Shown here: positions 1 through 64,000 of the stretch, one piece after another
Position numbering within the stretch: the stretch's first letter is position 1
How the letters are laid out: each line of letters starts with the position of its first letter
NCBI GenBank assembly: GCA_965203255.1
Contig: OZ241882.1
Span: 5,391,436 to 5,455,435, forward strand
From: Paracoccaceae bacterium
Lineage (GTDB): Bacteria > Pseudomonadota > Alphaproteobacteria > Rhodobacterales > Rhodobacteraceae
Length of the DNA: 64,000 nucleotides
Direction: 5' to 3'
Program-made: the position numbers and the translations under genes
The notes under the pieces: generated by a model
What the model saw: the letters and a program-made list of their open reading frames with translations, nothing else
The model's database searches: none
Told to the model about the DNA's origin: nothing

Positions 1-259
1 CGGGCTTGCTGGCTTCATGATCGGGATGACCCGCACGTTTCAGCCCTTTGACGGGCCGCAATTCATCCTCATTGCATTTGGCGTGGTCATTGTTGGAGGC
101 ATGAATTCTATCACAGGGAGCCTGATAGGCGGAATCCTCCTGGGAATCGTTCAGGTTCTTGCGGGCACGTATTTCGGACCATCGGCGCAGTTGGTTGGCG
201 GCTATATGCTCGTGCTGGCAGTGCTGGCCTTCTTCCGGGAAGGTCTGTTCTCACGATGA
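1..259 (+). CDS. Branched-chain amino acid ABC transporter permease (LivH-like), C-terminal fragment entering from upstream of the window
   Basis: Translation ...VVIVGGMNSITGSLIGGILLGIVQVLAGTYFGP... matches the conserved C-terminus of LivH-type permeases. The stop overlaps the next start (ATGA at 256-259). Confidence 0.7.
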   Translation, partial: GLAGFMIGMTRTFQPFDGPQFILIAFGVVIVGGMNSITGSLIGGILLGIVQVLAGTYFGPSAQLVGGYMLVLAVLAFFREGLFSR

Positions 260-2187
260 CACTTGGGCGCTTTCTAAATCAGATTGCTGACAAATCGGTT
301 TCGGGCTGGCTTTTGGTCGCGCTCCTAGTGATCCTCGTCCTATTTCCGTGGGCTGCGGGCGAGGCGGGACGATACTATACCTTCCTGCTGATGACAATCT
401 TCATCTTTGCCACATTGGGCCACGCATGGAACCTGTTAGCAGGGTTCTGCGGGCTTCTGTCCTTTGGCATTCAAGTCTATGTAGGATTGGCAGGGTTCAC
501 TGTTGCAATCCTGGTCTATTATGTGAATGTCCCCGTCTGGTGGGCGATGATCCTGAGCATCATTCCGACAACAGCCTTTGCCTGGCTGCTTGCTGCTCCG
601 ATTTCAGAGCGCTTTGCGCGCCGGAATACCTGGATTGGCGTGATTGTAGCTGCCATCCTCTGGATCGTCTACGAAGTCATCATCGCATATAGCCCTAATG
701 CCGATCTGTTCGGCAGCACCTATATCCGACGGGTCATATTTTTGTTCGCCATTTTTCTGGGGGCGCTTCCACTATTGAAGCTTCAGGGAGCTTACTTCGC
801 TGTCGCAACTTGGCTGGTCGCCGCAGCTGTCGCATCGATCTTCAATGAGTGGCAGGTTGTTGGCGCCGGTGGCGGCATGAATATTGCCAATCAAACCTCG
901 ATGATGGGTCGCTACTATGCTGGGCTTGCTCTGCTGATCGTGGCAACAGCGGTGGTCTGGTGGTTACTGCGCAGCAGATTTGGGCAGGCCCTGACCGCCG
1001 TCCGTGACGATGAAGAGGCTGCGACGGCGATTGGCATCGACATCCGCCGGATCAAGACCATGGTGTTCCTGATTTCGGCTCCAATGGCCGGACTATCTGC
1101 GGCGCTGTACTATATCGACGCAGTGACGATCACGCCGCCAGATGCATTCCATATCCGTTGGTCGGCTTATGCGGTGTTCATCGTGGTTGCGGGCGGTATG
1201 GGGACGCTATCAGGGCCCCTCTTGGGCGCGATCGCCTTTATCGTCGTGCAGCGCTTCCTCGTTGCGATATGGGGTGGCGGCGATCTGACGCTGGGCATTG
1301 CGGCGGTGCTGTTGATCCTTCTCTTGCCGCGCGGGATTGCAGGGTTCTTGGCTGATCTGCGCGATAGAGCATCCATCGCGGAACCGAAGCCGACCGCAAT
1401 CGACTTGACTTCCCAAAACACCGAGGGTCGCATCGTAGTGGCAGGTTTGGTGCCATCCAGCCCAGCTTTGAAGCTGGTTCCTGGAACACCCGCCTGGAAG
1501 GGGTTGCGGGACGCGGTGGCTAAGCTCCGCTCTCGTATAGCCGAAGCGCAACCGGACGCGATCGTCCTGCTGGGCTACGCGCCCGTTATGCCGGTTGTCG
1601 GAAAGCCCGCAGCGAGATTGACCGGAGCCTTGCGCGACTCAAGCGTTTCCACGCTCGGCGATATCACAGTCGATGTGAGACTGGATGTCGCTCTAGGGGA
1701 TCACCTCAAAGCTGCCGGTTTTGAGGTGCATCAGCCGGCGCAGGTCGAGGACTTGAATGATGTTGGCGCAATGGCAGCTCTGGCGCAACTCGATCCTCAG
1801 CGACGATTTCCCGTCATCCTGATCGGTGCTGGTCAGGGGGATCCGCTCGGTCTGGAACAAGCGATCCGTGCCACTGGCCGCCGTGTTGCAGTGCTGGCTG
1901 TCAGCGGCTTATCTGGTTCAGCCCGCACGCCCAACCTCAATTTCGGAGCGGGAAACCTGTATTCCGCAGAGCACGATCAGATCAACCGAAGGATATTGGG
2001 CGGCTTCCAAACAGGAAGAGGCGTGGATTTCCGATCACTGGCGGGGACGGGCGAAATCGAACAGGGCGGCGCAGTGCTGGCCTTTGCATTTGGGCTCGCG
2101 TCAAAGCCGGCTGAAATCCTTAGCTATGGTGCGATCTTTGGCGCTGGCGCCGCGGTAATTGATATCCCGGTGGAGACGACATCTTGA
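256..2187 (+). CDS. LivM-like branched-chain amino acid ABC permease carrying an extra ~270-aa soluble C-terminal domain
   Basis: The first ~365 aa are multi-TM and LivM-like (FGIQVYVGLAGF, LSGPLLGAIAFIVVQRFL, LLLPRGIAGF). Residues ~380-643 are non-membrane (GRIVVAGLVPSSPAL, DAIVLLGYAP, VAVLAVSGLSG) and have no Walker motifs. Confidence 0.7.
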   Translation: MTLGRFLNQIADKSVSGWLLVALLVILVLFPWAAGEAGRYYTFLLMTIFIFATLGHAWNLLAGFCGLLSFGIQVYVGLAGFTVAILVYYVNVPVWWAMILSIIPTTAFAWLLAAPISERFARRNTWIGVIVAAILWIVYEVIIAYSPNADLFGSTYIRRVIFLFAIFLGALPLLKLQGAYFAVATWLVAAAVASIFNEWQVVGAGGGMNIANQTSMMGRYYAGLALLIVATAVVWWLLRSRFGQALTAVRDDEEAATAIGIDIRRIKTMVFLISAPMAGLSAALYYIDAVTITPPDAFHIRWSAYAVFIVVAGGMGTLSGPLLGAIAFIVVQRFLVAIWGGGDLTLGIAAVLLILLLPRGIAGFLADLRDRASIAEPKPTAIDLTSQNTEGRIVVAGLVPSSPALKLVPGTPAWKGLRDAVAKLRSRIAEAQPDAIVLLGYAPVMPVVGKPAARLTGALRDSSVSTLGDITVDVRLDVALGDHLKAAGFEVHQPAQVEDLNDVGAMAALAQLDPQRRFPVILIGAGQGDPLGLEQAIRATGRRVAVLAVSGLSGSARTPNLNFGAGNLYSAEHDQINRRILGGFQTGRGVDFRSLAGTGEIEQGGAVLAFAFGLASKPAEILSYGAIFGAGAAVIDIPVETTS

Positions 2188-3644
2188 GTGATATCCTAAA
2201 CTTTATTGATGGTGCCTATGCTACGGGGTCAGAGGGTCGTTGGTTTGAGAACATCAACCCATGCACCGGTAAGGCACATGCCCGTGTGTCCGAGGCCAGC
2301 GCCCATGATGTGGACCGTGCCGTGCGTGCAGCGCGTGCAGCACTGACCGGACCTTGGGCGAGACTGACACGCAAGAACCGTACCGATATGATCCGCTCAA
2401 TTGCCGATGAGATCGAAAGGCGCGCGACAGAGTTTCTTGAGGCTGAGGTGGCCGATACTGGCAAGCCGTATTCACTGGCGAGCAAAGTTGACATTCCTCG
2501 GGGAGCCGCAAACTTTCGCGTTTTTGCCGATATTCTGGCGAATCTGTCCGAGCAGGCGTTCCCGATGGATACGCCTGACGGCGCACGGGCATTGAATTAC
2601 ACATCACGTCGTCCCAAAGGCGTGATCGGCATCATAAGTCCCTGGAACCTGCCTCTTCTGCTGATGACCTGGAAGGTCGCACCCGCCTTGGCCTGCGGCA
2701 ACACCGTGGTAGCCAAACCCTCTGAAGAAACGCCTTCGACGTGCACAATGCTGGGTGAGGTAATGAACGCCGTTGGCGTGCCGCGCGGCGTCTTCAATGT
2801 GGTTCATGGCTTTGGCTCCAGCTCTACGGGAGAAGCCCTGACCATGCACTCCGGCGTGGATGCGATTACCTTCACTGGCGAAACCCGCACTGGAGAGGAA
2901 ATTATGAAGGCCGCGGCGAGTGGCACGCGCGACATTTCCTCGGAACTCGGTGGCAAGAACGCCGGGATTGTTTTTGCTGATTGCAATCTGGACAAGGCTG
3001 TGGCGGGCAGCCTTAGGTCGGCCTTTACGAATTGTGGTCAGATTTGCCTCTGTACTGAGCGGCTCTATGTCGAGCGCCCGATTTTCGACGCCTTTGTCGC
3101 AAAGATGAAGGAAGGTGCCGAAGCTCTGATGCCTGGAAGCCCCTCCGATGCGACGACGGGGATCGGTCCGCTCATCTCGGCGGAACATCGCAACAAGGTC
3201 GTGGGCTACTTTGAAAAGGCATGTGCGGCCAGAGCGACGGTTGTAACTGGCGGCGAGTGTCTCGAACTGACGGGCGATATGGCAGGTGGGTTCTGGGTTC
3301 GTCCGACCATTTGGACTGGACTCTCTGAAGACAGTACACCAATGCGTGAAGAGATCTTTGGCCCGGTTTGCCACATCGCGCCGTTTGACAGCGAAGACGA
3401 AGTCATTCGTATGGCCAACAACACTCCCTATGGACTGGCAGCGACCCTCTGGACCGAGAACCTCAGCCGTGCACATCGTGTGGCGCCCAAACTTGAGGTT
3501 GGAATTGTCTGGGTCAACTGCTGGAATCTGCGCGACCTGCGAACACCCTTTGGCGGTGCGAAACAATCAGGAATCGGGCGGGAAGGCGGCGAATACTCAC
3601 TCGAATTCTACACAGAACTTTCCAGCATCTGTATCAGCGTCTAA
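2184..3644 (+). CDS. NAD(P)-dependent aldehyde dehydrogenase (hydroxy-/amino-muconic semialdehyde dehydrogenase-like)
   Basis: 486 aa with ALDH signatures ELGGKN, FTNCGQICLCTERLYV (catalytic Cys) and EEIFGPV. The TTG start overlaps the upstream stop. Confidence 0.9.
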   Translation: MSDILNFIDGAYATGSEGRWFENINPCTGKAHARVSEASAHDVDRAVRAARAALTGPWARLTRKNRTDMIRSIADEIERRATEFLEAEVADTGKPYSLASKVDIPRGAANFRVFADILANLSEQAFPMDTPDGARALNYTSRRPKGVIGIISPWNLPLLLMTWKVAPALACGNTVVAKPSEETPSTCTMLGEVMNAVGVPRGVFNVVHGFGSSSTGEALTMHSGVDAITFTGETRTGEEIMKAAASGTRDISSELGGKNAGIVFADCNLDKAVAGSLRSAFTNCGQICLCTERLYVERPIFDAFVAKMKEGAEALMPGSPSDATTGIGPLISAEHRNKVVGYFEKACAARATVVTGGECLELTGDMAGGFWVRPTIWTGLSEDSTPMREEIFGPVCHIAPFDSEDEVIRMANNTPYGLAATLWTENLSRAHRVAPKLEVGIVWVNCWNLRDLRTPFGGAKQSGIGREGGEYSLEFYTELSSICISV

Positions 3645-4150
3645 TGCTGAGAGAGTTGGACACAGGGTGCAAAACGATGAACGCTATTGACAGACGAATT
3701 GCAGATTATGGACTGGACCTGCCGGAACTGCAGCCACCACTTGCCGCGCTGCTCGTGCCAACGCGCCTGCTTGGACGGCGTTTGATTGTTTCGGCCCAAC
3801 TTCCAAAATTGAATAACAAAGTGGTCTACACCGGTCGACTTGGAGAAACCGTCGATTTGGCAACTGGTTGTGCAGCCACCCGACTCTGTGCACTGAACGT
3901 GCTGGCGCAGGCACGCGCCGCACTTGATGGCGATCTGGGTCGAGTGGAAGCAATTGCGCAAGTCCGGGGTTATGTCAGCGTTGCACCGGGGTTCGATCGG
4001 ATTGCAGAGGTGGTAAACGGCGCATCGCAGGTTATGTTAGATATATTTGGGGAAGAGATCGGTGCCCATTGTCGAACATCGATCGGCGCTGCCAACATGC
4101 CCTTTAACGCCACCGCTGAAGTCGAGGCTGAATTTTTTTTGCGTGCCTGA
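3644..4150 (+). CDS. RidA/YjgF family protein (possible enamine/imine or aminomuconate deaminase)
   Basis: The length and C-terminal pattern RTSIGAANMPFNATAEVEAEF are typical of RidA-fold proteins. TAATG junction with the ALDH gene. The true start may be the ATG at 3677 (MNAIDRR). Confidence 0.75.
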   Translation: MLRELDTGCKTMNAIDRRIADYGLDLPELQPPLAALLVPTRLLGRRLIVSAQLPKLNNKVVYTGRLGETVDLATGCAATRLCALNVLAQARAALDGDLGRVEAIAQVRGYVSVAPGFDRIAEVVNGASQVMLDIFGEEIGAHCRTSIGAANMPFNATAEVEAEFFLRA

Positions 4151-4325
4151 TTTCCTGTTGAATTGGATTTGTCCTTCAAGACTCAGGTCGCAGGTCCAGC
4201 AAGAGCTTCGTCGGCAGTCCATGAATGGGTTTTCCGCTCTGCAATGTGTTGATATTGAATGCTTTCAAGCAACCTCAAGATCGGGTATATGGTCATCTTG
4301 ACCCGACCATTTCAAGCAAATGGGG

Positions 4326-4440
4326 CAAATTAAGGGGATTATATACTTAACTGAACACGCAACAAATTATGGTAATAATGACAGTTTTGAACAACAACGC
4401 GTTGTATTCAATTTGGTTAAGTATATAATCCCCCAAATTA
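4326..4440. repeat. AT-rich nested palindrome
   Basis: GGGGATTATATACTTAAC (4334-4351) is the exact reverse complement of 4416-4433. An inner 12-bp palindrome ACAACGCGTTGT sits in the loop. Confidence 0.6.
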
Positions 4441-4446
4441 AACATT

Positions 4447-4506
4447 GCCAGCCCGTGAACGCATGGCAGTTGTTTAGGGATTGCCAGAAGTGTTCACAGG
4501 GAAAGG
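4447..4506 (+). repeat. Copy A of a ~60-bp direct repeat (probable solo IS1595-family terminal sequence)
   Basis: gcca.cccgtg..cgcatggca..tgttt.agggattgc..gaagtgttca.agggaaag aligns at roughly 85% identity by eye with 6928-6990. Confidence 0.55.
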
Positions 4507-4669
4507 CTTATCCCTTTGACTACGGCACCGCAACATGCTGTGCCGGCGGTCTGACGGCCGGTTTCCCGGATTCCGGCGGAATCCGGGCCGCCGCCGCCAC
4601 GCGGCGGTCCGTCCGGAGCCGGAAGGATCGGGATTCGGGGGGACTGGGGGTCGGCGCCGCGGGCCGGAG

Positions 4670-4932
4670 CCTTTCAACTGGACACTGTTAACTCGACGCT
4701 GGCCTAGCCGCGCATTGCCGGATCATGTCCGAGGCAGCGAAAGGAACGGATATCCGTCCCGGATATTCCGTGATTCCAGCATGGGCTGACGTTCCGGCGG
4801 CATGGATCCGGTGAATTGCGTGGTCCTGGCTGTGAATTCCGGACCGGTTCGGCCCAGCCCGGCCGGTTCCTGTGGACTGGGCCGCCCGTGTACACGAAAG
4901 GGACATCGAGTTAACAGTGTCCAGTTGAAAGG
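4670..4932. repeat. Perfect 27-bp inverted repeat enclosing 209 bp, inside a GC-rich block (~4527-5030)
   Basis: CCTTTCAACTGGACACTGTTAACTCGA (4670-4696) is the exact reverse complement of 4906-4932. Confidence 0.8.
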
Positions 4933-5164
4933 GACGGGGCGGAGTCTGGGTGTGGGCCCGCGGACGTCAGGCTGCCGCGTCAGTGAGGTCGCGGTAAGTG
5001 GCGGGCGGCAGCCCGATGCCGTAGAAAAACAATGACTTATGAGTCAAACTCTAAGTTCAATCGCGTGACCTTCTGCGGACTGGCCATTCTGCCGGCCTAG
5101 GCCACTCGCTCGTGACGATTCGATTTGGGTCCGGCCCCAGGGGCCGGAATCGCAGAGGACATCC

Positions 5165-5755
5165 TCAGCTCATGTCGTACACGTCCGTCCAGCTTGCGCC
5201 CGCCTCGGCACTTGTCGCCTGCCGTTCAAAGGGATCCCTTTGAATGTTCCGACCTGCAGCTGAGAGTTCCATATGAAGAGCCTCAGCCGAAGGAATCACG
5301 CCCATCCGTTCCATGCCAATCAGAAACGACCAAGTCGTGATCTTCGCTATGCGCGGGCCGAAATCCATGCTCTTGACCTGATTGTCCTCGAACAGCAAGA
5401 GCCCGTAATCCGAGGCTCCCAGGGTATCTCTCAGGGTGTTCGAAAACTGCCAGATGGATGTTTCCCCGGCATCCTTGATCCGTTTGCGGAGGGACTGTTG
5501 ATCCGGGGGCAGAGCATTCCAAAGCAGGCCGATGCTCGTTTCGATTTTCTGGATCCTGTTGCCACCCTTATGGAACCAATCACTGAAAATCATCGCGTCA
5601 GGGGCCCCCGGCATTCCCCGCAAGACCTCGTCCACAACCATGTCCGTGATCACGACAGGACAATTGAAGCGATCAAGAAGATCCAACCGATCTATTCTGC
5701 CCAGGGATATAAGCGGGCCGCTGTCAGGAATCGCCAGCTGAAGAGCCACCGCCAA
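5165..5755 (-). CDS. PIN-like (DUF3368-type) toxin candidate
   Basis: The N-terminus IPDSGPLISLGRIDRLDLLDRFNCPVVITDMVVDEV matches the DUF3368/PIN consensus (SGPLIxLxxIxxLdLL...iP..V..E). It overlaps the upstream small ORF. Confidence 0.6.
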   Translation of the reverse strand: MAVALQLAIPDSGPLISLGRIDRLDLLDRFNCPVVITDMVVDEVLRGMPGAPDAMIFSDWFHKGGNRIQKIETSIGLLWNALPPDQQSLRKRIKDAGETSIWQFSNTLRDTLGASDYGLLLFEDNQVKSMDFGPRIAKITTWSFLIGMERMGVIPSAEALHMELSAAGRNIQRDPFERQATSAEAGASWTDVYDMS

Positions 5756-5975
5756 CCGTCTCCATCATCCTTAGGATCGGCATTGCCACTTCAAGCTCCG
5801 CCTCGACCTGCGCCCAGGACGGCTTCGGGGGCGCGATGCCACGGTCCGCCAAGGCATTCAGAAGTTCCGAGTAGGATTCCATGTGCAGGTTCTGCATTGT
5901 TTCTTCACGAGAAGTCTCTCCCGCAACGAAACTGTCGATAACCTGTGTGGTGGTCAGCAAGGTCTCCATCTCCAA
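5724..5975 (-). CDS. UPF0175-like antitoxin candidate
   Basis: 83-aa ORF immediately upstream of, and overlapping, the PIN-like gene. The C-terminal SYSELLNALADRGIAPP resembles the UPF0175 HTH tail. Confidence 0.45.
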   Translation of the reverse strand: MEMETLLTTTQVIDSFVAGETSREETMQNLHMESYSELLNALADRGIAPPKPSWAQVEAELEVAMPILRMMETVGGGSSAGDS

Positions 5976-6927
5976 TTCTGCCTTGGGCCGTATAGCAACT
6001 TCCGGTTCGCCAAGGAAGAGACAAAGAGCATTCCGGCGAGAGATGGCGGAGCGAATTCCAGAAGGCCATCGGTTGGATGCAGCGATTGAAACCAGTGGCG
6101 CGGGTGCTTGAAAACGGATTCAGGCGTTCATTGACGGGGCCTTGCGGACCGGATTTCTCAAGGCTGGCGCAGACGGATTTGGCCGCGAGGGCAAGGGTGC
6201 TGGGGATCATGGTCAAAGCCAGAATGAAGCTGGCGGAGGCCATAGAGATATGTTCGCTATCCCGGATATCCGCTTCCACGACAGGCAGCACTGGACGGCT
6301 TTGGAACCGACCGACGCCAGGAGATGTCTTCGAACACTCGCGGCCATCGCGTTGATGCTGGAACGGTATTTCGAAGCAGTCACCGGATGAGCCTCATCGA
6401 AGACGGCCAGCGATACCCGATCAGTCGGGCGGAGCGAATCATTCTCGGTAGCCACTTCCAATGCAGCTATCTTGCCGAAATTGACAACGACAGACCCGTT
6501 CCTCTCATTCGCCGGATTGGATCGTTTGGTTTCCCAATGCTGCCAGAGACCGGCTTCCGAAATCCCTGTCGCCAGAGTTCTCCAACAATCATCGAGTTCA
6601 TTAGTGCTTGATTGAACGGCTTGAGGTTATCAACAAACAAAGCCATTCTTGAGAGTCCCTTGCCTTGGCTTTGGGAGCGACAACCTACCGGAACAGGCTC
6701 CGGCATGCCCAGCGGGCCAGGCGGTATGGTGCGGCCGTGAGAAAGTTGCGCAATAGGGCTGATGTGAATCGGGTGGTGAAGTCGAATCACGATTTGCAAA
6801 TTGCGGACGGGAATCATATGTCCACAGCACAAAGAGAGGAGACGGATATGAGCGTCGCCTCTGACTGGATCATGTTGGCAGGGATTGTCGCAGTCCTGAT
6901 CTGTCTTTGGAACTTGCATTGAGACAT

Positions 6928-8090
6928 GGCCAACCCGTGTATACGCATGGCACGTGTTTGAGGGATTGCTGAAGTGTTCATAGGGAAAGCAAGGCAGAAG
7001 GAAAGCCAATGAACCGTGGAGTTCCTATGCGTGGTCAAAAGCGCGACCTGAAGGGTGCGACGCCAGAAAGGCTGGCCCCCTGCGCAATTCCATACGACTT
7101 TGCCCGGAAGCAGCCCGTTGCAGGCGGCAGGAGCGCGATGCAGGATGTTGCGCCCCCAACGCTTGCGACGGTACTGTGCCGCGGGCCAAGCGAGTCTGAA
7201 CTTCTGATGTTGCGCCTGCCCTCAAGCACCGAAACTGGTGCTGAAGGTGCTTCGGGGAAACCTTGTCGAAGGGGTCCTTTTGGGTGCGGTTCAGCATGGT
7301 CCAGAGGGACTGGAGGCCGTTCGTGTGAGTCAAGCCGCTGAGACATTCGCTGACCGGGTGCCCGACCATCTCGTGAGGGTTTGGGATGCTGTCGTAGACT
7401 GCCATGTCGTCTGTATGGATCACTGTGTCGAGATTCGTGACGTTGTCCGGGTAGCCTTGCGGCTTAGCCTTGTCAGTGGTCGTGACGATCTTCGGTCTGA
7501 CCTTGTTGTTCGCCCGATTCTTCGCGCCGACAACGGCGGTCATGTCCCTGATGCCGCGACCTTCTCGCCACCCGCGTTTGGCGTTCGACCTGTTCCGACG
7601 CTTACCGTCCATGTGCGTCTCGTCGACTTCCTCCGGGCAGTCAGACAGTCCGTCGCCTCCATCACATTCCCGCGCTTCTCAAATTTGGTGCATCATGAGC
7701 CATGTGCTGAACTAGCTGATGCCAAGGTCGCAGCGCAGCCTTATGCAAGAAACCAACATCGGGATGCTGATGCGAAGGTAGATGGCGCTGGTCCTCTAGC
7801 CCATAGTTACGCTGAACCGGGCCATCGGCATATAGGCGTGGACTCTGAACCAGGACCGGCGTTAGGTACACCATTAGAGCATGGTATTGGTGTTCGGAAC
7901 CCGGCGGGTGCTGACGCTTCCGCACCTGCAGCAGGACAGTTGGTCATCCAAACAGATGCACTTCTCGAACCACTTGTTGGCCACTCCGTCCGTGGGAAGC
8001 ATGTCCTTCACCCGGGCGATGGGGAGTCATTCCCAGCGGGACTTTCCCGGGACTGGCTGCGGCATTGCGAATCTGTGTTGGAGCTGCGGA
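6928..8090 (-). mobile_element. Decayed IS1595 (ISXO2-like) family insertion sequence, approximate bounds
   Basis: Repeat copy B (6928-6990) sits just 3' of a broken IS1595-type transposase. A weak match to its reverse complement lies near 8040-8085, so the bounds are uncertain. Confidence 0.5.
7025..7925 (-). pseudogene. IS1595-family DDE transposase, degenerate
   Basis: The 7025-7612 frame reads MDGKRRNRSNAKRG..GR...TAVVGAKNRANNKV.PKIV.TTDK...QG......VIHTDD.AVYD....HE.V.H.....THTNG.QSLW..L.R.....KVSPKHL, which is the ISXO2-like core. The N-terminal part survives only as broken frames (7662-7925). Confidence 0.6.
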
Positions 8091-8118
8091 GAGGAACGCG
8101 GGTCCCGTCCATTCATGA

Positions 8119-8793
8119 TTGTGTTTGCCAATGAAAATGTGGGTTGTTCCCCTCGGCTTTGGCATCGTTGGTTGCGCAGTCTTGGTGTCGCTCGGAATTT
8201 GGCAGTTGCAACGGCTTGCGTGGAAGGAAGGCGTGCTTGCGCGGATCGAGGTTCAGATGGCCAGATCTCCAGTGCCGATCTTCAGCGAGCCATTCGAGGA
8301 ATTCATGCCTGTGGTCGCAGAAGGCAGGATCAGCGGACCCGAGGTCCATGTGCTTGCGTCGATCAGGCATACTGGTGCAGGATTCCGCATTGTGTCAGCC
8401 TTCGAGACCAAAGGTCGGAGGATACTTCTGGATCAAGGATTTGTTCCGCAGAACCTCAAGAATGCGCCCCGTTCGGAACGGGATGTACGGATAATTGGCA
8501 ATTTCCGCACAGTTGACGAGGTGGATCTCTTTACGCCTGAGCCTGATCTGGAGGCGAACTACTGGTTTGCCCGCGACATTCCTGCGCTGGCTGGTGTGCT
8601 TGGAACAGAGCCAATTCTGATAATCTTGAGGGAGATTTCTGAATCTCAACCGATGGTAACGCCGCTTCCGGTGGATACGGCTGGAATTCCAAACGATCAT
8701 CTGGGCTATGCGCTCACCTGGTTCGCCCTTGCCGCTGTCTGGGCAGGGATGACAGGCATTCTTCTTCGGCGTATTGGTCGGCGATCAGTTTGA
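8119..8793 (+). CDS. SURF1 family cytochrome oxidase assembly protein
   Basis: N-terminal TM followed by GIWQLQRLAWKEGVLARIE, and a C-terminal NDHLGYALTWFALAAVWAGM, both characteristic of SURF1. The start may be 8131. Confidence 0.85.
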   Translation: MCLPMKMWVVPLGFGIVGCAVLVSLGIWQLQRLAWKEGVLARIEVQMARSPVPIFSEPFEEFMPVVAEGRISGPEVHVLASIRHTGAGFRIVSAFETKGRRILLDQGFVPQNLKNAPRSERDVRIIGNFRTVDEVDLFTPEPDLEANYWFARDIPALAGVLGTEPILIILREISESQPMVTPLPVDTAGIPNDHLGYALTWFALAAVWAGMTGILLRRIGRRSV

Positions 8794-8805
8794 GGCGGCG
8801 AGGCC

Positions 8806-10194
8806 ATGCAGTACATCTCGACCCGGGGCGGTACCCCCGGACTGACATTCGAAGAGGCGGTGCTGTCTGGGCTTGCCCGTGACGGCGGTCTCTATCTTCC
8901 GTGCACGATCCCGCACATGGATGCCTGGGACATTGCAGCACTCGCAGGGCAGCCGTACGAGGAAGTCGCGTATCGGGTGATGCGCCCGTTCATAGGAGAG
9001 AGCTTCACGGAGGATGAAGTCAGGGCACTTGTGGCTCGTGCTTACAGAGGCTTCCGGCACGAAGCACGTGCCCCTCTGATCCAACTTGGCCCCAATCATT
9101 TCCTGCTGGAGCTTTTTCATGGGCCGACCCTGGCGTTCAAGGACTTTGCGATGCAGTTCATCGGCCAACTGTTTCAGGCTGTTCTGGATCGGAGGGGGGA
9201 GAAGATCACGATCGTGGGGGCCACATCGGGAGACACAGGTTCCGCTGCCATGGAAGCGTTCAGGGGGCTTTCGGCAGTCAACGTTTTCATCCTTTTTCCG
9301 CATGGCCGCGTCTCCGAAGTCCAACGCCGTCAGATGACCGTCCATTCAGAGGAAAACGTCCATGCGCTCGCGCTTCACGGGGACTTCGATGATTGCCAGG
9401 CACGGGTCAAGGACATGTTCAATGACTTCCGCTTTCGGGATGGTGTGCGGCTCGCAGCGGTCAACTCAATAAACTGGGCGCGGATCCTCGCACAGGTCGT
9501 ATACTACTTCACTGCCGCCATCGCGCTTGGCGCACCGCACCGCTCGATTGATTTCACCGTCCCGACCGGCAACTTCGGCGACATTTTCGCCGGCTGGGTC
9601 GCAAGGCGTATGGGACTGCCTATGGGGCGTCTGGTGATAGCCACCAACCAGAACGATATCCTCCATAGGACGTTGGCTACGGGCGAACACTTCAAACTCG
9701 GGGTGAGCCCGTCGGTTAGCCCATCGATGGACATTCAGGTCAGTTCCAATTTTGAGCGCGCTCTTTATTTTGCCTACGGCGAGGACGCTGCTGCGGTTAC
9801 GCGGGACATGGAGGCCTTGGCGTCGGATGCTGGCTTCACGGTCAGCCAGGGAGCGCTGGAGGTTCTTCGTGAGGCGTTTTCGTCAGGCCGCGCCAACGAG
9901 ACCGAGACGGTCGGAACCATTGCCGCGCAGTATCGGGCCAACGGCGTGACCGTCTGTCCGCACACCGCTGTCGGCGTTAAGGTCGCTGAAGAGTGCCTTG
10001 GGTCGAATCCAATGGTTACGCTCGCCACGGCCCATCCGGCGAAGTTTCCGGACGTGGTCGAATCCGCGATAGGTTTTCGTCCCCCCTTGCCACCGCATAT
10101 GGCAAACCTCTATTCCCGTTCGGAACGCGTGACCGAGGTCTCCAACGACCTTGCTGCGCTCAAGAAACTCATCTGGAGGCGCGTTTCCAAGTGA
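8806..10194 (+). CDS. thrC: Threonine synthase
   Basis: 462 aa. MQYISTRGG...GLARDGGLYLP N-terminus, and a PLP-lysine context FHGPTLAFKDFAM. Confidence 0.95.
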   Translation: MQYISTRGGTPGLTFEEAVLSGLARDGGLYLPCTIPHMDAWDIAALAGQPYEEVAYRVMRPFIGESFTEDEVRALVARAYRGFRHEARAPLIQLGPNHFLLELFHGPTLAFKDFAMQFIGQLFQAVLDRRGEKITIVGATSGDTGSAAMEAFRGLSAVNVFILFPHGRVSEVQRRQMTVHSEENVHALALHGDFDDCQARVKDMFNDFRFRDGVRLAAVNSINWARILAQVVYYFTAAIALGAPHRSIDFTVPTGNFGDIFAGWVARRMGLPMGRLVIATNQNDILHRTLATGEHFKLGVSPSVSPSMDIQVSSNFERALYFAYGEDAAAVTRDMEALASDAGFTVSQGALEVLREAFSSGRANETETVGTIAAQYRANGVTVCPHTAVGVKVAEECLGSNPMVTLATAHPAKFPDVVESAIGFRPPLPPHMANLYSRSERVTEVSNDLAALKKLIWRRVSK

Positions 10195-11453
10195 CGGTCT
10201 TTCTTCACGAACTCTCAAATGGTTTCCGCATTGTTTCCGAGCGGATGCCGGGTCTGAAATCTGCTGCTCTGGGCATATGGGTCATGGCGGGTGGTCGACA
10301 CGAACGGGTCGACCAGAACGGTATCGCCCATTTCCTTGAACATATGGCGTTCAAGGGTACGGAGCGGCGAACCGGACGGCAGATAGCCGAAGACATCGAG
10401 GATGTCGGAGGATATATCAACGCCTATACCTCGCGCGAGATCACGGCGTATTTCGCTCGCGTCCTGGAGGAGGATGTCGCCCTCGCGCTTGACGTGATTT
10501 CTGACATTGTCCTGAATCCGGTGTTTGACGAAGCTGAAATCGAGGTCGAGCGGGGTGTGATCCTGCAGGAAATCGGTCAGGTCCATGACACGCCGGACGA
10601 CGTGATCTTCGACTGGCTTCAGGAGGTCGCTTACCCTGGGCAGCCTCTAGGCCGCACGATCCTTGGTCCTTCGGAATACGTAAGGGGTTTCGCCCGCGAG
10701 GATCTTTCTGGCTTTGTCGCGGAGCATTACGCCCCGGAAAAGATGATTCTCGCTGTCGCTGGCGCAATCGATCACGATGCGGTTATCGGATTGGCTGAAA
10801 GGCTGTTCGGGCATCTGCCGCGCGGCAGGAGCAGATGTGTCGAGCCCGCCAGCTTCGCCGGGGGCGAGCGGTTGGAGGTCAGGCCACTGGAGCAGGCGCA
10901 TTTCGCGCTCGGATATGAGGTTCCCGGCTATAGGGATGATGATTTCCACACGGCACAGGTTCATGCCTCTGTACTTGGCGGAGGCATGTCGTCCCGCCTG
11001 TTCCAGGAACTTCGTGAAAGGCGTGGTCTATGCTATTCGGTTTCGGCGCAGGCAGGTTTTTACGCGGATACCGGTCTGGCCACGATCTATGCGGGAACTT
11101 CGGCTGACCAGATTGGCGAACTGGCGCTGCTCACTATCGACGAATTGAAGCGCGCTTCTGTTGACATGACGGAACCTGAGGTGGCGAGAGCCCGCGCACA
11201 GATGAAGGCTGGACTCCTGATGGGGCTTGAGAGTCCGTCCGCCCGGGCGGAACGGATGGCACGTCTTGTCTCCATCTGGGGCAGAGTGCCTGACATTGAG
11301 GAGACTCTTGCGAGAATCGACTCGGTGACGGCGGCAGGCGTGCAGGGATTCGCGAGCCGTATACAGACGACGGCGCGGCCTGCGCTTGCCATGTATGGTC
11401 CGGTCGACGGAGCCCCGCGTCTGGATGAGTTGCGGGAGAGGCTTGCAGCCTGA
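10191..11453 (+). CDS. M16 family zinc peptidase (MPP/PqqL-like)
   Basis: Inverted zinc motif HFLEHMAFKGT. The GTG start at 10191 overlaps the thrC stop. The annotated ORF start at 9993 lies inside thrC and is unlikely. Confidence 0.9.
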   Translation: MTVFLHELSNGFRIVSERMPGLKSAALGIWVMAGGRHERVDQNGIAHFLEHMAFKGTERRTGRQIAEDIEDVGGYINAYTSREITAYFARVLEEDVALALDVISDIVLNPVFDEAEIEVERGVILQEIGQVHDTPDDVIFDWLQEVAYPGQPLGRTILGPSEYVRGFAREDLSGFVAEHYAPEKMILAVAGAIDHDAVIGLAERLFGHLPRGRSRCVEPASFAGGERLEVRPLEQAHFALGYEVPGYRDDDFHTAQVHASVLGGGMSSRLFQELRERRGLCYSVSAQAGFYADTGLATIYAGTSADQIGELALLTIDELKRASVDMTEPEVARARAQMKAGLLMGLESPSARAERMARLVSIWGRVPDIEETLARIDSVTAAGVQGFASRIQTTARPALAMYGPVDGAPRLDELRERLAA

Positions 11454-12037
11454 TGTTGGCCCGTCGCCGTCAGGTCCGTCTGGTAACGGAACGGCTTGTC
11501 CTTCGCCCTCCAAGGCACTCTGACTTCCGTCCCTGGGCGGATCTCCGGCACGGTAGTCGCGAGTTCCTGACGCCGTGGGAGCCGGTCTGGTCACGCGAAC
11601 ACCTGACCCGCAAGTCGTTTTCCGATCGCGTCTACTGGGCGCAGCGTTCAATCACCGATGGCGACGCCGTGCCGCTCTTCCTGATTCGGCGGGACGACGA
11701 TGTACTTCTGGGAGCTGTAACACTCGAGAACATCCGACGTGGCCCCGCGCAATCCGGAACGCTTGGATACTGGATTGGCGATCCGTTTGCCCGTCGTGGC
11801 TTTATGCATGAAGCTATAGACGCTGTGGTGCACTACGCTTTCGCGATGCTGGATATTTCGCGTATCGAAGCGGCCTGCCTGCCGGAAAACGTCGCCTCGC
11901 GACGTGTTCTTGAAAAGTCTGGCTTCAAGTATGAAGGGGTTGCGCAGAGCTATCTGCAGATCAACGGCAGATGGAGAAACCATGTGCTATATGCGAACCT
12001 TCGCCCTGACCGACGGGGTAGAACGGAGGTTGGATAG
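11453..12037 (+). CDS. GNAT family N-acetyltransferase (RimJ/RimL-like)
   Basis: 194 aa. The pattern GYWIGDPFARRGFMHEAIDAVVHYAF...ENVASRRVLEKSGFKYEG is typical of Acetyltransf_3. Confidence 0.85.
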   Translation: MLARRRQVRLVTERLVLRPPRHSDFRPWADLRHGSREFLTPWEPVWSREHLTRKSFSDRVYWAQRSITDGDAVPLFLIRRDDDVLLGAVTLENIRRGPAQSGTLGYWIGDPFARRGFMHEAIDAVVHYAFAMLDISRIEAACLPENVASRRVLEKSGFKYEGVAQSYLQINGRWRNHVLYANLRPDRRGRTEVG

Positions 12038-12331
12038 CATGGGCTTTCTTCATTTCCGTTTGCCATGCTGGTTTCAGGCGGGTCGGCTAATGGTTTGGCG
12101 GTAGCATCCAAAGCCTGTGAAGCGGTTTCCGAATTCTGCGCGATCGAAAGAGTGAATTGGCCTTAAATGGAGGTCGATCAACGAATGTCCCGGGACCGTA
12201 CCAATGATGGGGCGCCGGACCGCTCCCTTAGGTGTTTGGTCGCCTTGCGCCTTTTCCGTCGCCTGTTAATGTGGAGCAATGATCGTTGCAGCGCGAAACC
12301 ATATGATGATTCAGAACAGGGATGGCGGAAT

Positions 12332-12805
12332 ATGATCATCCAGAAGGGCAAAATGCGCCCAATTCGGATGACTTCATCCCAGAAGCGCGACGTTCGCACC
12401 CAGTTTGGCGCACTCTGCTATCGCGTTGTTGATGACAGGCTACAGGTGCTGCTGATCACCAGTCGTGGGACAGGACGCTGGATCCTGCCGAAAGGGTGGC
12501 CAATGCCCGGGGCAACTCCCGTAGAGGCTGCGATGCGGGAAGCATGGGAGGAAGCGGGTGTCATAGGCAGAGCGGGAGGCAATTGCCTGGGACTCTATTC
12601 CTACATTAAACGTGACCATGCTGGGCGCTTGCCTTGCGTGGTTGCTGTATTCGCGGTAAAGGTCCAGTCGTTGAGGCATGATTTCCCGGAAGCGGGGCAG
12701 AGGAACCGAAAGTGGTTTTCCCGGAAGAAAGCCGCAAAGTTGCTCGGGGAACCGGAGCTACGGCGATTGGTTCTAGCATTTGACCCTCGTAGTGCCGGTC
12801 GCTGA
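12332..12805 (+). CDS. NUDIX hydrolase
   Basis: Nudix box GRWILPKGWPMPGATPVEAAMREAWEEAGV. Start chosen at the internal ATG at 12332. Confidence 0.8.
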   Translation: MIIQKGKMRPIRMTSSQKRDVRTQFGALCYRVVDDRLQVLLITSRGTGRWILPKGWPMPGATPVEAAMREAWEEAGVIGRAGGNCLGLYSYIKRDHAGRLPCVVAVFAVKVQSLRHDFPEAGQRNRKWFSRKKAAKLLGEPELRRLVLAFDPRSAGR

Positions 12806-12871
12806 TATGACCTTGAGCATCCGCTGGCTTCCGCAGTGGAATTCGGTGAAGGATTTGGGGATGGTCCACAT

Positions 12872-13330
12872 ATGATCCGATATGCCCTGAAGTGTGGTCA
12901 GAACCACGAGTTCGAGAGTTGGTTCGCTACCGCTGAGGCATTCGACAAGCTGCGGAGCAGCGGCATGATTTCGTGTCCAGTCTGCGATTCCGATCAGATC
13001 GAAAAGGCTATGATGGCCCCAGGCGTTCGTCCATCCCGTGCCAAGGCACAGCCTTCCGGGCCGGAGACTGTTTCCCAGGAGAGCCAGGTCTCATTGAAGG
13101 AGCCAATGTCAGAACTCGAGGCGAATTTGGCGAAATTGCGTCAGCACGTGGAGAAAAACTCTGACTATGTGGGCCTCAGTTTTGCGAAAGAGGCGCGGAA
13201 AATGCATGATGGGGAAATCCCTCATCGTTCGATCTATGGCGAGGCGCATCGGGATGAGGCGAGAAAACTCGTGGAAGATGGCGTTCCGGTTGCGCCGTTG
13301 CCGTTTCTGCCGAGCCGAAAGGCGAACTGA
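12872..13330 (+). CDS. DUF1178 family zinc-ribbon protein
   Basis: MIRYALKCGQNHEFESWF...CPVCDS is the DUF1178 N-terminal signature. Confidence 0.75.
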   Translation: MIRYALKCGQNHEFESWFATAEAFDKLRSSGMISCPVCDSDQIEKAMMAPGVRPSRAKAQPSGPETVSQESQVSLKEPMSELEANLAKLRQHVEKNSDYVGLSFAKEARKMHDGEIPHRSIYGEAHRDEARKLVEDGVPVAPLPFLPSRKAN

Positions 13331-13758
13331 GCATCTGTCAACCGTGAATTGCTGATTGTCATTTGACGTCGCGTCAGGAACCGATCGGACTCCCTTTCAC
13401 TAAGGTCGAAAGAACTTCATTTGCCCGGCCCCGCCCGATGATTTTCCGCTCCCCTTGCGCCTTGGAGGTCGGGCGATCGTAGCTAACGGAATCGATTGTG
13501 ACATCGAAGAAGAGGGTTGCCTGCGGTTCTCTGGCTCGCAAGACGATAATGGAGGGCCACCGATAACCTGTTCAGCAAGTTGCGTAACCAGCCAGTTGTA
13601 GGCGGCAAGCGACAGTTCGACTGCCAGATCCGATGGGGCCGTCAACGATTTCGATGCCGGGAACGCGGCTTCGGCATTCCCTCTCAGACCAACGTGTTGA
13701 AGAGGTCGGTTGCGTCGGTGAAGTCGTTTGCGGTCGATCTCAATACCATTGCCACGTG

Positions 13759-14871
13759 TCAGGCCCTGCTCACGGGAATTCGAGCAAGAACTTCAGCGGT
13801 GACCGTGCGGGTTCCCATGTCACCGCCGAATTCCATCGGACGGATCGCGTTTGCAGCAAAACCTGCTTCAACGGCATGTTCGACGTGCCGCGCGGCGTTC
13901 GTGAACCGCGTGTCGCTCGACTTTTCGCCGAGATAGTCAAGCATCAGCGCTGAGGAAAGAATCGCTGCCAGCGGATTGGCCCTGTCTTGGCCCATGATGT
14001 CTGGCGCGGAGCCGTGGGCGGGTTGGAAGAGACCGATCCTGTCTCCGATCTCAGCGCAGGCCGCCATGCCAATACCGCCAACCAGACCACCTGCGAGATC
14101 GGAAAGGATGTCACCAAACATGTTTTCCATGACCATTACATCATAGTCCCAGGGGTTTCGGATCAGGTTCAAAGCTTGTGCATCGACATAACAGTAGCCG
14201 GTTCCGACATCTGGATATTTGGGTGCGATCTCGTCGTAGATCTTTCGGAAGAAGGCCATGGATTCGAAGACATTGGCCTTGTCGACGCAGGTCAGCTGCC
14301 CCGGTCTGCCGCGCGCCTTTCGCTTCCTGGCCAGCCTGAACCCAAAATGCATTAGTTTTTCGGTGGTCGTTCTTGTGACCCTAAGAGTATCGCGAACCTC
14401 AGCGTCTCCTATGACGTCCGCTCGCTTATGGACGGCCGCAGAATAAAAGAGACCTTCCGTCGATTCCCGCAGAACAACCATGTCAATTCCAGCTGCACGC
14501 GGGTCGGCCAATCGCTGAGGCACGTTCGGATAGGCTTTGACCGGTCGAACTCCGGCATAGAGCCCGTACATATCCCTGAGTCTCAAGTGCGGGCTGATCT
14601 CCGTACCATCTGCATGTCGGACCGATGGCAGGCCGATTGCCCCCAGAAACACGGCATCTGCCTCTCCAACGCGCACTTCACCTCCGGGCTCGATGTCCTG
14701 CCCCGTTTCATCAAAATATCCCGCGCCAGCCCGGATCTCGTCATAGGCCAGCTTTGGGGCACACGCGGCCGCAACCGCCGCATCAACAACTGTGATCGTC
14801 GCCTCAGTTACGTCCACCCCGATGCCATCGCCCTTGATTAGCGCAACCTTCATTTGGCGATCGTCCTTCAA
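13759..14871 (-). CDS. Isocitrate/isopropylmalate/tartrate dehydrogenase family oxidative decarboxylase
   Basis: KVALIKGDGIGVDV N-terminus, and NMFGDILSDLAGGLVGGIGMA, which is the family signature. Confidence 0.85.
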   Translation of the reverse strand: MKDDRQMKVALIKGDGIGVDVTEATITVVDAAVAAACAPKLAYDEIRAGAGYFDETGQDIEPGGEVRVGEADAVFLGAIGLPSVRHADGTEISPHLRLRDMYGLYAGVRPVKAYPNVPQRLADPRAAGIDMVVLRESTEGLFYSAAVHKRADVIGDAEVRDTLRVTRTTTEKLMHFGFRLARKRKARGRPGQLTCVDKANVFESMAFFRKIYDEIAPKYPDVGTGYCYVDAQALNLIRNPWDYDVMVMENMFGDILSDLAGGLVGGIGMAACAEIGDRIGLFQPAHGSAPDIMGQDRANPLAAILSSALMLDYLGEKSSDTRFTNAARHVEHAVEAGFAANAIRPMEFGGDMGTRTVTAEVLARIPVSRA

Positions 14872-15437
14872 ATGCGGGTCTCCCCATGCCTCATGACAGA
14901 GGGGAAGTCGTCGTCTCCCAATCCATGTCGACTCTGTCCTCGGGAGTTTTCATGATGTTACCTTGACTTGGGTGGTTCGCTTCCGCATCGCGATCAGGTC
15001 GTGCGCCAGACGGAAGTCCTTCTGGAGAAACTTGAGCAAAAGGAGTGCCGAGAACTCACCGTCACGAATGCGGCGCACGCGGTACTCAAACAACCTAACG
15101 TTCTTCCCAAAGCGCGAATCGGGGAATTGTACCCGAGGGCCAGGATGGAGCAAGATCCGGAATTCCCGAGCGCCTTTAGGGTTCACTGCCTGTCTTCGGG
15201 GCTCCAAAGGGTTTCCCGCGCATAATGGAAACGCAGACCGGGCGAAATCCCGCCTCCCTGTTGAGTTCCCCGGATAACGGCCGGGTTCCATTTGGCTAAC
15301 GGATCCAGATACGGGCGTCTGCACCCCGCCGTGGACCTGACGAGCGCGACGGTCGGTGGCTCCTTCAGGCCGATCCTCGTAGGATGGCGGGCGGCCCGCC
15401 AAAGTCGGGTGGCCTGATCTGGACGAAGTAACGCCCA

Positions 15438-16409
15438 TCAGAGCTGGGGAACGCCGCCGCCGAGCACTTGATGATACCAGTCAGTGTCGATGTTTCCTCC
15501 ACTGAGGATCACCGCCACCTTCCTGTCGGCCATTGTGTCCCGTTCCTGCAGCAACGCCGCAAGGGATGCCGCGCCGGCTCCCTCGGCAAGGTTGTGGGTA
15601 TCACGAAAATACATCCGTATGGCCTCCGATATCTCCTCATCGGTGACTGCGACGATCCGTTCAGCGCCGCGCCCTAATATTGCAATCGCCTCTGGTACGG
15701 GCACCCGAACGGCAATGCCGTCAGCAAAGGTTTCACAGGAATTCGTCTCGACCATCCTGCCCTTCTCGACCGATAGTTTCGCCGTTTGGGCGGCGGATGA
15801 TACGACGCCCACAACCCTGGTCGCCAAACCGAGTGCGTCCCTTGCAAGGATGGTGCCGCAGATACCCGAGCCGCAGCCTATGGGAACGTAGACCGTGTCG
15901 AGATCGGGCACTGCCGAGAGCAGTTCGAATCCATATGTGGCGACTCCGCGCACCAGTTCCCGATGGAAGGGTGGCACGGTCACGAGGCCCTCCGCTGCGG
16001 CGACACGAAACGCCTCCTCCCTGGCTGTATCGAAGTCCTCGCCGAACTCCACGAGCGTTGCACCATGGGCCCGCATCGCTGCGTTCTTTTCCACTGAATT
16101 GCCATGTGGTACATATATCCTTGCGCTCAGCCCGACCGCCTGAGCTGCCCGCGCCTGACTTTGCCCGTGATTGCCGCGGGTGGCGGTGCAGATGCCGCGG
16201 GCTTCCGGATGGTTCCGTAATACCCAATCGATGAAGGCTATTCCGCCGCGCACCTTGAATGAACCGGTCGGGGCATGATTCTCGTGCTTGACCCATACCT
16301 CGCAGCCCAGTCGCTGACTGAGCTGTGGCCAGGCGATCTGAGGTGTGGGTTGCATATGGCTGTAGACCGTCCCGCAAGCTTCCTCCAGTTCGTGAATTGC
16401 AAGATCCAT
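15438..16409 (-). CDS. PLP-dependent threonine/serine ammonia-lyase (threonine dehydratase family)
   Basis: PLP-lysine motif GSFKVRGG, and the GCGSGICG glycine loop. Start chosen at the ATG at 16409 (MDLAIHE...). Confidence 0.85.
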   Translation of the reverse strand: MDLAIHELEEACGTVYSHMQPTPQIAWPQLSQRLGCEVWVKHENHAPTGSFKVRGGIAFIDWVLRNHPEARGICTATRGNHGQSQARAAQAVGLSARIYVPHGNSVEKNAAMRAHGATLVEFGEDFDTAREEAFRVAAAEGLVTVPPFHRELVRGVATYGFELLSAVPDLDTVYVPIGCGSGICGTILARDALGLATRVVGVVSSAAQTAKLSVEKGRMVETNSCETFADGIAVRVPVPEAIAILGRGAERIVAVTDEEISEAIRMYFRDTHNLAEGAGAASLAALLQERDTMADRKVAVILSGGNIDTDWYHQVLGGGVPQL

Positions 16410-16516
16410 TGTCTTTCCGATCGAGGTTGCCCGAAGTTGCCGACGCTTGTATGCCGCAAGGAGGTTGATATGAAGCGCACGTTTAACGGTGTATCGGAAG
16501 GCGGAGCAATCCATCA

Positions 16517-17755
16517 ATGCCGATTCTGGTGATGAAATTCGGTGGCACTTCAGTCGCCTCTCTCGACAGGATCCGCAGCGCCGCGGAGAGGATTAAGCGC
16601 GAAGTCGCCAACGGATTTGACACGATCGTCATTGTTTCGGCGATGGCCGATGAGACTGACAGGTTGGTCAATCTCGTCAAGGAAACCGGCCAGTTCTTCG
16701 ACGCCCGCGAATATGATGCGGTGGTAAGTTCAGGCGAGAACGTTTCGGCTGGGTTGTTGGCACTCACGCTACAGGAAATGAATGTTCCCGCACGATCTTG
16801 GCACGGTTGGCAGGTCCCGCTGAGGACCACTGGTGTTCATGCGGCCGCGAGAATCGAGGAGGTCCCCACTCACAAAATCCTCGCGAAGTTTCGTGAAGGC
16901 ATGAAGGTCGCTGTGGTGGCGGGGTTTCAGGGGATCGGTCCGGACGGTCGGGTCACCACACTTGGACGGGGTGGATCCGACACAACCGCGGTGGCCTTCG
17001 CTGCGGCGTTCGGTGCCGAGCGCTGCGATATCTACACGGATGTGGATGGCGTATATACGACGGATCCCCGCATTTCGGTCAAGGCGCGGAAGCTCGACCG
17101 CATTGCGTTCGAGGAGATGCTTGAACTGGCGTCGCTCGGAGCCAAGGTCCTGCAGTCGCGGTCGGTCGAACTGGCAATGCGCCACGGGGTGAGCCTCAGG
17201 GTGCTGTCGAGTTTTGGCGAGACGGACGATAGTTCGGGAACCTACGTATGCGACGAGGAGGAAATCGTGGAGAGCAATGTTGTGGCCGGCGTGGCCTATA
17301 GCCGGGATGAAGCGAAACTGACGCTGGTTTCGGTTGCTGATCGGCCCGGAGTTGCCGCGGCGATTTTCGGGCCGCTGGCGGAGGCTGGCGTGAACGTGGA
17401 CATGATCGTGCAGAACATCTCGGAAGAGGGTCGCACGGACCTGACGTTTTCATGTCCCATCGACCAGGTGGCACGGGCGAGGAAGGCGATAGAGGCGGCA
17501 AGGTCGGACGGCAGGATCAACTTCCACGATCTTCTTGCCGATACGGATGTCTGTAAGGTATCGGTTGTCGGTATTGGGATGCGCAGCCATGCCGGCGTCG
17601 CCGCAAAGATGTTCGAGGCCCTAGCGCGCGAGAACATTAACATCGAGGTAATCACCACTTCCGAAATCAAGATATCGGTGTTGATTGACCGCAAGTACCT
17701 CGAGCTTGCCGTTCAGGCCCTGCATGACTGGTTCGGTCTGGAAAAGGCTGCCTGA
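16517..17755 (+). CDS. lysC: Aspartate kinase
   Basis: VMKFGGTSV N-terminus, GRGGSDTTAVAFAAA, and two C-terminal ACT-like repeats. Confidence 0.95.
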   Translation: MPILVMKFGGTSVASLDRIRSAAERIKREVANGFDTIVIVSAMADETDRLVNLVKETGQFFDAREYDAVVSSGENVSAGLLALTLQEMNVPARSWHGWQVPLRTTGVHAAARIEEVPTHKILAKFREGMKVAVVAGFQGIGPDGRVTTLGRGGSDTTAVAFAAAFGAERCDIYTDVDGVYTTDPRISVKARKLDRIAFEEMLELASLGAKVLQSRSVELAMRHGVSLRVLSSFGETDDSSGTYVCDEEEIVESNVVAGVAYSRDEAKLTLVSVADRPGVAAAIFGPLAEAGVNVDMIVQNISEEGRTDLTFSCPIDQVARARKAIEAARSDGRINFHDLLADTDVCKVSVVGIGMRSHAGVAAKMFEALARENINIEVITTSEIKISVLIDRKYLELAVQALHDWFGLEKAA

Positions 17756-17904
17756 TACGGATCGAATTGCTTCTGTCGGCGTGTTGCCATGCCAGGAAAC
17801 TCGCCGCAGGTTTGCGGCGACCGATTGCCGATGTTGGCCCGTCCGGAAGGCGGCAAATTCCGTTTTCCTCTAGCTGGCCATATGTTCTAATGAACAGCTG
17901 ACAG

Positions 17905-20175
17905 TTGTTGGGGGTGAGTATGGCCAGCATGGCTGACCGTAGCGGTGGCGAGAGCAGAAAGCTACTCGGACGTCTGCGGGATACTCTGGCGGAAGAGGGG
18001 CCTGCCCAGGCGCGGCTTGATCGAATCACGCACCTGATTGCGGACTCGATGAAGGCCGAGGTCTGCTCAATTTATCTGTTCATGGATTCCGACACGCTGG
18101 AACTCTGCGCCACCGAGGGTCTGAAGCGGGAAGCTGTTCACCAGACCCGGCTGCGTGTCGGTGAAGGACTTGTTGGCCGCGTCGCAAGGACAGCCGAGCC
18201 GGTGAACACCGCTGAGGCGCCTTCGACCCGTGGCTTCCGCTATATGCCTGAGACCGGAGAAGAGATCTATTCGAGTTTCCTGGGCATTCCAATCCAGCGA
18301 CTGGGTGAGACGCTCGGCGTTCTGGTGGTGCAGTCGAAAGACAGGCGCGTCTATTCTGAAGACGAGGTCTATGCGCTGGAAGTCGTGGCAATGGTTCTGG
18401 CGGAGATGGCCGAGCTTGGGGCCTTCGTGGGAGAAGGCGAGGCTCTGTCGGCGCCACACCAGCGGGCTGTATTGTTCCGGGGAACCGCTGCGCAGGAGGG
18501 AACGGCCGAAGGCCAGGTCTGGCTACACGAGCCCCGGGTTGTGGTCGCCAATCCGGTGGCGAATGATCCTGAGTCGGAACTCCCGCGGTTGGAGCAGGCA
18601 GTCGAACAGCTAAGAGTTGACGTCGACCAGATGCTCAGCAGTGTGAATCCAGCTGAGAAGGACCAGCGCGATGTGCTGGAAGCCTATCGAATGTTCGCGA
18701 ATTCGCGTGGCTGGATGAAGCGGATGGAGGAAGACATCGTACGCGGGCTATCCGCCGAGGCGGCTGTTGAGAAGGAGCAGTCGGCCGCTCGCGCACGCAT
18801 GCAGGTTGTTCCTGACGCCTATCTGCGGGAGCGGCTGCACGACTTGGACGACCTGTCGAACAGACTGCTCAGGATCCTGACCGGGCAGGGAGTCGATACG
18901 GGTGCCGAGATGCCGGAACACCCAATCCTCGTCGCCCGCAACATCGGCCCGGCAGAACTGCTTGACTACGGCCGCAGCCTGCGAGGGATCGCTTTGGAGG
19001 AAGGGTCGGTTGGCAGTCATGCCACAATTGTTGCCCGAGCGCTGGCCATTCCACTGGTCGTGCATGCCGAACGGATTACCGCTGAAGCCCTCAACCGGGA
19101 TCACATATTGATCGACGGCAATAGCGGTTTGGTCCACCTTCGCCCGGATGACAATGTTGTCAGCGCTTTCCGCGACAAGTCGGCGATGGAGGCGGAAGCG
19201 CAGAAGCGGTATGTGTCCCTCCGGGACAAACCGGCTCAAACCAGGGACGGAACCATCATTGAATTGCAAATGAATGCCGGGCTGATGGCCGATCTGCCAT
19301 CCATGGTTGGTTCGGGCGCTGAAGGTGTCGGCCTGTTCCGCACTGAACTGCAGTTTCTGGTCCGCAATCAGATGCCCAAACGCTCGGAATTGGCAGCGAT
19401 CTATTCCCGTGTCCTTGACGCGGCCCGCGGTAAGCCGGTTCAGTTCCGAACCCTCGACATCGGCTCGGACAAAGTCCTGCCCTATATGAAGCCAACCGAC
19501 GAGCCCAACCCTGCTTTGGGCTGGCGGGCCATCCGGGTTGGGCTAGACAAGCCGGGCGTGATGAGGATGCAGCTCCAGGCCTTGATCCGGGCGGCGAAGG
19601 GACGTCCGCTTAGGGTCATGTTTCCGTTCGTGGCGCAGTTCGATGAGTTCAAGGCTGGCAGGGACCACGTTCACCGAGAACTGGAAAGGGAGGCGACCCT
19701 TGGCCACATTCTCCCGGAAGTGGTCGAGATTGGAGCCATGCTTGAGACGCCAAGCCTCGCCTATGCACCGCGCCAGTTCTTCGATATGGCTGATTTCATT
19801 TCGATTGGCGGCAATGACCTCAAGCAGTTCTTCTTCGCGGCTGACAGGGAAAATGAGCGGGTGCGCCGCCGCTACGACACCTTGAATGTCAGTTACCTGA
19901 CATTCATCCAAAGAATCGTTGAACGCTGCGCTGAATCAGGAACACGGCTGAGCTTCTGCGGCGAGGATGCCGGTCGGCCGATCGAGGCGGTCTGCTTCGC
20001 AGCAATGGGTCTTCGGTCGCTGTCCATGCGCCCGGCGTCGATCGGGCCTGTCAAGCATCTGCTGCGCCAGATTGACCTCCACGAGGCGAAGTCGGTCATT
20101 GAGGCCGCTCGGGCCAACGGCAGCATGACGGTGCGACCTGCGGTGATGGATTGGCTCGCCAGTCGGGGGCGGTAG
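17905..20175 (+). CDS. ptsP: Phosphoenolpyruvate-protein phosphotransferase EI-Ntr with N-terminal GAF domain
   Basis: 756 aa. GAF-like N-terminus, GSHATIVARALAIP (phospho-His region), and a C-terminal PEP-utilising domain (LSIGGNDLKQF). Confidence 0.9.
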   Translation: MLGVSMASMADRSGGESRKLLGRLRDTLAEEGPAQARLDRITHLIADSMKAEVCSIYLFMDSDTLELCATEGLKREAVHQTRLRVGEGLVGRVARTAEPVNTAEAPSTRGFRYMPETGEEIYSSFLGIPIQRLGETLGVLVVQSKDRRVYSEDEVYALEVVAMVLAEMAELGAFVGEGEALSAPHQRAVLFRGTAAQEGTAEGQVWLHEPRVVVANPVANDPESELPRLEQAVEQLRVDVDQMLSSVNPAEKDQRDVLEAYRMFANSRGWMKRMEEDIVRGLSAEAAVEKEQSAARARMQVVPDAYLRERLHDLDDLSNRLLRILTGQGVDTGAEMPEHPILVARNIGPAELLDYGRSLRGIALEEGSVGSHATIVARALAIPLVVHAERITAEALNRDHILIDGNSGLVHLRPDDNVVSAFRDKSAMEAEAQKRYVSLRDKPAQTRDGTIIELQMNAGLMADLPSMVGSGAEGVGLFRTELQFLVRNQMPKRSELAAIYSRVLDAARGKPVQFRTLDIGSDKVLPYMKPTDEPNPALGWRAIRVGLDKPGVMRMQLQALIRAAKGRPLRVMFPFVAQFDEFKAGRDHVHRELEREATLGHILPEVVEIGAMLETPSLAYAPRQFFDMADFISIGGNDLKQFFFAADRENERVRRRYDTLNVSYLTFIQRIVERCAESGTRLSFCGEDAGRPIEAVCFAAMGLRSLSMRPASIGPVKHLLRQIDLHEAKSVIEAARANGSMTVRPAVMDWLASRGR

Positions 20176-20559
20176 AGACGATTGACCGTGCCGCCAGTTC
20201 AGGCTGGATTCATGTCGTGTCCACCATATTTTTCCACCGAAAGTTGCGGTTTTCCGGCCTCGGAGGAGTGGATTCAGTGGTTCGGCAGGGAGTTTCAGGC
20301 TGAAAACCCGAATTTCCGGGCAAATCACCCATACAACAGGCAATGGTCATGGTGGTCTGATGCAATGGCAGACAGATATTTCTCACCACAGGTCTTGCAA
20401 ACTTGGTGCATTCCACCGAAAGTTTTTAGCCTTGAGATGTCATGTGTGCGAAAATGTCAATGCCAAATGCATGGAAAGCATATGGCCGGTCTTGATATGA
20501 TCGCCCTATGGACGAAGCGACCACATTGAAGGCGAGCGTGTTCGTTCAGCTTGATTGAT

Positions 20560-20580
20560 GGTCCGGCCAATAGCCGGACC
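20560..20580. terminator. GC hairpin between convergent genes (possible terminator)
   Basis: GGTCCGGC-caata-GCCGGACC forms a perfect 8-bp stem. There is no clear U-tract. Confidence 0.3.
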
Positions 20581-20589
20581 ATGGTGGTT

Positions 20590-21112
20590 TTAGCCCCGGA
20601 TCAGCTTAAGCACCGCATCCCGAAGTACGACATGGTAGACTTTCTGGACGTTTTCGACTTCGGTCCCAATATCAAAGGCACCTGCACGGACAACTTTTTC
20701 GAAATCCGAATCCTCGGCAAACTTTTTTGTGACATGATTGACGCAAAGGTCAAAAAATCTCTAATTCTTCCTTGCCCTTGGCATCGTTAGCGAGGTCAGG
20801 CGCTTGCAATCTGGCCCATTCAAGCGCATTGACGGTTGCCGAAATCCTCTCTCCGTACTCGGTTAACCGAACCGGGCTGTTTCCCTCCACTGGTTTACGG
20901 GGAAGTCGGCCGAAAACCTGCTTGATGTCTTCACGGATTTCCTTGATGATACTTTCAACCGACCCGAGTCTGGAGTCGAGAGAATCCAGACGCTCATTGA
21001 CAGATCCGGTCCATCTTCCAACATTGAACAAGATAATCAGGATAGTGATGATCAATCCAAGGATTACCCACCATGGAGTTCCCGTCAACCATCCGGGCAT
21101 CTCAACAGTCAT
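20590..21112 (-). pseudogene. Hypothetical membrane/coiled-coil protein split by a frameshift in an A6/T6 run
   Basis: The ORF 20750-21112 ends ...KGKEELEIF*. Removing one base of the homopolymer at 20752-20757 continues it as DLCVNHVTKKFAEDSDFEKVVRAGAFDIGTEVENVQKVYHVVLRDAVLKLIRG* (stop at 20590-20592). Confidence 0.5.
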
Positions 21113-21374
21113 TTGCCCGTACGCCGTATCTTGACTGCCGTTATCGGTGGTTGCACCGCATTATCAAAGATATGCGCAGACAGGCTGACACCACCATTAA
21201 GGATGTTCACAGACATTGATTTCTTCTCCCTTTGTTTGTTTTCCACCAGTTGGCAGGATGCGCATCCATCCATCAAATTGATTGTTTGACCCACAATCCG
21301 CAATAGTGTCGACGCCAGTTGATAAATATATATTGCACGAATGAACCGAATTTAACAGTGGCTTGAAGCCGCAC

Positions 21375-21569
21375 GGGTGTATCCCAAGTTGGTTGATTTC
21401 CACAATTCGAAGGTGCCATCCCTTTGCTGTGGCGGGATCACGGATGACAGGCGAGCGGTCCGCCCTCCGGGGCAACGGCCATGGAGTGGGGACTACAGGC
21501 TGGCCGACCTCCTCGACTGGGAGGCGGATCATGCCGCAGCGACATAGTCAACCAACTTGGGATACACCC
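21375..21569. mobile_element. 195-bp MITE-like element with 22-bp perfect terminal inverted repeats and a 10-bp target-site duplication
   Basis: The TIR GGGTGTATCCCAAGTTGGTTGA at 21375-21396 is the exact reverse complement of 21548-21569. It is flanked by direct GAAGCCGCAC at 21365-21374 and 21570-21579. Confidence 0.7.
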
Positions 21570-21603
21570 GAAGCCGCACTGTTCCCTGAGCTTTCGAAGT
21601 CCG

Positions 21604-22413
21604 CTACCAGAAACCTTCGAAGCCAGGATCGTTCGATGCGATGTCGTCGGAAAATTCGACGGATCCCTGAACGGGTCCTCCTCTCCCTGATAATGGATGA
21701 CGGGCGCGGTACCTGTCGGTCGCCGGTCCGGCCCTATAGTCAATGGCATTCGGATAGCGATTCCCGGCGTTCGGATAACAGAAAGCCCCGCGCTTCGGGC
21801 ATCTGCCGGATGCCGGGGCCTTTTCCGGGGCTGTTCGGTGTGTGTTGAGCGGCGTGCAAAAACCGCCAGCGGGGGACAGGTGCGGATCCTTAAGGGTTGG
21901 TATCCTGGTTGACGCCGGTGCCGACGTCAACCTATCGCAGGGAGGCGGATTCAACCGGCCGCGGGATATAGGGGCAGGCAGCGCCGGCGTGAACGAGGCG
22001 CTGGCGCGGGCCGTCGTGCCGGACGGGCCGGCCTTGTCCACCTTGCCGATGATGACCAACGGGTTGGCCACGCGCCCGTCGGTCAAGGCGTCGAGGGGCC
22101 GTCCGGCTTGGACCGTCGACCAGCCGCGCTCGGTCCCCGTCAGCGAGAACGACGCCAGGCCTTTCGACGCGTCCAGCTCCACGGAGGAAACGTCCAGGAT
22201 GTCCGCCAGCCGGTGCGCCCGACCGGTTCCCGGCACAGGGCATGCCGGCACGGAGCGCCCCGGCGAGCCACTCCAGCGTCCGCCTATCAAAATGGCGGAG
22301 ACCGACCTGCATGCCCCGCCATATAGGCGAACCGAATCAGATATACAGGAGGGGACTTTTGTAAGCCCCGGCGGCGGCCGTGCCGCCTCGCTGTGCTGTG
22401 TGGTGCCGGTCAT
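21604..22413 (-). CDS. Hypothetical ORF inside a GC-rich foreign block
   Basis: The ATG is preceded by AAAGGAGA (a good RBS). No recognisable family, and high G+C inflates ORF length in every frame. Confidence 0.2.
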   Translation of the reverse strand: MTGTTQHSEAARPPPGLTKVPSCISDSVRLYGGACRSVSAILIGGRWSGSPGRSVPACPVPGTGRAHRLADILDVSSVELDASKGLASFSLTGTERGWSTVQAGRPLDALTDGRVANPLVIIGKVDKAGPSGTTARASASFTPALPAPISRGRLNPPPCDRLTSAPASTRIPTLKDPHLSPAGGFCTPLNTHRTAPEKAPASGRCPKRGAFCYPNAGNRYPNAIDYRAGPATDRYRARHPLSGRGGPVQGSVEFSDDIASNDPGFEGFW

Positions 22414-22841
22414 GGTCGGTCTCCTTTCATCCGTTATCTGGCGGCGGGCGCCGCCGCCGTCCGGTCCGACCCGATGCGGTCGGGGCCGGAAAAACCGGCG
22501 CCAGGGGAAACGCCGGGGTCGGATCTATCAAGGGACCCGCCGGTGGATGCCGATTTAGGCGGATTCGGTCCGGAAAATCAGGTTATCGCGCGATTTCAAC
22601 AACTTGGCGTCAGGTGGAAAGAATATTTTCGACGCGACAATTCAGTTCCGCTCTGGTTCCACCGCCGAAATTGACGGTTCCGGAACCGTTTTGGACTTTC
22701 GGGTGGGGGCTCTTCCGATCGCTGGTGTCGAGGCAAGCCGCTCAGATCAAGCTGGATTGGCAAGCCTGTTGTGAGGTCTTGTGATTGTAGTCATACGTGG
22801 AAAGACTAGAACCGATTTGATCCAACTCGAAAGGCGAATGA

Positions 22842-23375
22842 ATGATCCGCTATCATCCCGCACTTGTCACGCTTCACTGGCTGTTGGCGATACTGATAGT
22901 ACTCGGACTGGTCATGGGCGGACTGTTCCTTTCCAAAATACCAAATGATGATCCCGTCAAGCTATTTGGATTACGGGGACACATGACCTTAGGTATCGCA
23001 ATTCTGGTGCTGATGCTGATCCGGCTGGTGATACGGCTGCGTTCTGCGAGGCCACCACATGCCGATGCTGGGAATCCGCTATTGAACACCGTCGCCGTCG
23101 TGGTTCATTGGTCTCTTTACCTTACGGTAATTGCGATGGCCGTTTCGGGCGTGGCCCTTTCGATATCCGCTGGATTGCCCGCCATCGTGTTCGGCGGTTC
23201 TGGAGAGCCGCTTCCAGTCAGTTTTTTCGAGTTCCCACCACGTATGGTTCACGGGATCCTTGCCAACCTGCTGACAATCCTCATTCTTGCGCACATTGCG
23301 GGCTTTCTCTACCACCAGTTCATTCGCCGTGACGGACTGTTCAGACGCATGTGGTTTGGCGACCGCAACGCTTGA
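22842..23375 (+). CDS. Cytochrome b561 family protein (CybB-like)
   Basis: Four TM segments with conserved His positions (LHWLLAILIV, RGHMTLG, HWSLY, LAHIAGFLYHQF). Confidence 0.85.
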   Translation: MIRYHPALVTLHWLLAILIVLGLVMGGLFLSKIPNDDPVKLFGLRGHMTLGIAILVLMLIRLVIRLRSARPPHADAGNPLLNTVAVVVHWSLYLTVIAMAVSGVALSISAGLPAIVFGGSGEPLPVSFFEFPPRMVHGILANLLTILILAHIAGFLYHQFIRRDGLFRRMWFGDRNA

Positions 23376-23524
23376 TTGCATGCCCTGAATTGGCTGCTGC
23401 AGTTCGAGGTCAGCGAGTCATGTGAAAAACCCAGGGGGACTTGGTGGGAAAGGTGAATGCGGATCCTGGCCGTCGATGCGAATGGAGGTCTGCGGTCACA
23501 GGGGCGCACGAGCACGATCTTCTG

Positions 23525-24295
23525 CTAACCAGACCAGGGCCGCAGTCGTTTCCGAAATTCGCCGACCAGTTCGGCGTGACTCCTGTCTGCGTCGATGGCC
23601 AAGCGTCGAAGCCCGAAATGAGCAAGCGCGATTCTTCGGTAGTGGTGCGCATAGACGATGTTGATCGAAGCACCTGCCGCAGCGCCCAGAACCGCTGCAG
23701 CCTGTACGGCGAGCTTCTGCCCGAGGACAACTCCCAGCCTGGGAGCGACCCGGGAAATCAATGCCTGAAGAGCGGTCCCGGTCACTGCGGTTCGGACCGA
23801 GATGAATGACAGATCCAAGTCATTGTCTTGCTCAAGTGGCCCCGGTGCTGCGAACATCTGAATGCACTCAAACCGTATGCCATCCTCAGAGGTGTCGAAT
23901 CCGTGATCTATGGCCGCTCCCTGGATTCCGTGAAGCAGAACGGTGGTCGTAACTGGTAACTCGGCCAGCGTTCCCGGCAATCCGCTGAATCCTCCTGCGG
24001 CACCTAGGGTGGCGCTGGCGGCAGTTGTGAACCAGTTGGGGCTGTGGCCAAGGAGGGTTCTTGATTTGCAAGCTGCATCGAACGCGAAGTGCAATGCCCG
24101 TCCCGTGCCCCATTCAAGATTGTCACGCAGTGAGGAAGGAAGCCTTTGCAACAGGCCATCCATCTGCCCGTCCAACAGGGTGAGAACCCGCACAGCCCCG
24201 CTGTTGGAATCTCGATATTCCGCTGCAAGGTCATCCAGACGGGCGTTCGCGGTGTGACTGTCGATGGGTCTATCAAGAACTTCCACGGATGCCAC
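23525..24295 (-). CDS. EcsC family protein
   Basis: 256 aa. The overall pattern (LPVTTTVLLHGIQGAAIDHGFD...AAAGASINIVYAHHYRRIALAHF) resembles EcsC. Confidence 0.6.
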   Translation of the reverse strand: MASVEVLDRPIDSHTANARLDDLAAEYRDSNSGAVRVLTLLDGQMDGLLQRLPSSLRDNLEWGTGRALHFAFDAACKSRTLLGHSPNWFTTAASATLGAAGGFSGLPGTLAELPVTTTVLLHGIQGAAIDHGFDTSEDGIRFECIQMFAAPGPLEQDNDLDLSFISVRTAVTGTALQALISRVAPRLGVVLGQKLAVQAAAVLGAAAGASINIVYAHHYRRIALAHFGLRRLAIDADRSHAELVGEFRKRLRPWSG

Positions 24296-24337
24296 CCATT
24301 GCTACAGTCACAGACATTGGGGCTTTTGGATTTGGAT

Positions 24338-24823
24338 TCAACAGGCAGGCATCACTTTTCCGGAAATTCCATCCCAAGCACCCTGCGTCAGGGCCAGCCC
24401 CAGAACACGTTTGGGATTCGTGGGTGGCGGCATCTCAACCGCCTCCAGTCTGCGAAATCCGAAACGGCCGTAATACGGTAAGTCTCCCACCAGGAGCACA
24501 CGCTTCCATCCAAGCCTGCAGGCCCTTGCCAGACTGTCTTCGATGACAAGCGCACCAAGACCTTCTCCCTGCCTGGTCGGGTGCACTGCGATTGGGCCGA
24601 GCAGCAGTGCGGACCGCGTATCCACCGTCACAGTCCAGTAACGTATGGCCGCTGCGAGCGTTCCCTCTCCATCCCTCGCGACAAGACATAGCTTGGTGAT
24701 CGGATCCCGATCATCCCGCAACCGGTAGGATGACAATGCTCCTCGTCCAGGTGCAAAGCAGAGATCGAGGAGATCCTCGACTTCCCACCAATCCTCGGGT
24801 TGCTCGCGATTCAGGGTGTACAT
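24338..24823 (-). CDS. GNAT family N-acetyltransferase
   Basis: LLLGPIAVHPTRQGEGLGALVIEDSLARA is the acetyl-CoA binding motif (Q/RxxGxG/A). Confidence 0.8.
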   Translation of the reverse strand: MYTLNREQPEDWWEVEDLLDLCFAPGRGALSSYRLRDDRDPITKLCLVARDGEGTLAAAIRYWTVTVDTRSALLLGPIAVHPTRQGEGLGALVIEDSLARACRLGWKRVLLVGDLPYYGRFGFRRLEAVEMPPPTNPKRVLGLALTQGAWDGISGKVMPAC

Positions 24824-24870
24824 GACGAACCTGTTGAGATTTCGCTGGATTTGGCCCTATCACGCGGCTA

Positions 24871-25509
24871 GTGCGGGAACAACGAAACGAAGGAATTCGC
24901 CGGATGTTCTATCGCCCGGAAGAGGGCCATGGTCTGCGCCACAATCCGTTCAACGCCACTATAGTACCTCGCCCAATCGGCTGGATCTCGAGCTGCGACA
25001 GCAAAGGCCGTGACAACCTTGCGCCCTACAGTTTTTTCAACGGTGTTGCCTATTCGCCGCCCCAGGTCATGTTCGCCTGCACCTCCGGCAAGCCGGACCG
25101 GCCCGATACCAAGGACAGTGTCGCGAACATACGTGAAACTGGCTTGTTCTGCGTCAATATCGTCGAATTCGCCAAACGGGAAGCAATGAACGTGTCCTCC
25201 GGTACATACGGGATGGACATGGATGAATTCATGCTGGCGGGTTTGGACAAGGTGCGCTGTGAGACTATCGAGTGCCACCGTGTTGCGGAGGCTCCTGCGG
25301 CCCTGGAGTGCAGGCTGACGAAGATCGTGGAACTTCCAGGAAAGGCAAACACGGTTGTGTTTGGTATAGTCACCGGAATCCATCTACGCGATGATTGTTT
25401 GGTCGATGGAGTGTTCGATGTGCTGAAGTTCAATCCGGTTGGTCGTCTCGGCTACCGGGACTATGCAGTCGTACGCGACCTGTTCAGCTTGGCCAGGCCC
25501 GACGATTGA
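24871..25509 (+). CDS. Flavin reductase-like FMN-binding protein
   Basis: IVPRPIGWISSCDSKGRDNLAPYSFFNGVAYSPP is typical of the flavin reductase domain. Confidence 0.8.
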   Translation: MREQRNEGIRRMFYRPEEGHGLRHNPFNATIVPRPIGWISSCDSKGRDNLAPYSFFNGVAYSPPQVMFACTSGKPDRPDTKDSVANIRETGLFCVNIVEFAKREAMNVSSGTYGMDMDEFMLAGLDKVRCETIECHRVAEAPAALECRLTKIVELPGKANTVVFGIVTGIHLRDDCLVDGVFDVLKFNPVGRLGYRDYAVVRDLFSLARPDD

Positions 25510-25627
25510 GACTGCTGGGCAAGTGAGCATATTGACACCTATGACCACGATTGTGGTCTGGTGATCGGCATCGATGGCAGTTCACGACCTGAACAGCACG
25601 GAAAGCGAATTGGCGGAGTAAACGGAA

Positions 25628-26500
25628 ATGACGGAAACCGTGATCGGAATTATTGGTGGTTCTGGCGTTTATGCGATCGAGGGGTTGGAAAACGCCCGTT
25701 GGCGGAAGGTCGATACTCCCTGGGGGGCACCCTCCGATGAGATTCTCACTGGAGTGCTTGATGGGGTGGAAATGGCATTTCTGCCACGCCACGGAAGAGG
25801 GCATGTCCATTCGCCCACATCTGTGCCCTATCGTGCCAACATTGATGCGATGAAACGGATTGGTGTGACTGATGTGGTTAGCGTTTCGGCCTGCGGATCG
25901 TTCCGGGACGAGATGGCGCCCGGGGATTTTGTAATCGTAAATCAGTTCATTGATCGCACTTCGGCACGCGAAAAGTCGTTCTTTGGCGAGGGTCTTGTCG
26001 CCCATGTCAACATTGCTCAGCCGACCTGCGGACGCCTGGGCTCTGCATGCCTTTCGGGCGCGCGCTCAGAGGGCATCCGCGTTCACGCTGGAGGAACCTA
26101 TCTGGCGATGGAGGGTCCCCAATTCTCATCGCTCGCGGAATCAAGGATGTATAGGCAGAACTGGGGCTGCGACGTGATCGGCATGACGAACATGCCCGAG
26201 GCAAAGCTCGCTCGTGAGGCTGAACTCTGTTACGCATCGGTTGCCATGATCACGGACTACGACAGCTGGCATCCGGATTATGGGGAGGTCGACATCAATG
26301 ACATCATCCGCACGCTGAAAGGAAACGCGGACAAGGCGCGGGCTCTGGTCAAGCGCCTTCCGGGGTTGCTTGGCGTTAAGCGCCGTCCCTGCGGCGATGG
26401 TTGCGACCGTGCATTGGACTTCGCTGTCCTTACGGAGCCTGCAATGCGCGACGTCGAGATGTTGGTCAAACTCAGCGTAGTCGCGGGGCGTGTTCTCTGA
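25628..26500 (+). CDS. mtnP: S-methyl-5'-thioadenosine phosphorylase
   Basis: IGIIGGSG..., FLPRHGRGH, VSACGS and MTNMPEAKLAREAE are MTAP/PNP family signatures. Confidence 0.9.
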   Translation: MTETVIGIIGGSGVYAIEGLENARWRKVDTPWGAPSDEILTGVLDGVEMAFLPRHGRGHVHSPTSVPYRANIDAMKRIGVTDVVSVSACGSFRDEMAPGDFVIVNQFIDRTSAREKSFFGEGLVAHVNIAQPTCGRLGSACLSGARSEGIRVHAGGTYLAMEGPQFSSLAESRMYRQNWGCDVIGMTNMPEAKLAREAELCYASVAMITDYDSWHPDYGEVDINDIIRTLKGNADKARALVKRLPGLLGVKRRPCGDGCDRALDFAVLTEPAMRDVEMLVKLSVVAGRVL

Positions 26501-26708
26501 CGGATGCGATCCTGAAAGGCCCGCAGCATCCTCGCCCGGAAGCGAACCTGAACTGAGTATGGAGTTAGGTTGCCAGGATTGCGAGTGGATTGATCGGTTG
26601 CTTGACTAGGCCCTGATCCTCAATGGGCCTGTTTTGTGCTCCGAACGTTCACTGGAAGAGCGCTTGGCGTTTTCACAGCTTGCGACATTCGTGACTAGCC
26701 TTGTCTGA

Positions 26709-28465
26709 GGGTGTGATTTCTGTATGGCGAACTATCAATTTTTTAATGCGTTGAAATCAAAAGATATTTTCTGATTCGAGTTCGGGATTCTGCGCGGATT
26801 CGGCCAATTTCGCGAAAACCATCCGTTTCGGCTGTGGTTTTTCCACGATCACCGTGTTCGCCGCTGCTCCCGGCCTTGGCTTCTTGGGGGGTGTAGAGTG
26901 CTCCTGAAAATTCCAAAAACGCCCCTGGGCGGGGCGACAAGGAGGAGCACTCCAATGACCAACGTACAGATTGACGCCTCGATTGCCAAGAACGCCGATG
27001 GAAGCGTAGCCGTCGAAGCGACGCGGGAAGCCCTGATGGAGGCGGGTGCCGCCCTGGTGAAAAAAGCCACCGAGCTCGGCTTGGCGGGGGACGTGGCGGC
27101 GATGTACCGCCATGATCCGCTGACAGCCGAGAACCAGTTCCGGGACATGCTCTTCGGCGTGGCTCGCACCATCCTGGCCGACGCGTTCACTGCGCTTGAC
27201 GATCATGGCAAGACGGTCAAAGTCGAGGGGAAAACCTATCGCAAGGCCGCGCCCACGTCGGGCCGTGCGATGACGGTCTTCGGACCGGTCGACTTCCTGC
27301 GGTCTCGGTATCGTCCCGCGGGAACGGGTGCGTCCCTGATTCCGACCGAAGCCCTCCTCCGCCTGATGCCCGGCAGGCTGACGCCGGCGGCGGCGGGCCT
27401 CTCGCTGTACCTGATGAGCAACCTGACGGCGCGCGAGAGCGAGGACATGTGGGAGAAACTGTGCGGCCAGGGGCCCTCGGTGGCCTCCCTGGTGCGATTG
27501 TCCGGGGATGCCGGAACCTGCATGGAGGCGTGTTCCGACGATGTTCTGGACGGCCTCCGGGAGGAGGAAGAACTGCCGGAGGAGGCGACGTCGATCCTGG
27601 TTTCCCTGGACGGCGTCATGATGCGCATGCATGCCGAAACGACCGAAGAACCAGCCACGGACGCGGGCTGGCGCGAGGCGTCGAGCGGCGTGGTGGCCTT
27701 GGTCGATGGCAGCGGTAACCTGCTGGAAAGCCGGTACTTCGGCCGTCTTCCCGAGACCGGCAAGACGAGCCTGAAAGCACAGTTGACGGCGGAAGTACGC
27801 CACTGGCAGTCGGTCAATCCGGACCTGAAGCTGGTGGCGGTCGCTGACGGCGCGAAGGACAACTGGACGTTCCTGGAAGCGCTGGATCCCGAAGTCATGC
27901 TTCTAGATTTTTGGCATGTGACTCAACACCTTCAGGCTGCGGCCGACGCCGCCTTCGGTCCGAACACCGCCGCCGGGACGGTCTGGTTTGAGAAATGGCG
28001 GCACTGGCTGCGCCACGACCCCAAGGGGGCCAGCAAGGCGATCGACGCCTTGCGCTACCTGATGCGGAAAGGCAAGGGAGCCGCCGTCATCCGGAGAGAA
28101 CTGAACTTCTTCCGCAATCATCGTCACCGCATGCACTATGCGGACGCTGCCGTCGCCGGCTTCCCCATCGGTTCCGGTGCCGTGGAAGCCGCCAACAAGG
28201 TGCTCGTGACGACCCGGATGAAACGCTTCGGGCAGCGCTGGGGCCGTGACGGCAGCCAGGGCGTCCTGAGCTTCCGGTCGCTTCTCAAGTCCGGACGTTT
28301 CGACCGAGCCTGGGCAGCATTGGTCCCGCGCCTGGGCCGCGGTGGCGGCTGGAAGCTGCCACCCTGCGCCAACGAGAACCGGCAGGTCGTGCAGGTCGCG
28401 CTCGTCGCATGATTCTTGGCTAGGTCATTGTAAGATTAAAAAGTGACCATATGAGAATCACACCC
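26709..28465 (+). mobile_element. Intact ISKra4-family insertion sequence with 8-bp target-site duplication
   Basis: The IRL GGGTGTGATTTCTGTATGG (26709-) pairs with the reverse complement of 28447-28465, GGGTGTGATTCTCATATGG. The direct repeat TTGTCTGA is at 26701-26708 and 28466-28473. The interior is much more GC-rich than the flanks. Confidence 0.85.
26955..28412 (+). CDS. ISKra4-family transposase
   Basis: The C-terminal FPIGSGAVEAANKVLVTTRMKRFGQRWGRDGSQGVLSFRSLLKSGRFDRAW matches the ISKra4-type consensus (GSG.VEA..K.....R.K..G.RW...G....L.LR....S.R.D..W). Start chosen at MTNVQID. Confidence 0.8.
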   Translation: MTNVQIDASIAKNADGSVAVEATREALMEAGAALVKKATELGLAGDVAAMYRHDPLTAENQFRDMLFGVARTILADAFTALDDHGKTVKVEGKTYRKAAPTSGRAMTVFGPVDFLRSRYRPAGTGASLIPTEALLRLMPGRLTPAAAGLSLYLMSNLTARESEDMWEKLCGQGPSVASLVRLSGDAGTCMEACSDDVLDGLREEEELPEEATSILVSLDGVMMRMHAETTEEPATDAGWREASSGVVALVDGSGNLLESRYFGRLPETGKTSLKAQLTAEVRHWQSVNPDLKLVAVADGAKDNWTFLEALDPEVMLLDFWHVTQHLQAAADAAFGPNTAAGTVWFEKWRHWLRHDPKGASKAIDALRYLMRKGKGAAVIRRELNFFRNHRHRMHYADAAVAGFPIGSGAVEAANKVLVTTRMKRFGQRWGRDGSQGVLSFRSLLKSGRFDRAWAALVPRLGRGGGWKLPPCANENRQVVQVALVA

Positions 28466-28581
28466 TTGTCTGATCAGCTTCCTTTCAGGAGTCGCAAAGC
28501 CTCTTGCGGCATTTGACGGATGGCTATCGACTGCAACCATTCTGGATTGAGCGAATGGGCAAGGACAGTCTGAACAGATGG

Positions 28582-28761
28582 TCAGCGATTTCCGGTTCCG
28601 TGCTTCCTGATATACCGTCGTATGAATCGGCGGATCTCACGGGCTGCGCTGGTATCCCGCTCTTTGCACAACGTCACGAAGGCATCGCGTTCCGACTTGT
28701 CCAATCGTAGCACCAACTGACTGTTTTTTCCGCCAGGTTTTTCTCCGGATTCTCCACTCAC
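28582..28761 (-). CDS. Ribbon-helix-helix (CopG/MobC-like) small DNA-binding protein
   Basis: SQLVLRLDKSERDAFVTLCKERDTSAAREIRRFIRRYI has the RHH pattern. An internal GTG start at 28761 is assumed, because the N-terminal part of the 99-aa ORF is not protein-like. Confidence 0.45.
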   Translation of the reverse strand: MSGESGEKPGGKNSQLVLRLDKSERDAFVTLCKERDTSAAREIRRFIRRYIRKHGTGNR

Positions 28762-29079
28762 GCAGCACTTTCTCCCATGCCCATTGACGACCGACGATTG
28801 AAATGTATATACATGCAATATACAGGCCGCAATCAGATAAGCGGCATCCGCTTGAGAAAGGGATAGAAAATGACTCTCCAAACGGCAAGATGCATGCTGG
28901 TCGGGGATCGATTGGATAGGTCCAGACCCCAGTTGCTGTGGCTTAGCGACTCGCTTCCTTATCGGATTCGAAAACGGGCATGGCTCGGTCTATGGCTTCC
29001 TGGCACCGGCTGACTCCAAAAGGCAAATGGCTCAGGTTCCGGTGGGCGTTTTGGGTGTCCAGACAGCTGTGATCATCAT

Positions 29080-29997
29080 GTGATGGGTGAAATGACAAGA
29101 CGATTCAGGATTGATGCGGAGACACTTCCAGACCTTCCCGGAATGATGTTGGCTACGGTCGAGGCTCTGAAATGCCTAGGTGGGTCAGCCACGGTGCAGG
29201 AACTCGACGAAAAGGTGATTGAGCTTGAAGACGTGACCGAAGCCGAACAGGCTTTCACCATGCCGAACACAAAAAAGTCGCGGTTGGGCTACTACCTTGC
29301 TTGGGCGCGCACCTATCTTAAGCGCGGTGGCGCGGTGAACAATTCCTCGCGAGGGGTCTGGGCGCTGACGGCAACCGGCGAAGCACTTGTCGACTTCGGC
29401 GCGGTCCGAGCGATCCATGATCGGGTAAACCAGGAAATGCGCGAGCGTTCGCGCCAGAAACGTTTGACTGCCAAGGAAGCAGGTGCAGACGCGACCGACG
29501 AAATCGAAATCATGACCGAGGACGGAACGGCCGAGGAAACGGATTGGAAGTCCGAGCTGTTGGCTGTCCTGGGGAAGATACCTCCTGACAGGTTCGAACG
29601 ATTGGCACAGCGCCTCCTCCGCGAGGCAGGTTTCATAAAGGTCGAGGTGCGTGGCAAATCCGGCGACGGCGGGATCGACGGTGTCGGTGTGCTGCGCGTA
29701 AACCTTGTGTCGTTCCAGGTGTATTTTCAGTGCAAGCGTTGGAAGGGAAGCGTCAGCTCCAAGGAAATCCGGGATTTTCGTGGTGCGCTTCAAGGGCGCG
29801 CGGACAAAGGGCTGTTCATCACCACGGGGCACTTCACCATCCATGCGTCAGATGAAGCCACCCGCGACGGCGCGATCGCGATTGATCTGATCGACGGTGA
29901 TCGGCTCTGCGATCTGTTGAAGGAAAACCAACTGGGGGTGGCAACACAGATGATTGAGCGGGTGCGAATTCAGCCCGACTGGTTCAATGGCATTTGA
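29080..29997 (+). CDS. mrr: Mrr-family type IV restriction endonuclease
   Basis: N-terminal Mrr_N winged-helix pattern (...YYLAWARTYLKRGG...) and a C-terminal Mrr_cat core (FERLAQRLL...GDGGIDGVG...FQCKRW...). Confidence 0.85.
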   Translation: MMGEMTRRFRIDAETLPDLPGMMLATVEALKCLGGSATVQELDEKVIELEDVTEAEQAFTMPNTKKSRLGYYLAWARTYLKRGGAVNNSSRGVWALTATGEALVDFGAVRAIHDRVNQEMRERSRQKRLTAKEAGADATDEIEIMTEDGTAEETDWKSELLAVLGKIPPDRFERLAQRLLREAGFIKVEVRGKSGDGGIDGVGVLRVNLVSFQVYFQCKRWKGSVSSKEIRDFRGALQGRADKGLFITTGHFTIHASDEATRDGAIAIDLIDGDRLCDLLKENQLGVATQMIERVRIQPDWFNGI

Positions 29998-30375
29998 CTG
30001 TCCAGTCGTCGATTTCGGGCCAGGCGAGCCATTGATCCGCAGTACTGGGTAGGGTCTCTCCCAACCGAAAGCAGACGGGAGAAATGGACTCGATTCAGCG
30101 GACCATCCGTCTGGATGGGTTCAATGGCTGACGACTGAATCATATGCGACTCTACTGAGATGTGAGTTGGTGCTGAATTCTCCAAGGGCCCTGTTGACAT
30201 CGGATGCGCCAACAACTCGAATGCCGGGCGTTAGCTCAGACAGGACAGCCATCATGGCCGTCATTGGATTTGACCGTGACTTGACCAATTCCGGGATCTC
30301 TCCCAATATCGACACCCTGCGATTGCGCATCGGTCGGAAGAGCCCGATATCCACTGATTTTGTTGGCCGATACGC

Positions 30376-30909
30376 ATGAAAGCGGACATCAAGGACTACA
30401 TCCGCACCATTCCGGATTTCCCGCACACCGGGATCATGTTTCGCGACGTTACCACTCTGTTCGGTGATGCACGCGGGTTCCGCATGGCGATGGATCGGAT
30501 GCTGCACCCTTACATGGGATGCAGGATCGACAAAGTCGCAGGGCTGGAGGCACGTGGGTTCATCCTGGGAGGTGCCATCGCCCACCAACTCGGTTGCGGC
30601 TTCGTTCCGATCCGGAAGAAGGGCAAGTTACCAAGTGTCACAATCTGCGAACGCTACTCACTGGAATACGGCGAGGCTGCGGTTGAAATTCACCAGGACG
30701 CCGTGGAAGCCGGTGAGACTGTCCTGGTTGTCGATGACTTGTTGGCCACGGGTGGCACTGCGGAAGCTGGGATCAGGCTGCTTGAGAGGCTCGGTGCCGA
30801 TATCAGTGGCTGCTCGTTTATCGTTGACCTGCCAGACCTCGGAGGCCGGAGGCGACTCACTGAACTGGGGCTGGGTGTTCATGTGCTGTGCGAATTCCAG
30901 GGATCATGA
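30376..30909 (+). CDS. apt: Adenine phosphoribosyltransferase
   Basis: [20 protein letters not shown] and the PRPP motif [14 protein letters not shown]. Confidence 0.95.
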
Positions 30910-30958
30910 GCAATCATCTTGGAACGCTTCACGTTGAGACGGTTTGGTTGGTTCAACG

Positions 30959-32386
30959 TTAGGTGGGGTCAGGCAGCGAAATAACGGCGCCCGGATTCAT
31001 GATTCCCAAGGGGTCCAGGGCGTCCTTGATCGCCCGCATCGCTTCGAGCTTTGCCGGATCGCCATATCGTTCCAGTTCACTTACCTTGAGCCGTCCGATC
31101 CCATGTTCTGCGCTGATCGACCCGTCCAAATCAGCGACGAGATCATGTATGGCGCGTCGCACCGCGTCCCGTGTCTTTGGGGGCACTGCGCTGGCCTGCC
31201 CGGTCTCTGCAAACACGTTGTAGTGCAGATTGCCGTCGCCCAGATGACCGAAGCAGTTGATTCGAAAATCGCCTATCGCCGCAATCAAGGACTCACCACG
31301 GGAAATGAATTCAGGGATCGCACCTAGAGGTACGGATATGTCATGGCTGGAAACAGCTCCAATGAGCCGGTTTGCTTCGGGAATGGATTCGCGCACGGCC
31401 CAGAACTCGTTACGCTGTGCTTCGGTCAGCGCGACCAGACCGTCGGTCACCAGTCCTGAGTTGTTGGCCGCTGTGAAGAGCGTCTCCAGACGGTCCCGTG
31501 GATTGCGGTCAGATGTCAGCCCAAATTCGATGAGCACTAACCAGTCCGGTGGATCCAGATATGGAAGGCGTAGTTGTGGAATGGTCTCGGCAATGAATCG
31601 AAGACCAGTCCCGGAGACAAGTTCAAAGGCCGTCAGTTCGCTACCGACGATGTCGCCAGCCATTGAAAGCAATTGGAGGGCGGCACTCGGGTCCGGAACA
31701 GTCAGCAGTCCGGCAGCAACGGTTGAGGGACGCGGAAACAGCCTGAGGCTAGCCGCCGTGATAACACCAAGCGTGCCTTCCGAGCCAACTAGCAGCCCCC
31801 TTAGATCATAACCGGTGTTGTCCTTTCGTAGCCTCTTTAGGCCATGCCAAATTGTTCCTGATGGCAACACGGCTTCGAGACCAAGACACAATTCCCGTGC
31901 CGTACCATACCGCAGGACGTTTATGCCGCCTGCATTGGTTCCGAGCAAACCGCCAATACGGGCCGAACCCTTGGAGGCGATTGAGAGTGGAAAGATTCGG
32001 TCAGCAGCCTCCGCCGCTTCCTGTACCGTCGAGAGAACAGCACCGGCCTCAGCGACGATTGTGTTCTCCTGAGGATCGACTCTTCGGATCGCAGTCATCC
32101 GCTGCATTGAGAGAATCAACGGAAGCGGTTCGCCAATAGGGGAGATTTGGCCTCCAACGAGACCGGTGCCACCCGCATAGGGCACGACCGGGATGTGAGC
32201 CTCGGATGCGGAACGGATGACAGTTGCAACCTGATCGGCTGTTTCCGGAGCAACCACAACCCCCGCTTGGCCACGGTAGTGCCCGCGAGGCTCTTCCAGA
32301 TAGTTCTGGTTTGCTTCACGGAAGGATTCGGAAGGCAGCAACGCCCGGAGACGCGCCACGAAATCGTCGTTGACGGAGTTCAGCAT
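30959..32386 (-). CDS. FAD-linked oxidase (GlcD / D-2-hydroxyacid dehydrogenase family)
   Basis: 475 aa. PCMH-type FAD-binding N-terminus (VVAPETADQVATVIR...VVPYAGGTGLVGG) and a C-terminal HGIGRLK. Confidence 0.85.
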   Translation of the reverse strand: MLNSVNDDFVARLRALLPSESFREANQNYLEEPRGHYRGQAGVVVAPETADQVATVIRSASEAHIPVVPYAGGTGLVGGQISPIGEPLPLILSMQRMTAIRRVDPQENTIVAEAGAVLSTVQEAAEAADRIFPLSIASKGSARIGGLLGTNAGGINVLRYGTARELCLGLEAVLPSGTIWHGLKRLRKDNTGYDLRGLLVGSEGTLGVITAASLRLFPRPSTVAAGLLTVPDPSAALQLLSMAGDIVGSELTAFELVSGTGLRFIAETIPQLRLPYLDPPDWLVLIEFGLTSDRNPRDRLETLFTAANNSGLVTDGLVALTEAQRNEFWAVRESIPEANRLIGAVSSHDISVPLGAIPEFISRGESLIAAIGDFRINCFGHLGDGNLHYNVFAETGQASAVPPKTRDAVRRAIHDLVADLDGSISAEHGIGRLKVSELERYGDPAKLEAMRAIKDALDPLGIMNPGAVISLPDPT

Positions 32387-32423
32387 TGAGGCGTATCGAT
32401 CCGCTCAGCAGCTTAAGGTGGCG

Positions 32424-33254
32424 CTATTCATCAAGAAAGTTTGGTTGCGTCAGTGGCTCCAGCACCACCACAGTTGGGCGCGATGGAAGGGTGAGTAGCG
32501 AGACGACCAATTCGGAGTCTCGCGACCACCGTACATCAAATTCGTCTGACATTTTCTGAACGAAACTTTCGAGTGTTCCGCGTCCGAACCAATGCATAGG
32601 GATTACAACCGAAGACTTCAGGCGTTTCATGATGCGGACCATTGTCTCGGTAGGAAGGGTCATTCCTCCGTCGACCGCGGCCATCACCACGTCGAGTCGA
32701 CCGATGGACGCATAGTGCGTGTCAGTTGGCTCATGGTGCAGGTGTCCCAAATGGCCGATGCACAGTCCGGCCGCCTCGAATATGAATATGGAGTTTCCGT
32801 TCCTTTCCTCCGCCCCACCGAAACGACCCCGGATGTCGGTCGATACATTGCGTATCAGCATTTCACCGAGATCCAGATGATGCTCCACACCATCTGAGGT
32901 ATCTCCCCACCCTTTGAGAACATGCTTGATTCCGGGGTCGGGATGCATCGTCCAATGGGTGGTGTGCGCGTGATTCATTGTCACGACGTCGGGCACGAAA
33001 CCTGTCCCGCCAAAGTAGCCGGCATAATCGGTCACCGCGCTCAAACCTCCTTCGGTCTGGATGAAGAACATGGCGTGGTCGAGATAGATGACCCGGACCG
33101 AATTTTCCGGTGGCCGTGACTCGAAACTGGCATTGTGCAGATACTTCATGTCTGGAGCCGCATCGGCGATGGCGATGCAGTGGCTCGGACGCCGGTCCTG
33201 CGCTGCAGCGGCAGTGGTGATCAGTACGAGCGCAATGGCGACAAGACGTAGCAT
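32424..33254 (-). CDS. Secreted MBL-fold metallo-hydrolase
   Basis: Signal-peptide-like N-terminus (MLRLVAIALVLITTAAAAQ). His-rich motifs NHAHTTHW and HLGHLHH. Confidence 0.6.
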   Translation of the reverse strand: MLRLVAIALVLITTAAAAQDRRPSHCIAIADAAPDMKYLHNASFESRPPENSVRVIYLDHAMFFIQTEGGLSAVTDYAGYFGGTGFVPDVVTMNHAHTTHWTMHPDPGIKHVLKGWGDTSDGVEHHLDLGEMLIRNVSTDIRGRFGGAEERNGNSIFIFEAAGLCIGHLGHLHHEPTDTHYASIGRLDVVMAAVDGGMTLPTETMVRIMKRLKSSVVIPMHWFGRGTLESFVQKMSDEFDVRWSRDSELVVSLLTLPSRPTVVVLEPLTQPNFLDE

Positions 33255-33401
33255 TGAAACCAGTATTACCTGTTCCTGACAGCAATTGATAGACTGGAGT
33301 TGTCCATTTGACCAGTCTAGGTGTCGAACTCAGCTTGCCAGTCATTTGCCGCCCGACGTAAGGGCAGGTGATGGTCAATCGCAAGGGACGGGAAATCCGG
33401 A

Positions 33402-34278
33402 ATGGCTCGCATAGCCTTCATTGGAATGGGAGAGGCAGGATCCGCGCGGGTTGCCGGTTGGGGAAAGGGTGTTCACGAAGTTACGGCATTTGATCGAAAG
33501 ACGAACTGCCGTGAATCACGCCCGGAGGTGTTGGTCCGATATGCTGACTTGGGGGTGGAAGGCTGCGAAAGCTATGAGCATGCGCTGGCAGGGGCTCGTC
33601 TGGTCATGTCGGTTGTAATCTCTGATAAGGCCGTAAATGCAGCAACGGCCGCTCATCTCGATCAAGGTGCGTATTTCTGTGACCTCAATTCCTGCGCCCC
33701 ATCGTCCAAACGGATATCGGCCGACAGGGTTCATCGCACTGGTGCATGTTAGGTGGATGTCGCTGTGCTGTCGCCCGTCTACCCGACCCTGAAACTGGTG
33801 CCGTTGCTGCTGTCCGGACCGTGTGCGGAAGATGTGGCTCCAGAACTGGAGGCGTTGCCGATGAATCTCCAAGTGATTGGGGGGCGGAGTTGGCAAGGCG
33901 TCGGCCATAAAGATGGTGCGTTCGGTATCAGTGAAAGGGCTGGAGGCACTGACAGCGGAGTTCTTTCTGGCGGTCGAGGCGGCTGGCATTGCTGACGAGG
34001 TTTTGCCGACACTTGGTCTGAATTATCCAGACTTCGGTTGGGAACGGCAGGGCTTCTACAATTTCGAACGTGCATTGACGCATGGCGCCCGCAGAGCCGC
34101 TGAGATGGTGGAAGTCAGGAAGACGCTGGATGATCTGGGTCTACCGGTAGGAGTGACCACTGCGGCGGTTGAATGGGAGGCACTGCTGTCCAAGGCGCCG
34201 GTGGAACCACCGTCAAATGCTGATGAGAAGGACGTCATGGGACTGGCAGCCAGGCTGCTGCCCCACATCAGGAATTGA
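33402..34278 (+). pseudogene. NAD(P)-binding oxidoreductase (6-phosphogluconate dehydrogenase-like N-terminus plus DUF1932-like C-terminus), disrupted
   Basis: MARIAFIGMGEAGS Rossmann start. In-frame TAG at 33750-33752. The reading then continues in the same frame and needs a +1 shift in the G6 run at 33879-33884 to join ...GVGKASAIKMVRSVSVKGLEALTAEF. Confidence 0.65.
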
Positions 34279-34413
34279 GTTCTCTTTGCGACGAGTATCG
34301 ATTTCGGGACCGGGAATGATCTCTGCCAGAGGTCGCTAGGCCCAGGATTCCGATACATCCGGACCATTTTGGTGCCGAATGAGAGAACTTTCACTCCTCG
34401 GCAGGGACCCGAC

Positions 34414-35484
34414 TTAAGTGCGGACGCACGTCACATCGCCAGTTGCCGCACCAACTGCGTCTGCAACATTCGCAAACCCATCCCTTGCAAGCAGATCATC
34501 CAGCCCATGTGCAATATCTGCGGAGAGCGAAATTCCTGCATAGGTCATTGCCGTATAGAACTGGACAGCTGTAGCCCCTGCCAGTATCTTGGCATAGGCG
34601 TCCTTTGCGTTACTGATTCCGCCTACGCCCACGAGTGGAATGCGACCGCCAATCAATCGGTGGAACTGGGCAAGGACTTGCGTTGATCGATTGAATAGAG
34701 GGATTCCCGATAGGCCACCTGATTCAGATTGGTGCCGACTCCTGAGATCCTCACGAGTGACTGTGGTGTTGGTAGCGACTATTGCGTGAATCCCGCAGGC
34801 GACAGCGACTTCGGCGACCTCAGCGATGGAATTTTCGGCTAGGTCAGGTGAAATCTTCAGGAAGATCGGGACCGGCTGGGGGAGGTGGGCTCGCGCTTCC
34901 ATCACATCGGCAAGCAGTGCGCCCAGCGCCTCCTTGACCTGGAGGTCGCGAAGATGCTCGGTGTTTGGCGACGATACGTTTATGGTGGCAAAGTCCACAA
35001 ATGGTCCACAGCGGCGTAGGACGGCAACGAAATCAGCGGTGCGGTCGACGCTGTCCGCATTTGCGCCAAGATTGAGGCCGACAGGGATTCCCATCGGTCG
35101 CCTGGCGAGGCGCTCGCCAATCGCTTCCATGCCGTCATTGTTGAATCCGAACCGGTTGATCACGGCCCGATCCTCCTCGAGACGGAACAGTCTTGGGCGC
35201 GGATTTCCAAACTGCGGCTTGGGAGTGGCCGCACCGACCTCCACGAATCCAAATCCCGTGCGCATCAGGGGAGCTATTGCAGTGGCGTTCTTGTCAAGGC
35301 CTGCGGCCAGCCCGACAGGATTGGGAAGCGAGAGTCCCGCAAGAATGGTTGTGAGCCGTGGAGAAGTTACGGGCCCCGGTGTCGGTGACAAACCCGCCCT
35401 GAGTGCGCGTAAGGCCAATTCATGGGCGGTTTCCGGATCGAGACGACGCAGAACAGCGAGACCTAGGCGCTCGAGTGGATTCAT
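34414..35484 (-). CDS. pyrD: Dihydroorotate dehydrogenase (quinone)
   Basis: The [29 protein letters not shown] and [10 protein letters not shown] motifs are class 2 DHODH. Start chosen at MNPLERL (ATGA overlap with the upstream gene). Confidence 0.9.
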
Positions 35485-36242
35485 CCAAACTTGGCCCCGG
35501 ACTCCGCTGGCGCACATCGGATAAGGCGGGAAGTGCGGACTGCCGCCTGCCGGTGCACGACGGCACGGCGGTATTCCTGGTCAGTCACCATTGCGAGAAA
35601 GGCATGCGCTGTGGGGTAGCGGGCGATAAAGACCCTGTCCCAGCGCTCGCCCTCGGATCCAATCAGGATGGACTGGAAAGAACCGCGCCAGACAATGCTG
35701 GCACCGAGCCGCTGAAGAATTGGTGCCGTCTCGCGCCCATAGCTCGAATATGCCTCGTCGCCCGACACGGTGCGGCCTGCGAATTCATGATCATCCGGAT
35801 ATCGTGCGCGGGTCCGCAGGCGCACGAGGTTGAGCATATCGATTGGATGGTCGCGCTGTAGCGCCTTGAATGTGTCGAACTGCGCACGCGTTGGATCTAT
35901 GTGGCCTGCAATTTCTTCAGGAAAGAGATGTCCAGCCGCCACATTTGGCAGGGGCTTGGCCCAAATGACGTCGGAACGTCGCAGATTGCCATATAGATGT
36001 GGAAAGAGTTGGCCGCTTCGAGAAAGTTCCCATTTCAGCGCCAAATCGAGTCTATCGCTTTCCACGGCCAGTAGCCAGAGTAGGGTTTCGTGTCCAAAAT
36101 GTTTCGCCGCCGTCGTCGGCAACTGTTCGGCGGTGGAGAAATGAATGAAACCATCCGCAAGATCATCTGGCGATCCGGCTGTCTCTCCGGCTTCCTCTAG
36201 CGTCGCCCATTCGGACTCGCGCAGAATCTTGTAGATGAGCAT
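35481..36242 (-). CDS. DUF952-DUF1330 fusion protein
   Basis: The N-terminal [12 protein letters not shown]...[11 protein letters not shown]...FPHLYG is DUF952. The C-terminal half (MLNLVRLR...[23 protein letters not shown]...[10 protein letters not shown]...AF) is DUF1330-like. Confidence 0.65.
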
Positions 36243-36618
36243 GGAGACCTGTTGCCTAAACCGCTGCGAATCGTCAACCGTATGTCAAAAGTCGTTCACT
36301 CTCTGTGCGGCAAATCGGCTCTTGAGGCCTATCTCCCTGACCAAGGCGGTTTAGGATGTTGTGGCGGGTGCCGCGCGGTCGGATTTCCCGATCCGTTGCG
36401 GAGAACGCGCCAGTGCCGCCGCAGGGCGACCCCGACGGCAGGGAAGGAGGAGATTTCCGAGATGCAGGGGCTTCTTGAGGGAGCGAGGCCGGGCTGCGCT
36501 TCAACGGCAGGGTCCCGGTGACCGGCATCACTGTGATGCCACCGGAGACCGAGGGACTGTTGGAGGTTGGCACGCCCGCCGCGCCGATGATCGTCATCAT
36601 GCTGATGATGGTGTTGGC

Positions 36619-37935
36619 CTACACGGTGGTGGCTTCGAGCAGACGCAATCGGCTGCGGTAGCCGCCAACGATTGAGTCGGTAAGCGCGGCCGGAAAGCCC
36701 TCGGGCAATGAGTCGACCGTATCGGCTATGGCCTTCTCGCTTTGGTTCTGCAGGTCAGTAAAAATCCCTCGGATAATGCTTTCGCCCATGCCACAGGCCT
36801 CGGCAGTTTGGAGGAAATGCCGCGGAGCGATCTTGTGAACTGGGTAATGGCGCTTCTTTCCCACTGCCATCGCCATCTTCATCTGCCGGCGCCGTAGCTG
36901 CTTCGCATCGTAGAGTGGCTGAGCCGACATAACATCGTAGAACGGAGTCACAGAGAATCGGCCGCGCGGATGCAGAAACAGGCTGATGTTTTTGGCATGG
37001 CCGTCGGTCGCGGCCAACAGCCAAAACACAATCGCGGCTTTCATGATTAGCCGTTGATCGTGAAGAGGCTTGTCGCTGCTTGCGAACAAGCCGATCAGAC
37101 CAGAAAGTCCGGGGCCGCCATCACTCTCATATTTGCGGGTTGGCGGAACCGACAGCGCTTGACAGCAATCTTCCTGTGGCAGGCGCAGAAGCCGCTTGTC
37201 TTTGGTCCATAGACGGTCAAACCGTTCCACGACCAGCACCTTCCTGTTACCAAAGCTGGTGATCGCGGTGCCGGCAGTCGGCAGGCCGAGCGCGTTCATG
37301 AGGCTCGTGCATAGGTGCTCGTTCTCAACTGAGAGCGAGAGATCGACACCGTCCGACCGTTTGCCAATCTCCGGCTTGAATATGTGGGTGGTGGCCGTCG
37401 TGCCGTGCGGAATGTGCCAATGACCCTGCCAGTGGAGCAGGGCGGTTTTTTCCTGATCGCCTGCCAGTGAAATCCGGAACTCTTCATCCTCGCCGATGCC
37501 GAGCGGGCTGCTTGCCAGACTGCCTAGCAGGGTAGCAACCTCATCATCGGTGACCGGCCGCGCATCAATCCCGCCGGCCGGTCCCGGCTCCATGTCTTCG
37601 GGTAGGAACTGTAAAGCGCCGACGCAGTCACGGCCTATTGCACTCAGCAGACTGAAAGCGTCGAAGCCGTCGGTATGCGCTCGCTCAGCCACTTTGCGCA
37701 GGATGTCGGGGCTATCCGGCAAAAGGTTTTCAAACACGGCGGTCACTGGCGCACCGATGTAACGATCCTCGCGCAGTGGCAGCGACAGAGAGATCGGGAA
37801 GGCGTTTCCCCAAGACAGCCAGCTGTCATCATACTGGAAGTCTACGGCGCCGCTCGCGGCCTTGCGCAGCCGACCAACCGGGCGGCTGTTCAGGTAGACA
37901 GATAGCGGGGGATGCGTCCGACTCCGGGCCATCAA
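36619..37935 (-). CDS. hipA: HipA-family serine/threonine kinase toxin
   Basis: 438 aa. N-terminal coupling domain (LSVYLNSRPVGRL...FQYDDSWL), LAGDQEKTAL, and a catalytic region DGHAKNISL. Confidence 0.85.
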   Translation of the reverse strand: MMARSRTHPPLSVYLNSRPVGRLRKAASGAVDFQYDDSWLSWGNAFPISLSLPLREDRYIGAPVTAVFENLLPDSPDILRKVAERAHTDGFDAFSLLSAIGRDCVGALQFLPEDMEPGPAGGIDARPVTDDEVATLLGSLASSPLGIGEDEEFRISLAGDQEKTALLHWQGHWHIPHGTTATTHIFKPEIGKRSDGVDLSLSVENEHLCTSLMNALGLPTAGTAITSFGNRKVLVVERFDRLWTKDKRLLRLPQEDCCQALSVPPTRKYESDGGPGLSGLIGLFASSDKPLHDQRLIMKAAIVFWLLAATDGHAKNISLFLHPRGRFSVTPFYDVMSAQPLYDAKQLRRRQMKMAMAVGKKRHYPVHKIAPRHFLQTAEACGMGESIIRGIFTDLQNQSEKAIADTVDSLPEGFPAALTDSIVGGYRSRLRLLEATTV

Positions 37936-38186
37936 AACAGGTTCTCAATATCTTCAGCTTTGGCCTGGCTGCGTTGCCGCACGACAAGCTCTAGATCGAG
38001 TGCCGCCAGGGCGGCGATGATCGTGACAAGCTGCGTGGCCGGCGCTCCGTCCTCCAGCTTCGAGACTGTTGCTTGGCGCAGGTGGACTGTTTCACCGACC
38101 TGCGATTGTGTCAGGCCCCGCTGCTTGCGGACCCGGCGCAGGATGGCGCCCAGCTGTTTTGCTGATCTCGCTATCTGATCGGTCAT
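37932..38186 (-). CDS. hipB: HipB-like XRE-family antitoxin/repressor
   Basis: 84-aa HTH protein (LGAILRRVRKQRGLTQSQVGETVHLRQATVSKLE). ATGA overlap with hipA. Confidence 0.8.
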   Translation of the reverse strand: MTDQIARSAKQLGAILRRVRKQRGLTQSQVGETVHLRQATVSKLEDGAPATQLVTIIAALAALDLELVVRQRSQAKAEDIENLF

Positions 38187-38209
38187 GATCGCGTCCTTTC
38201 ATGAGCAGT

Positions 38210-38306
38210 ATACGCGATTGCGTATCGAGCGTCAATATACGCGATTGCGTTTAATTGTGTTTTATGCGCGATAAAGTATAATCTGTAGTTATGCGCGAAT
38301 GCGTTT
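38210..38306. promoter_or_regulatory. Four operator-like palindromes upstream of hipBA
   Basis: ATACGC-GATT-GCGTAT is perfect at 38210-38225. Degenerate copies lie at 38237-38252, 38264-38279 and 38291-38306, directly 5' of hipB on the minus strand. Confidence 0.6.
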
Positions 38307-38379
38307 ATCAGCCACAAGCCACCGTGCATACGTCTGGAAAGGCACAGGCGACCCACATTTTGTGACCAAGGGGTTGACG

Positions 38380-38911
38380 GGCGGAATCGTCCGCCTTGCG
38401 TCCCGGACATGCCCGGTCGACCAAAAGACGACCACCCGATGTCCCGTCAGGAGTTCGGGGAGCTTCCCGGACGACGGGGCCTGCGCCCGCCACCTGGCTG
38501 AGCTACGCTGGGGCGCCAGCTCTGGAACGTCTTTATCGGAACCCCATGGGATTGGCGGAAGCTTGCCTGCGAGCCGTCCCAGCGCTCGAAGTTCGCCATC
38601 AGGGCCTGCTGGCCTCGCTCCGAACTCTTCGGCCGGAGCCCGCAACGGCCGCCAACGATGCATCATCTGTCATGAAGACCCCTCCAATCAAGGTGAATGA
38701 ATCGGAAGATGCTCTTGCGCAGGAGCAGACGAAGGCAAGACGAATAGGCAACGCCGTGCTTTTGACGCTTACCGTCCAGAAGCACCCGGACGAGTTCGTC
38801 TTCCGCTGGAACCGGCACCACCACCACAGGGTCTCCTTCGACAGCCTTCCCGGCATTGGCCCGAGGTTGCCGCCCGCAACGTACCGCGACATCATCGAAG
38901 GACGCGCCTGA
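38380..38911 (+). pseudogene. 3' fragment of a GC-rich IS1595-family transposase
   Basis: The frame ending at 38911 reads ...KHPDEFVFRWNRHHHHRVSFDSLPGI...PPATYRDII, close to the IS1595 C-terminal consensus (YLDEF.FRFNRR....F..LL......TY..I). Upstream frames are broken, and the composition changes abruptly near 38380. Confidence 0.4.
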
Positions 38912-39063
38912 GGCGACCAGAGTGCCGGTACCCCACGCCCGCAATCCCTCAGGACGCCCCCGCATCCCCGCCTTCCCCGCCGTCAGGGTCGCCCCACGGC
39001 GGCGCTGGCGCGTTCTCCGCGACGGATCCGGGAATCCTGCCGCATGGCACCCACCACAACATC

Positions 39064-40595
39064 TTATGCCGATTTGGCCAGAGGAGCCTCTTGCACAATT
39101 ATCGCGGTTCGGGCTTGCGCTGCAAGCCTTTGGGTTCCTTCAGGGGCGCGGCACCGGAACTGACGGGTGCCCGGGGCGTTTCCACCGACTTGGGTGTGGC
39201 GGAATGCCGCAGTCTGTGGCCCGTCGGGCACCGTCCGCGCATGGCTGGCCGCGCCGTCCCCTCCGGGGCGGCGTCCGCGGCGTCCGGTGCTGCCGCGGCT
39301 GGTGGCGTCAGATGGTGAGCCGCATCAGCTGCCCGCCCGTCAGGGCCAGCACGCCGAAGAACAGGTGGCAGGCCACCCTGGCGTGCCCCCGGACGCGGAC
39401 GTGCCGGGCGCCGTAAGAGTCCTTCAGGGCGGAGTTCACGCGCCCGCCGCTGGAGCGCTGCCGGTAGCGGACGCGGTCGTGGCGTATGTGGCCCGCTTTC
39501 CTCTGCGCCAGCGCCTCTTTCCCGAGGCGCTCCCTCAGCGCCGCGTCGCGGCGGGGGTTGGTGTCGGTGACCGCCACGCGCCCCGTCAGGCAGGCGTGGA
39601 ACCCGATCTCCAGGGAACCGTGGCCGCGTCCATGAGCTCGTGGCAGTGGTCCACCCGCAGCGCCGTCATTTTCGACAGCGGGATGGCGGCCTGGCTGTCG
39701 TGCAGCGACGCCGAGGTCAGGATGCAGCTGACGGGGACGTCCCCATCGGCGGCGTCGATATGGAGCCTGTACCCCCTCCAGCTCTCCCTGTACCCCTTCG
39801 CGTTGCGCTTCGTGCCGGTGCCGCAGGCCTTCGGCAGCCCGTCGGCCATCTCCGCGGCGGTCATCCCGTCCCGCAGCTGCCGCTCCAGCCGGGTCGGCTC
39901 CTTCGGCCTCTCCTCCCCCTTTCCCGGGCGTCCGCGCTTTCGCTTCGGTCCCTCCTGCGGCTTCGGCTTCGGCGCCGGCCTCTCCCGCCCGACGATCGCC
40001 GTGGAGTCCCGCGATATGTGTCCGACGACCGAGCCGGCGTACGCGGCGCGGACCAGCGCCCCGTGCATCCGCTCCGGCAGCCGGGTCTCCGCGAACCAGG
40101 CGAAGGCGCGGGAGAACGCCGGTTCGCTGGGAACCTCCGATACGCGGGACCAGCCGACGGGCCTGCGCAGCGTCGGGTGGTGGCGCAGCCTGTCGACCGT
40201 CACCACCGTGGCCGGCATGTCCCACACCGCCCTCCCGACGAAGGCCCGCGCCAGCGCCCTGCGGTCGGCGGCAGGGTTGCCGACGCCCCCGTGGCTGTAG
40301 TGCACGTGCCTCTCGACCTCCACCAGGTCCAGGACGGCGACGGACCTGCCGTGCCTCACGCCCAGCGGCCCGACCTCCCCGGCGAGGGCCGGCAGAAGTT
40401 CCCCTTGAAACCGCTGCCAGGCATCTGATATGGAAGAACGTAGGGACATGGAGCCGTCTCCCCGTATGTAGTGGCTTTCACACCTGCTCCATACTAGAGG
40501 GACGGCTCCATATCCAGGCCATCCATCAGAAAAAGCGTCCGTTTCCGAAAAAAACCGCTTGATCGGGAAGTTCTGCAAGAAGCTCAGAGGATAAG
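39064..40595 (-). mobile_element. IS4-family insertion sequence (approximate ends)
   Basis: Imperfect terminal repeats CTTATGCC...GAGCCTCTTGCACAATTATCGCGGTT (39064-39108) pair with the reverse complement of 40543-40595, CTTATCC..GAGCTTCTTGCAGAACTT..ATCAAGCGGTT. They enclose the transposase frames. Confidence 0.55.
39308..40449 (-). pseudogene. IS4-family DDE transposase with a -1 frameshift
   Basis: From the ATG at 40449 the frame reads ...GYRLHIDAADGDVPVSCILTSASLHDSQAAIPL...HELMDAA and then stops. The next frame continues GSLEIGFHACLTGRVAVTDTNPRRD...RYRQRSSGGRVNSALKDSYGARHVRVRGHARVACHLFFGVLALTGGQLMRL. One missing base near 39620-39623 would restore DAAYGSLEI. Confidence 0.7.
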
Positions 40596-40671
40596 CCTTA
40601 AGTTCCTTTTGACTCTGAAAGGCCGCTGGGCAATGGTAAGGCCACAGATTAGGGTCACGGAGGATCGGACC

Positions 40672-42240
40672 ATGCAAGGTCAAATTGTGATTTCCATCGC
40701 GACGATTGCATTGAGCGTTGGTGCGGCCGCAGCCGAGTACAGATTGACGGTTCTGCACACGAACGACTTTCATTCGCGTTTCGAGCCGATCAGCAAGTAT
40801 GACAGCGGCTGTTCGGCAGAAGACAATTCCGAGGGCAAATGCTTCGGTGGGTCCGCTAGGCTGGTGACGGCCGTGGATGAGGCAAAGAGACGTAGTGCGA
40901 ACTACATCCTTGTGGACGGTGGAGACCAATTCCAGGGTTCGCTGTTCTATACGTATTACAAAGGCAAGGTGGCCGCCGAACTGATGAACAAAATGGGCTA
41001 CGATGCAATGACCGTTGGTAACCATGAGTTTGATGACGGCCCTGAAGTCCTGAGGGGCTTCGCTGAATCGGTACGCTTCCCGATCCTGATGTCGAATGCC
41101 GAATATTCAGGTGAGCCGGCGTTGGTCGGGACGATCCGGAAATCCGTGGTTATGGAGCGTGGTGGCGAACGGCTGGGGCTGATCGGACTGACCCCTGTTG
41201 ATACGCAGGAACTCTCGAGCCCCGGCAAGAACATCGTGTTCACGGATCCGGTCGCATCCGTTCAGGAGCAGGTCGATCTGCTGGAGGCGGAAGGTATCAA
41301 CAAGATCATCCTGCTGAGCCATTCAGGCTATCTTGTTGACCAGCATGTTGCTTTGAACACAGATGGTGTCGACATAATAGTCGGCGGACACGACAACACC
41401 TATCTGTCGAATGCGTCCGAGGACGCGGAGGGTCCGTATCCAACTATGGTGGGTCCGACTGCGATCGTTCAGGCCTATGCATTCGGGAAGTTCCTGGGCG
41501 AACTGAACGTGTCGTTCGACGACGACGGCGTGATCACGGAGGCTGTTGGCGACCCTATCATTATGGATGCAAGCGTGCCCGAGGATGAGGCGACAAAAAT
41601 GCGCATCAATGAGCTCGCGGCCCCGCTCAATGAGATTCGAAGCAGGGTCGTGGCACAAGCCGGCGGGATGATCGACGGTGATCGAGGTGTCTGTCGGGTT
41701 GCGGAATGCCCGATGGGTAATCTCGTAGCGGAAGCGATGCTTGAACGCGTGAAGAATCAGGGCATCCAGATCGCCTTTGCCAATTCAGGTGGCATCCGCG
41801 CCTCGTTTCAGGCGGGCGACGTGACGATGGGCGACGTAATGACCGTCCTGCCATTCCAGAACACATTGTCCACATTCCGGATCAAGGGACAGGGCATTAT
41901 CGACTCGCTTGAGAACGGAGTTAGCCAGGTCGAGGAAGTCAAGGGTCGTTTTCCGCAGGTGGCGGGCCTAAGCTTCGTTTGGGATCCAGCGGTTGCGCCC
42001 GGGCAGGGGCGGATCAATGAGGTTCTGGTTGCCGGTCAACCGATCGACCCTGACGCCACGTATGGCGTGGTGACAAACAACTTCGTTCGAAATGGTGGTG
42101 ACGGCTATAGTGTGTTTGCCACACAAGCGATTGAACCATATGATTTCGGTCCGGATCTAGCGGATGTGTTGGCGGAGTACATCGCGGGCCGGACTCCGGT
42201 TACCCCGATGCTCGACGGTAGAATCTCAAGGCTTGAGTAG
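40672..42240 (+). CDS. Periplasmic bifunctional 5'-nucleotidase / UDP-sugar hydrolase (UshA-like)
   Basis: Signal peptide, then LTVLHTNDFHSRF, VDGGDQFQGS and GNHEFD metallophosphoesterase motifs, plus a C-terminal 5'-nucleotidase domain. Confidence 0.85.
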   Translation: MQGQIVISIATIALSVGAAAAEYRLTVLHTNDFHSRFEPISKYDSGCSAEDNSEGKCFGGSARLVTAVDEAKRRSANYILVDGGDQFQGSLFYTYYKGKVAAELMNKMGYDAMTVGNHEFDDGPEVLRGFAESVRFPILMSNAEYSGEPALVGTIRKSVVMERGGERLGLIGLTPVDTQELSSPGKNIVFTDPVASVQEQVDLLEAEGINKIILLSHSGYLVDQHVALNTDGVDIIVGGHDNTYLSNASEDAEGPYPTMVGPTAIVQAYAFGKFLGELNVSFDDDGVITEAVGDPIIMDASVPEDEATKMRINELAAPLNEIRSRVVAQAGGMIDGDRGVCRVAECPMGNLVAEAMLERVKNQGIQIAFANSGGIRASFQAGDVTMGDVMTVLPFQNTLSTFRIKGQGIIDSLENGVSQVEEVKGRFPQVAGLSFVWDPAVAPGQGRINEVLVAGQPIDPDATYGVVTNNFVRNGGDGYSVFATQAIEPYDFGPDLADVLAEYIAGRTPVTPMLDGRISRLE

Positions 42241-42504
42241 TTTTTTCCGGGATGCATTGATGGCCCGCTCCGCTGCGGCCTCCAGTGTCTCCTGCGTGGA
42301 TCTACTCGGCGAAATCTGCTGTAGGGACCCCTGAGCCCCCGGCGCTCTTCGGCTGATCACACCTGAGTTCCGTCTTCACTCCTTCCGCATCGTGGCTGTA
42401 GCCGTATTCGGGTATTGGCTATGGTTCAGATTTGCCGGGGTTGCACTTCGGAATGGAAGCGGGTCCGCATTGAGGAACTAAAACATCTCCTGGGTATTCA
42501 ACTG

Positions 42505-43482
42505 ATGCGAATTGATGGACTGCAATACGCCAATTGGTCTGAGAGGATTTTCCGTCAGATGCGCGAGGGCGGCATGGACGCTGTCCACGTGACGATCTGT
42601 TATCACGAAAATTTCCGGGAAACCGTTCTGAACATCGAGCGATGGAACAAGTGGTTCAAGCGATTTCCAGACCTCATAATGCCGGCGCGTCGGGCGTCTG
42701 ATATTGATTGCGCCCGAAGAACCGGCCGGACGGCGATATTCTTCGGGCTCCAGAACTGCGCACCGATCGAGGATGATGTTGGTCTCGTGGAAATTATTCA
42801 CGCACTTGGTGCCAGGTTCATGCAACTGACCTACAACAACCAGTCGTTGCTTGCAGGGGGGTGCTATGAGTCTGAGGACAGCGGAATCACCCGCATGGGG
42901 CGGCAGGTGATCAGGGAAATGAACAGGGTCGGTCTTGCTGTAGACATGAGCCATTCGGGTGACAGGTCGACAATTGAGGCGGCGGAAATTTCCGAACGAC
43001 CGATTGCCATCACGCACGCCAATCCATTTGATTGGAAGCCAGCACGTCGCAACAAGCGCGAAGATGTCATTCGTGCCGTGGTCGAAGCAGGCGGAATGAT
43101 CGGATTCTCGTTGTACCCCCATCACCTTCGGGGCGGACCCGACTGTACGCTCCGCTGCTTCTCGGAAATGGTGGCTCGTACGGCTGACCGATACGGAGTG
43201 GACCACTTCGGGATTGGGTCAGACCTTTGCCAGGATCAACCCGACAGTGTAGTAGCTTGGATGCGGAATGGTCGGTGGTCCACGACAACCGACTTCGGCG
43301 AGGGATCTGCCGATGAACCTGGTTTTCCTCCGATGCCCGCATGGTTCCGGAACAATCGCGATTTTGCCAATATCGAAGTTGGCCTTCGCAGGGTCGGCAT
43401 GCACGATGCGGAAGTTGCGGCGATAATGGGTGGAAATTGGTACCGATTTTTCGCTGAGGCTTTCGAATCGAATTCGTCATGA
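42505..43482 (+). CDS. M19 family membrane dipeptidase
   Basis: IDGLQ..., FMQLTYNNQS, VDMSHSG and ITHANP are renal-dipeptidase family motifs. Start chosen at MRIDGLQ. Confidence 0.8.
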   Translation: MRIDGLQYANWSERIFRQMREGGMDAVHVTICYHENFRETVLNIERWNKWFKRFPDLIMPARRASDIDCARRTGRTAIFFGLQNCAPIEDDVGLVEIIHALGARFMQLTYNNQSLLAGGCYESEDSGITRMGRQVIREMNRVGLAVDMSHSGDRSTIEAAEISERPIAITHANPFDWKPARRNKREDVIRAVVEAGGMIGFSLYPHHLRGGPDCTLRCFSEMVARTADRYGVDHFGIGSDLCQDQPDSVVAWMRNGRWSTTTDFGEGSADEPGFPPMPAWFRNNRDFANIEVGLRRVGMHDAEVAAIMGGNWYRFFAEAFESNSS

Positions 43483-45167
43483 GGTCCAGGGGCCGGCGGA
43501 TCGAACGGCGGGCTCCGTCCGAAGTGATGCGGCTCAGTCGACTCGGAGCGTTCCATCAATGCCGCTTGAGTTTCATGCGTGTTCTGACCCGCCGGATCGC
43601 GCGGGATCGATGGCGGTTCGAGCGGCCATTCTTCGAGGTCGACAGGGTGGGTGTGGGTCGTGCCGTCTATACGGCCCTTGGCCCTGAGAGAAGCTACTCC
43701 TTGGTTGCGTTTTCACATGACTTGCCAGATGCGATGCGTTCAGACCGAGTGATCGCGGAGGCATGGGATGCCACGTTTGCGCTACACGACGGAGTTCCAA
43801 CAGAGTCGGATATCCATCGGTTGGCGCGTAACGTGCCATTGCAGGAAGCGGGGCGTGTAACGGAACGGGAACTTGTTCTCTCCAGGGCAAATAGATCGGT
43901 TCGGCTATGGAGACATGTGGTCGACTCACTCGCATCGGGATGTCAGCCTGATTCCGCACTTATCGAACAGGTTGGATACCTCATGCGGACGACAGCGGTC
44001 TATGGGTCAGGCAAGTTTGGTGCCGCCGACCGCGACATGATCGCAGGCCGAGTCGAATTGAGGGCACCATTTCAGGCGGAAATGCTCTCAATATACCTCA
44101 TACGGACATTCGCTCGTGATCTGGTCGAGCACATGGCTCGGCAACGTGGAGGAAGCCAGGCCGTTTGTTTGGATCCCGCAATTGCGAGGTCGATGGGAAT
44201 CGGAAATTCAACCGGCCTAGGCATGGCTCCGTTCATCATCAATCACCCGGTGCTCTTCAACAATTGGATCATGGCACGTGAGGAAGCTGTCGCGCTTGTT
44301 CGTTCGGTCCAAAGAGCAACATCGGCGGAGTCTGCAATCTTTGTTGAGTTGCTGGCCCGCTCCGAGGAGGACGTGCGGAAATGGAAAACGGAGCACCCTC
44401 GACAGGCAGAGCGGGTAGCTGAACTCAAATTGGACCTTAAGGCATTGCGAGGCTTTGTACAGGCCAGCAATCTTTGGAACGACGACTACCCTTGGGACAA
44501 ACTAGTGGATTGGGCGGGAAAGGCGTTGTCCGAGGAAGGACTGGAACTGCTTGTATCACTCATACTCGAACCGTACGGGGAATTTGTCGATGGTTTGGTC
44601 GCCGACATGTCAAGCAATTGTGCAGGCACTCCTGCGATTGATGGCGAGATGACTATCTCGGAAATTCGAGCGCAGATAGAAAAGTCCTTTGGATGGGCAC
44701 TCGCGCTCAATTGGAGAGCGCCCGAAAACTGTGCCCGCGTGTGGTATATTTCGGAAGAAAAGCTGGAGCCACGTCTTGGCGAGCGGTATGAGGAACCGAT
44801 TGGCGATTTCGAGCAACCTCTTTCTCCTGCCCGAGATGCGGTGAGAGCATATGCTGACTTGGCCCAATGGGACGGTGACAGCCCAATCGCTGAATTCCTG
44901 AACGTCCACGCAGAGCACCGGCACGTAATCCGTCGCACGCAAATGTGCAGAGATGCTCCCTATGGCGAGATCCGTGACAACACGATTTCGGCGGACCTGG
45001 TTCCACTCGACATGTTACGAGCCAAACTCTCTTTCTTTGGTGCTACCCGTTTCGATCCAAGATCGGATAGATGGATCCGGATCTGTATGTTTGCCGGTGC
45101 TCCGCATCCGGAGGAACTGTCTCCTGACAACGCTGATTTCTGGGTTTATACCGAATCGGACATATGA
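43479..45167 (+). CDS. Conserved hypothetical protein (562 aa), translationally coupled to the dipeptidase
   Basis: Long ORF with protein-like composition. ATGA overlaps at both ends (43479 and 45164). I recognise no family. Confidence 0.6.
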   Translation: MRSRGRRIERRAPSEVMRLSRLGAFHQCRLSFMRVLTRRIARDRWRFERPFFEVDRVGVGRAVYTALGPERSYSLVAFSHDLPDAMRSDRVIAEAWDATFALHDGVPTESDIHRLARNVPLQEAGRVTERELVLSRANRSVRLWRHVVDSLASGCQPDSALIEQVGYLMRTTAVYGSGKFGAADRDMIAGRVELRAPFQAEMLSIYLIRTFARDLVEHMARQRGGSQAVCLDPAIARSMGIGNSTGLGMAPFIINHPVLFNNWIMAREEAVALVRSVQRATSAESAIFVELLARSEEDVRKWKTEHPRQAERVAELKLDLKALRGFVQASNLWNDDYPWDKLVDWAGKALSEEGLELLVSLILEPYGEFVDGLVADMSSNCAGTPAIDGEMTISEIRAQIEKSFGWALALNWRAPENCARVWYISEEKLEPRLGERYEEPIGDFEQPLSPARDAVRAYADLAQWDGDSPIAEFLNVHAEHRHVIRRTQMCRDAPYGEIRDNTISADLVPLDMLRAKLSFFGATRFDPRSDRWIRICMFAGAPHPEELSPDNADFWVYTESDI

Positions 45168-45808
45168 ATCTGTCTCTGAATGAAGTTGAATCGATTGCCC
45201 GCAAGGCTGCTCGCGGGGCTGGTTACGACTGGGGTAGCTGCGAGGAGGCAGGATGGGCGGTTCGGTGGCTTTGCTCATTCAAATTGGATGGATGCGGCGC
45301 TCTCGCAGCGCGGTTGCATCATTGCAGCGTTTCATTGCCAGGAGACGTTGCTCCAAAAGTAAATGGAAGAACTTGGAAGGCGTCGGGTGATTTCATGTGC
45401 CCGATTCTGGCAGGTGCTGCCATTTCGGACTTCGCTTATGCGAGCGGTGAAGAAGGTTGGGTGCTTGAGTCAGTCGCCTATCCGGTGTTGTTGCTTCCGT
45501 TTGCATCCCGAATTGCGAAACAGATGCGATCAGTTGTCAGTGTTTCGTGGGGTCGTACCGAGACTTCCGCGAGCGCTGAACAGTTCGGCGTAAAGGTAGG
45601 TTACGATCAACTCGACACTGCTTATGCTCAATATGTCAATGTCCGTATTGCTGGGACACTCTGCGGTTTGCTCCCCAAGGTTCACCGGGTTTGGCCGGAC
45701 GCGGATGACTGGGACGCGTTGGTTGCTCTAGCAGGTAGGACATATGCCCCGGCCACCGAAGAATCACGGTCTCTCGGTGCTGGGGGAGGCTTGAACGACA
45801 ATGACTGA
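45164..45808 (+). CDS. DUF3726-like protein
   Basis: The N-terminus MNLSLNEVESIARKAARGAGYDWGSCEEAGWAVRWL resembles the DUF3726 signature. Confidence 0.55.
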   Translation: MNLSLNEVESIARKAARGAGYDWGSCEEAGWAVRWLCSFKLDGCGALAARLHHCSVSLPGDVAPKVNGRTWKASGDFMCPILAGAAISDFAYASGEEGWVLESVAYPVLLLPFASRIAKQMRSVVSVSWGRTETSASAEQFGVKVGYDQLDTAYAQYVNVRIAGTLCGLLPKVHRVWPDADDWDALVALAGRTYAPATEESRSLGAGGGLNDND

Positions 45809-46096
45809 TGCAAACCAGTTGACTTGGTAAACCGGATTGTGTTTTCGATTGCGATCTCAACGACGTGTTCAGAGAGATCGGTCTCGTTCCGTCGACCTAT
45901 CGGAAGGCTGGATCCGGGGTGCTGATATTCCTTGGCGGGTTGGCGTGACGGTTGATTCTCTGGAGTTACAGCTGCGACGTCCACCATCAATTCAATTGTT
46001 TCACAGGAACGTTCCCCCGCCACAACTTGTTGCACCATCGTCATTCCCTTGCACCGAATCACCGGCGAAGGCAAACGCCGACGCGTCTCATGGCAT

Positions 46097-46323
46097 CTGG
46101 CCGGCGCACCGTTCAGGCAGCGCAGTTCGTGCCGGGCGCCGTCGGCGTCGGTGAACCGGGCCGCGCGTGTGCCGGGTTCCGCGCCGGGGACGGAGCGGAG
46201 GCCGTGCCGCCGCAGGCGGGCGATGCGGGGCCCGTTGGAGGCGGGGCCGTCCTGCGGGACGATGGCCTTCAGGCGCCGACGCTCCCGCCGGAGGCCGTCG
46301 ACGGACCGCGCCGCGGCGTTGCG
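46097..46323 (+). repeat. Left copy of an inverted homologous GC-rich repeat bracketing the 47.5-53.5 kb island
   Basis: Aligns by eye at roughly nine in ten positions with the reverse complement of 53813-54069, apart from one ~29-bp indel. Confidence 0.75.
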
Positions 46324-47490
46324 CCCGCAGCCGTTCCTCCTGTCCCCGCCGGTCCTGGCGACCGGCTCCGGGGCCAGCGGCGGCGCCTCGCGGCGTTCCG
46401 GGTGGCGGACCACGGCGGCGGGCGTGCTGTGGGAGTGGCTCCCCGGCCCGTCACTGTGGCTGGCGACGCGGCGGTGGTGGCGGTGGACGGACCTCGGGCC
46501 GGGTGGCCGGCGCCGTCGACCGGGATCAGGCAACGGCCGTCGAGAACCGGCTGGCCCTCCAGCGCCCTGCCGCGCCGCAGCCCTGCGGACAGGGTCCTGA
46601 AGACCGGTGGCGGCCGCCTGGGGCCGGCCGTGCCGGGGCGCCTGCGCATGGGGGGGTCGCAGGGCGCCGCCGCGGTCCCGGACAGCGTCCGGAGGTTCCC
46701 GCGGACGATGGCGTCGCCGCGGCTGTCCCTGCCGGACCGCGGGAGCGACGGATACTTCAGCGGGAACATCGCGGACGCCGCCATGAGGTGGTCCCCAGGG
46801 CCGGACCGGCGGTCCCGCCGGAACATTCCGCCAGCGCCCCGACCGGCCCGGGCCTGCCGGGGTCCTTCCGGAACCGCATCGTCCCAGCTCCCGTCAGTGA
46901 GGCCAGCACGGATGCGGCAAGGGCAGGAGCCTATGATGTCCAGAGGATTCCGGGCGGTTTCCGGCCGCCGGGAAGGAAAGGTCCACCAAACCCGGATCAC
47001 GGAACCCCATGGAATACAGAGTCCGGAAGGGCTGGTGGGAATTGCTGGCGGCCCGGTCGCCGCTCGCCCGAATAACGCGAGCCGCCATTCTCTAACGGTC
47101 TCCAAGCCCTCGCGCGTCGGTTCAAGAAAGTCTGAGTTATTAGTTGGCGCTCCGCCGCTTCGAGTGCCGGGGCGCCCCGGATGTCCAGCCTGTTGTGGAG
47201 AACGGTGTCGTCAGGCGGATGCGGATAGCAGGAGTCGCGGTCGCTCATCCTGCCGTGTCGGCGCGGCCGCGATCTTCGATCCAGAGGAGGATACGGGTGC
47301 GCCGCTGCTCGGGCGACCACCCCTCGTGCTTGAACATCTCGACAAGGAGTAAGTTGGTGTGGGGTCAGCAATTGACGTCGCAGCGTGGCATGAGGTTGAC
47401 AGACACACCGGACTAGGCCACGTTCTATACGGCAACTACGCTGATCGCCGACATGGGCGAGAATGGCGCTGACTTGCTGAGGAGGCGGAA

Positions 47491-48228
47491 ATGAAAGCGG
47501 ATATTGAGATCGATGGCACTAAGTACGACGTTGCAGCCGGTTTGGTCAGCGCTCAAGTAATCTATGACTTGGTCGGATGTGACGGCGGACGTCTTTTTCT
47601 TAACCAAGAGGATGACATCGATATTCCGCTCGACTCTGCCAGCTTTATTATAATTAGAGGGCAAGAGTCGTTTGTGACCGGAGAGAGTTCGATTGAAGAC
47701 AATCCGCCACTACGAAAAACAATCCAGCTTAAGCTAAATGGCGAACTAGGCCCAACGCTGCCGAAGGCAATAATTACTGGGAAAGAACTCAAGGCGTTTG
47801 ACACTGAACACTCGGAAGGTCGTCTCTTTGCTGACATTGGTACTGGGCCAGATGCAGAGATAGCAGACGACACGAAGGTTCTGGTACAGGAAGGAAACGC
47901 CTTCTTCGTGATTCCAGCAAGTGACGGTTCTGGTGCTGGAGATCCGATAGACATCGAGAATTGCAGCCGACATGGCCGCCCACCACCTAAGGGGCAAAAA
48001 TATCGAATCAGGATCGATCGAGACAAATACACTATTGAGGAAGAAAAGATCACGGGTATGCAAATTTTGGCACTAGCTGAAAAGACGCCAGAAGAATGGG
48101 CGTTGAACCAGAAGCTAGTAGGAGGGAAAAGAGAACGGATCAGGGCAGACGACTTCGTTGACGTCTCACTACCCGGTGTCGAGCGGTTTGAGACCGTTCT
48201 CCGTCAGGCGCAGCAAGGACGTGAGTGA
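47491..48228 (+). CDS. Multi-ubiquitin-like protein with three tandem beta-grasp (Ubl) repeats
   Basis: Strong RBS GAGGAGG. There are three ~65-aa repeats with the same pattern: IEIDGTKYDV...SAQVIYDLVG...; LKLNGELGPT...TGKELKAF...; IRIDRDKYTIEEEKITGMQILALA.... The C-terminus is ...QQGRE. Confidence 0.65.
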   Translation: MKADIEIDGTKYDVAAGLVSAQVIYDLVGCDGGRLFLNQEDDIDIPLDSASFIIIRGQESFVTGESSIEDNPPLRKTIQLKLNGELGPTLPKAIITGKELKAFDTEHSEGRLFADIGTGPDAEIADDTKVLVQEGNAFFVIPASDGSGAGDPIDIENCSRHGRPPPKGQKYRIRIDRDKYTIEEEKITGMQILALAEKTPEEWALNQKLVGGKRERIRADDFVDVSLPGVERFETVLRQAQQGRE

Positions 48229-48610
48229 CGCCTTTGAACTGCTCCCGGAGGACGTTGAGTACCTTGATGCCAATCATCGAGGTCGATGGCGAAAACTCAA
48301 CGAAGGGAGTGGAAAGTACGGCCTTCTAATTGAGGGTTTTGCTGTTCCGGCTGGGTTCGCGCACTTAACAGCAGACCTTATGGTCCTGATACCTGCAGGG
48401 TATCCTGCATCTCCATTGGATATGTTCTATCTTGATCCACCGCTAAGTAAGTTGAACGACCAAGATGCGGGAGCGCTTTCAATCGAGGAACATTTTGCGC
48501 GTCGATGGCAGCGGTGGTCCAGGCACTATGGGTGGAGGCCGGGCGAGCATGACCTTACTTACCATATCGAATATGTCTGGCACGAACTGCAAGTAGCCGG
48601 CGCGAAATGA
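48221..48610 (+). CDS. E2/UBC-fold protein (Prok-E2_E-like) without any cysteine
   Basis: LMVLIPAGYPASPLDMFYLDPPL is the E2/UEV-type 'YPxxPP' flap. It is followed by RWQRWSRHYGWRPG. There is no Cys in the whole ORF. The GTG start at 48221 overlaps the Ubl stop. Confidence 0.6.
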   Translation: MSDAFELLPEDVEYLDANHRGRWRKLNEGSGKYGLLIEGFAVPAGFAHLTADLMVLIPAGYPASPLDMFYLDPPLSKLNDQDAGALSIEEHFARRWQRWSRHYGWRPGEHDLTYHIEYVWHELQVAGAK

Positions 48611-49998
48611 AACTCCTGACACTAGCGATGACTAGACGAACGCATGAATTGGCGTTCCGATACCTCTTTCCTGGAGATGGATTGGAGGCCGCGGGTGTCT
48701 TTATATGCAATCAAGGATCAGGGAAACATCATCAGAGGCTTGTAGTGGCAGAGTTTGTCGGGCTGTCTTACCCATTGTCTGACAGACGCGTAAACAAGGT
48801 TACGTGGCCGTTCGAAGCACACTTCGCGCCAGACACGATCACCAACATTGATCGGCTGGGCCAATCTGTGATTACAGTTCACTCCCATCCGAATGGCGGC
48901 AACGAATTCTCAAAAATTGATGACGAGAATGATCGGGAACTATTTGCGTCAGTGAACGCGTGGTTTGATGACGGTAGAATTAATGGTGCGGCGATTATGT
49001 TACCGGATGGATTGGTTGTGGCGAGGTCGGTAGAGGAGGACGGTCAGTTTCGCGGCTTCCGTTCAGTCAATGTTGTGGGCGATAACATCTTAATTTGGAG
49101 CAGCAAGGAACGAAAGCGCTCAACTGCATATGAGAGGAAGTTGTCTCAAACATTTGGAGGGGGAACGCTCAATCGACTACGTACAATGAGAGTGGGGGTG
49201 GTGGGCTGTTCAGGAACTGGAAGTATTGTGATTGAGCTATTGGTTCGCAACTGTGTTGGACAGCTCGTGATTGTTGATAATGATGTTCTTGAGGAGAAGA
49301 ACCTCAACCGGATCATGAATGGTTCAGTAGTGGATGCCAAAAACAAACGATCAAAGGTGGAAGCGATTAGGGGGGCAGTTGAACGAACTGGACTTGGGAC
49401 CCAGATCGATGCGTATGATGCGTTGACCGACTCTCCGGAGGTCGTATCAGCACTAGTCGATTGCGATGTGCTCTTTGGCTGTGTGGACTCGGCCTTTGGG
49501 CGGTATCATTTAGAGTGTTTAGCCAGTGCGTATCTGATTCCTTATTTTGATGTCGGAGTGCATATAGCCGCCGACGGGACGGGAGACATCGGTGCTGCCG
49601 ACGCAGTGTCTCATTACGTCCACCCAGATGGGCGCGATTTGTGGTCTCGTGGTGCATACCACATGGATCAGGTGACAGCGGAGAATTGGCAACGAGCGGA
49701 CCCGGGGCACTACGAACGACAGCGCGTCGCTGGATACCTAGCGGCGGTGGGAGAGGAGCAACCGGCAGTAATGTCGGTGAACATGCAGGCGGCATGTATG
49801 GCGTTCAACGACTTTATCGCGCGAGTGCACGCATTTCGGTTTGACCTAGATCGTGACTTTGCTACCCAACGATTTCGCTTGGTTCACGGTTGTTTTGAAT
49901 CCGAAGCGGATGACGGGAAACCACATCGGCTGTTTGAACGGTACCGAGGTACCGGTGACAACAGTCTGCTTGTGCGGAACAATATTCGCCGTGATTAG
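48607..49998 (+). CDS. JAB/JAMM deubiquitinase-like domain fused to an E1/ThiF-like adenylation domain
   Basis: Exact JAMM motif HSHPNGGNEFSKID (HxHx7SxxD). Then a Rossmann motif RVGVVGCSGTGSIVIELLVRNCVGQLVIVDNDVLEEKNLNR and CDVLFGCVDS, which are typical of ThiF/MoeB/E1. ATGA overlap with the E2 gene. Confidence 0.75.
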   Translation: MKLLTLAMTRRTHELAFRYLFPGDGLEAAGVFICNQGSGKHHQRLVVAEFVGLSYPLSDRRVNKVTWPFEAHFAPDTITNIDRLGQSVITVHSHPNGGNEFSKIDDENDRELFASVNAWFDDGRINGAAIMLPDGLVVARSVEEDGQFRGFRSVNVVGDNILIWSSKERKRSTAYERKLSQTFGGGTLNRLRTMRVGVVGCSGTGSIVIELLVRNCVGQLVIVDNDVLEEKNLNRIMNGSVVDAKNKRSKVEAIRGAVERTGLGTQIDAYDALTDSPEVVSALVDCDVLFGCVDSAFGRYHLECLASAYLIPYFDVGVHIAADGTGDIGAADAVSHYVHPDGRDLWSRGAYHMDQVTAENWQRADPGHYERQRVAGYLAAVGEEQPAVMSVNMQAACMAFNDFIARVHAFRFDLDRDFATQRFRLVHGCFESEADDGKPHRLFERYRGTGDNSLLVRNNIRRD

Positions 49999-50356
49999 GT
50001 GGCTGTTCAACCAACTGGCTAAACGGCATCCGTACAGAACGGAGTGGGTGGAGGACCTGCCTGAACGCGTAGCGAGGGATACGGTCTACATCATAGGGGG
50101 AAAGAAGTATCCATTTCAGGCTGCGGTAGTATGTCCTCGGCGCCGATGCCGGCAGATCATCCACTTGGACATATCACCCGAGTTGCAAAAGCGGTGGCTG
50201 ATAACCGAGCATCCGGGCGGCGAGGTATCGTTGCACCCATCCGTGCACGTGACAGGGCGTAGCTGCAAATGTCACTATTGGCTGCAGCGCGGAAGGATTC
50301 GCTGGAGCGGAACGCCGAGCATTTTCGTGCCGAGGGAGAACAGGGATGATTCGTAG
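49991..50356 (+). CDS. DUF6527-like zinc-ribbon protein
   Basis: VVCPRRRCRQIIHLD...LHPSVHVTGRSCKCHYWLQRGRIRW fits the C..C ... PS....C.(C/S)H.w...G.I.W pattern I associate with DUF6527. The GTG start at 49991 overlaps the E1 stop. Confidence 0.5.
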   Translation: MIRWLFNQLAKRHPYRTEWVEDLPERVARDTVYIIGGKKYPFQAAVVCPRRRCRQIIHLDISPELQKRWLITEHPGGEVSLHPSVHVTGRSCKCHYWLQRGRIRWSGTPSIFVPRENRDDS

Positions 50357-51236
50357 GGTCATCGTAAGCCGGTTCAAGAAATTTCACCTTTTCGACTCCA
50401 ACCTGGAGGAGCGGATGGTTATTGCCGGTCCGAACAATTCGGGTAAGTCGACGCTATTGCAGGTTTTGGCGACCTGGGCGGAGCTGGGTGAGATTTGGTT
50501 GCGGAGTATTGCAGACCTAGGTTGCCAGGATTATCAGAGATTGCACCGCGTGGAAGTGAACGTTGCCAGCCTCGGGACGTTGGCGCTGTCTAGCTTCGAC
50601 CAGTTGTGGCATAATCGGGATACGAGAGAGCCGATTACCATCAGAGTATTGGCGGACGACTGGGACGTGGGTTTCGAACTCAGCTATCAGGATGCGACGA
50701 CCGCCATCGTGGAGCCGTTGACAGACATATCGGCACCGCAGCTTGATGCTTATGCGAATAACCCGCCGAAGGCACTCTACGTTCCGTCACTATCAGGATT
50801 GGATATTGACGAGCCCGAATATAGCGAAGGAGTAGTCACCACACGACTGGCTCACGGCAAAGGCGGAATGGTTCTTAGGAATATGGTTCAAGCCACAAGC
50901 CGTGACGATGCAAAATGGCGTACGCTGCAGAATACAATAAAGTCGTTCTTTGGTTTTGAACTTTCGAGACCAAGTGGTGTCGATCCGATAACGGTGCGGT
51001 ACAGGCACTCGGTAACGGACCATTGGTACGATCTGCTTAATGGTGCCGCAGGCTTCCTGCAAACGTTACTAGTGCAGTCCGCTCTCTTGCATTCGAGCGC
51101 GACGCTGTTTCTCATTGATGAGCCGGATGCTCATTTGCACGTGTTGCTCAAGGCGAAGATGTACCGCCTCATACGTGAGCACTGCGACGAAAATGACTGT
51201 CAGGTGCTGATCGCAACCCACTCCGGCAGCATCCAT
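50346..51236 (+). pseudogene. 5' part of a fused AriA/AriB (PARIS)-like ABC-ATPase/Toprim gene, interrupted by IS110
   Basis: Walker A GPNNSGKST, Walker B/D-loop LFLIDEPDAHLH, and H-loop IATHSG. Protein-like sequence ends at ...GSIH (codon CAT at 51234-51236), where the composition switches to GC-rich IS DNA. The start overlaps the upstream gene by 11 nt. Confidence 0.7.
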
Positions 51237-51438
51237 GTTGGAAATCAAGCCCGGATCCGGCTTTTTTCCGACTTTTTCCCGGTTTTTCCGCGGTTCCGTG
51301 TCCGGCTGTCCCGGACCTTTCCACAGCGTTCCCCACAGGCGGCGGCGTCCGGGCGCGCCGAAGGGCCCGCCGGGGAGACCCCGGCCGGCCCGCCGGTGAT
51401 TCGCTTTCGGTGCCGGACGGACGCGGTCCGGCCTGCCG

Positions 51439-52383
51439 TCAGGCGGCGGCCGCCGTCCGGTCCTCCCACATCCGGCGGTCGCGGAGAAGGGCGCTGGCGG
51501 TCACGACCAGCCTGCGCATGACGGCGACGGGGGCGACTTTGTGGGGCTTTCCCCTCTCCCGGAGCCGTTGGTACAGTTCCCTCATGTCCGGGGAGCACCT
51601 GCTGGCCGACAGCGCGGCCATATAGACGACATCCCTCGGCCTGCGGCGTCCGCCGCCGATGTGGCGCCCGCCCTTCAGGGTGCCGCTGTCTCGGGCGAAG
51701 GGGGCCACGCCGAGCAGGGATGCGGCCTGGCGGTTGCCGATGGCGCCCAGCTCGGCCATCCATGCGACCAGCGCCGCGGCGGTGACGGGGCCGATGCCGG
51801 GCACCGAGGTCAGGATGCGGTGGCTGTCGGCGAACTCCGGCGATGCGGCGACCGTCCCGCCGATCCGCCGCTCCAGCGCCACGATGGCGGCGTCGATGTC
51901 CTCGAGGACCCTGCCGACCTCCGTGCCGGGTGCGTCGGCGCCGACCTCCGACACGACGGTCCCCGTCCCGGCGCGCTGGTCCACGAGCTTCTCCCGCAGC
52001 ACCAGCATGTCGCGGAGCCGGTCGATGGCACCGGTGGCCGGCGCCGTGGCCCGCATGTCCGGGAACGCGGCCCCGAAGGCCGCCAGTATCCTGGCGTCCA
52101 CCCTGTCGGTTTTCGCAAGGGCCCCGGCGGCCTTCGGGAGATCCCTCGCCTGCCTCGGGTTCACGACGGTGGCGGAGAACCCCCTGGCGTGCAGCGACTG
52201 CAGAAGCGCCCGGTGCATGCGTCCCGTGGCCTCCATGACGGCCCGCGTGGCGCCGCCCTCCCTGAGGAGGCGGCCGACCTTGCGGAAGCCGACCGTGTCG
52301 TTGGTGGCCGTGAAGTCACGCCCGTTGACGTGGATGTTGAGTGTACGCTTGCTTACGTCGATTCCGGCGACTATGGCTGTCAT
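51439..52383 (-). CDS. IS110-family (DEDD) transposase/recombinase
   Basis: N-terminus IVAGIDVSKRTLNIHV. The C-terminus ...RGKPHKVAPVAVMRRLVVTASALLRDRRMWED is typical of IS110. Confidence 0.9.
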   Translation of the reverse strand: MTAIVAGIDVSKRTLNIHVNGRDFTATNDTVGFRKVGRLLREGGATRAVMEATGRMHRALLQSLHARGFSATVVNPRQARDLPKAAGALAKTDRVDARILAAFGAAFPDMRATAPATGAIDRLRDMLVLREKLVDQRAGTGTVVSEVGADAPGTEVGRVLEDIDAAIVALERRIGGTVAASPEFADSHRILTSVPGIGPVTAAALVAWMAELGAIGNRQAASLLGVAPFARDSGTLKGGRHIGGGRRRPRDVVYMAALSASRCSPDMRELYQRLRERGKPHKVAPVAVMRRLVVTASALLRDRRMWEDRTAAAA

Positions 52384-52700
52384 GCTCTCCCGCTCCTATC
52401 CTCGCGATGATCCGGTTCCGTGAACCCAGGCATCCATCCAGGACCCGGGAGACGGACGGGAGGGCGGGCCGACCACGCTGCCGGACGGATCCGCTGTCGC
52501 GATCCAAGGCCGTATCGGTCCAACCCGTCCTGCGGGGCAGGGCCCCGCACCGCCGCCGCCGGTAGTGGTCCGACGGCGGCGGTCCCGCCACAGGAATGAA
52601 CCGGAGGGACGGCGGAAGGCAACAGGCATGTTTTCCACAGGAAATCGCGCCAGATTTTTCCACAGCCACCTCCTCCTTTCATTTCTGATTCTCTGAACAT
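52384..52700 (-). ncRNA. Candidate bridge (guide) RNA region in the IS110 5' non-coding end
   Basis: A ~317-nt non-coding, hairpin-rich segment upstream of the recombinase, where IS110-group elements are reported to encode a bridge RNA. It contains GCATCCAT (52430-52437), identical to the 8 nt abutting the left junction (51229-51236). Confidence 0.3.
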
Positions 52701-53489
52701 ACGAGGCTGATCGGGGAAGCGGCGAGCGAAAAAGGAGAGAAACTGTTTCTTGTCACTGCAAGCGGTCTTAGGCCAGTTCGTAGGCAGGAGGCGGAGCAAC
52801 TGTTAACTATCTCTAGCGAGGAAATCGTATTGGCGGAAACAACGCAGCGGGTGGTGTATTTGGAAGGAAAGACTGATATTGATATTTTGCGGGAATGGGC
52901 AAAGGCGTTGGATCACCCAGCATGGCAGTACTTGGACAAAGGTTTCTGCGTGCCAACCGCGGAAGGGACGAGTCGAACTTATGCTAAAAAGCACTATCGT
53001 GCACTAAAGGCGCAAGTCCCGACGCTGCGCGCGTTGGAGGTGTGTGATCGAAATGGAGCCAAAGGCGAGCACTGGGATGACCTAGGGCCGGGCGAATTAC
53101 GTACGGAAGAGGGACGTAGGAATACGCCGGAAGGAATGAAGGTATTATACTGGACCCGCTATGAGATCGAAAACTATTTGATCCATCCGAGTGCGATATT
53201 ACGGTTTATCTCGCGGCGTATGGGAAAGGCGGCGAAAGAAGCGGCGGGAGAATACATGGAAAAATACTTACCTCGGGTGCTAATGGAAAGACCATTCGAA
53301 ACCACAGATACCGATCAGATCAAGGGCAAAAAAACAGTCGGTAGAATTCTGAGCGTGGCGGGGGTAGAGCTTGGAGAGTCGGACTACTTCCAAATCGCTG
53401 CTGAGATGTCGGCCAATGAAATACATCCGGACGTCGTAGCTATGCTGGACGAAATAGCGGCTCAACTGACTAGTGTAGCGCCATCGTAG
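52701..53489 (+). pseudogene. 3' part of the AriA/AriB-like gene: linker plus DUF4435/Toprim-like domain
   Basis: An open frame without a start codon runs from 52689: ...HTRLIGEAASEKGEKLFLV...EEIVLAETTQRVVYLEGKTDIDILREWA...ALEVCDRNG...WTRYEIENYLIHP, which are DUF4435/OLD-Toprim-like motifs. It is in phase with the 5' part if the IS is removed. Confidence 0.65.
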
Positions 53490-53812
53490 CAATGACGGTT
53501 CTGCCTGGCTGTCTCCCGGTATCATGCCGCCTTTGCCGGCGTCAGGCAACAGGCGGGCGATGGGAGAGGCGGCGGGGCAGACCGCCCCCGGCCCGCATCA
53601 TGGAACGGAGCGGACCATGGCACAGGAGACGGGGACTCCCGGAAAGGAACGCAGGATATACCGGATCCGCCTTTCGGATGGCGGGAGGGCGGGGCGGCGG
53701 CGTACAGGCGCCGGCACGCCCGGATCCTGCCGCTGGCCGACGGGGCCCGTGACGACGGGGGCCGCACCGGTTCCGGCATCGCGCCGGTCCTGAAGGTCGG
53801 CGTGTCGGCCGC

Positions 53813-54069
53813 CGCAACGCCGCGGCGCGGTCCGTCGACGGCCTCCGGCGGGAGCGTCGGCGCCTGGAGGCCATCGTCCCGCAGGACGGCCCCGCCTCCA
53901 ACGGACCCCGCATCGCCCGCCTGTGGCGGCACGGCCTCCGCTCCGTCCCCGGCGCGAAGCCCGGCGGCCACGCGCCGCCGTTCGCCAGCCCCGGCACACG
54001 CGCGGCCCGGTGCACCGACGCCGACGGCGCCCTGCGCGAACTGCGCTGCCTGAACGGCGCGCCGGCCAG
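53813..54069 (-). repeat. Right copy of the inverted homologous GC-rich repeat
   Basis: This is the reverse-complement match to 46097-46323 (see the left copy). Confidence 0.75.
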
Positions 54070-54772
54070 CGCCTCCCGTCCCGACATCGGGGCCAGCGTC
54101 ACCGGATGCCGGGAGACGGTCACCAGAAGGAAATGCGTCGCGGGGCGCCACCGCGGTCCGGACGGCCCGGCCCACCGGGGCGGGGGGAAACGGAAGGGGC
54201 TCCCCTGGGTCACCGACCTTCCCGTGGACGGCGGCAGCCCCGTGCCGGCCATGCGCGCCGCCCGCTCCCGCTGGCGCACCGGGAACGGGACCCCGGCACG
54301 CCGGGGAACCAGGGCCACCGCTCCGGGACCGGCTTCGGGCACGGAAAGCGGCGCCTGACCAAGGTGCCCGCCATGACGGTGACGCCCGCGTTCCCCACCG
54401 ACCGGACCGGGGCCGCCTCCCGCAGGGTGTTCGCCGCCGCGCCGGGGCGAGGGGGCGGACGGGGTGCCTCCGGGAGGGAACCCGGCAGTGCTTCCCCGGC
54501 TTCCCGGTCCCCGACTGGCGGACCCTCCACCCCGCCCTGACCCACGGGCACGCGGCGGCGGCCTTGGCCGTCGCCGGGCCGTCCGGACGGTCGCCGCCGC
54601 GGCGCGGGGCGCCCAGGCGCGCCTGGGCGCCCGACCGAGCCGCCCACGGGCAGACCCGCGACACATCCCCTTTTTCCGCCGGAACGCCGCCGGAGGCTCC
54701 CGCACGCCCGGATTCCGCCCGAATCCGACGCCGACGCCCGCGCCACGCCGGAAACCGGACCGGAATCTCACT

Positions 54773-54791
54773 GGTGGGAATTTCTGTTTGG
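54773..54791 (+). repeat. ISKra4-like terminal-repeat motif at the edge of a GC-rich block
   Basis: GGTGGGAATTTCTGTTTGG versus the ISKra4 IRL GGGTGTGATTTCTGTATGG: 16 matching columns by eye. A 12-mer GAATCATGCGAC further inward (54851-54862) also occurs at the stop-codon end of the intact ISKra4 transposase. Confidence 0.3.
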
Positions 54792-55103
54792 ATCCCGAGT
54801 CGATGTGGAGTACCTTGGCTGACGTACGTTTTGGAACTCGGTCTTCCGCATGAATCATGCGACTTGGTGTCAGGCCGATACCCGCGAAGAACGCGTGCTT
54901 CTCCTCGACCTTCCTGAACGGCAGCCGGAAGTGACTGTGATCCGCCTCCGCGCTCACTATGGAAATCCGGTTCAGCGAGCGCAGCCTGCGAAGAACCGCA
55001 TCAATTGCAACGCGCTATCCGGCAAGAAGTCGCAGAAAGCTGCACTTGGGTCGTCGCCTGCATGGAAATCGAGCAAGTTCAGCAAGCGGAGTTGGCACGG
55101 TTT

Positions 55104-56006
55104 TCATTCCGACTCAAAGCTCCCAACCTGCTGGCCAAATGCGGCGACCAAAGAGCAGTCAAGCTCCAGGAAACCCGCATCGGCCGCTGATACAGCGCGG
55201 GAAAGGGCAGCCGATAGCACGTCATGGCCCGAACCATTCGCCACTGCCAGATCTTCCATGAGACGCATGTCCTTTATGCCGTTGGCCAGAGTGAAATTTA
55301 CGGGGGCGGATCCGCCGCCGGTCAGGACATGCTCGATCGGCGGAACGCGTGTCCTAGCCGCTCCAATGGCGCCCGAACTGTCTGCCAGAACGTCAAGGGC
55401 CAAACCGACGTCCACGCCTTGCCCGAGTGCCAGTCCAAGCGCTTCTCCCAGTGCATTCCAATAGACCATCAGCGGCAGATTGATCGCGAGTTTCATTGCA
55501 GCCCCGGTTCCGACCGGACCAAGATGCTCAAGTCGCCGGGTCAGTTTTTTCAGGATTGGCCTCGCCGCTTCAAAAGCCTCACGATCCCCTCCGGCCAGAC
55601 CAAGAAGCTTCCCACTACGTGCGGGTGCGACCGTTCCACCAACCGGGCATTCGAGAAACCGGCCACCTCTTTCCTTCACAGCGGTTTCCAGCCTCCTTGC
55701 CTGCCGTGGTGACATTGTACACAATTCGACAATCAAGCGGTCTTCGAGTGAGGCGGACAACAGTCCATCACGCCCAAAATAGACCGTATCGACAGCGGCA
55801 TCATCCGCTAGCACGGACAGCACGAGTTCCGCCTGCGAAACAATGTGCGCCGGACAGTCCGAGATAGGAATTCCGGTAAGGCCGCTCGCCTTCTCTCGCG
55901 TGCGGTTCCAGACCGTCAACTCCTCTCCCAGGTCAATCAGGCGTTCCGTGATCGACCGGCCCATTTTGCCTAGTCCTACAATTCCAATCATCTCGTGTAC
56001 CCCCAT
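55104..56006 (-). CDS. NAD(P)-dependent oxidoreductase, 3-hydroxyisobutyrate dehydrogenase family
   Basis: IGIVGLGKMGRSI Rossmann motif plus the family C-terminal domain. The start may be 55991. Confidence 0.85.
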   Translation of the reverse strand: MGVHEMIGIVGLGKMGRSITERLIDLGEELTVWNRTREKASGLTGIPISDCPAHIVSQAELVLSVLADDAAVDTVYFGRDGLLSASLEDRLIVELCTMSPRQARRLETAVKERGGRFLECPVGGTVAPARSGKLLGLAGGDREAFEAARPILKKLTRRLEHLGPVGTGAAMKLAINLPLMVYWNALGEALGLALGQGVDVGLALDVLADSSGAIGAARTRVPPIEHVLTGGGSAPVNFTLANGIKDMRLMEDLAVANGSGHDVLSAALSRAVSAADAGFLELDCSLVAAFGQQVGSFESE

Positions 56007-56267
56007 CTTCGCGGCGCAAACGTGTCAGATCCCTGGAAAGGGCGACCTACCCCTCCTTTGTATTCTTCTGGGCCTACAGATCGAATACGTTGAGCGGGAC
56101 TCTGGGTCTATGTCGCATTGCTGTCGGCATTTGGCCCCTGGACGGCCGCAGACCTGTCAGGCCTGGGAAGGTTTGGTCTTGGAAGGCCCGGAACGATACC
56201 AGTTCGTATCCTTGTTGACATGCCCTTTCCTGCAAGACAAGTATACTGTGGAATATGAGGAAAGCGA

Positions 56268-56918
56268 ATGACCGACAACCTGATGCGTCACAGGATTTTC
56301 CGTGCCCTGAGGAAGGACATTCTCGCCTGCAAAATCAGGCCAGGTGAGGAGGTGAGGGAATTCGAGCTCGCGCAGCGGTTCGGTGTATCGAAGTCACCGA
56401 TTCGGGACGCGCTCCAGAAGCTTGAGTTCGAGGGTCTGGTGGAAATTGTCCCGCGCAAAGGCCATCGCGTGGCCCCGATCTCTGTCTCCGATGCGGAAGA
56501 CATGCTTGACCTGCGCGAGATCCTGGAAACCGGCGCACTACGCCACGCCATAAAGGCCAGCGAGCAGGCGCTAGGCTCGTTGGATGAACTCCGCATTACG
56601 GATGCGGAGAACATTGATGACTTCGCGGAGTATAACCGGAAGTTCCATATGCAACTCTGTGAACTGACGGGCAATCGAAGGCTGGCAGATACCATGGCAA
56701 GACTTATGGAGAACTATGATCGATTGTGTGTCGTTTCACTGACAGCACAGCGCGACGTGACCGGAGGCATGGCCGCCGCGCTTGAGGATCACAATGCAAT
56801 CATCGACGCTTTGCAGTCACGCAACGCAGCGTCTGCGATTCGTGCCTCGACACGCCATCTTAGAAAATCCCGAGCGCAGATAATGCGTGGGCTCGAAAGC
56901 CGCCCGGTCATCGCGTGA
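56268..56918 (+). CDS. GntR-family (FadR/FCD subfamily) transcriptional regulator
   Basis: wHTH region ELAQRFGVSKSPIRDALQKLEFEGLVEIVPRKG, plus a helical FCD-like C-terminus. It is divergent from the oxidoreductase gene. Confidence 0.85.
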   Translation: MTDNLMRHRIFRALRKDILACKIRPGEEVREFELAQRFGVSKSPIRDALQKLEFEGLVEIVPRKGHRVAPISVSDAEDMLDLREILETGALRHAIKASEQALGSLDELRITDAENIDDFAEYNRKFHMQLCELTGNRRLADTMARLMENYDRLCVVSLTAQRDVTGGMAAALEDHNAIIDALQSRNAASAIRASTRHLRKSRAQIMRGLESRPVIA

Positions 56919-57014
56919 TATTGCAATATCGATAATCTGGTTGTATTCTGATATATCACAATTCAAAAGAACCGGGTCAATTGGAACTTTGGCCCGAGTC
57001 ATGGAAAGGGAAAT

Positions 57015-57785
57015 ATGGGCGACGGGGCAGAGCCAGAAACTGTCATCGCCGGGTGCGGTGTCAGCAAGGCCTTCGCCGATGGCGCTGTCGTCGCCATCGA
57101 AAGCGCGGACTTTTCGATTCGAAAGGGATCGTTTGTCTCGCTGGTGGGACCGTCTGGTTGTGGCAAATCCACGCTGCTGAGATTGGTCGCCGGCCTCATC
57201 GATGCGACCGCAGGCGAACTGAAAGTTCATGATCAACCCGTTTCAGGACCACGACAGGATGTCGGCATGATGTTCCAGCGCGCCACTCTTCTGGATTGGC
57301 GGACCGCAGTCGAAAACGTATTGTTGCCGATCGAACTCCAGGGCACCGTTCATGAGGCCGATCGAACTCGCGCCCTTGACCTTCTGAGGCTGGTGGGGCT
57401 GGAGGAATTCGCGTTTTCGTTTCCTGCCCAGCTGTCAGGCGGTATGCAGCAGAGGGTCGCTCTCGCACGCCTGCTTCAGACCGGTGCGGATGTCCTCCTC
57501 CTGGACGAACCATTCGGTGCGCTTGACGAGTTCACCAGGGAACGGTTGAATCTCGAACTCCTGCGAATTGTCGCGAATTTCCAGACGACGACAGTGTTCG
57601 TCACGCACAACATAGCAGAGGCAATTTTCCTTGCTGATCAAGTCTATGTCATGACGCCGCGACCAGGAAAGATTGCCAGGGTTGTGGATGTCGAGCTATC
57701 GCGGCCGCGGGAACTGTCGCTGCAGACAACGCCGGAATTCAATCGCCTCGTCGAAGAGGTGCGCGTCACCCTTGGAGCGTTGTGA
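57015..57785 (+). CDS. ABC transporter ATP-binding protein (NitT/TauT family)
   Basis: Walker A GPSGCGKST, signature LSGGMQQR, and Walker B LLLDEPF. Confidence 0.9.
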   Translation: MGDGAEPETVIAGCGVSKAFADGAVVAIESADFSIRKGSFVSLVGPSGCGKSTLLRLVAGLIDATAGELKVHDQPVSGPRQDVGMMFQRATLLDWRTAVENVLLPIELQGTVHEADRTRALDLLRLVGLEEFAFSFPAQLSGGMQQRVALARLLQTGADVLLLDEPFGALDEFTRERLNLELLRIVANFQTTTVFVTHNIAEAIFLADQVYVMTPRPGKIARVVDVELSRPRELSLQTTPEFNRLVEEVRVTLGAL

Positions 57786-58633
57786 TGGCGGCGGAATTCA
57801 GCAATCCCAATCAGGTGACGATGCGGGTGTTCGTCCATGCGGGCCTATTCCTGGGTCTTCTGGCAGCCTGGGAGATCGGGTCCCGCGCCGGCTACCTCGA
57901 TCCGCTGTTCTATCCACGTCCAAGCGAAATTCTGGCTTCCTTCGGACGGATTTACATTGCCCAGGGTAATGTCTGGTGGCATCTCTACACTAGCCTTTCC
58001 CTGGTTTTGATGGGCTTTATCGGCGGTTCGGCACTTGGCATCGCACTCGGTGGACTTGTTGGCCTGAACCCAATCGTGCGGAGATTTGTTCAGCCCTACG
58101 TCATCGTGGTCGAGGCAACGCCCCGCATTGCGCTAGCCCCGTTGCTGATCGCGGCACTCGGCTTCGGAGCCGGCTCAAAGACCGCAATCATCGTCCTCGT
58201 CTGCTTCTTCGCGCCGTTCATAAACACCCTATCGGGAGTGGTGAATGTCAACGAGGACAGGCTGGAACTGTTTCGGTCGCTCGGAGCGTCTAAAATGCAG
58301 ATCCTTCGAAAACTGGTGTTACCTGATGCTGTGCCCGTAATCATGGCGGGTGAGCGTCTTGCACTGACCGCCGCCTTGTCTGGAGTTCTGGTTGCGGAGT
58401 TCATTCAGCGCGACAAGGGTATCGGTGCCTTGATCCTGACCTATACACGCAACCTTAACATGGCTTCCGCGTTCGCCTGCATATTCACGCTTACCATCGT
58501 TGGCTTCCTCATTTTCCGGGGAATGGAGCTTCTGGACAATCGAATCGCTTACTGGAATCGTTCGACTGACATGGAACGCGTCAGTGCACGACGCAGGGCA
58601 CGATGGTTGTCCCGGAGCAGGTTGAGCCCATGA
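57782..58633 (+). CDS. ABC transporter permease (NitT/TauT family)
   Basis: Multi-TM protein with an EAA-like loop (...LFRSLGASKMQILRKLVLPDAVP...). The start overlaps the ATPase stop. Confidence 0.85.
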   Translation: MMAAEFSNPNQVTMRVFVHAGLFLGLLAAWEIGSRAGYLDPLFYPRPSEILASFGRIYIAQGNVWWHLYTSLSLVLMGFIGGSALGIALGGLVGLNPIVRRFVQPYVIVVEATPRIALAPLLIAALGFGAGSKTAIIVLVCFFAPFINTLSGVVNVNEDRLELFRSLGASKMQILRKLVLPDAVPVIMAGERLALTAALSGVLVAEFIQRDKGIGALILTYTRNLNMASAFACIFTLTIVGFLIFRGMELLDNRIAYWNRSTDMERVSARRRARWLSRSRLSP

Positions 58634-59460
58634 CCATTGTCCTCGCTTTCGTTACTCGTATCATTCCCCATCTGGCCCTGTTCCTGTTCCTGATCGGAGT
58701 TTGGGAAGTTCTTGTCGTCGTCGACCTTCTAGCTTCGATCCTCGTGCCTCGGCCCTCGGCAATCTTTGCTTCAATTGTTGAGCTCTATATCATCGAGGGA
58801 TCGATTTACCGTCACTTCATGATAACACTCATTGAGGCAGTGGCGGGCTTTCTGATTGGAGCCGGGGTCGCAGTTGCTATTGCGGTCGGATCGGCGCTTT
58901 GGGAGCCGTTCCGCCGCTACGTATCACCCTATGCGATCGTACTTAACGTCACTCCTGGGATCGCGCTAACCCCGGTGATAATCGCTTGGTTCGGCTATGG
59001 AATGGGATCGAAGATCGCATTGGCCGCTGTGATCTGCTTCTTCCCGATTTACGTCAATACGCTTACGGGCCTTACACGGACAGACAGAGGACGGGAGGAA
59101 TTGTTCCGTCAGCTCGGGGCAAGTCATTCGCAGGTGTTTCTGAAGCTCCGAGTTCCTTCTGCACTGCCCCTTCTGTTCGCTGGCCTCAAGATCGGGCTCA
59201 CGACGGCCCTGATCGGTGCGGTTGTCGCTGAATTCGCGCAGGCTACGGAAGGGGTGGGCGTGCTGATGGGCAGGTTCTCGTTCCAGCTCAACATGGGTGC
59301 ATCGATCGCAACGCTGCTCAGCATGACGGCGATCGGGCTCATCCTCTTCTATTCAATGGAATTCCTCGACGACAGAGTGGTCTTCTGGCGTCGGGAAGCG
59401 CGCAGGGCTGCCGCCTCGCGCGCAAGGGCGCGTGCCTGGAAGACACGGGCCAAAATGTGA
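58630..59460 (+). CDS. ABC transporter permease (second subunit)
   Basis: Paralogous to the previous gene (LFRQLGASHSQVFLKLRVPSALP). ATGA overlap at 58630. Confidence 0.85.
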   Translation: MTIVLAFVTRIIPHLALFLFLIGVWEVLVVVDLLASILVPRPSAIFASIVELYIIEGSIYRHFMITLIEAVAGFLIGAGVAVAIAVGSALWEPFRRYVSPYAIVLNVTPGIALTPVIIAWFGYGMGSKIALAAVICFFPIYVNTLTGLTRTDRGREELFRQLGASHSQVFLKLRVPSALPLLFAGLKIGLTTALIGAVVAEFAQATEGVGVLMGRFSFQLNMGASIATLLSMTAIGLILFYSMEFLDDRVVFWRREARRAAASRARARAWKTRAKM

Positions 59461-59492
59461 CCGGAAACTGACCTTTTTGGGAGTTAGACACG

Positions 59493-60524
59493 ATGACAAT
59501 GCTGAAGACTGTGACGGTAGCCGCCACCTTGGCGTCCACGGTTTCCTTTGGATATGCACAGAATTCGACCGTTAACATGATCAATCCGCTGCCGCGGTCG
59601 ACCAACTTCTTTCCCCTGGTTGTGGGCGAGGCGCTCGGATATTTCGACGAGGAAGGAGTGGAAGTGAACCTGCTTCCATCCGACACTTCGATTCCATACG
59701 TCGCCTTTATCCAGAACGGTCAGGCGGATCTGGCGATGCTTGATCCATTCGAGACGATCAATGCACTCAACGCAGGTGCCGAAATCAATACAGTGTTTGA
59801 AGTCATGCAGAACGCGCCAGAGGGAATTGCGGTTCCGGAAGCCAGCGACGCGCAGTCGGTTGCCGATCTTGTTGGCACGACCGTCGGCCTTGTCTCAGAC
59901 CGCGACCGTGCGTTCCTGCAGGCTGCGCTCAACACTGTCGGGCACTCCATTGACGAGGTTTCGACAGTGGTACTTGGTGAAAGCGGACCCACACTGGCCG
60001 CCGCCATGCGTGACGGCAACGTATCCGCGATCGCCGGCGCGGCGCCAGACTGGATCGCCTTGCAGGCCAATGGAATCGGCGTGCGTCTGATTACACCGGA
60101 AGAACTGCTCGCAAGTCCAGCCAACACCTTTGCCATGAACATAGGCGAGATTGAACCGAAGCGGGCGGCGGTCGAAGGCTTCCTGCGCGCATGGTGCAAG
60201 GGTATGCACGCTGTTACCGTGAACCGAGACGCCGTCGCGGCCATTCTCAAGCGTGACGTTCCAGAGGAGTGGGAAATCGAGGAGGCCGGCCAGCTATTCC
60301 TCGACATGTCAATTGGTATGAACGTTTCGGTAACCGACCGGTGCGGCGATACGCAGACCGACGTTTGGACCAACATCCAACCGCAGATGCTCGACGCCGG
60401 CGGGATCGAGCAGATCGTGGATGTCTCGGCATTCCTGAACGATACATACATCGCCGTGGCAAACGACTTCGATCGCGATGAGGTCGCGGCGGAGATCAAC
60501 GCGTGGGCAGCTGACAATATGTGA
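59493..60524 (+). CDS. Periplasmic substrate-binding protein (NMT1/THI5-like)
   Basis: Signal peptide MTMLKTVTVAATLASTVSFGYA. Size and context fit the SBP of the adjacent transporter. Confidence 0.75.
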   Translation: MTMLKTVTVAATLASTVSFGYAQNSTVNMINPLPRSTNFFPLVVGEALGYFDEEGVEVNLLPSDTSIPYVAFIQNGQADLAMLDPFETINALNAGAEINTVFEVMQNAPEGIAVPEASDAQSVADLVGTTVGLVSDRDRAFLQAALNTVGHSIDEVSTVVLGESGPTLAAAMRDGNVSAIAGAAPDWIALQANGIGVRLITPEELLASPANTFAMNIGEIEPKRAAVEGFLRAWCKGMHAVTVNRDAVAAILKRDVPEEWEIEEAGQLFLDMSIGMNVSVTDRCGDTQTDVWTNIQPQMLDAGGIEQIVDVSAFLNDTYIAVANDFDRDEVAAEINAWAADNM

Positions 60525-60638
60525 GCCCGATGAGGCGGGCCATCGGCCCGCCTTACCCCATCCCCTTGCAAGTCTGCGTAGCCTGTTCCGACAAGTCAGT
60601 GCCGCAAACAGCAATCTTATGGAGCCGGATACGAGCCG

Positions 60639-61730
60639 ATGACCCACAGCACCATCGATACACCTTCGCTTGGCGATGCCCTCAACCGCTATGGACCCAC
60701 CAGTGCACGAGCCTTATCCGAGGAGAGGCATCGACTTGATTGCAGAACAGTTGACGTCCATGCCCATGTGCATATTGGCGCAGCCACTGAATACATGGCG
60801 CCCCATGTCGATCCCACGCGGATTGCGATGGTCCAGCACTCAAATGAAGAGACGCGTGCCATAAACATGAAGCAGGACAAGGATCGTCTTCCAGTCGCCA
60901 TGAGCGACATCACCGACAGATTGGAGGTCCTAGATGCTCAGGGAATCGATATCCAGGTCGTCGCACCTCCTCCGCCACAATGCTACTACCAGTCGCCGGT
61001 AGAGGAAGCTCTGAGGGGCAGCCAGATCGTCAACGACGGCATGGCAGAATGGGTGAGTCTCAGACCTGACCGCTTTGCCGGGTTGGGCACTGTGCCGCTT
61101 CAGGAACCAAACCTATCGGCTATTGAACTGGAGCGCGCCGTCACTGAACTTGGTCTCAAGGGTGTGATGATCCTGACGAACGTTGACGGAGCGGAAGTAG
61201 GTGACCCACGATTTGAACCATTCTGGCGGAAGGTCGAGGACCTAGGTGCTTTGGTGATGATCCATCCAAATGGATTCACCCATGGAGACAGGTTGAGCGA
61301 CTACTATTTCTCCAACATCATCGGAAATCCATTCGAAACGGCGCTCGCGTTGCACTATCTGATCTTCAACGGGGTGCTTGAACGGATGCCGAATCTAAGG
61401 ATTCTGGGAGTCCATGGAGGCGGCTATCTACCTTCATACTCGGGACGAATTGACCATGCCTGGGGCGCACGCAGCGATTGTAACGCCGGGTTGCCCAGAC
61501 CACCGAGTGAATATCTAAGAAAAATGTACTTCGACAGTGTTGTGTTTACCAACCACCAGCTTGAATATCTGGTCAGGATCTTCGGTGCGGATCATATCAT
61601 GATGGGCTCTGACTATCCATTCGACATGGCTGACTACGATCCGATCGAACACATCGCAACATCGGATCTGTGCGACGAGGAAAAGGCTGCGGTCGCTGGA
61701 GGAACAGCAATTCGACTTCTCGGACTATAG
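60639..61730 (+). CDS. Amidohydrolase_2 family protein (ACMSD-like metal-dependent decarboxylase/hydrolase)
   Basis: VDVHAHV metal-binding start, MIHPNG, and HGGGYLP...DHIMMGSDYPF are typical of the family. Confidence 0.8.
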   Translation: MTHSTIDTPSLGDALNRYGPTSARALSEERHRLDCRTVDVHAHVHIGAATEYMAPHVDPTRIAMVQHSNEETRAINMKQDKDRLPVAMSDITDRLEVLDAQGIDIQVVAPPPPQCYYQSPVEEALRGSQIVNDGMAEWVSLRPDRFAGLGTVPLQEPNLSAIELERAVTELGLKGVMILTNVDGAEVGDPRFEPFWRKVEDLGALVMIHPNGFTHGDRLSDYYFSNIIGNPFETALALHYLIFNGVLERMPNLRILGVHGGGYLPSYSGRIDHAWGARSDCNAGLPRPPSEYLRKMYFDSVVFTNHQLEYLVRIFGADHIMMGSDYPFDMADYDPIEHIATSDLCDEEKAAVAGGTAIRLLGL

Positions 61731-61739
61731 AAGGCTCTC

Positions 61740-62609
61740 ATGACAGTTGGGATCGTTGGCCTCGGAATTATGGGTACAGCCTATGCAACCCATTTGGTTG
61801 CAGCGGGGGAGCAGGTGCTTGGCGCGGACCCATTGCCTGAGGCGCGGAAGGGCTTGGCAGGGCTCGGCGGAACGGCACACGAAGCCGCCGGTGAATGGCT
61901 TGCTGACTGCGATCCGGTCATATTGTCACTTGCGTCACCGGCCGCGCTTCGAACTGTCACTGGAATTCTGCAGAAGGCGCTTCGACCCGGCCAGATTGTC
62001 CTGGAGACCGGGACCTTTCGGTTGGCGGACAAAGAACGCGCTCGGGATGCACTCGATGAAGCCGGAATCACCCTCCTTGATTGCACGGTAAGCGGGACGG
62101 GTGCACAGGCCATTGCGAAGGACATCGTGATGATGGCCTCTGGGCCACCTGAGGCAGTCGCTCGGGCGAGACCTGTCATGACCCTCTTTACGCGCAAGGT
62201 CATCGAGGCCGGCCCATTCGGTGCGGGCACCAGACTTAAGTTTGTTGCGAACCACGCGGTCGCGCTTCACAACTCGGCAGCAGCGGAGACGCTAAATTAC
62301 GCCATGACTCTGGGGTTGGATAGGGACGTCGTCTACGACATGCTGTCAACGGGAGCCGGTCAGTCCAAGATGTCCGACCTAAGGATGCCATTGATGATGA
62401 GCGGCGATTACGAGCCACCGACCGCGAGCCTGAAGATGTTTGACAAGGATCTCTCAATAATTGCCGAGGATATCGAACGCATCGGGGCAGCCACACCTCT
62501 GTTCGACGTCTGCGTGGAACTCTATGACAGAGCAAAGGCCCGGTTGCCTGAAACCCACGACACTGCTGCAGTCTACGAAGTATACCGTCAGGATAGACTG
62601 CGGAAATGA
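61740..62609 (+). CDS. NAD(P)-dependent oxidoreductase, 3-hydroxyisobutyrate dehydrogenase family
   Basis: VGIVGLGIMGTAYA Rossmann motif plus the family C-terminal domain. Confidence 0.85.
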   Translation: MTVGIVGLGIMGTAYATHLVAAGEQVLGADPLPEARKGLAGLGGTAHEAAGEWLADCDPVILSLASPAALRTVTGILQKALRPGQIVLETGTFRLADKERARDALDEAGITLLDCTVSGTGAQAIAKDIVMMASGPPEAVARARPVMTLFTRKVIEAGPFGAGTRLKFVANHAVALHNSAAAETLNYAMTLGLDRDVVYDMLSTGAGQSKMSDLRMPLMMSGDYEPPTASLKMFDKDLSIIAEDIERIGAATPLFDVCVELYDRAKARLPETHDTAAVYEVYRQDRLRK

Positions 62610-63361
62610 TCCAGGCGCTCCCGGGTCCGGAAATTGTCGCGGCGATACTTGTGACCTTTCTTGTGGCGGGAACGGTAAAGGGAGCATTCGGGATCGGGTT
62701 TCCGGCGGTTGCGATGTCAATTTTCCCGCTCTTCATCGAGCCGGCGCTCGGTGTTGCTCTGCTGGCGCTGCCGATCGTGATCACCAACGCACAGCAGTTC
62801 ATTTCGGTCCGTGGATGGCCTCGGATCATTCGGCGCTTTCTGCTGGCTGGCGGAAGCCTTGCCGTCACGATCTTCCTTGTTAGCCAGTTTCTGGACGACG
62901 TTTCAAGCCGATGGATCAACGTTTTCGTTGGGATGGCCTTGATCATTTTTGCTCTCTCCGCAATGTTGAGAATACGTTTTCCGGTCTCGGAGAGCCCTGC
63001 TTGGCAGCTGCTGGTGGGCGTGAGTTCAGGATTGTTCGGCGGAGTTTCCGCGGTCAAGGTTCCGGTGATGATCTATACGGTGGCGCTTGAGCTACCGCGC
63101 GATGCTTTCATTGTGGTCGCCGGATTCCTGTTCTTCTGCGGCGGAGCCGGGCTCCTAACAGGCCTCACCTCGGCGACCCTGCTGAATCAAGTCACTCTCC
63201 CACTTTCCATCGTTGCCGTTGCATTTGCGCTTGCGGGATTTAGGATAGGTGCCCGCATTCGGGAACGGCTGAATGCGGAGCAGTTCAGGACGTATCTGTT
63301 GTGGGTAATGCTCCTTCTCGGAGCGCGGCTCCTGGTTGTAAACGTCTTTCCCCCGATCTGA
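62606..63361 (+). CDS. TauE/SafE family sulfite/anion exporter
   Basis: 251-aa multi-TM protein with glycine-rich repeats (VAGTVKGAFGIGFP, GLFGGVSAV). ATGA overlap with the upstream gene. Confidence 0.75.
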   Translation: MIQALPGPEIVAAILVTFLVAGTVKGAFGIGFPAVAMSIFPLFIEPALGVALLALPIVITNAQQFISVRGWPRIIRRFLLAGGSLAVTIFLVSQFLDDVSSRWINVFVGMALIIFALSAMLRIRFPVSESPAWQLLVGVSSGLFGGVSAVKVPVMIYTVALELPRDAFIVVAGFLFFCGGAGLLTGLTSATLLNQVTLPLSIVAVAFALAGFRIGARIRERLNAEQFRTYLLWVMLLLGARLLVVNVFPPI

Positions 63362-63812
63362 TCATTGGCTCTGACGCATATTCGTCACCTCGATTGCTGC
63401 GTACGATGCGAATGCGAAGCAGCGTCCGGCCCATGGATGATAGGCGAACGAAACCCCACATTGTTGGAGTAAGATGGTGTCTATCGTTCACATGGTACTA
63501 TGTGGGGGACCCGGCGAATCCGCTGCTGGCCCAATGCGCCTTTGGCCGTTGTGATTTCAGTAAGGACCCCGCTGGCGATGTAAAAGGGGCGATGAACACT
63601 GCGTCAACCGACGGTCGCCATTTCGTCACTGCGCCAGAACCGTAACATCACTCCTTCTGGCAACAGCAGCCGGTGGCTCAGGATATGGCTTGGCTAGATT
63701 GGCCTGCCCGGATTTTTTTGGGCAAACGGATATCAGAGACGTGCCGTTTCACGACGACCGCCATTGGCAATCCCGTCGCACCAGTCTCGTCCGCATTTGG
63801 TTGACATGGTGG

Positions 63813-64000
63813 CTATAGCTTCGACAGAAGGGCTTCGGTCGGCCAGCCATCAGCAGGTAAGCCCAGTCGCCGCTGGGCATCACGTACAGCGGCACGGGTC
63901 TTCCTGCCTAGAATTCCGTCAATCTTTCCAACGTCATGACCTTGGCTGGCAAGCCGTTTCTGGAGTTCGATCATTCGCTGGCCAGTCAGACCGGCCTCCG
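63813..64000 (-). CDS. C-terminal peptidoglycan-binding domain of a lytic murein transglycosylase-like protein (partial, continues beyond the window)
   Basis: The minus-strand frame reads ...LTGQRMIELQKRLASQGHDVGKIDGILGRKTRAAVRDAQRRLGLPADGWPTEALLSKL*, which matches the PG_binding_1 consensus. Confidence 0.7.
   Translation of the reverse strand, partial: EAGLTGQRMIELQKRLASQGHDVGKIDGILGRKTRAAVRDAQRRLGLPADGWPTEALLSKL

Follow-up and report, generated by a model that had tools for sequence, protein, structure and literature searches.

A conserved cassette joins a Type I Bub ubiquitin-like conjugation operon to an ABC-ATPase–Toprim protein

Type I Bub is represented by Citrobacter sp. RHBSTW-00271, whose BubAB-BubCD-BubE operon was described structurally and biochemically in 2024 (bioRxiv 10.1101/2024.11.21.623953 and.623966; PDB 9ea4, 9eae and 9eav). 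In the published work, DUF6527 (BubE) works as a Ser-His protease and has a C4 zinc site, and the Cys-less Bub E2 is active, acting via a Ser oxyester. Ubl3 proteins assemble into filaments in a Ca2+-dependent manner, and a role of these in sequestering conjugated targets has been proposed; as early as 2006, the description of 6e provided for separate as well as fused Ubl and E2. A published survey of 544 Bub operons mentions only regulators as associated genes. In the Bub literature up to 2026 no Bub operon is shown to protect against phage and no effector is reported, so that the preliminary description of the present locus went too far in taking Bub for an established antiphage system. In PARIS, AriB, a Toprim tRNase, is kept inactive by the AriA ATPase and released by a phage trigger; fused forms are known.

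Within the 64-kb window (the whole stretch of DNA analysed, to which all positions refer), five same-strand genes occupy positions 47491-53489. Direct reading of the sequence reveals stop/start overlaps at all four junctions: 8 nt between bubA (TGA, 48226-48228) and bubB (GTG, 48221), 4 nt (ATGA) between bubB and bubCD (ATG, 48607), 8 nt between bubCD (TAG, 49996-49998) and bubE (GTG, 49991), and 11 nt between bubE (stop, 50354-50356) and the fifth gene (gene 5; ATG, 50346). A Shine-Dalgarno sequence, GAGGAGG, was likewise read directly ahead of bubA, at 47479-47485. It lies in a conserved leader or promoter region (47344-47490, plus strand), matched at 80-86% identity by the sequence ahead of the Ubl gene in four relatives (L001, L002, L005 and L065), with no match further upstream. 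The cassette has a G+C content of 52.2% versus 57.9% in the remainder of the window. The coupling of the genes and the lower-G+C island noticed earlier are thereby borne out, whereas 'IS-rich' overstated the surroundings, which hold one recognizable IS, the IS110 element in gene 5. Flanking blocks of 76-77% G+C matched no Pfam or Rfam family, and no CapW, CapH+CapP or CapK+CapS regulator adjoins the cassette in the window. The five genes almost certainly constitute a translationally coupled mobile cassette, in which genes 1-4 are Type I Bub (6E.1) and gene 5 encodes an ABC-ATPase with a Toprim nuclease.

The first gene, bubA (47491-48228, plus strand), encodes a 245-aa triple beta-grasp ubiquitin-like protein (Ubl3; Pfam Multi_ubiq, 2.6e-20). 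Profile-profile comparison of its repeats (hhalign; d1 versus d2 93%, d1 versus d3 91%) agrees with the three beta-grasp repeats first proposed, and its profile matches the solved Ubl3 structures 9cd2, 8u38 and 9d5b. The protein ends in ...QQG243-RE, with Q241-Q242-G243 invariant in 34 homologues, and the two-residue RE tail is the predicted part to be clipped. bubB (48221-48610, plus strand, GTG start) encodes a 129-aa Cys-less E2-like protein (Pfam Prok-E2_E, 1.9e-25), which Citrobacter BubB (9eae_C) matches at 6.9e-16; its LDMFY and QRWSRH segments align with D299/S333/H335, its candidate catalytic residues are Asp67, Ser100 and His102, and it contains zero cysteines. The E2 type had been recognized correctly, but the supposed YPxxPP flap reads YPASPL, and by the published oxyester chemistry a Cys-less E2 is not inactive. 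Split Ubl and E2 genes with the -8 overlap were found again in many relatives and are fused in others. bubCD (48607-49998, plus strand) encodes a 463-aa fusion of a JAB/JAMM peptidase and an E1 adenylation domain (ThiF 8.1e-22, Prok-JAB 3.4e-6), as anticipated from its JAMM motif (HSHPNGGNEFSKID, with Glu27 upstream) and its Rossmann loop, GCSGTG. Citrobacter BubCD (PDB 9ea4) matches it at 2.2e-59; E27, H92, H94, D105, R235 and Y377 are conserved (BubCD counterparts E28, D104, R227 and Y370), and the catalytic Tyr, Y377, is invariant in 21 homologues. bubE (49991-50356, plus strand) encodes a serine protease/deconjugase of 121 aa that belongs to DUF6527 and has a zinc site (Pfam DUF6527, 1.5e-13; PF20137 is now called 'BubE' in the precomputed Pfam set), in which C48, C53, P83-S84, C92 and H95 are invariant in 30 homologues (lowest identity 32%). 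Here the DUF6527 assignment stood, but the C..C spacing did not (the pattern is C-x4-C ... C-x-C-H), nor did the reading as a mere Zn ribbon, Ser84 and His95 of the Ser-His protease being invariant. On sequence grounds, genes 1-4 make up a Type I Bub operon (formerly 6E/DUF6527), not a new system and not just 'related to' Bub, and the conjugation module is therefore one already described.

A 1476-bp insertion of the IS110 family (51230-52705, minus strand; transposase ORF 51439-52383; DEDD_Tnp_IS110 6e-19, Transposase_20 6e-18), which has 70% G+C and an 'AG' at either junction, interrupts gene 5 at codon 295. Up to 51229 the gene is colinear with intact homologues, and the four relatives named above are continuous from window position 51229 to 52704, leaving the host sequence without loss. 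Joining 50346-51229 (plus strand; N-terminal 295 codons, the ABC-type ATPase of an OLD/AriAB-like protein, AAA_21 2.5e-16, AAA_15 5.7e-15) to 52706-53489 (plus strand; C-terminal 260 codons, a linker and a Toprim-like nuclease domain supported by the restored ORF and fold matches) gives a single 555-aa ORF. Since gene 5 is split, the window's copy of the cassette is probably dead through its inactivation; the AriA/AriB-like fusion of the preliminary description was right in kind but is not intact.

The restored protein carries Walker A (GPNNSGKST), Walker B (LFLIDEPD) and ATHS motifs, followed in its C-terminal part by YLEGKTD and YEIENYL. Across 45 homologues little or no variation is seen at K34 of Walker A, D258/E259 of Walker B or H292, and in the Toprim part E348, D352, E448 and E450 do not vary and D409 hardly does, which argues that the enzymatic activity is under selection. 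Pfam matches of genes 1-5 (for gene 5, AAA_21 and AAA_15) all exceed the curated cut-offs. The C-terminal domain matched no Pfam family above threshold; DUF4435, suggested for it earlier, reached 13 bits against a cut-off of 27 bits. The top PADLOC model for gene 5 was AriAB (1.6e-23), and the C-domains of the homologues matched AriAB in 28 of 45 cases and AriB in 15 of 45; a PDB sequence search with the C-domain profile matched no AriB chain. Structure comparison bore out the kinship with defence nucleases: the full-length fold matches TsOLD (6p74, E 4.7e-14) and GajA (about 1e-11) over both domains, and the C-terminal part (AF2 model, pLDDT 89) has as its top match the C-terminal Toprim region of OLD 6nk8 (E 3.8e-4, with a moderate TM of 0.50), followed by AriB chains 8ux9_A and 8v46_D and GajA. 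Gene 5 is a single-chain ABC-ATPase and Toprim protein of the OLD/Gabija/PARIS superfamily.

Gene 5 has no mention in the accessible Bub literature, and our literature search found no paper describing a combination of Bub with an ATPase-Toprim protein, in line with the earlier impression that it is uncharacterized. The five-gene order recurs in other genomes. Among 79 related loci, found with the E1, gene 5 is present in 53 and absent from 26; 39 of the 53 are intact compact cassettes with the same gene order and gene 5 as one ORF, and 14 are disrupted. As most Bub operons also lack gene 5, Bub does not need it. In nearly all cassettes (about 50 loci) gene 5 begins before bubE ends, with 4-26 nt shared. 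They come from nine phyla, mostly from uncultured MAGs, several with sponge symbionts named in their record titles, and the flanking genes vary between loci. Pairwise identities of gene 5 correlate with those of the E1 (r = 0.87-0.88) as those of the Bub genes do among themselves (0.83-0.90). In the reverse check, starting from gene 5, homologues at 37-38% identity (P0219 and P0239) still lie directly 3' of Bub genes, and no member of the close gene 5 clade was without neighbouring Bub genes in the neighbourhoods examined. Within the clade of E1 identity of at least 57%, no swap of gene 5 for another effector was seen; one locus (L017) lacks gene 5 outright, as do four further close loci on short or cut contigs. 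Judged from these comparisons of sequences, gene 5 belongs to the cassette as a conserved component and co-evolves with the Bub genes, and we consider it likely that the five genes form one co-selected functional unit.

Co-evolution and overlap are also expected, however, from co-inheritance of two stacked systems, that is, an autonomous PARIS/OLD-like abortive-infection gene fixed 3' of Bub, co-transcribed and co-transferred with it without cross-talk. OLD Class 1 and fused AriAB are single-gene systems, defence genes cluster and move together (neighbours of Bub loci without gene 5 include a Type III Res gene, PDC-M19A/B and an HNH gene), Bub is widespread without gene 5, and gene 5 relatives occur without Bub, which speaks against coupling. 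Retention of the overlap across so many loci and phyla, the constant company of Bub in the close gene 5 clade and the lack of effector swaps nevertheless make such independence improbable.

In 11 of 51 loci a divergent HTH_3 and Peptidase_M78 (CapH/CapP-like) pair is found immediately upstream, RM methylases adjoin the cassette in several, and housekeeping genes often flank it. The last observation, the sponge-symbiont titles and the fact that Bub was never shown to protect against phage and may be a global stress pathway would suit a role other than antiviral: in sponge-associated bacteria the cassette would serve general stress response or symbiosis, and its ATPase-Toprim protein DNA repair or RNA turnover instead of abortive infection. 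This is very unlikely, however, because the proteins nearest to gene 5 by structure and by profile (OLD, GajA, AriB, Septu/retron ATPases) are without exception defence nucleases, because the regulators and RM neighbours occur in a fraction of loci, and because patchy cross-phylum spread and frequent disruption are typical of defence cassettes.

By analogy with Citrobacter, with which the present proteins share the catalytic residues, BubCD would use its JAB domain to trim the Ubl and expose Gly243, and the E1 domain would adenylate it and then hold it on Tyr377; the Ubl would pass to Ser100 of BubB and on to target lysines, from which Ser84/His95 of BubE would strip it. As part of one unit with Bub, induced by stress or phage, the gene 5 nuclease may serve as the killing or abortive arm, tied physically or functionally to the Bub proteins and held latent until Bub is perturbed or engaged, a proposal we make tentatively and at slightly less than even chances. 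We favour, with somewhat greater doubt still, a PrrC/PARIS-style guard, in which the ATPase would sense a phage-caused disturbance of the partner system and the Toprim domain would then cut tRNA or DNA. The PrrC precedent and the restraint of AriB by AriA favour such a guard, as do distant full-length relatives of gene 5 whose ORFs overlap or abut their neighbours within RM operons, one between Type III Mod and Res (L089) and one 2 nt downstream of a Type IIG enzyme (L090). As a close second, the nuclease could be switched directly as a Bub substrate or client, Ubl3 attachment or filament sequestration versus removal by BubE/JAB setting its latent or active state. The conserved linkage, overlap and co-evolution, the Ubl3 filaments and the lack of a published Bub target or effector fit this, as does a natural fusion (P0254, two assemblies) in which a Ubl3 ending in QQG is joined in frame directly to an ATPase-Toprim protein. 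P0254, however, is without E2, E1 and BubE, so gene 5 may be self-sufficient, and the fusion may simply be a deletion product. Moreover, gene 5 relatives operate alongside RM genes where a Ubl is absent, the sequence singles out no conserved acceptor lysine, and Citrobacter BubA in E. coli conjugates to many proteins non-specifically; we consider direct switching rather unlikely. The Bub/nuclease pairing may point to the purpose of this tagging pathway.

Among known systems, Type II CBASS Cap2/Cap3 and Bil (BilABCD) resemble the cassette in tying bacterial E1/E2/JAB machinery to immunity, and share with part of its loci CapH+CapP-like regulators. Theirs, however, is thioester (Cys) chemistry with other E1 architectures, CBASS effectors are nucleotide-activated, and PADLOC E1-E2 models matched only the Rossmann part of the cassette (1e-10). 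The gene for PrrC, an anticodon nuclease and latent NTPase-nuclease, sits within the EcoprrI Type Ic R-M operon, a placement in another defence operon shared by the gene 5 relatives in Type III or beside Type IIG R-M; the PrrC nuclease fold is not Toprim and is unrelated to that of gene 5, so this analogy is purely functional. Like fused AriAB of PARIS, gene 5 has an ABC ATPase and then a Toprim-like domain in one chain, with the N-terminal 'xEGxxD' Glu at the position of the AriB catalytic Glu motif, but its DUF4435 score is far under the Pfam threshold and its partner is a Ubl conjugation operon, which PARIS lacks. The gene 5 fold matches Class 1 TsOLD (a class that also holds P2 Old) and Class 2 Gabija GajA, its C-domain being nearest to the OLD proteins of Burkholderia and Xanthomonas, in their Toprim region. 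Sequence identity is just 12-15%, however, the DxD is often D-x-N/D, there is an extra invariant ExE (YEIExY) motif, and neither a UvrD-like helicase nor a retron (Class 3 being retron-associated) is the partner; since the genomic partner is what defines an OLD class, Bub fits as another. Type I Bub itself shares with genes 1-4 all four protein families and their order, along with JAB Glu/His/His/Asp, E1 Arg and Tyr, E2 Asp/Ser/His, BubE Ser/His and Cys, and Ubl3 terminal Gly. Ubl and E2 are separate ORFs here and the Ubl has an 'RE' tail, whereas Citrobacter has a BubAB fusion and the clade has both; the main difference is the conserved fifth gene.

The five ORFs of the cassette occupy 47491-53489 on the forward strand, and all of their successive junctions overlap, as the preliminary description had proposed and as direct reading of the junctions confirms. 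The stop of bubA, the ubiquitin-like (Ubl) gene, at 48226-48228 lies past the GTG start of bubB, the E2-like gene, at 48221 (an 8-nt overlap in different frames); bubB and bubCD, the JAB-E1 gene, overlap in an ATGA at 48607; bubE, the DUF6527 gene, starts with GTG at 49991, ahead of the bubCD stop at 49996-49998; and gene 5, encoding an ATPase-Toprim protein, starts with ATG at 50346, ahead of the bubE stop at 50354-50356. Ahead of bubA, GAGGAGG at 47479-47485 provides a strong Shine-Dalgarno sequence; promoter and terminator scanning gave counts not above those of shuffles. Pfam searches returned, over curated cut-offs, Multi_ubiq, Prok-E2_E, Prok-JAB with ThiF, DUF6527, and AAA_21/AAA_15 for genes 1-5 in order. 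Every domain motif quoted earlier is present in the sequence, with two changes of detail: the E2 flap given as YPxxPP is YPASPL, and the gene 4 cysteines given as C..C/C.CH are C-x4-C ... C-x-C-H. The cassette had also been placed on a lower-G+C island in IS-rich DNA; its G+C content is indeed 52.2%, against 57.9% for the remainder of the window, but this DNA is not demonstrably IS-rich.

Together, genes 1-4 form a Type I Bub (6E.1) operon. The 6E/DUF6527 neighbourhood was described by Iyer et al. (2006) as a polyUbl, a Cys-less E2-like protein, a JAB-E1 and a metal-binding protein 'Y', and was renamed Bub and characterized in two 2024 preprints (10.1101/2024.11.21.623953 and 10.1101/2024.11.21.623966). 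According to these, trimming of the Ubl precursor falls to the JAB domain of BubCD; the Ubl is bound as an oxyester by the E1 (Ubl~Tyr) and by BubB (Ubl~Ser); conjugates are stripped by the Ser-His protease DUF6527 (BubE), which has a C4 zinc site; and Ubl3 proteins form Ca2+-dependent filaments. The gene 1 product matches Multi_ubiq (Pfam, 2.6e-20) and, at the profile level, solved Ubl3 structures in the PDB. It consists of three mutually related beta-grasp units (hhalign) and ends in QQG243 plus two residues, with QQG243 invariant in 34 sequences, as befits a Type I Bub Ubl of between one and three beta-grasp domains with a conserved terminal Gly that processing uncovers. The gene 2 protein contains no cysteine and aligns to BubB (9eae_C, 6.9e-16) with D67, S100 and H102 at the positions of D299, S333 and H335, the arrangement of an invariant Ser with His and Asp that marks the Cys-less BubB. 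Gene 3 matches Citrobacter BubCD (9ea4) at 2.2e-59 over residues 6-437, its E27, D105, R235 and Y377 aligning to E28, D104, R227 and Y370; Y377 is invariant among homologues, in keeping with a homodimeric-type E1 that bears the JAB/JAMM peptidase at its N terminus and works through a Tyr of the crossover loop. Gene 4 matches PF20137 (Pfam, 1.5e-13), and C48, C53, S84, C92 and H95 are invariant in homologues down to 32% identity, in keeping with the Ser-His dyad and C4 zinc site of BubE. From this residue conservation, the window genes are predicted to carry out oxyester Ubl transfer and isopeptide conjugation.

The sole departure from the 2024 definition is the separation of Ubl and E2. One 2024 preprint gives them as a single BubAB fusion in all Type I operons, whereas in the window they are separate ORFs in different frames with the 8-nt overlap; in the 2006 description by Iyer et al., a polyUbl separate from the E2 is the usual form of 6e. 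The split could have been a frameshifted BubAB, which is ruled out by the recurrence of the identical -8 overlap and of a 'QQG + 2-5 residue' tail. Since the split form with this overlap is conserved in many relatives, and others of the same clade have the fused form, the split is not a lesion. We treat it as a variant of Type I Bub and see in it no ground for exclusion.

Gene 5 is interrupted in the window by an insertion of 1476 bp with 70% G+C (51230-52705), which carries on the reverse strand an IS110 transposase (DEDD_Tnp_IS110 and Transposase_20; Pfam 6e-19 and 6e-18). The closest relatives (loci L001, L002, L005 and L065 of other genomes) align to 47344-51229 and resume at 52704-53474 without loss, and the two bases AG are found at both insertion junctions. 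The Pfam matches and the colinearity of relatives across the site show the DEDD transposase and clean insertion expected of the IS110 family. Joining 50346-51229 to 52706-53489 gives a single ORF of 555 aa, and homologues with an intact gene have it as one ORF of 534-566 aa; the window copy of gene 5 is therefore disrupted, and the window cassette is an IS-inactivated relic. A deletion within gene 5 caused by the element is ruled out, as the insertion is clean and the rejoined halves restore the ORF.

Several other features of the window were noted. Two blocks of 76-77% G+C flank the cassette (46050-47000 and 53500-54800). The right block adjoins the cassette directly, whereas the left block stops about 350 bp short of it on the upstream side; the two have in common an inverted repeat of 230-260 nt (46097-46328 and 53808-54069) at 85-95% identity. 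Long ORFs run on both strands of the blocks; the seven ORFs searched gave no Pfam match, the blocks gave no Rfam match, and no copies were found elsewhere in the window or beside the cassette in relatives. The blocks could be the ends of an unrecognized mobile element by which the cassette was delivered. Just upstream of the left block, and downstream of a Peptidase_M19 gene, 43479-45808 holds a 562-aa ORF without a Pfam family, overlapping by 4 nt a gene for a 214-aa DUF3726 protein. Farther away, a gene for a HipA-family toxin kinase (36619-37935, reverse strand) lies between 118-nt inverted repeats (36337-36454 and 38964-39081, 82% complementary), and a 72% G+C stretch at 39-40 kb of the window has no Pfam match.

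The restored gene 5 protein has an ABC-type Walker A, Walker B and H-loop (AAA_21 1.3e-16, AAA_15 1e-14), with K34, D258 and H292 invariant, as in the N-terminal ABC ATPase of the OLD family. In PADLOC the fused PARIS protein AriAB is the top match (1.6e-23), followed by NsnB, AriA, GajA and Old. The AlphaFold2 model (pLDDT 89.4) matches Class 1 OLD (6p74, E 4.7e-14) and Gabija GajA (about 1e-11) over both domains, and further fold matches are Septu and retron ATPases. When the C-terminal 219 residues were modelled separately (pLDDT 89.1), the best fold matches were the OLD Toprim regions from Burkholderia and Xanthomonas (6nk8 and 6njv; E 3.8e-4 to 1e-3, TM 0.42-0.50), followed by AriB in two PARIS complexes and then GajA. 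Acidic residues expected of a Toprim metal site are conserved, E348, D352, E448 and E450 without variation and D409 almost so. These AriAB, AriB, GajA and OLD matches agree with the PARIS-like ATPase/Toprim reading of the preliminary description.

The C-terminal domain is divergent in sequence. No Pfam match to Toprim or DUF4435 at threshold was found in it; DUF4435 reaches 13 bits, with the cut-off at 27 bits (E 0.088), and only 5 of 45 homologues match it even at E <=0.1. A profile search of the PDB with this domain returned no sequence matches, and among PADLOC models AriAB matches 28 and AriB 15 of the 45 homologues, weakly. Gene 5 thus gives no match at threshold to the AriB-type DUF4435 Toprim expected of PARIS; in this domain it matches only the PADLOC AriAB and AriB models. 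We describe it as an OLD-superfamily, AriAB-like putative ATPase-Toprim nuclease, likened to AriAB and not classed as a member of PARIS.

To place the window among other genomes, one genome per species was scanned with a BubCD alignment as query, which yielded 79 loci, and the window proteins were compared to these by tblastn. Gene 5 is present in 53 loci. In 39 the cassette is intact and compact, with its order unchanged and gene 5 a single ORF (L001 and L002 are examples, the latter at 8885-13440 of its locus on OZ241893.1), so that the five-gene order is conserved well beyond the window; in the other 14 some part is disrupted or lost at a contig end. The presence of gene 5 follows the E1: identity to the window E1 is at least 57% in every locus with gene 5, and loci at 52% or less all lack it. 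Gene 5 is missing as well from five loci closer in E1, of which four lie on short or cut contigs. The start of gene 5 overlaps the bubE stop by 4-26 nt nearly everywhere. Pairwise identities of gene 5 and E1 are correlated (r = 0.87-0.88) as tightly as those among the Bub genes, and in the reverse check gene 5 homologues at just 37-38% identity still sit directly after Bub genes.

Host titles include Alpha- and Gammaproteobacteria, Latescibacterota, Dadabacteria, Nitrospirota, Thermodesulfobacteriota, Rhodothermales, Longimicrobiales, Chloroflexota and Binatia. E1 identity is 57-68% across nine phyla and the flanking genes vary by locus, indicating that the cassette moves horizontally as a unit. 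Five-gene cassettes occur almost only in uncultured MAGs (loci L001-L063), with sponge symbionts among the host titles (Poriferihabitans, Spongiihabitans, Tethybacter, Porisulfidus and Poribacteria), and this range of E1 identity suggests that the cassette spread recently, by horizontal transfer inside a single habitat. BubCD relatives were found on 91 plasmids, none of them of the five-gene clade, for which the best match among sequenced plasmids has 23% identity; no BubCD relatives were found in phage records.

A divergent pair encoding HTH_3 (118-126 aa) and Peptidase_M78 (166-284 aa) proteins is found 100-650 bp upstream of the Ubl gene in 11 of the 51 five-gene cassettes (L013, L014, L015, L016, L020, L023, L024, L025 and others). 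The pair is of the CapH+CapP type, a DNA-damage-responsive regulator previously reported for Bub; it is absent from the window. Damaged cassettes were seen at L004, L008, L010, L013, L035, L039, L044, L045, L047, L049 and L065, with frameshift or truncation of gene 5, an insertion of 2.8 kb that separates bubE from gene 5, insertion in or beside the E1 gene, or a truncated or missing bubE. A few of the 14 non-intact loci owe this only to contig ends. The frequent inactivation may reflect a fitness cost of the cassette.

A profile search with gene 5 against 1.84 billion representatives returned 535 at E <= 1e-30, and some relatives do not adjoin Bub. One more distant full-length relative (L089:768-2474) has a Type III Mod fragment on one side and a Type III Res gene on the other, with overlaps of 4 nt, and another (L090:6001-7719) begins 2 nt after a Type IIG restriction-modification enzyme, which suggests that the gene 5 family serves as a module plugged into the operons of various defence systems. 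Type I Bub loci without gene 5 carry other defence genes directly after bubE (L055:11767-14577, L056:11762-14614, L057:11829-13546 and L062:11829-13001). These encode the PADLOC candidate pair PDC-M19A/B, an HNH_5 protein, and a Type III Res-like helicase-nuclease of approximately 940 aa that shares 31% identity with the Res adjoining the protein P0265. We considered a variable effector slot after bubE and ruled it out, as the Type III Res, PDC-M19A/B, HNH and AAA_14/DUF4143 genes look like ordinary defence-island neighbours.

In one protein of 806 aa (P0254; L087:8001-10421 and L088:2339-4759), a Ubl3 ending in RKQAQQG is fused in frame to the ATPase-Toprim. E2, E1 and BubE are all absent from its loci, which come from two assemblies, and the surrounding island holds DUF1156/DUF499, a DNA methylase, AAA_15+DUF3696, Eco57I, XamI and HTH_3-Peptidase_M78. 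The protein either arose from the five-gene cassette by deletion or is a Rosetta-stone fusion that ties Ubl to nuclease. It hints at a gated effector, in which the Ubl would be attached to, or sequester, the nuclease, and BubE or JAB would release it; we hold this possible, with limited confidence.

Identities, catalytic-residue conservation, operon structure and co-inheritance are observed, and the Bub reaction cycle is taken from the literature; how the Bub part and gene 5 might communicate is inferred. The reading that we favour, though with somewhat less than even confidence, is that gene 5 guards its partner system: the nuclease would stay latent in association with that system and would fire once a phage disturbs it. 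Such behaviour is familiar from PrrC, which sits in a restriction-modification operon and fires upon phage disturbance of its partner system. PARIS, likewise, fires on meeting an anti-restriction protein such as Ocr. We favour a guard because gene 5 relatives are embedded in restriction-modification operons, and because Bub in most lineages works without gene 5; the restriction-modification relatives also suggest a general 'plug-in guard' role. That gene 5 and Bub are two stacked systems acting independently we regard as unlikely, and a non-antiviral stress role for the cassette seems to us improbable.

As of mid-2026 the target and effector of Bub, whose cascade runs on Tyr and Ser oxyesters, are not known, and a 2026 EMBO J paper still reports it without demonstrated phage protection. 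The ATPase-Toprim might be the missing Bub output, with the nuclease gated directly by Ubl attachment or removal, or by a phage factor that perturbs Bub, a proposal in which we have limited confidence. If true, it would be the first case of prokaryotic ubiquitin-like conjugation controlling an abortive-infection effector, would define a new context-defined class of OLD nucleases, and would make the five-gene form the version of Bub with a measurable phage or toxicity phenotype. A lineage in which Bub is compactly and strictly coupled to a recognizable defence nuclease gives a concrete handle on the role of Bub, with a nuclease readout (toxicity, tRNA or DNA cleavage), known catalytic residues and dozens of natural intact cassettes.

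The preliminary description had put the operon forward as a candidate undescribed system. Genes 1-4 are the already characterized Type I Bub; the novelty lies in their union with gene 5, which is not described in the literature searched, including the two Bub preprints and the 2026 EMBO J paper, with the preprint's operon table outside the search. The published Bub survey took its 544 operons from IMG genome records, and because of this, and because the five-gene form is absent from sequenced plasmids, the form may have been overlooked earlier. In PARIS, an ABC ATPase keeps a Toprim tRNase latent until a phage trigger, and OLD/PARIS-type nucleases fall into classes set by their genomic partner; Bub is a new such partner. 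Neither part is new by itself, the conjugation module being already known and the nuclease being of the known OLD/PARIS type; what the papers searched do not describe is the conserved, translationally coupled union of the two.

Follow-up and report, generated by a model that had tools for sequence, protein, structure and literature searches.

A Bub operon with separate bubA and bubB genes, predicted to encode a conjugation cascade that lacks catalytic cysteines

Genes of the locus

A 64,000-nucleotide stretch of DNA from a Paracoccaceae bacterium (contig OZ241882.1), the whole of which is called the window here, carries four translationally coupled plus-strand genes in the order bubA-bubB-bubCD-bubE. 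The corresponding Pfam domains are Multi_ubiq, Prok-E2_E, Prok-JAB plus ThiF, and DUF6527, respectively. We put at roughly 85% the probability that this locus is a Type I operon of the Bub pathway (bacterial ubiquitination-like; previously known as 6E or DUF6527) and encodes a conjugation cascade that operates without catalytic cysteines. The same domain set and gene order are found in the Type I Bub operon (BubAB, BubCD, BubE) of Citrobacter sp. RHBSTW-00271 (Ye, Gong, Chambers and Corbett, bioRxiv 10.1101/2024.11.21.623953; PDB 9ea4, 9ea5, 9ea8, 9eae, 9eav), to whose proteins those described here are homologous, and all the residues named in the relay proposed below are conserved.

The first gene, bubA (positions 47491 to 48228), codes for a 245-amino-acid ubiquitin-like protein precursor with Multi_ubiq beta-grasp domains (PF14452, E=2.6e-20, two stretches) and the C-terminal sequence AQQG243-Arg-Glu-stop, in which the Gly243 codon occupies positions 48217 to 48219. 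The ERFET..AQQG end of the protein is kept in 69 related loci, where it is followed by a tail of zero to six residues or by a fused E2. A search of BubA against PDB sequences, the solved BubA fragment included, yielded no match at E<0.01. The end of bubA, with its stop codon at 48226 to 48228, overlaps in a different frame the beginning of bubB (48221 to 48610, GTG start at 48221; PF14462, E=1.9e-25), which encodes a cysteine-free E2-like protein of 129 residues. Separate bubA and bubB genes recur in 48 related loci, often with an identical QQG-RE-stop and GTG overlap, versus 20 loci in which the two are fused, and we therefore rejected a frameshift or pseudogene as the cause of the split. Moreover, a stand-alone E2 of 129 residues is the commonest form among homologues, the majority of BubB homologues are called as 129-residue proteins with a start at the same position, and 86 of the 150 distant E2 representatives stand alone.

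The third gene, bubCD (48607 to 49998), joins two domains within a single open reading frame (ORF) of 463 codons. Its N-terminal portion (approximately residues 1 to 165; 48607 to 49101) is a JAB/JAMM metallopeptidase domain (PF14464, E=3.4e-6) with intact zinc-site residues, and its C-terminal portion (approximately residues 175 to 463; 49129 to 49998) is a ThiF-type E1 adenylation domain (PF00899, E=8e-22). The longest ORF for bubE, the DUF6527 serine peptidase gene (PF20137, E=1.5e-13), extends from 49853 to 50356 on the plus strand, and the true start probably lies between 49910 and 49991.

Among the programs applied to this region, PADLOC returned no model for BubA, BubB or BubE and gave only weak Cap2-type 'E1-E2' matches (E ~1e-10) to the adenylation core of BubCD. 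No promoter or terminator signal in the operon exceeded shuffled expectation, no Rfam match was obtained for the whole window, and no Pfam match was found for ORFs in the very GC-rich flanking blocks.

Conserved residues of BubB, BubCD and BubE

The initial annotation of this DNA drew attention to the complete lack of cysteine in the E2-like protein. We verified this count for each start tried (TTG 48158, GTG 48176, TTG 48188 and GTG 48221) and for the whole open frame from position 48122. Taken by itself the count is unremarkable, because cysteine makes up 1.13% of the residues in 32 long ORFs of the window, and at this frequency a 129-residue protein is expected to have none about 23% of the time. 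The absence matters only because BubB has an E2 fold and because there is no conserved cysteine column among its homologues. The fold is evident from an AF2 model (pLDDT 90.7) whose best Foldseek match, far ahead of any other E2, is the Citrobacter BubB chain 9eae_C (TM 0.86, rmsd 1.6 Å). The same chain is matched in a phmmer search (E=6.4e-16) in which WSRH falls on S333/H335 and LDMFY on D299. The putative catalytic residues of BubB are thus Ser100 (48518 to 48520), His102 (48524 to 48526) and Asp67 (48419 to 48421), as counted from the GTG at 48221. Ser100 lies within RWQRWSRHYGW (residues 95 to 105), and it is the serine that had been put forward as a candidate E2 nucleophile from the sequence; it aligns exactly with the catalytic S333.

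Conservation was assessed in three sets comprising 82 close homologues (counts with n=83), 70 genome loci and approximately 150 distant representatives. In these sets, respectively, Ser100 is kept in 83/83, 70/70 and 148/149 sequences, His102 in 83/83, 70/70 and 145/148, and Asp67 in 83/83, 68/70 and 147/151. The E2 alignments contain no conserved cysteine column, the highest count at any position being 14/151. Another explanation for the missing cysteine would be the loss, in this strain, of a catalytic residue that is otherwise conserved. We rejected it, since no homologue set has a conserved cysteine column either in the E2 or in the crossover loop of the E1. Judging from the alignments, the cysteine-less state is a family trait and not a strain mutation.

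The ThiF-type domain of BubCD was likewise said to lack cysteine after its adenylation core, and this is borne out by the stretch VSHYVHPDGRDLWSRGAY (residues 334 to 351), which contains none. Eight cysteines occur elsewhere in the ORF (residues 34, 201, 216, 286, 292, 304, 397 and 429), and the crossover-loop region (approximately residues 340 to 385) is free of them; no alignment column in the loop has cysteine in more than 3/122 sequences. The domain contains a nucleotide loop (G200-C-S-G-T-G-S206), Arg235 and, within the crossover loop, Tyr377 (49735 to 49737). When BubCD is compared with Citrobacter BubCD (9ea4) by phmmer, the two align over residues 6 to 437 (E=2.2e-59, improving to E=1e-85 in a profile search). 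Tyr377, in the context VAGYLAAV, aligns with Citrobacter Y370, and the sequence of the Y370F mutant in 9eav has F at this column. The tyrosine is invariant in 122/122 sequences and in 67/67 loci. In the AF2 model, the region consists of a hairpin (residues 313 to 338), two short helices (353 to 375) and a coil of low confidence (372 to 384). The best Foldseek matches of the E1 domain are all BubCD proteins (TM about 0.7; 0.71 for Citrobacter BubCD), far ahead of other E1s, and these are followed by UBA5, MccB and ThiF.

MoeB, ThiF and UBA5, minimal homodimeric E1-like proteins, are the best matches outside the Bub family and have the Rossmann-type adenylation fold and nucleotide loop in common with BubCD. 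However, these enzymes carry a crossover-loop cysteine and CxxC zinc motifs, whereas the BubCD protein described here has neither, and has in addition the extra beta-hairpin (residues 313 to 338) and the N-terminal JAB domain. MoeB (1jw9_B) reads DGEPCYRCL...ALTCVEAGV after the core, and the corresponding place here reads PDGRDLWSRG...VAGYLAAVGE. HMMER alignments of the E1 to MoeB, ThiF and UBA5 end near residue 313, so that the equivalence of these segments, and with it the placement of the CxxC and catalytic cysteine positions, was judged by eye.

The active-site residues of the JAB domain (Glu27, His92, His94 and Asp105) align with E28, H91, H93 and D104 of Citrobacter BubCD, and the D104A substitution visible in PDB sequence 9ea5 anchors this mapping at the Asp105 column. 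None of the four varies in 122 sequences; among 67 loci His92 and His94 are again invariant, and Glu27 and Asp105 are each present in 66. BubE has a putative zinc site formed by Cys94, Cys99, Cys138 and Cys140, and a putative catalytic dyad composed of Ser130 (50240 to 50242) and His141 (50273 to 50275). Across 66 loci, Ser130, His141, Cys94 and Cys138 show no variation; Cys99 is kept in 65 of them and Cys140 in 63. This pattern agrees with the C4 site and the S92/H102 dyad of Citrobacter BubE.

A candidate relay without cysteine and its alternatives

By analogy with experiments on the Citrobacter and E. coli systems, the chemistry of this operon would be as follows. BubA would be made as a precursor with a Gly243-Arg-Glu end, and the JAB domain of BubCD is expected to trim off the Arg-Glu tail by use of Glu27, His92, His94 and Asp105. 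The ThiF-type domain would then adenylate Gly243 through its GxSGTGS loop and Arg235. Tyr377, located on the flexible crossover loop, would accept the acyl group of BubA and form a tyrosyl oxyester with it, or would at minimum be essential for its hand-off. From there the acyl group would pass to BubB Ser100, activated by His102 and Asp67, and then to a lysine of the target, and BubE, with its Ser130-His141 dyad and four-cysteine zinc site, would take conjugates off again. In the homologous Citrobacter system, BubA conjugation is lost both in vitro and in cells with Y370F and S333A/H335A, precursor cleavage is lost with the JAB mutations E28A and D104A, and peptidase activity is lost with the BubE mutations S92A and H102A (Ye et al., bioRxiv 10.1101/2024.11.21.623953). 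The solved Citrobacter ternary complex (9eav) served as our proxy for the complex of E1, E2 and ubiquitin-like protein (Ubl). The initial annotation had offered transfer through oxyesters instead of thioesters, as in Bub pathways, and given that these genes are clear homologues of characterized Citrobacter BubB and BubCD, this was the right frame.

One step of this relay invites a different reading, wherein Tyr377 is essential but is not a covalent carrier. BubCD would then only adenylate BubA, and BubB Ser100 would attack the acyl-adenylate directly while the tyrosine serves to position or activate either the E2 serine or the adenylate, giving a relay with one oxyester and not two. A covalent BubA~Tyr intermediate was neither directly observed nor isolated in Citrobacter, where the case for it consists of the product loss with Y370F and of structure predictions, and a BubA-BubCD adduct, judged to be off-pathway, still formed with the Y370F mutant (Ye et al.). 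The Citrobacter crystal structures also place Y370 against S333 and H335 of BubB, away from the adenylate, but the AlphaFold predictions in the same study put the tyrosine hydroxyl 3.7 Å from the AMP alpha-phosphate. Tyrosyl esters of Ubls are without precedent, and the Tyr377 loop is flexible and of low confidence in our AF2 model. Nevertheless, the tyrosine is absolutely invariant, its place, close to where the crossover loop ends on the C-terminal side, is that of the cysteine in UBA5 and, by eye, in MoeB, and the crossover-loop tyrosine is likewise invariant in the BubBD proteins of Type II systems (Ye et al., bioRxiv 10.1101/2024.11.21.623953). Given these observations, we regard direct attack on the adenylate as unlikely, and favor the relay in which Tyr377 carries the acyl group.

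A second possibility, also raised when the DNA was annotated, is that the E2-like protein is a non-catalytic adaptor resembling UEV proteins, which binds only the Ubl or the E1. This would fit a protein devoid of cysteine, and after BubB the weak Foldseek matches do include the UEV domains of Vps23/Tsg101 beside those of true E2s, although none of them is significant (E>0.3). However, more than 300 sequences, with identities as low as about 31%, retain Asp67, Ser100 and His102 without exception or almost so, a degree of conservation far beyond the need of a binding module. Ser100 moreover aligns with S333 at the site of the E2 catalytic cysteine, and the S333A/H335A substitution in that homologue abolishes conjugation (Ye et al.). 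An adaptor role for BubB is thus very improbable.

There is a similarly slim chance that BubCD in this clade forms a conventional thioester at Cys397, in which case the E1 step would not be free of cysteine. Cys397 follows Tyr377 by 20 residues and is kept in 118/122 sequences and 66/67 loci. However, five other cysteines, evidently structural, are equally conserved and spread through the core, and the Citrobacter enzyme, which is biochemically active, has serine at the Cys397 position, as do a few others. In the AF2 model, Cys397 is also located off the mobile loop, inside the long helix that follows it (residues 386 to 408, NMQAACMAFNDF).

Finally, the proposal that the E1 nucleophile is not tyrosine but Ser347 (the serine of DLWSRG suggested in the initial annotation) or Ser335 (VSHY) can be dismissed, for even though Ser347 lies where the flexible crossover region begins (residues 345 to 349 have pLDDT<50) and is serine in most close homologues, its position holds Ser in 90 and Ala in 29 of 122 aligned sequences (Asp in Citrobacter) and Ser in 55 and Ala in 8 of 67, that of Ser335 holds Ser in 89 and Ala in 31 of 122 and Ser in 38 and Ala in 26 of 67, and a catalytic nucleophile would not tolerate replacement by alanine in roughly one in four operons that are otherwise intact.

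An interrupted ATPase gene and the place of the operon among Bub systems

A fifth gene is coupled to the operon, its ATG overlapping the bubE stop codon. The 5´ part of this gene (50346 to 51229, plus strand; about 295 codons; Pfam AAA_21 and AAA_15) encodes an ABC-type ATPase similar to OLD, AriA and GajA, and it is broken after ...IATHSG by an IS110-family insertion sequence of about 1.47 kb (51230 to 52703, minus strand; DEDD_Tnp_IS110, E=6e-19; Transposase_20, E=6e-18), whose transposase ORF runs from 51439 to 52383 on the minus strand. We established the breakpoints by blastn comparison with uninterrupted loci and from the junction sequences. Nucleotide homology to three such loci (L003, L004 and L007) ends at 51229, resumes at 52704 and runs to 53474, and the dinucleotide AG is present at both junctions. 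The 3´ part of the gene (52704 to 53489, plus strand) continues the reading frame of the 5´ part after removal of 1,476 bp, and it encodes a C-terminal domain that has no Pfam match and aligns with the C-terminal 260 residues of an intact 558-residue orthologue in a related locus (L001). This orthologue matches the PADLOC models NsnB, AriA/AriAB, GajA and Old, as well as the OLD-family structure 6p74. Of 72 related loci, 54 have an ATPase ORF after bubE, and the five-gene cassette is intact on, for example, OZ241893 and OZ243980. Because the coupled gene is broken by IS110, the Bub system as a whole may be non-functional in this genome.

The similarities to the Citrobacter operon extend to most of its parts. 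Common to both are a JAB-E1 fusion whose zinc-site and adenylation residues agree, the crossover-loop tyrosine (Y370 and Tyr377), the E2 triad (S333/H335/D299 and Ser100/His102/Asp67), the Ser-His dyad and four cysteines of BubE, and a Ubl ending in a conserved glycine that needs trimming. Identity amounts to about 33 to 40% for the E2 and about 31 to 40% for the E1. In contrast to the Citrobacter BubAB fusion, bubA and bubB here are two genes that overlap, the BubA tail past the glycine is just two residues long, and the OLD-like ATPase gene, which is mentioned in neither of the two Bub preprints, is coupled downstream. Because there is no BubAB fusion, the operon falls outside Type I as strictly defined in print (6E.1, Ye et al.), and we place it within the Type I lineage of Bub operons as one whose bubA and bubB are unfused.

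Type II Bub systems likewise use cysteine-free chemistry with a crossover-loop tyrosine and an E2 serine, and also have a DUF6527 peptidase and a stand-alone Ubl gene. However, their E2 is fused to the E1, they lack a JAB domain and their serine is accompanied by lysine and histidine, whereas in the operon described here the E2 is free, the JAB domain is joined to the E1, and the E2 shows the serine, histidine and aspartate that mark Type I. Bil (bacterial ISG15-like) systems and the Cap2/Cap3 proteins of Type II CBASS are other examples of bacterial E1/E2/JAB conjugation machinery in defence contexts, but they use catalytic cysteines and thioesters. Their likeness to the present system is confined to the adenylation core, which has a Foldseek match to Cap2 (7to3), and the E2 has no significant match to them.

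The genomic context suggests a mobile, defence-type cassette. We raise, tentatively and at somewhat worse than even odds, the idea of a distinct five-gene Bub subtype, made up of unfused bubA and bubB, bubCD, bubE and a coupled OLD/AriA/GajA-like ABC ATPase with an uncharacterized C-terminal domain, that has spread horizontally among sponge-symbiont-type bacteria of many phyla and in which the ATPase acts as sensor or effector of the pathway. If the ATPase does have this role, it would be the first concrete lead to the purpose of Bub conjugation, which the Bub papers leave open. This reading also implies that the JAB domain would do more than precursor processing, because operons that encode BubA with glycine as its last residue still have an intact JAB site.

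A cysteine-free relay from E1 to E2 is among the most unusual chemistries of the ubiquitin world. It was described in 2024, with structures released in 2025, and the present locus adds no new principle to it: the missing cysteines are real, but they are explained by known Bub chemistry, in which a tyrosine of the E1 and a serine of the E2 take the places that cysteines have in all other enzymes of this kind, and the operon is an ordinary member of the family. What it contributes is independent comparative support, in that the set of Tyr, Ser, His and Asp residues is invariant or nearly so over several hundred sequences from many phyla. The locus also gives evidence that the Ubl-E2 fusion by which Type I was defined is a variable trait, and the OLD-like ATPase, as a recurrent gene partner, could help to reveal what Bub systems are for.

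Affiliation of the operon with Bub systems

The E2-like and E1 proteins are encoded within four overlapping, translationally coupled ORFs that span 47491-50356 on the plus strand. These are bubA, coding for the ubiquitin-like (Ubl) precursor (47491-48228; 245 aa; Pfam Multi_ubiq, E=2.6e-20); bubB, coding for the E2-like protein (48221-48610; 129 aa from a GTG, the longest alternative start being TTG 48158; Prok-E2_E, E=1.9e-25); bubCD, a fusion of JAB and ThiF-type E1 domains (48607-49998; 463 aa; Prok-JAB, E=3.4e-6, and ThiF, E=8e-22); and bubE, coding for a peptidase (49853-50356; at most 167 aa; DUF6527, E=1.5e-13). The bubA/bubB junction reads CAA GGA CGT GAG TGA, with GTG 48221 inside (QQG-RE-TGA; 48217-48228), and the bubB/bubCD junction is an ATGA at 48607. 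The longest bubE ORF shares 146 nt with the 3' end of bubCD (49853-49998). Because many relatives begin bubE only ~20 nt upstream of the E1 stop codon, the true start in the window is probably later than 49853, between 49910 and 49991. In L069, a related Paracoccaceae locus, an insertion of ~875 bp (4110-4985) occupies the bubB/bubCD junction and the E1 is split over several frames; this copy is probably decaying.

The window proteins belong with the Bub operons, bacterial ubiquitination-like systems earlier termed '6E' or 'DUF6527', as reported by Ye, Gong, Chambers and Corbett (bioRxiv 10.1101/2024.11.21.623953). By phmmer against PDB sequences, the E2 matches Citrobacter BubB (9eae_C, E=6.4e-16), and the E1 matches Citrobacter BubCD over aa 6-437 (9ea4, E=2.2e-59), rising to E=1e-85 with a profile built from 24 homologues. 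The AlphaFold2 model of the E2 (pLDDT 90.7) superposes on BubB with a TM of 0.86 and an rmsd of 1.6 A; in the structure search, canonical E2s and UEV domains come next, none of them significant. For the E1 model (pLDDT 74.9), the first eight matches are BubCD chains (E about 1e-33, TM about 0.7), followed by UBA5, MccB and ThiF (E about 1e-10).

Absent cysteines and conserved residues

As the initial annotation noted, the E2-like protein is free of Cys, and the E1 segment VSHYVHPDGRDLWSRGAY (aa 334-351) likewise has none. For the E2 this holds whichever start is used and throughout the open frame from 48122; eight Cys lie elsewhere in the E1. The bare count is weak evidence, since at the Cys frequency of the window's long ORFs (1.13%) a 129-aa protein would be Cys-free ~23% of the time. 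The observation is meaningful only through the fold and through a comparison of homologues.

That comparison was made with three sets of E2 sequences. Among 82 homologues with 39-88% identity, 47 of which are wholly Cys-free, Ser100, His102 and Asp67 are each kept in 83/83 sequences, and no column holds more than three Cys. Across 70 E2 domains from genome loci the figures are 70/70, 70/70 and 68/70 (at most six Cys per column), and among 150 representatives sharing <50% identity between any two they are 148/149, 145/148 and 147/151 (at most 14/151). In the E1, Tyr377 is kept in 122/122 and 67/67 sequences, and Cys numbers three or fewer in every alignment column of the crossover loop. Strain-specific loss of an otherwise conserved Cys was looked for in both the E2 and E1 homologue sets, and neither the E2 nor the E1 crossover loop showed a conserved Cys column. 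Given this and the near-invariant Ser100 and invariant Tyr377, the Cys-less state is ancestral to the family.

These residues were mapped onto the Citrobacter structures, whose PDB chain numbering equals the paper numbering + 2, with D104A (9ea5) and Y370F (9eav) anchoring window Asp105 and Tyr377. BubCD thus carries JAB residues Glu27, His92, His94 and Asp105, adenylation residues G200-C-S-G-T-G-S206 and Arg235, and the crossover-loop Tyr377 in RVAGYLAAVGEEQP. BubB has Asp67 (LDMFY), Ser100 and His102 (WQRWSRH), and BubE has Cys94, Cys99, Cys138, Cys140, Ser130 and His141. In the E1 model, two short helices lead into a coil of low confidence (372-384) that holds Tyr377; this predicted coil agrees with the loop seen in the published crystal structures.

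A putative oxyester cascade

E1 and E2 enzymes that lack the usual catalytic Cys have been published before, crystal structures included. In Citrobacter BubCD, the crossover loop lacks Cys and has Y370 as its sole invariant residue, and BubB has an invariant S333 at the E2 Cys position, close to H335 and D299. BubA conjugation is lost with Y370F and with S333A/H335A, both in vitro and in E. coli cells, and is lowered with R227A. The BubAB precursor is cut after G229, an activity lost in the JAB mutants E28A and D104A, and BubE, which strips conjugates, has a four-Cys zinc site and acts as a weak peptidase through Ser-His (S92, H102). The authors concluded that the pathway proceeds via Ubl~Tyr and Ubl~Ser oxyesters (bioRxiv 10.1101/2024.11.21.623953).

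Homology to these proteins and residue conservation, both observed directly for the window's Bub proteins, support the non-thioester oxyester transfer proposed at first reading; the chemical steps are extrapolated from experiments on Citrobacter and E. coli proteins. BubA would be produced as a precursor ending in G243-R-E, its tail would be trimmed by the JAB domain, and the E1 would adenylate Gly243. Tyr377 would then carry the acyl group or hand it over to BubB Ser100, which, helped by His102 and Asp67, would accept it as an oxyester and pass it to a lysine of the target, a modification that BubE would reverse.

The covalent Tyr intermediate is the least secure step of this cascade, and we therefore retain as a rival the direct attack of Ser100 on the adenylate. 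The Citrobacter work did not detect the Tyr ester as such, and a BubA-BubCD adduct, judged off-pathway by the authors, was still present with Y370F (bioRxiv 10.1101/2024.11.21.623953), the same substitution that abolishes conjugation. Other alternatives fare worse. The initial reading was half right, in that oxyester chemistry and the E2 serine stand: the Ser of RWQRWSRHYGW (aa 95-105) is the invariant or nearly invariant Ser100. Its choice for the E1, the Ser of DLWSRG, does not stand, because this residue (Ser347) is Ser in 90 and Ala in 29 of the 122-sequence set and Asp in Citrobacter, and Tyr377 is invariant instead; Ser335 varies similarly (Ser 89, Ala 31). Its other option, a UEV-like non-catalytic E2, is contradicted by the conservation of the E2 residues and by the homologue mutants. 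Conservation and homologue mutants likewise contradict Ser347 and Cys397; the E1 model places Cys397 within the next long helix (386-408).

Architecture, ATPase partner and spread

In the Bub preprints a BubAB fusion is the defining feature of Type I, whereas in the window bubA and bubB are separate, overlapping and in different frames. In all other respects, namely its fusion of JAB to E1, its Ser+His+Asp signature and its nearest relatives in sequence, the operon is in the Type I lineage. Because 49 of the 69 loci with both genes are split (20 are fused) and 86/150 distant representatives are stand-alone E2s, the split is a widespread, evolutionarily labile arrangement, not a defect. Split BubA proteins end in AQQG plus 0-6 residues. 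Where BubA ends exactly at Gly (L043, L048, L062 and L064; E1 at about 5001-6390), BubCD still has an intact set of JAB active-site residues, which hints that this domain may have a role beyond precursor processing, for example in deconjugation.

A fifth gene, translationally coupled to bubE, begins at ATG 50346, overlapping the bubE stop. It codes for an ABC ATPase of a 558-aa type related to OLD, AriA and GajA (50346-51229 and 52704-53489), and is disrupted by the insertion of a 1.47-kb IS110-family element (51230-52703; transposase 51439-52383, minus strand). An AG dinucleotide is present at both junctions, and removal of 1,476 bp would restore the frame. The C-terminal about 260 aa of the ATPase have no Pfam match. 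The gene lies directly downstream of bubE in 54/72 related loci; an ATPase is mentioned in neither of the two Bub preprints.

Nucleotide homology to related loci covers 47344-51229 and 52704-53474, with none beyond. The cassette is flanked by G+C blocks of 77-82% (46050-46950 and 53600-54800; the genome is about 57% G+C), which share an inverted repeat (46097-46328 vs 53808-54069, 85-95% identity), show strong three-base periodicity, GC reaching 97% at one of the phases, and have no match in Pfam or Rfam. The adjoining genes have ordinary functions in metabolism and transport. Elsewhere in the window, two inverted repeats (36333-36454 and 38964-39086, 82% identity) enclose a HipA-type toxin gene (36619-37935, minus strand), and another GC-rich block (38-40 kb, 67% GC) adjoins it.

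Relatives in GTDB genomes are nearly all MAGs from many phyla, and many bear names of the kind given to sponge symbionts (Poriferihabitans, Porisulfidus, Latescibacterota, Dadabacteria, Nitrospirales, Rhodothermales, Binatia, Paracoccaceae). Their protein identities of 45-92%, mostly at least 57%, across this range imply cross-phylum horizontal transfer of the operon within one habitat. Two relatives have defence-type neighbours (TIR/ThsB, HepT/NTase, and an S8 peptidase with AAA); published work found no phage protection by Bub. The ATPase may act alongside Bub as its sensor or effector. To a known kind of system the locus adds a small departure in architecture and an ATPase partner that may prove informative.

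What the first reader, a model, noticed from the sequence alone, without database searches (positions are those of the whole stretch)
50346..53489. AriA/AriB-like fused ATPase-Toprim gene is cleanly split by an IS110 element and can be rejoined in frame
The protein-like reading ends at codon CAT (51234-51236). It resumes in an open frame that has no start codon, from 52689. Joining 51236 to 52701 keeps the phase and gives a ~560-aa protein: ABC ATPase - ATHSGSIH/TRLIGEAASEKGEKLFLV linker - DUF4435/Toprim-like domain. This implies recent inactivation of the presumed toxic effector, a common fate of costly defence genes. It also implies the whole system may currently be silent.
Basis: partly seen in the sequence, partly recalled or inferred. 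Interest (0 to 1): 0.7.

Follow-up and report, generated by a model that had tools for sequence, protein, structure and literature searches.

The report
IS110-split OLD-like gene in Bub operon
A mobile IS110 element has cut an otherwise healthy ATPase-nuclease gene in two; that is ordinary, but the gene turns out to be a conserved, undescribed fifth gene of a bacterial ubiquitin-like ("Bub") operon whose function is still unknown.

Summary
An IS110-group insertion sequence (51230-52703, minus strand, 1,474 bp) sits in codon 295 of a 555-codon gene and has the family's CT core (AG on the + strand) on both sides. Joining 51229->52706 is gap-free at both protein and DNA level.

Two further lines confirm the ends: the left ends of related IS copies, and the element's own bridge RNA. 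Its donor loop matches the IS ends. Its right-target guide matches the gene 8/8, but its left-target guide matches only 5/9.

The gene is not demonstrably PARIS. It is an OLD-family ABC-ATPase/Toprim protein: the fold is closest to OLD nucleases, and Pfam DUF4435 scores below threshold.

It is the translationally coupled last gene of an intact Type I Bub (6E.1/DUF6527) operon. The same five-gene arrangement recurs in 21 of 25 informative loci across many phyla. The Bub and OLD papers I could search do not mention it.

The gene halves show no decay, so the insertion looks recent. Only the fifth gene is knocked out, so "whole system silent" is not shown.

The parts
47491..48228 (+). BubA, a ubiquitin-like protein of 245 aa. 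It ends ..RQAQQG-RE*.
   Evidence: Pfam Multi_ubiq, E=2.6e-20. Aligns end to end with the BubA of 21 related loci.
48221..48610 (+). BubB, an E2-like protein. Its likely GTG start at 48221 overlaps the BubA stop (GTGAGTGA). The mechanical ORF starts at 48158.
   Evidence: Pfam Prok-E2_E, E=1.9e-25. The start was inferred by comparison with the fused BubAB of L007 and the split genes of L010, L011 and L014.
48607..49998 (+). BubCD, a JAB peptidase-E1 fusion of 463 aa.
   Evidence: Pfam Prok-JAB + ThiF. 60-83% identical, over the full length, to the upstream gene in related loci.
49853..50356 (+). BubE (DUF6527/PF20137), a serine protease according to PMC11601596. Its stop overlaps the ATG of the next gene by 11 nt.
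   Evidence: Pfam DUF6527, E=1.5e-13, named BubE in newer Pfam. The same overlap geometry is seen in related loci.
50346..51229 (+). 5' part of the OLD-like gene: codons 1-294 plus 2 nt. It holds the ABC-ATPase with Walker A GPNNSGKS, Walker B LIDEPD and H-loop ATHSG. The called ORF reads on into the IS to 51521 (391 aa).
   Evidence: Pfam AAA_21/AAA_15. Alignments A1 and A2. P0026 is the identical 391-aa product in public assemblies.
51228..51229 (-). Core dinucleotide CT (AG on the + strand) at the IS right-end junction.
   Evidence: The same dinucleotide is at 52704-5. Only one copy is present in the intact homologue DNA. Related IS copies also have CT flanking their ends.
51230..51438 (-). 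IS right end (RE), 209 nt. In IS orientation it ends ..TTGATTTCCAACATGGATG. The -35-like TTGATT lies at 51248-51243.
   Evidence: The RE ends of relatives are ..TTGACA-N11-ATGGATG|CT.
51439..52383 (-). IS110-family RNA-guided DEDD recombinase, 314 aa, intact.
   Evidence: Pfam DEDD_Tnp_IS110 + Transposase_20. NCBIfam NF033542, 182.7 bits against a cutoff of 140. This exact protein is found at only this one place in the collection.
52384..52703 (-). IS left end (LE), 320 nt. It starts CGTATGTTCAG.. (-10-like TATGTT at 52701-52696) and encodes the bridge RNA in roughly 52560-52384. Guide positions: LTG 52515-52507, target-loop hairpin 52505-52487, RTG 52485-52478, LDG 52437-52428, RDG 52409-52401.
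   Evidence: Alignment with four related elements. Consensus fold: 93% of cells paired, 10 pairs with compensatory changes, 0 of 500 shuffles reach the observed value, slid controls 36-50% paired.
52704..52705 (-). Core dinucleotide CT (AG on the + strand) at the IS left-end junction.
52706..53489 (+). 3' part of the OLD-like gene: the third base of codon 295 through the stop. It holds the linker and the Toprim-like domain (YLEGKTD, LEVCDRNG, RYEIENYLIHP). There is no start codon at its head and no promoter-like site upstream.
   Evidence: C-terminal AF2 model, pLDDT 92.4. Foldseek top hits are 6nk8/6njw OLD Toprim regions. The promoter scan found nothing.

Best explanation
What is shown:
- A 1,474-bp IS110-group insertion sequence has integrated, antisense, into codon 295 of a 555-codon gene. 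It carries an intact RNA-guided DEDD recombinase and its own bridge RNA, and it is flanked on both sides by the family's CT core.
- The cut falls directly after the ABC-ATPase H-loop (ATHSG|R). It separates the ATPase domain (residues 1-294, now fused to a 97-residue nonsense tail) from the linker and Toprim-like domain. That second part is left without a start codon or a recognisable promoter, so the full-length protein cannot be made.
- The gene encodes an OLD-family-like ABC-ATPase/Toprim protein. It is the translationally coupled last gene of an otherwise intact Type I Bub (bacterial ubiquitination-like, 6E.1/DUF6527) operon: BubA, BubB, BubCD, BubE.

What is inferred:
- Integration was bridge-RNA guided but at a sub-optimal site. 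The right-target guide pairs 8/8 with the gene, while the left-target guide pairs only 5/9 (4 contiguous).
- The insertion is evolutionarily recent.
- It removes the nuclease/ATPase arm of a five-gene Bub-OLD module and leaves the conjugation genes intact.
For: Junction:
- Gap-free protein and DNA colinearity with the corrected join.

IS identity:
- Pfam and NCBIfam hits.
- LE 320 nt is longer than RE 209 nt, as in the IS110 group (PMC11208160).
- Relatives L090, L092 and L094 start CGTATG/TGTATG right after a flanking CT and end ..ATGGATG|CT.

Bridge RNA:
- Conserved two-loop fold with hypervariable guide loops.
- RTG against core+RT: window TCCGGCAG/CTGCCGGA, L092 TCAAAAG/CTTTTGA, L094 GGTTGAG/CTCAATC.
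- LTG against LT+core: 8, 6 and 6 contiguous matches in L090, L092 and L094, but 4 in the window.
- LDG ATGGATGC(C)T equals the RE end plus the core. The RDG covaries with the LE start (CGAG/CTCG against CAAG/CTTG).
- A sigma-70-like promoter is rebuilt across the circle junction: TTGATT-17 nt-TATGTT.

Gene family:
- 634 homologues; the close ones are about 550 aa at 99% coverage.
- The PDB profile search and the fold search put OLD 6p74 and GajA first.
- The C-terminal domain matches 6nk8/6njw best.

Operon:
- Pfam hits for the four upstream genes.
- The same BubA-B-CD-E-ATPase arrangement, with identical spacing, in 21 of 25 informative genome loci whose ATPase is at least 35% identical. These span Gamma- and Alphaproteobacteria, Latescibacterota, Rhodothermales, Binatia, Thermodesulfobacteriota, Chloroflexota, Longimicrobiales and Nitrospirales.

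Recency:
- 2 of 117 conserved columns deviate, both conservatively.
- The transposase is single-copy.
- IS GC is 72-73% against 57% for the window outside its GC-rich islands.

Not an assembly artefact: the identical truncated product is on record in three contig-length blocks, and the contig read is shared by two samples.
Against: - No empty-site allele of the same strain was found. The closest intact homologue is 83% identical, so the age of the insertion is inferred only from the lack of decay.
- The left-target guide matches poorly (5/9), so guide-directed integration here is only half explained.
- Nuclease activity, ATPase activity and any functional link to Bub conjugation are untested.
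- The Toprim second motif reads DxN (D409-R-N411) in this subclade rather than the canonical DxD.
- The bridge-RNA covariation rests on only five sequences, two of which are near-identical.
Confidence: 0.87

Rival explanations
1. The gene is a fused PARIS (AriA-AriB) toxin-effector. It is rejoined exactly at 51236/52701, and its loss silences the whole defence system.
For: - The best PADLOC model is AriAB (73 bits, E=4e-21), and one matched stretch (251-368) spans the junction.
- There is a weak DUF4435 hit on the RYEIENYLIHP motif.
- AriB is the second-best fold match for the C-terminal domain.
Against: - The join adds SIHT, which is absent from all 21 aligned homologues.
- DUF4435 scores 12.9 bits against a cutoff of 27.
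- OLD 6nk8/6njw, 6p74 and GajA outrank AriB and AriA.
- NsnB, GajA and mad3 models score nearly as well as AriAB in PADLOC.
- The gene sits in a Bub operon.
- The upstream Bub genes are intact.
Confidence: 0.1
2. A reversible switch. Because IS110 elements can excise precisely at the CT core, the insertion would act as an ON/OFF toggle for a costly nuclease gene rather than a dead end.
For: - The IS is fully intact: recombinase, bridge RNA and donor-loop match.
- Scarless excision of IS110 elements is described in PMC11208160.
- Removing 51230-52705 restores a perfect ORF.
Against: - A 2026 preprint (10.64898/2026.08.31.748434) reports that IS621 excision mostly releases a single-stranded circle and leaves the donor site intact.
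- No restored allele exists in the protein collection.
- The assemblies on record that hold this locus all carry the truncated product.
Confidence: 0.08
3. An assembly chimera. The high-GC segment would have been mis-joined into the gene during metagenome assembly.
For: - There is a sharp GC jump.
- The contig name (ctg138276_8x) suggests only about 8x coverage.
Against: - The boundaries fall exactly on a CT core with IS110-type ends.
- The element's own RTG is complementary to the flanking gene.
- The same truncated ORF is on record in several assemblies and in two samples.
Confidence: 0.02
4. An old, tolerated split. The ATPase fragment and a separately translated Toprim fragment (TTG at 52830, 219 aa, preceded by GAGGA) would still work as a two-part system, like split AriA/AriB.
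For: - An in-frame TTG ORF of 219 aa covers the whole Toprim domain.
- Split ATPase/Toprim systems do exist: PARIS, class 4 OLD (PMC12796447).
Against: - There is no promoter-like site between the IS and 52830.
- The IS faces away from this fragment.
- The ATPase fragment carries a 97-aa nonsense tail.
- No homologue in 80 loci is split here.
Confidence: 0.04

Closest known systems
IS110-group insertion sequences with bridge RNA (IS621 type; Durrant et al. 2024, PMC11208160)
   Same: - DEDD + Tnp_20 recombinase.
- No terminal inverted repeats.
- CT core on both sides.
- Long LE that encodes a two-loop RNA. Its donor loop matches the IS ends and its target loop matches the insertion site.
- A promoter rebuilt across the RE-LE circle junction.
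   Different: - It is a new element. The closest relatives found are 71% identical at protein level, from metagenomes. Nothing closer than about 70% over 20% of its length exists in PLSDB plasmids.
- It has no Rfam match.
- It inserted into a protein-coding gene with only a partial left-target match, not into a repeated intergenic target.
OLD-family ATPase-nucleases (class 1 TsOLD 6p74; class 2 GajA/BpOLD 6nk8)
   Same: - N-terminal ABC ATPase plus C-terminal Toprim in one polypeptide of about 550 aa.
- These are the best sequence-profile and fold matches.
   Different: - Only 12-15% identity.
- No Pfam or NCBIfam model covers the C-terminal domain.
- The Toprim second motif is DxN in this subclade.
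- The gene context matches none of classes 1-5 (single gene, helicase, retron, split PARIS, archaeal membrane partner; PMC10568477, PMC12796447). Instead the protein sits in a Type I Bub operon, and more distant members sit between a Type III-like methylase and a ResIII-like protein.
PARIS (AriA/AriB, class 4 OLD; fused AriAB variants)
   Same: - ABC ATPase + Toprim logic.
- Best PADLOC model.
- A weak DUF4435-like motif.
   Different: - DUF4435 is below threshold.
- AriA and AriB are weaker matches than OLD and GajA.
- The genomic context is different.
- The trigger and the substrate are unknown.
Type I Bub (6E.1/DUF6527) operons (Corbett lab, PMC11601596, PMC11601603)
   Same: - Multi-ubiquitin BubA, Prok-E2_E BubB, JAB-E1 BubCD and DUF6527 BubE, in that order.
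- Relatives carry the CapH/CapP-like or WYL regulators that the paper reports (L007, L005).
   Different: - There is a fifth, overlapping gene for an OLD-like ATPase-Toprim. Those papers contain no mention of ATPase, nuclease, Toprim or effector.
- BubA and BubB are separate overlapping genes here rather than a BubAB fusion.

Membership tests
IS110 family (IS110 group) | DEDD (RuvC-like) domain plus a Tnp_20 domain in the recombinase | tested here: met
   PF01548, E=6e-19, and PF02371, E=6e-18. NF033542, 182.7 bits against a cutoff of 140.
IS110 family (IS110 group) | The same core dinucleotide (typically CT) flanks both ends, and there are no long terminal inverted repeats | tested here: met
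   CT (AG on the + strand) at 51228-9 and 52704-5, with a single copy in homologue DNA. The ends are CGTATGTT.. and ..AACATGGATG, which share only a 5-nt subterminal inverted repeat.
IS110 family (IS110 group) | A long left end encodes a bridge RNA whose donor loop pairs with the IS ends and whose target loop pairs with the insertion site | tested here: met
   - LE 320 nt against RE 209 nt.
- Conserved fold with compensatory changes.
- LDG and RDG match the ends. RTG matches 8/8.
- Guides covary with flanks in L090, L092 and L094.
- Caveat: LTG matches only 5/9 here, and only five sequences were compared.
IS110 family (IS110 group) | Circular intermediate that rebuilds a promoter across the RE-LE junction | tested here: inconclusive
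   At sequence level only: TTGATT-17 nt-TATGTT across the inferred junction, and TTGACA in relatives. The circle itself cannot be tested with these tools.
OLD family nucleases | N-terminal ABC ATPase with Walker A, Walker B and H-loop | tested here: met
   G28, N30, G33 and K34 of GPNNSGKS, D258 of LIDEPD and T291-H292-S293 are invariant, and most other motif residues are at least 90% conserved, in 34 sequences. Pfam AAA_21/AAA_15. 6p74, E=1.6e-12.
OLD family nucleases | C-terminal Toprim nuclease domain with a catalytic Glu and DxD | tested here: inconclusive
   - Fold: 6nk8/6njw, prob 1.0, TM 0.47/0.55.
- E348-G349 is invariant.
- The second motif is D409-x-N411 here, and DGD in distant members.
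- No residue-level superposition was done and no activity was tested.
OLD family nucleases | Class-defining gene neighbourhood (classes 1-5) | tested here: not met
   The neighbourhood is a Type I Bub operon. This matches none of the class contexts listed in PMC10568477 or PMC12796447.
PARIS (AriA/AriB or fused AriAB) | AriB-type DUF4435 Toprim domain | tested here: not met
   PF14491, E=0.094, 12.9 bits against a cutoff of 27, in one of four members scanned. AriB fold match: prob 0.85/0.75, TM about 0.3, behind OLD.
PARIS (AriA/AriB or fused AriAB) | AriA-type ABC ATPase / match to the AriAB profile | tested here: inconclusive
   PADLOC AriAB: 73 bits, in three partial stretches of a 694-position model. 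NsnB, AriA and GajA score close behind. PDB AriA, E=4.7e-7, is weaker than OLD, PtuA and GajA.
PARIS (AriA/AriB or fused AriAB) | Activation by phage anti-restriction proteins and cleavage of tRNA | not testable with these tools
   Needs experiments.
Type I Bub operon | Ubl, E2-like, JAB-E1 fusion and DUF6527 genes in one operon | tested here: met
   Multi_ubiq, Prok-E2_E, Prok-JAB+ThiF and DUF6527/BubE in consecutive overlapping genes.
Type I Bub operon | BubA-BubB encoded as one BubAB fusion that BubCD cleaves | tested here: not met
   They are separate genes in different frames, with the GTG start overlapping the stop (GTGAGTGA). The same holds in L010, L011 and L014. They are fused in L007.

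The most novel reading that the evidence does not exclude
The OLD-like ATPase-Toprim protein could be the missing effector or sensor arm of a five-gene subclass of Type I Bub systems. Ubiquitin-like conjugation by BubA/B/CD, reversed by BubE, would then control an ATP-driven nuclease (or be controlled by it). That would give Bub operons, whose biological role is still open, a concrete and testable output. The same nuclease module also serves Type III-like restriction loci in a more distant branch.
Probability: 0.4. Interest if true: 0.7.

Novelty: new variant of a known kind. Interest (0 to 1): 0.4.

Why it matters
The IS hit itself is routine genome decay of a defence gene. It is useful mainly as a clean natural example of a bridge-RNA element landing at a half-matched site inside a coding sequence.

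The more useful result is what the broken gene is. The authors of the Bub work state that they saw no phage protection and that targets and function remain unknown (PMC11601596). A conserved, translationally coupled OLD-like ATPase-nuclease in 21 loci across many phyla points to a candidate output for these systems. It would also add a ubiquitin-linked context to the context-based OLD classification.

Tried and rejected
- **Rfam, 45-56 kb at E<=1:** no family matched, so the bridge RNA is not recognised there.
- **Window self-BLAST:** no second IS copy.
- **Exact-protein look-up of the transposase:** only this one place.
- **PLSDB blastn with the IS:** only 66-70% identity over about 20% of its length, in Rhizobium IS110 genes. 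These were useless for defining the ends.
- **PLSDB tblastn with the repaired protein:** 28% identity at best.
- **NCBIfam:** no family for the ATPase-Toprim protein or for BubE.
- **Pfam on the C-terminal domain of four members:** nothing above threshold.
- **Promoter scan:** no site that could drive the 3' fragment.
- **Search for the predicted ideal target ATACGGCCTGCCGGAC in the window, up to 3 mismatches:** none.
- **GC-rich blocks next to the operon:** no Pfam hits, no Rfam hits (the two operon-flanking blocks only; 38872-40367 was outside the Rfam scan), no tandem repeats (same two blocks only), and absent from relatives' loci. They remain unexplained.
- **Supplementary tables of the Bub preprint:** not held.
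- **Assembly chimera:** considered and rejected (see rival explanations).
- **PARIS membership:** considered and rejected (see membership test).


Full report
**1. Observation**

The region 50346-53489 holds two pieces of one gene, separated by a segment of foreign composition.
- GC rises from about 52% to 72-73% between roughly 51.2 and 52.7 kb.
- The insert carries a 314-aa ORF on the minus strand (51439-52383). It has both IS110-family domains and matches NCBIfam 'IS110 family RNA-guided transposase' above the curated cutoff.
- The upstream ORF (50346-) is an ABC ATPase.
- The downstream frame is open from 52689, lacks a start codon and ends at 53489.

**2. The junction**

- Translating that join gives 559 aa.
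- Searching with it returned hundreds of full-length homologues of about 550 aa, the closest 79-83% identical at 99% coverage. It also returned the exact truncated 391-aa product of this locus (P0026).
The proposed join therefore carries 12 nt that do not belong to the gene.

The corrected join is 51229 to 52706.
- The sequence shows TCCGGCAG|CATCCATG.. on the left and ..GAACATACG|AGGCTGATC on the right, so an AG sits on both sides.
- Joining there gives 555 aa with no gap.
- The repaired DNA matches the intact genes of two relatives base for base across the junction (..CACTC[C/G]GGCAGGCTGATCG..).
- The IS is therefore 51230-52703 (1,474 bp) plus one copy of the dinucleotide. In the IS's own (minus-strand) orientation that dinucleotide is CT, the core of IS110 elements (PMC11208160).

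**3. Independent confirmation of the ends: the element's own RNA**

IS110-group elements encode a bridge RNA in a long left end. One loop pairs with the donor (the IS ends) and one with the target. LTG and LDG have the sequence of the top strand of the left half plus the core. RTG and RDG are complementary to the core plus the right half (PMC11208160).

Basic layout:
- Here the LE is 320 nt and the RE 209 nt.
- A metagenome scan gave relatives at 71, 71, 69, 54 and 50% protein identity.
- Their left ends align with this one. All start CGTATG or TGTATG immediately after a flanking CT, and their right ends finish ..ATGGATG|CT.
- The 3' 180 nt of the LE folds into a conserved structure: an outer stem, an internal loop, a hairpin, an internal loop, then a second stem-loop. 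93% of cells are paired and 10 pairs show compensatory changes. None of 500 shuffles reaches the observed values, and slid controls give 36-50% pairing.
- The stems are conserved and the loop segments are hypervariable.

Guide-to-flank matches:
- RTG: window TCCGGCAG = rc(CT+GCCGGA), 8/8. L092 TCAAAAG = rc(CT+TTTGA), 7/7. L094 GGTTGAG against rc(CTCAATC), 6/7 with the mismatch a G-T wobble.
- LTG: L090 ..ATCGGCCT equals its flank ATCGGCCT (8 contiguous). L092 TCGACT (6). L094 GACCCT (6).
- Donor loop: ATGGATGC(C)T equals the RE end ATGGATG plus the core.
- RDG: CATCGCGAG / CATCACGAG / CATCACAAG tracks the LE start CT-CGTATG or CT-TGTATG, with a one-base bulge as described for IS621.

Circle junction: across the inferred junction the RE supplies TTGATT (TTGACA in relatives) and the LE supplies TATGTT, 17 nt apart. 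This is the promoter arrangement described for this family.

These features fix the IS ends where the homologue alignment puts them.

One oddity remains. The window element's LTG (ATACGGCCT) matches the gene's left flank (GATCAGCCT) at only 5 of 9 positions, 4 of them contiguous. The insertion site is therefore a full match on one half and a weak match on the other. A 2026 preprint reports that such 'half-match' events account for about half of non-target-site IS621 insertions (10.64898/2026.08.31.748434). That this explains the present case is my inference. The predicted cognate target does not occur in the window.

**4. What the gene is**

- *Sequence families.* Pfam sees only the ATPase (AAA_21, AAA_15). 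PADLOC's best model is fused AriAB, but only at 73 bits in three partial stretches. NsnB, AriA, GajA and mad3 score close behind.
- *Solved structures, by profile.* A profile of 34 family members hits class 1 OLD 6p74 first (E=1.6e-12), then PtuA and GajA, with AriA further down at 4.7e-7. All matches are in the ATPase domain.
- *Full-length fold.* The AF2 model is confident (pLDDT 87.7). Its best fold matches are TsOLD and GajA over both domains.
- *C-terminal fold.* The C-terminal 239 aa modelled alone (pLDDT 92.4) matches the class 2 OLD C-terminal Toprim regions 6nk8/6njw best (prob 1.0, TM 0.47/0.55). AriB follows (prob 0.85/0.75, TM about 0.3), then GajA.
- *DUF4435.* It scores 12.9 bits against a cutoff of 27, on the RYEIENYLIHP motif only.
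- *Motifs.* Conserved motifs fit an ABC-ATPase/Toprim enzyme: GPNNSGKS, LIDEPD, ATHS, then YLEGKTD, LEVCD-x-N/D and RYEIENY.

I therefore file it as an OLD-family-like ATPase-Toprim protein of an unnamed clade. It works like OLD, GajA and PARIS in domain logic, but PARIS membership is not met.

**5. Context**

The gene is not alone. Immediately upstream, with overlapping stops and starts, lie Multi_ubiq (BubA), Prok-E2_E (BubB), a JAB+ThiF fusion (BubCD) and DUF6527 (BubE). This is a Type I Bub (6E.1) operon as defined in PMC11601596. The BubE stop overlaps the ATG at 50346 by 11 nt.

Conservation of the arrangement:
- Of 80 genome loci encoding relatives of the ATPase-Toprim protein, 26 are at least 35% identical and 25 of those have usable upstream sequence.
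- 21 of the 25 carry BubA, BubB and BubCD directly upstream at the same spacing, and 18 of them also have a detectable BubE.
- They come from Gamma- and Alphaproteobacteria, Latescibacterota, Rhodothermales, Binatia, Thermodesulfobacteriota, Chloroflexota, Longimicrobiales and Nitrospirales MAGs. Many of these are sponge-associated by name.
- Individual look-ups agree.

A more distant branch:
- Relatives at or below 34% identity lack Bub.
- Instead, about 30 of them sit between a large upstream and a large downstream protein. One example of each was scanned: a Type III-like DNA methylase (PADLOC MTase_III, 484 bits) and a ResIII-like protein.

So this nuclease module has been recruited into at least two defence-type contexts.

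Literature:
- The two Bub papers contain no occurrence of ATPase, nuclease, Toprim or effector. They state that no phage protection was seen and that the targets and biological roles remain to be defined.
- Reviews of OLD classes list five gene contexts, none of them ubiquitin-related.
- A further full-text search found no paper that links the two.

Within what I could search, the five-gene Bub-OLD arrangement is undescribed.

**6. Consequences of the insertion**

- *Shown.* The full-length protein cannot be made. The ATPase fragment ends in 97 residues of read-through. The Toprim part has no start at its head and no promoter-like site upstream. The four Bub genes are full-length relative to homologues.
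- *Inferred: recency.* The repaired protein deviates at 2 of 117 columns that are at least 90% conserved (A40V, L345V), within the 0-5 range of intact close homologues. Both halves are equally similar to the nearest relative, 84% and 81%. The IS is intact, single-copy and compositionally foreign.
- *Not shown.* That the whole system is silent, that the protein is toxic, or that the insertion was selected.

In at least two relatives the Bub part itself is broken by other transposons while the OLD-like gene is intact (L002/L003, L005). This fits frequent decay of this module but does not prove a cost.

**7. Verdict**

As an IS-disrupted defence gene it is ordinary. The IS is a new member of a known family with a textbook bridge RNA. 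The interrupted gene marks a previously undescribed five-gene variant of Type I Bub operons, and that is the part worth following up.

Noticed in passing
window 46098-46915 and 53593-54726: Two blocks of 78-79% GC flank the Bub-OLD island. They share an inverted segment of about 257 bp at 85% identity (46097-46323 against 54069-53813; 167 bp at 94.6%). They have no Pfam hit for their long ORFs, no Rfam match and no tandem repeats, and they are absent from the equivalent loci of relatives. Their nature is unknown.
   Followed up: partly
window 38872-40367: A third GC-rich island (72% GC, about 1.5 kb). It overlaps a 479-aa minus-strand ORF (39586-41025) that has no Pfam match, and it is unrelated in sequence to the IS110 element. 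It may be another foreign insert.
   Followed up: partly
window 48158-48228 (also L010, L011, L014): BubA and BubB are separate genes in different frames. A GTG or ATG start overlaps the BubA stop (GTGAGTGA here), leaving a 2-5-residue tail after the ..RQAQQG end of BubA. In L007 and many other loci they form the single BubAB fusion that the Bub paper gives as the Type I definition.
   Followed up: partly
L002/L003 5397-7653 and L005 2882-6619: In close relatives the Bub genes themselves are degraded while the OLD-like gene is intact. In L002/L003 an IS with DDE_Tnp_1/DUF4096 sits where BubB should be, and BubCD is in three fragments. In L005 only a 335-aa ThiF ORF is left, next to transposase fragments. 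Different parts of this module decay repeatedly.
   Followed up: no
L035-L086 (e.g. L040 983-4018, L066 5928-9074): Relatives of the ATPase-Toprim protein at 29-34% identity sit between a roughly 1,000-aa Type III-like DNA methylase and a roughly 1,050-aa ResIII-like protein in about 30 loci. This looks like a three-gene restriction-type module. Only one example of each neighbour was scanned.
   Followed up: partly
L007 2809-4011 and L005 4520-5203: Bub-OLD loci in relatives are preceded by an HTH + Peptidase_M78 pair (CapH/CapP-like) or by a WYL protein (CapW/BrxR-like). These are the DNA-damage-responsive regulators reported for Bub operons. No such gene was seen directly upstream in the window, where a GC-rich block lies instead.
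   Followed up: no
window 51257-51289: An 11-nt unit (CCGGCTTTTTC) repeats three times inside the IS right end.
   Followed up: no
L090 about 1733-1750: The right end of the 71%-identical IS relative reads ..AACATGGATAATGATCC rather than ..ATGGATG-CT-GATCC. Either the junction is mutated or the core differs. The RT half still matches that element's RTG.
   Followed up: no
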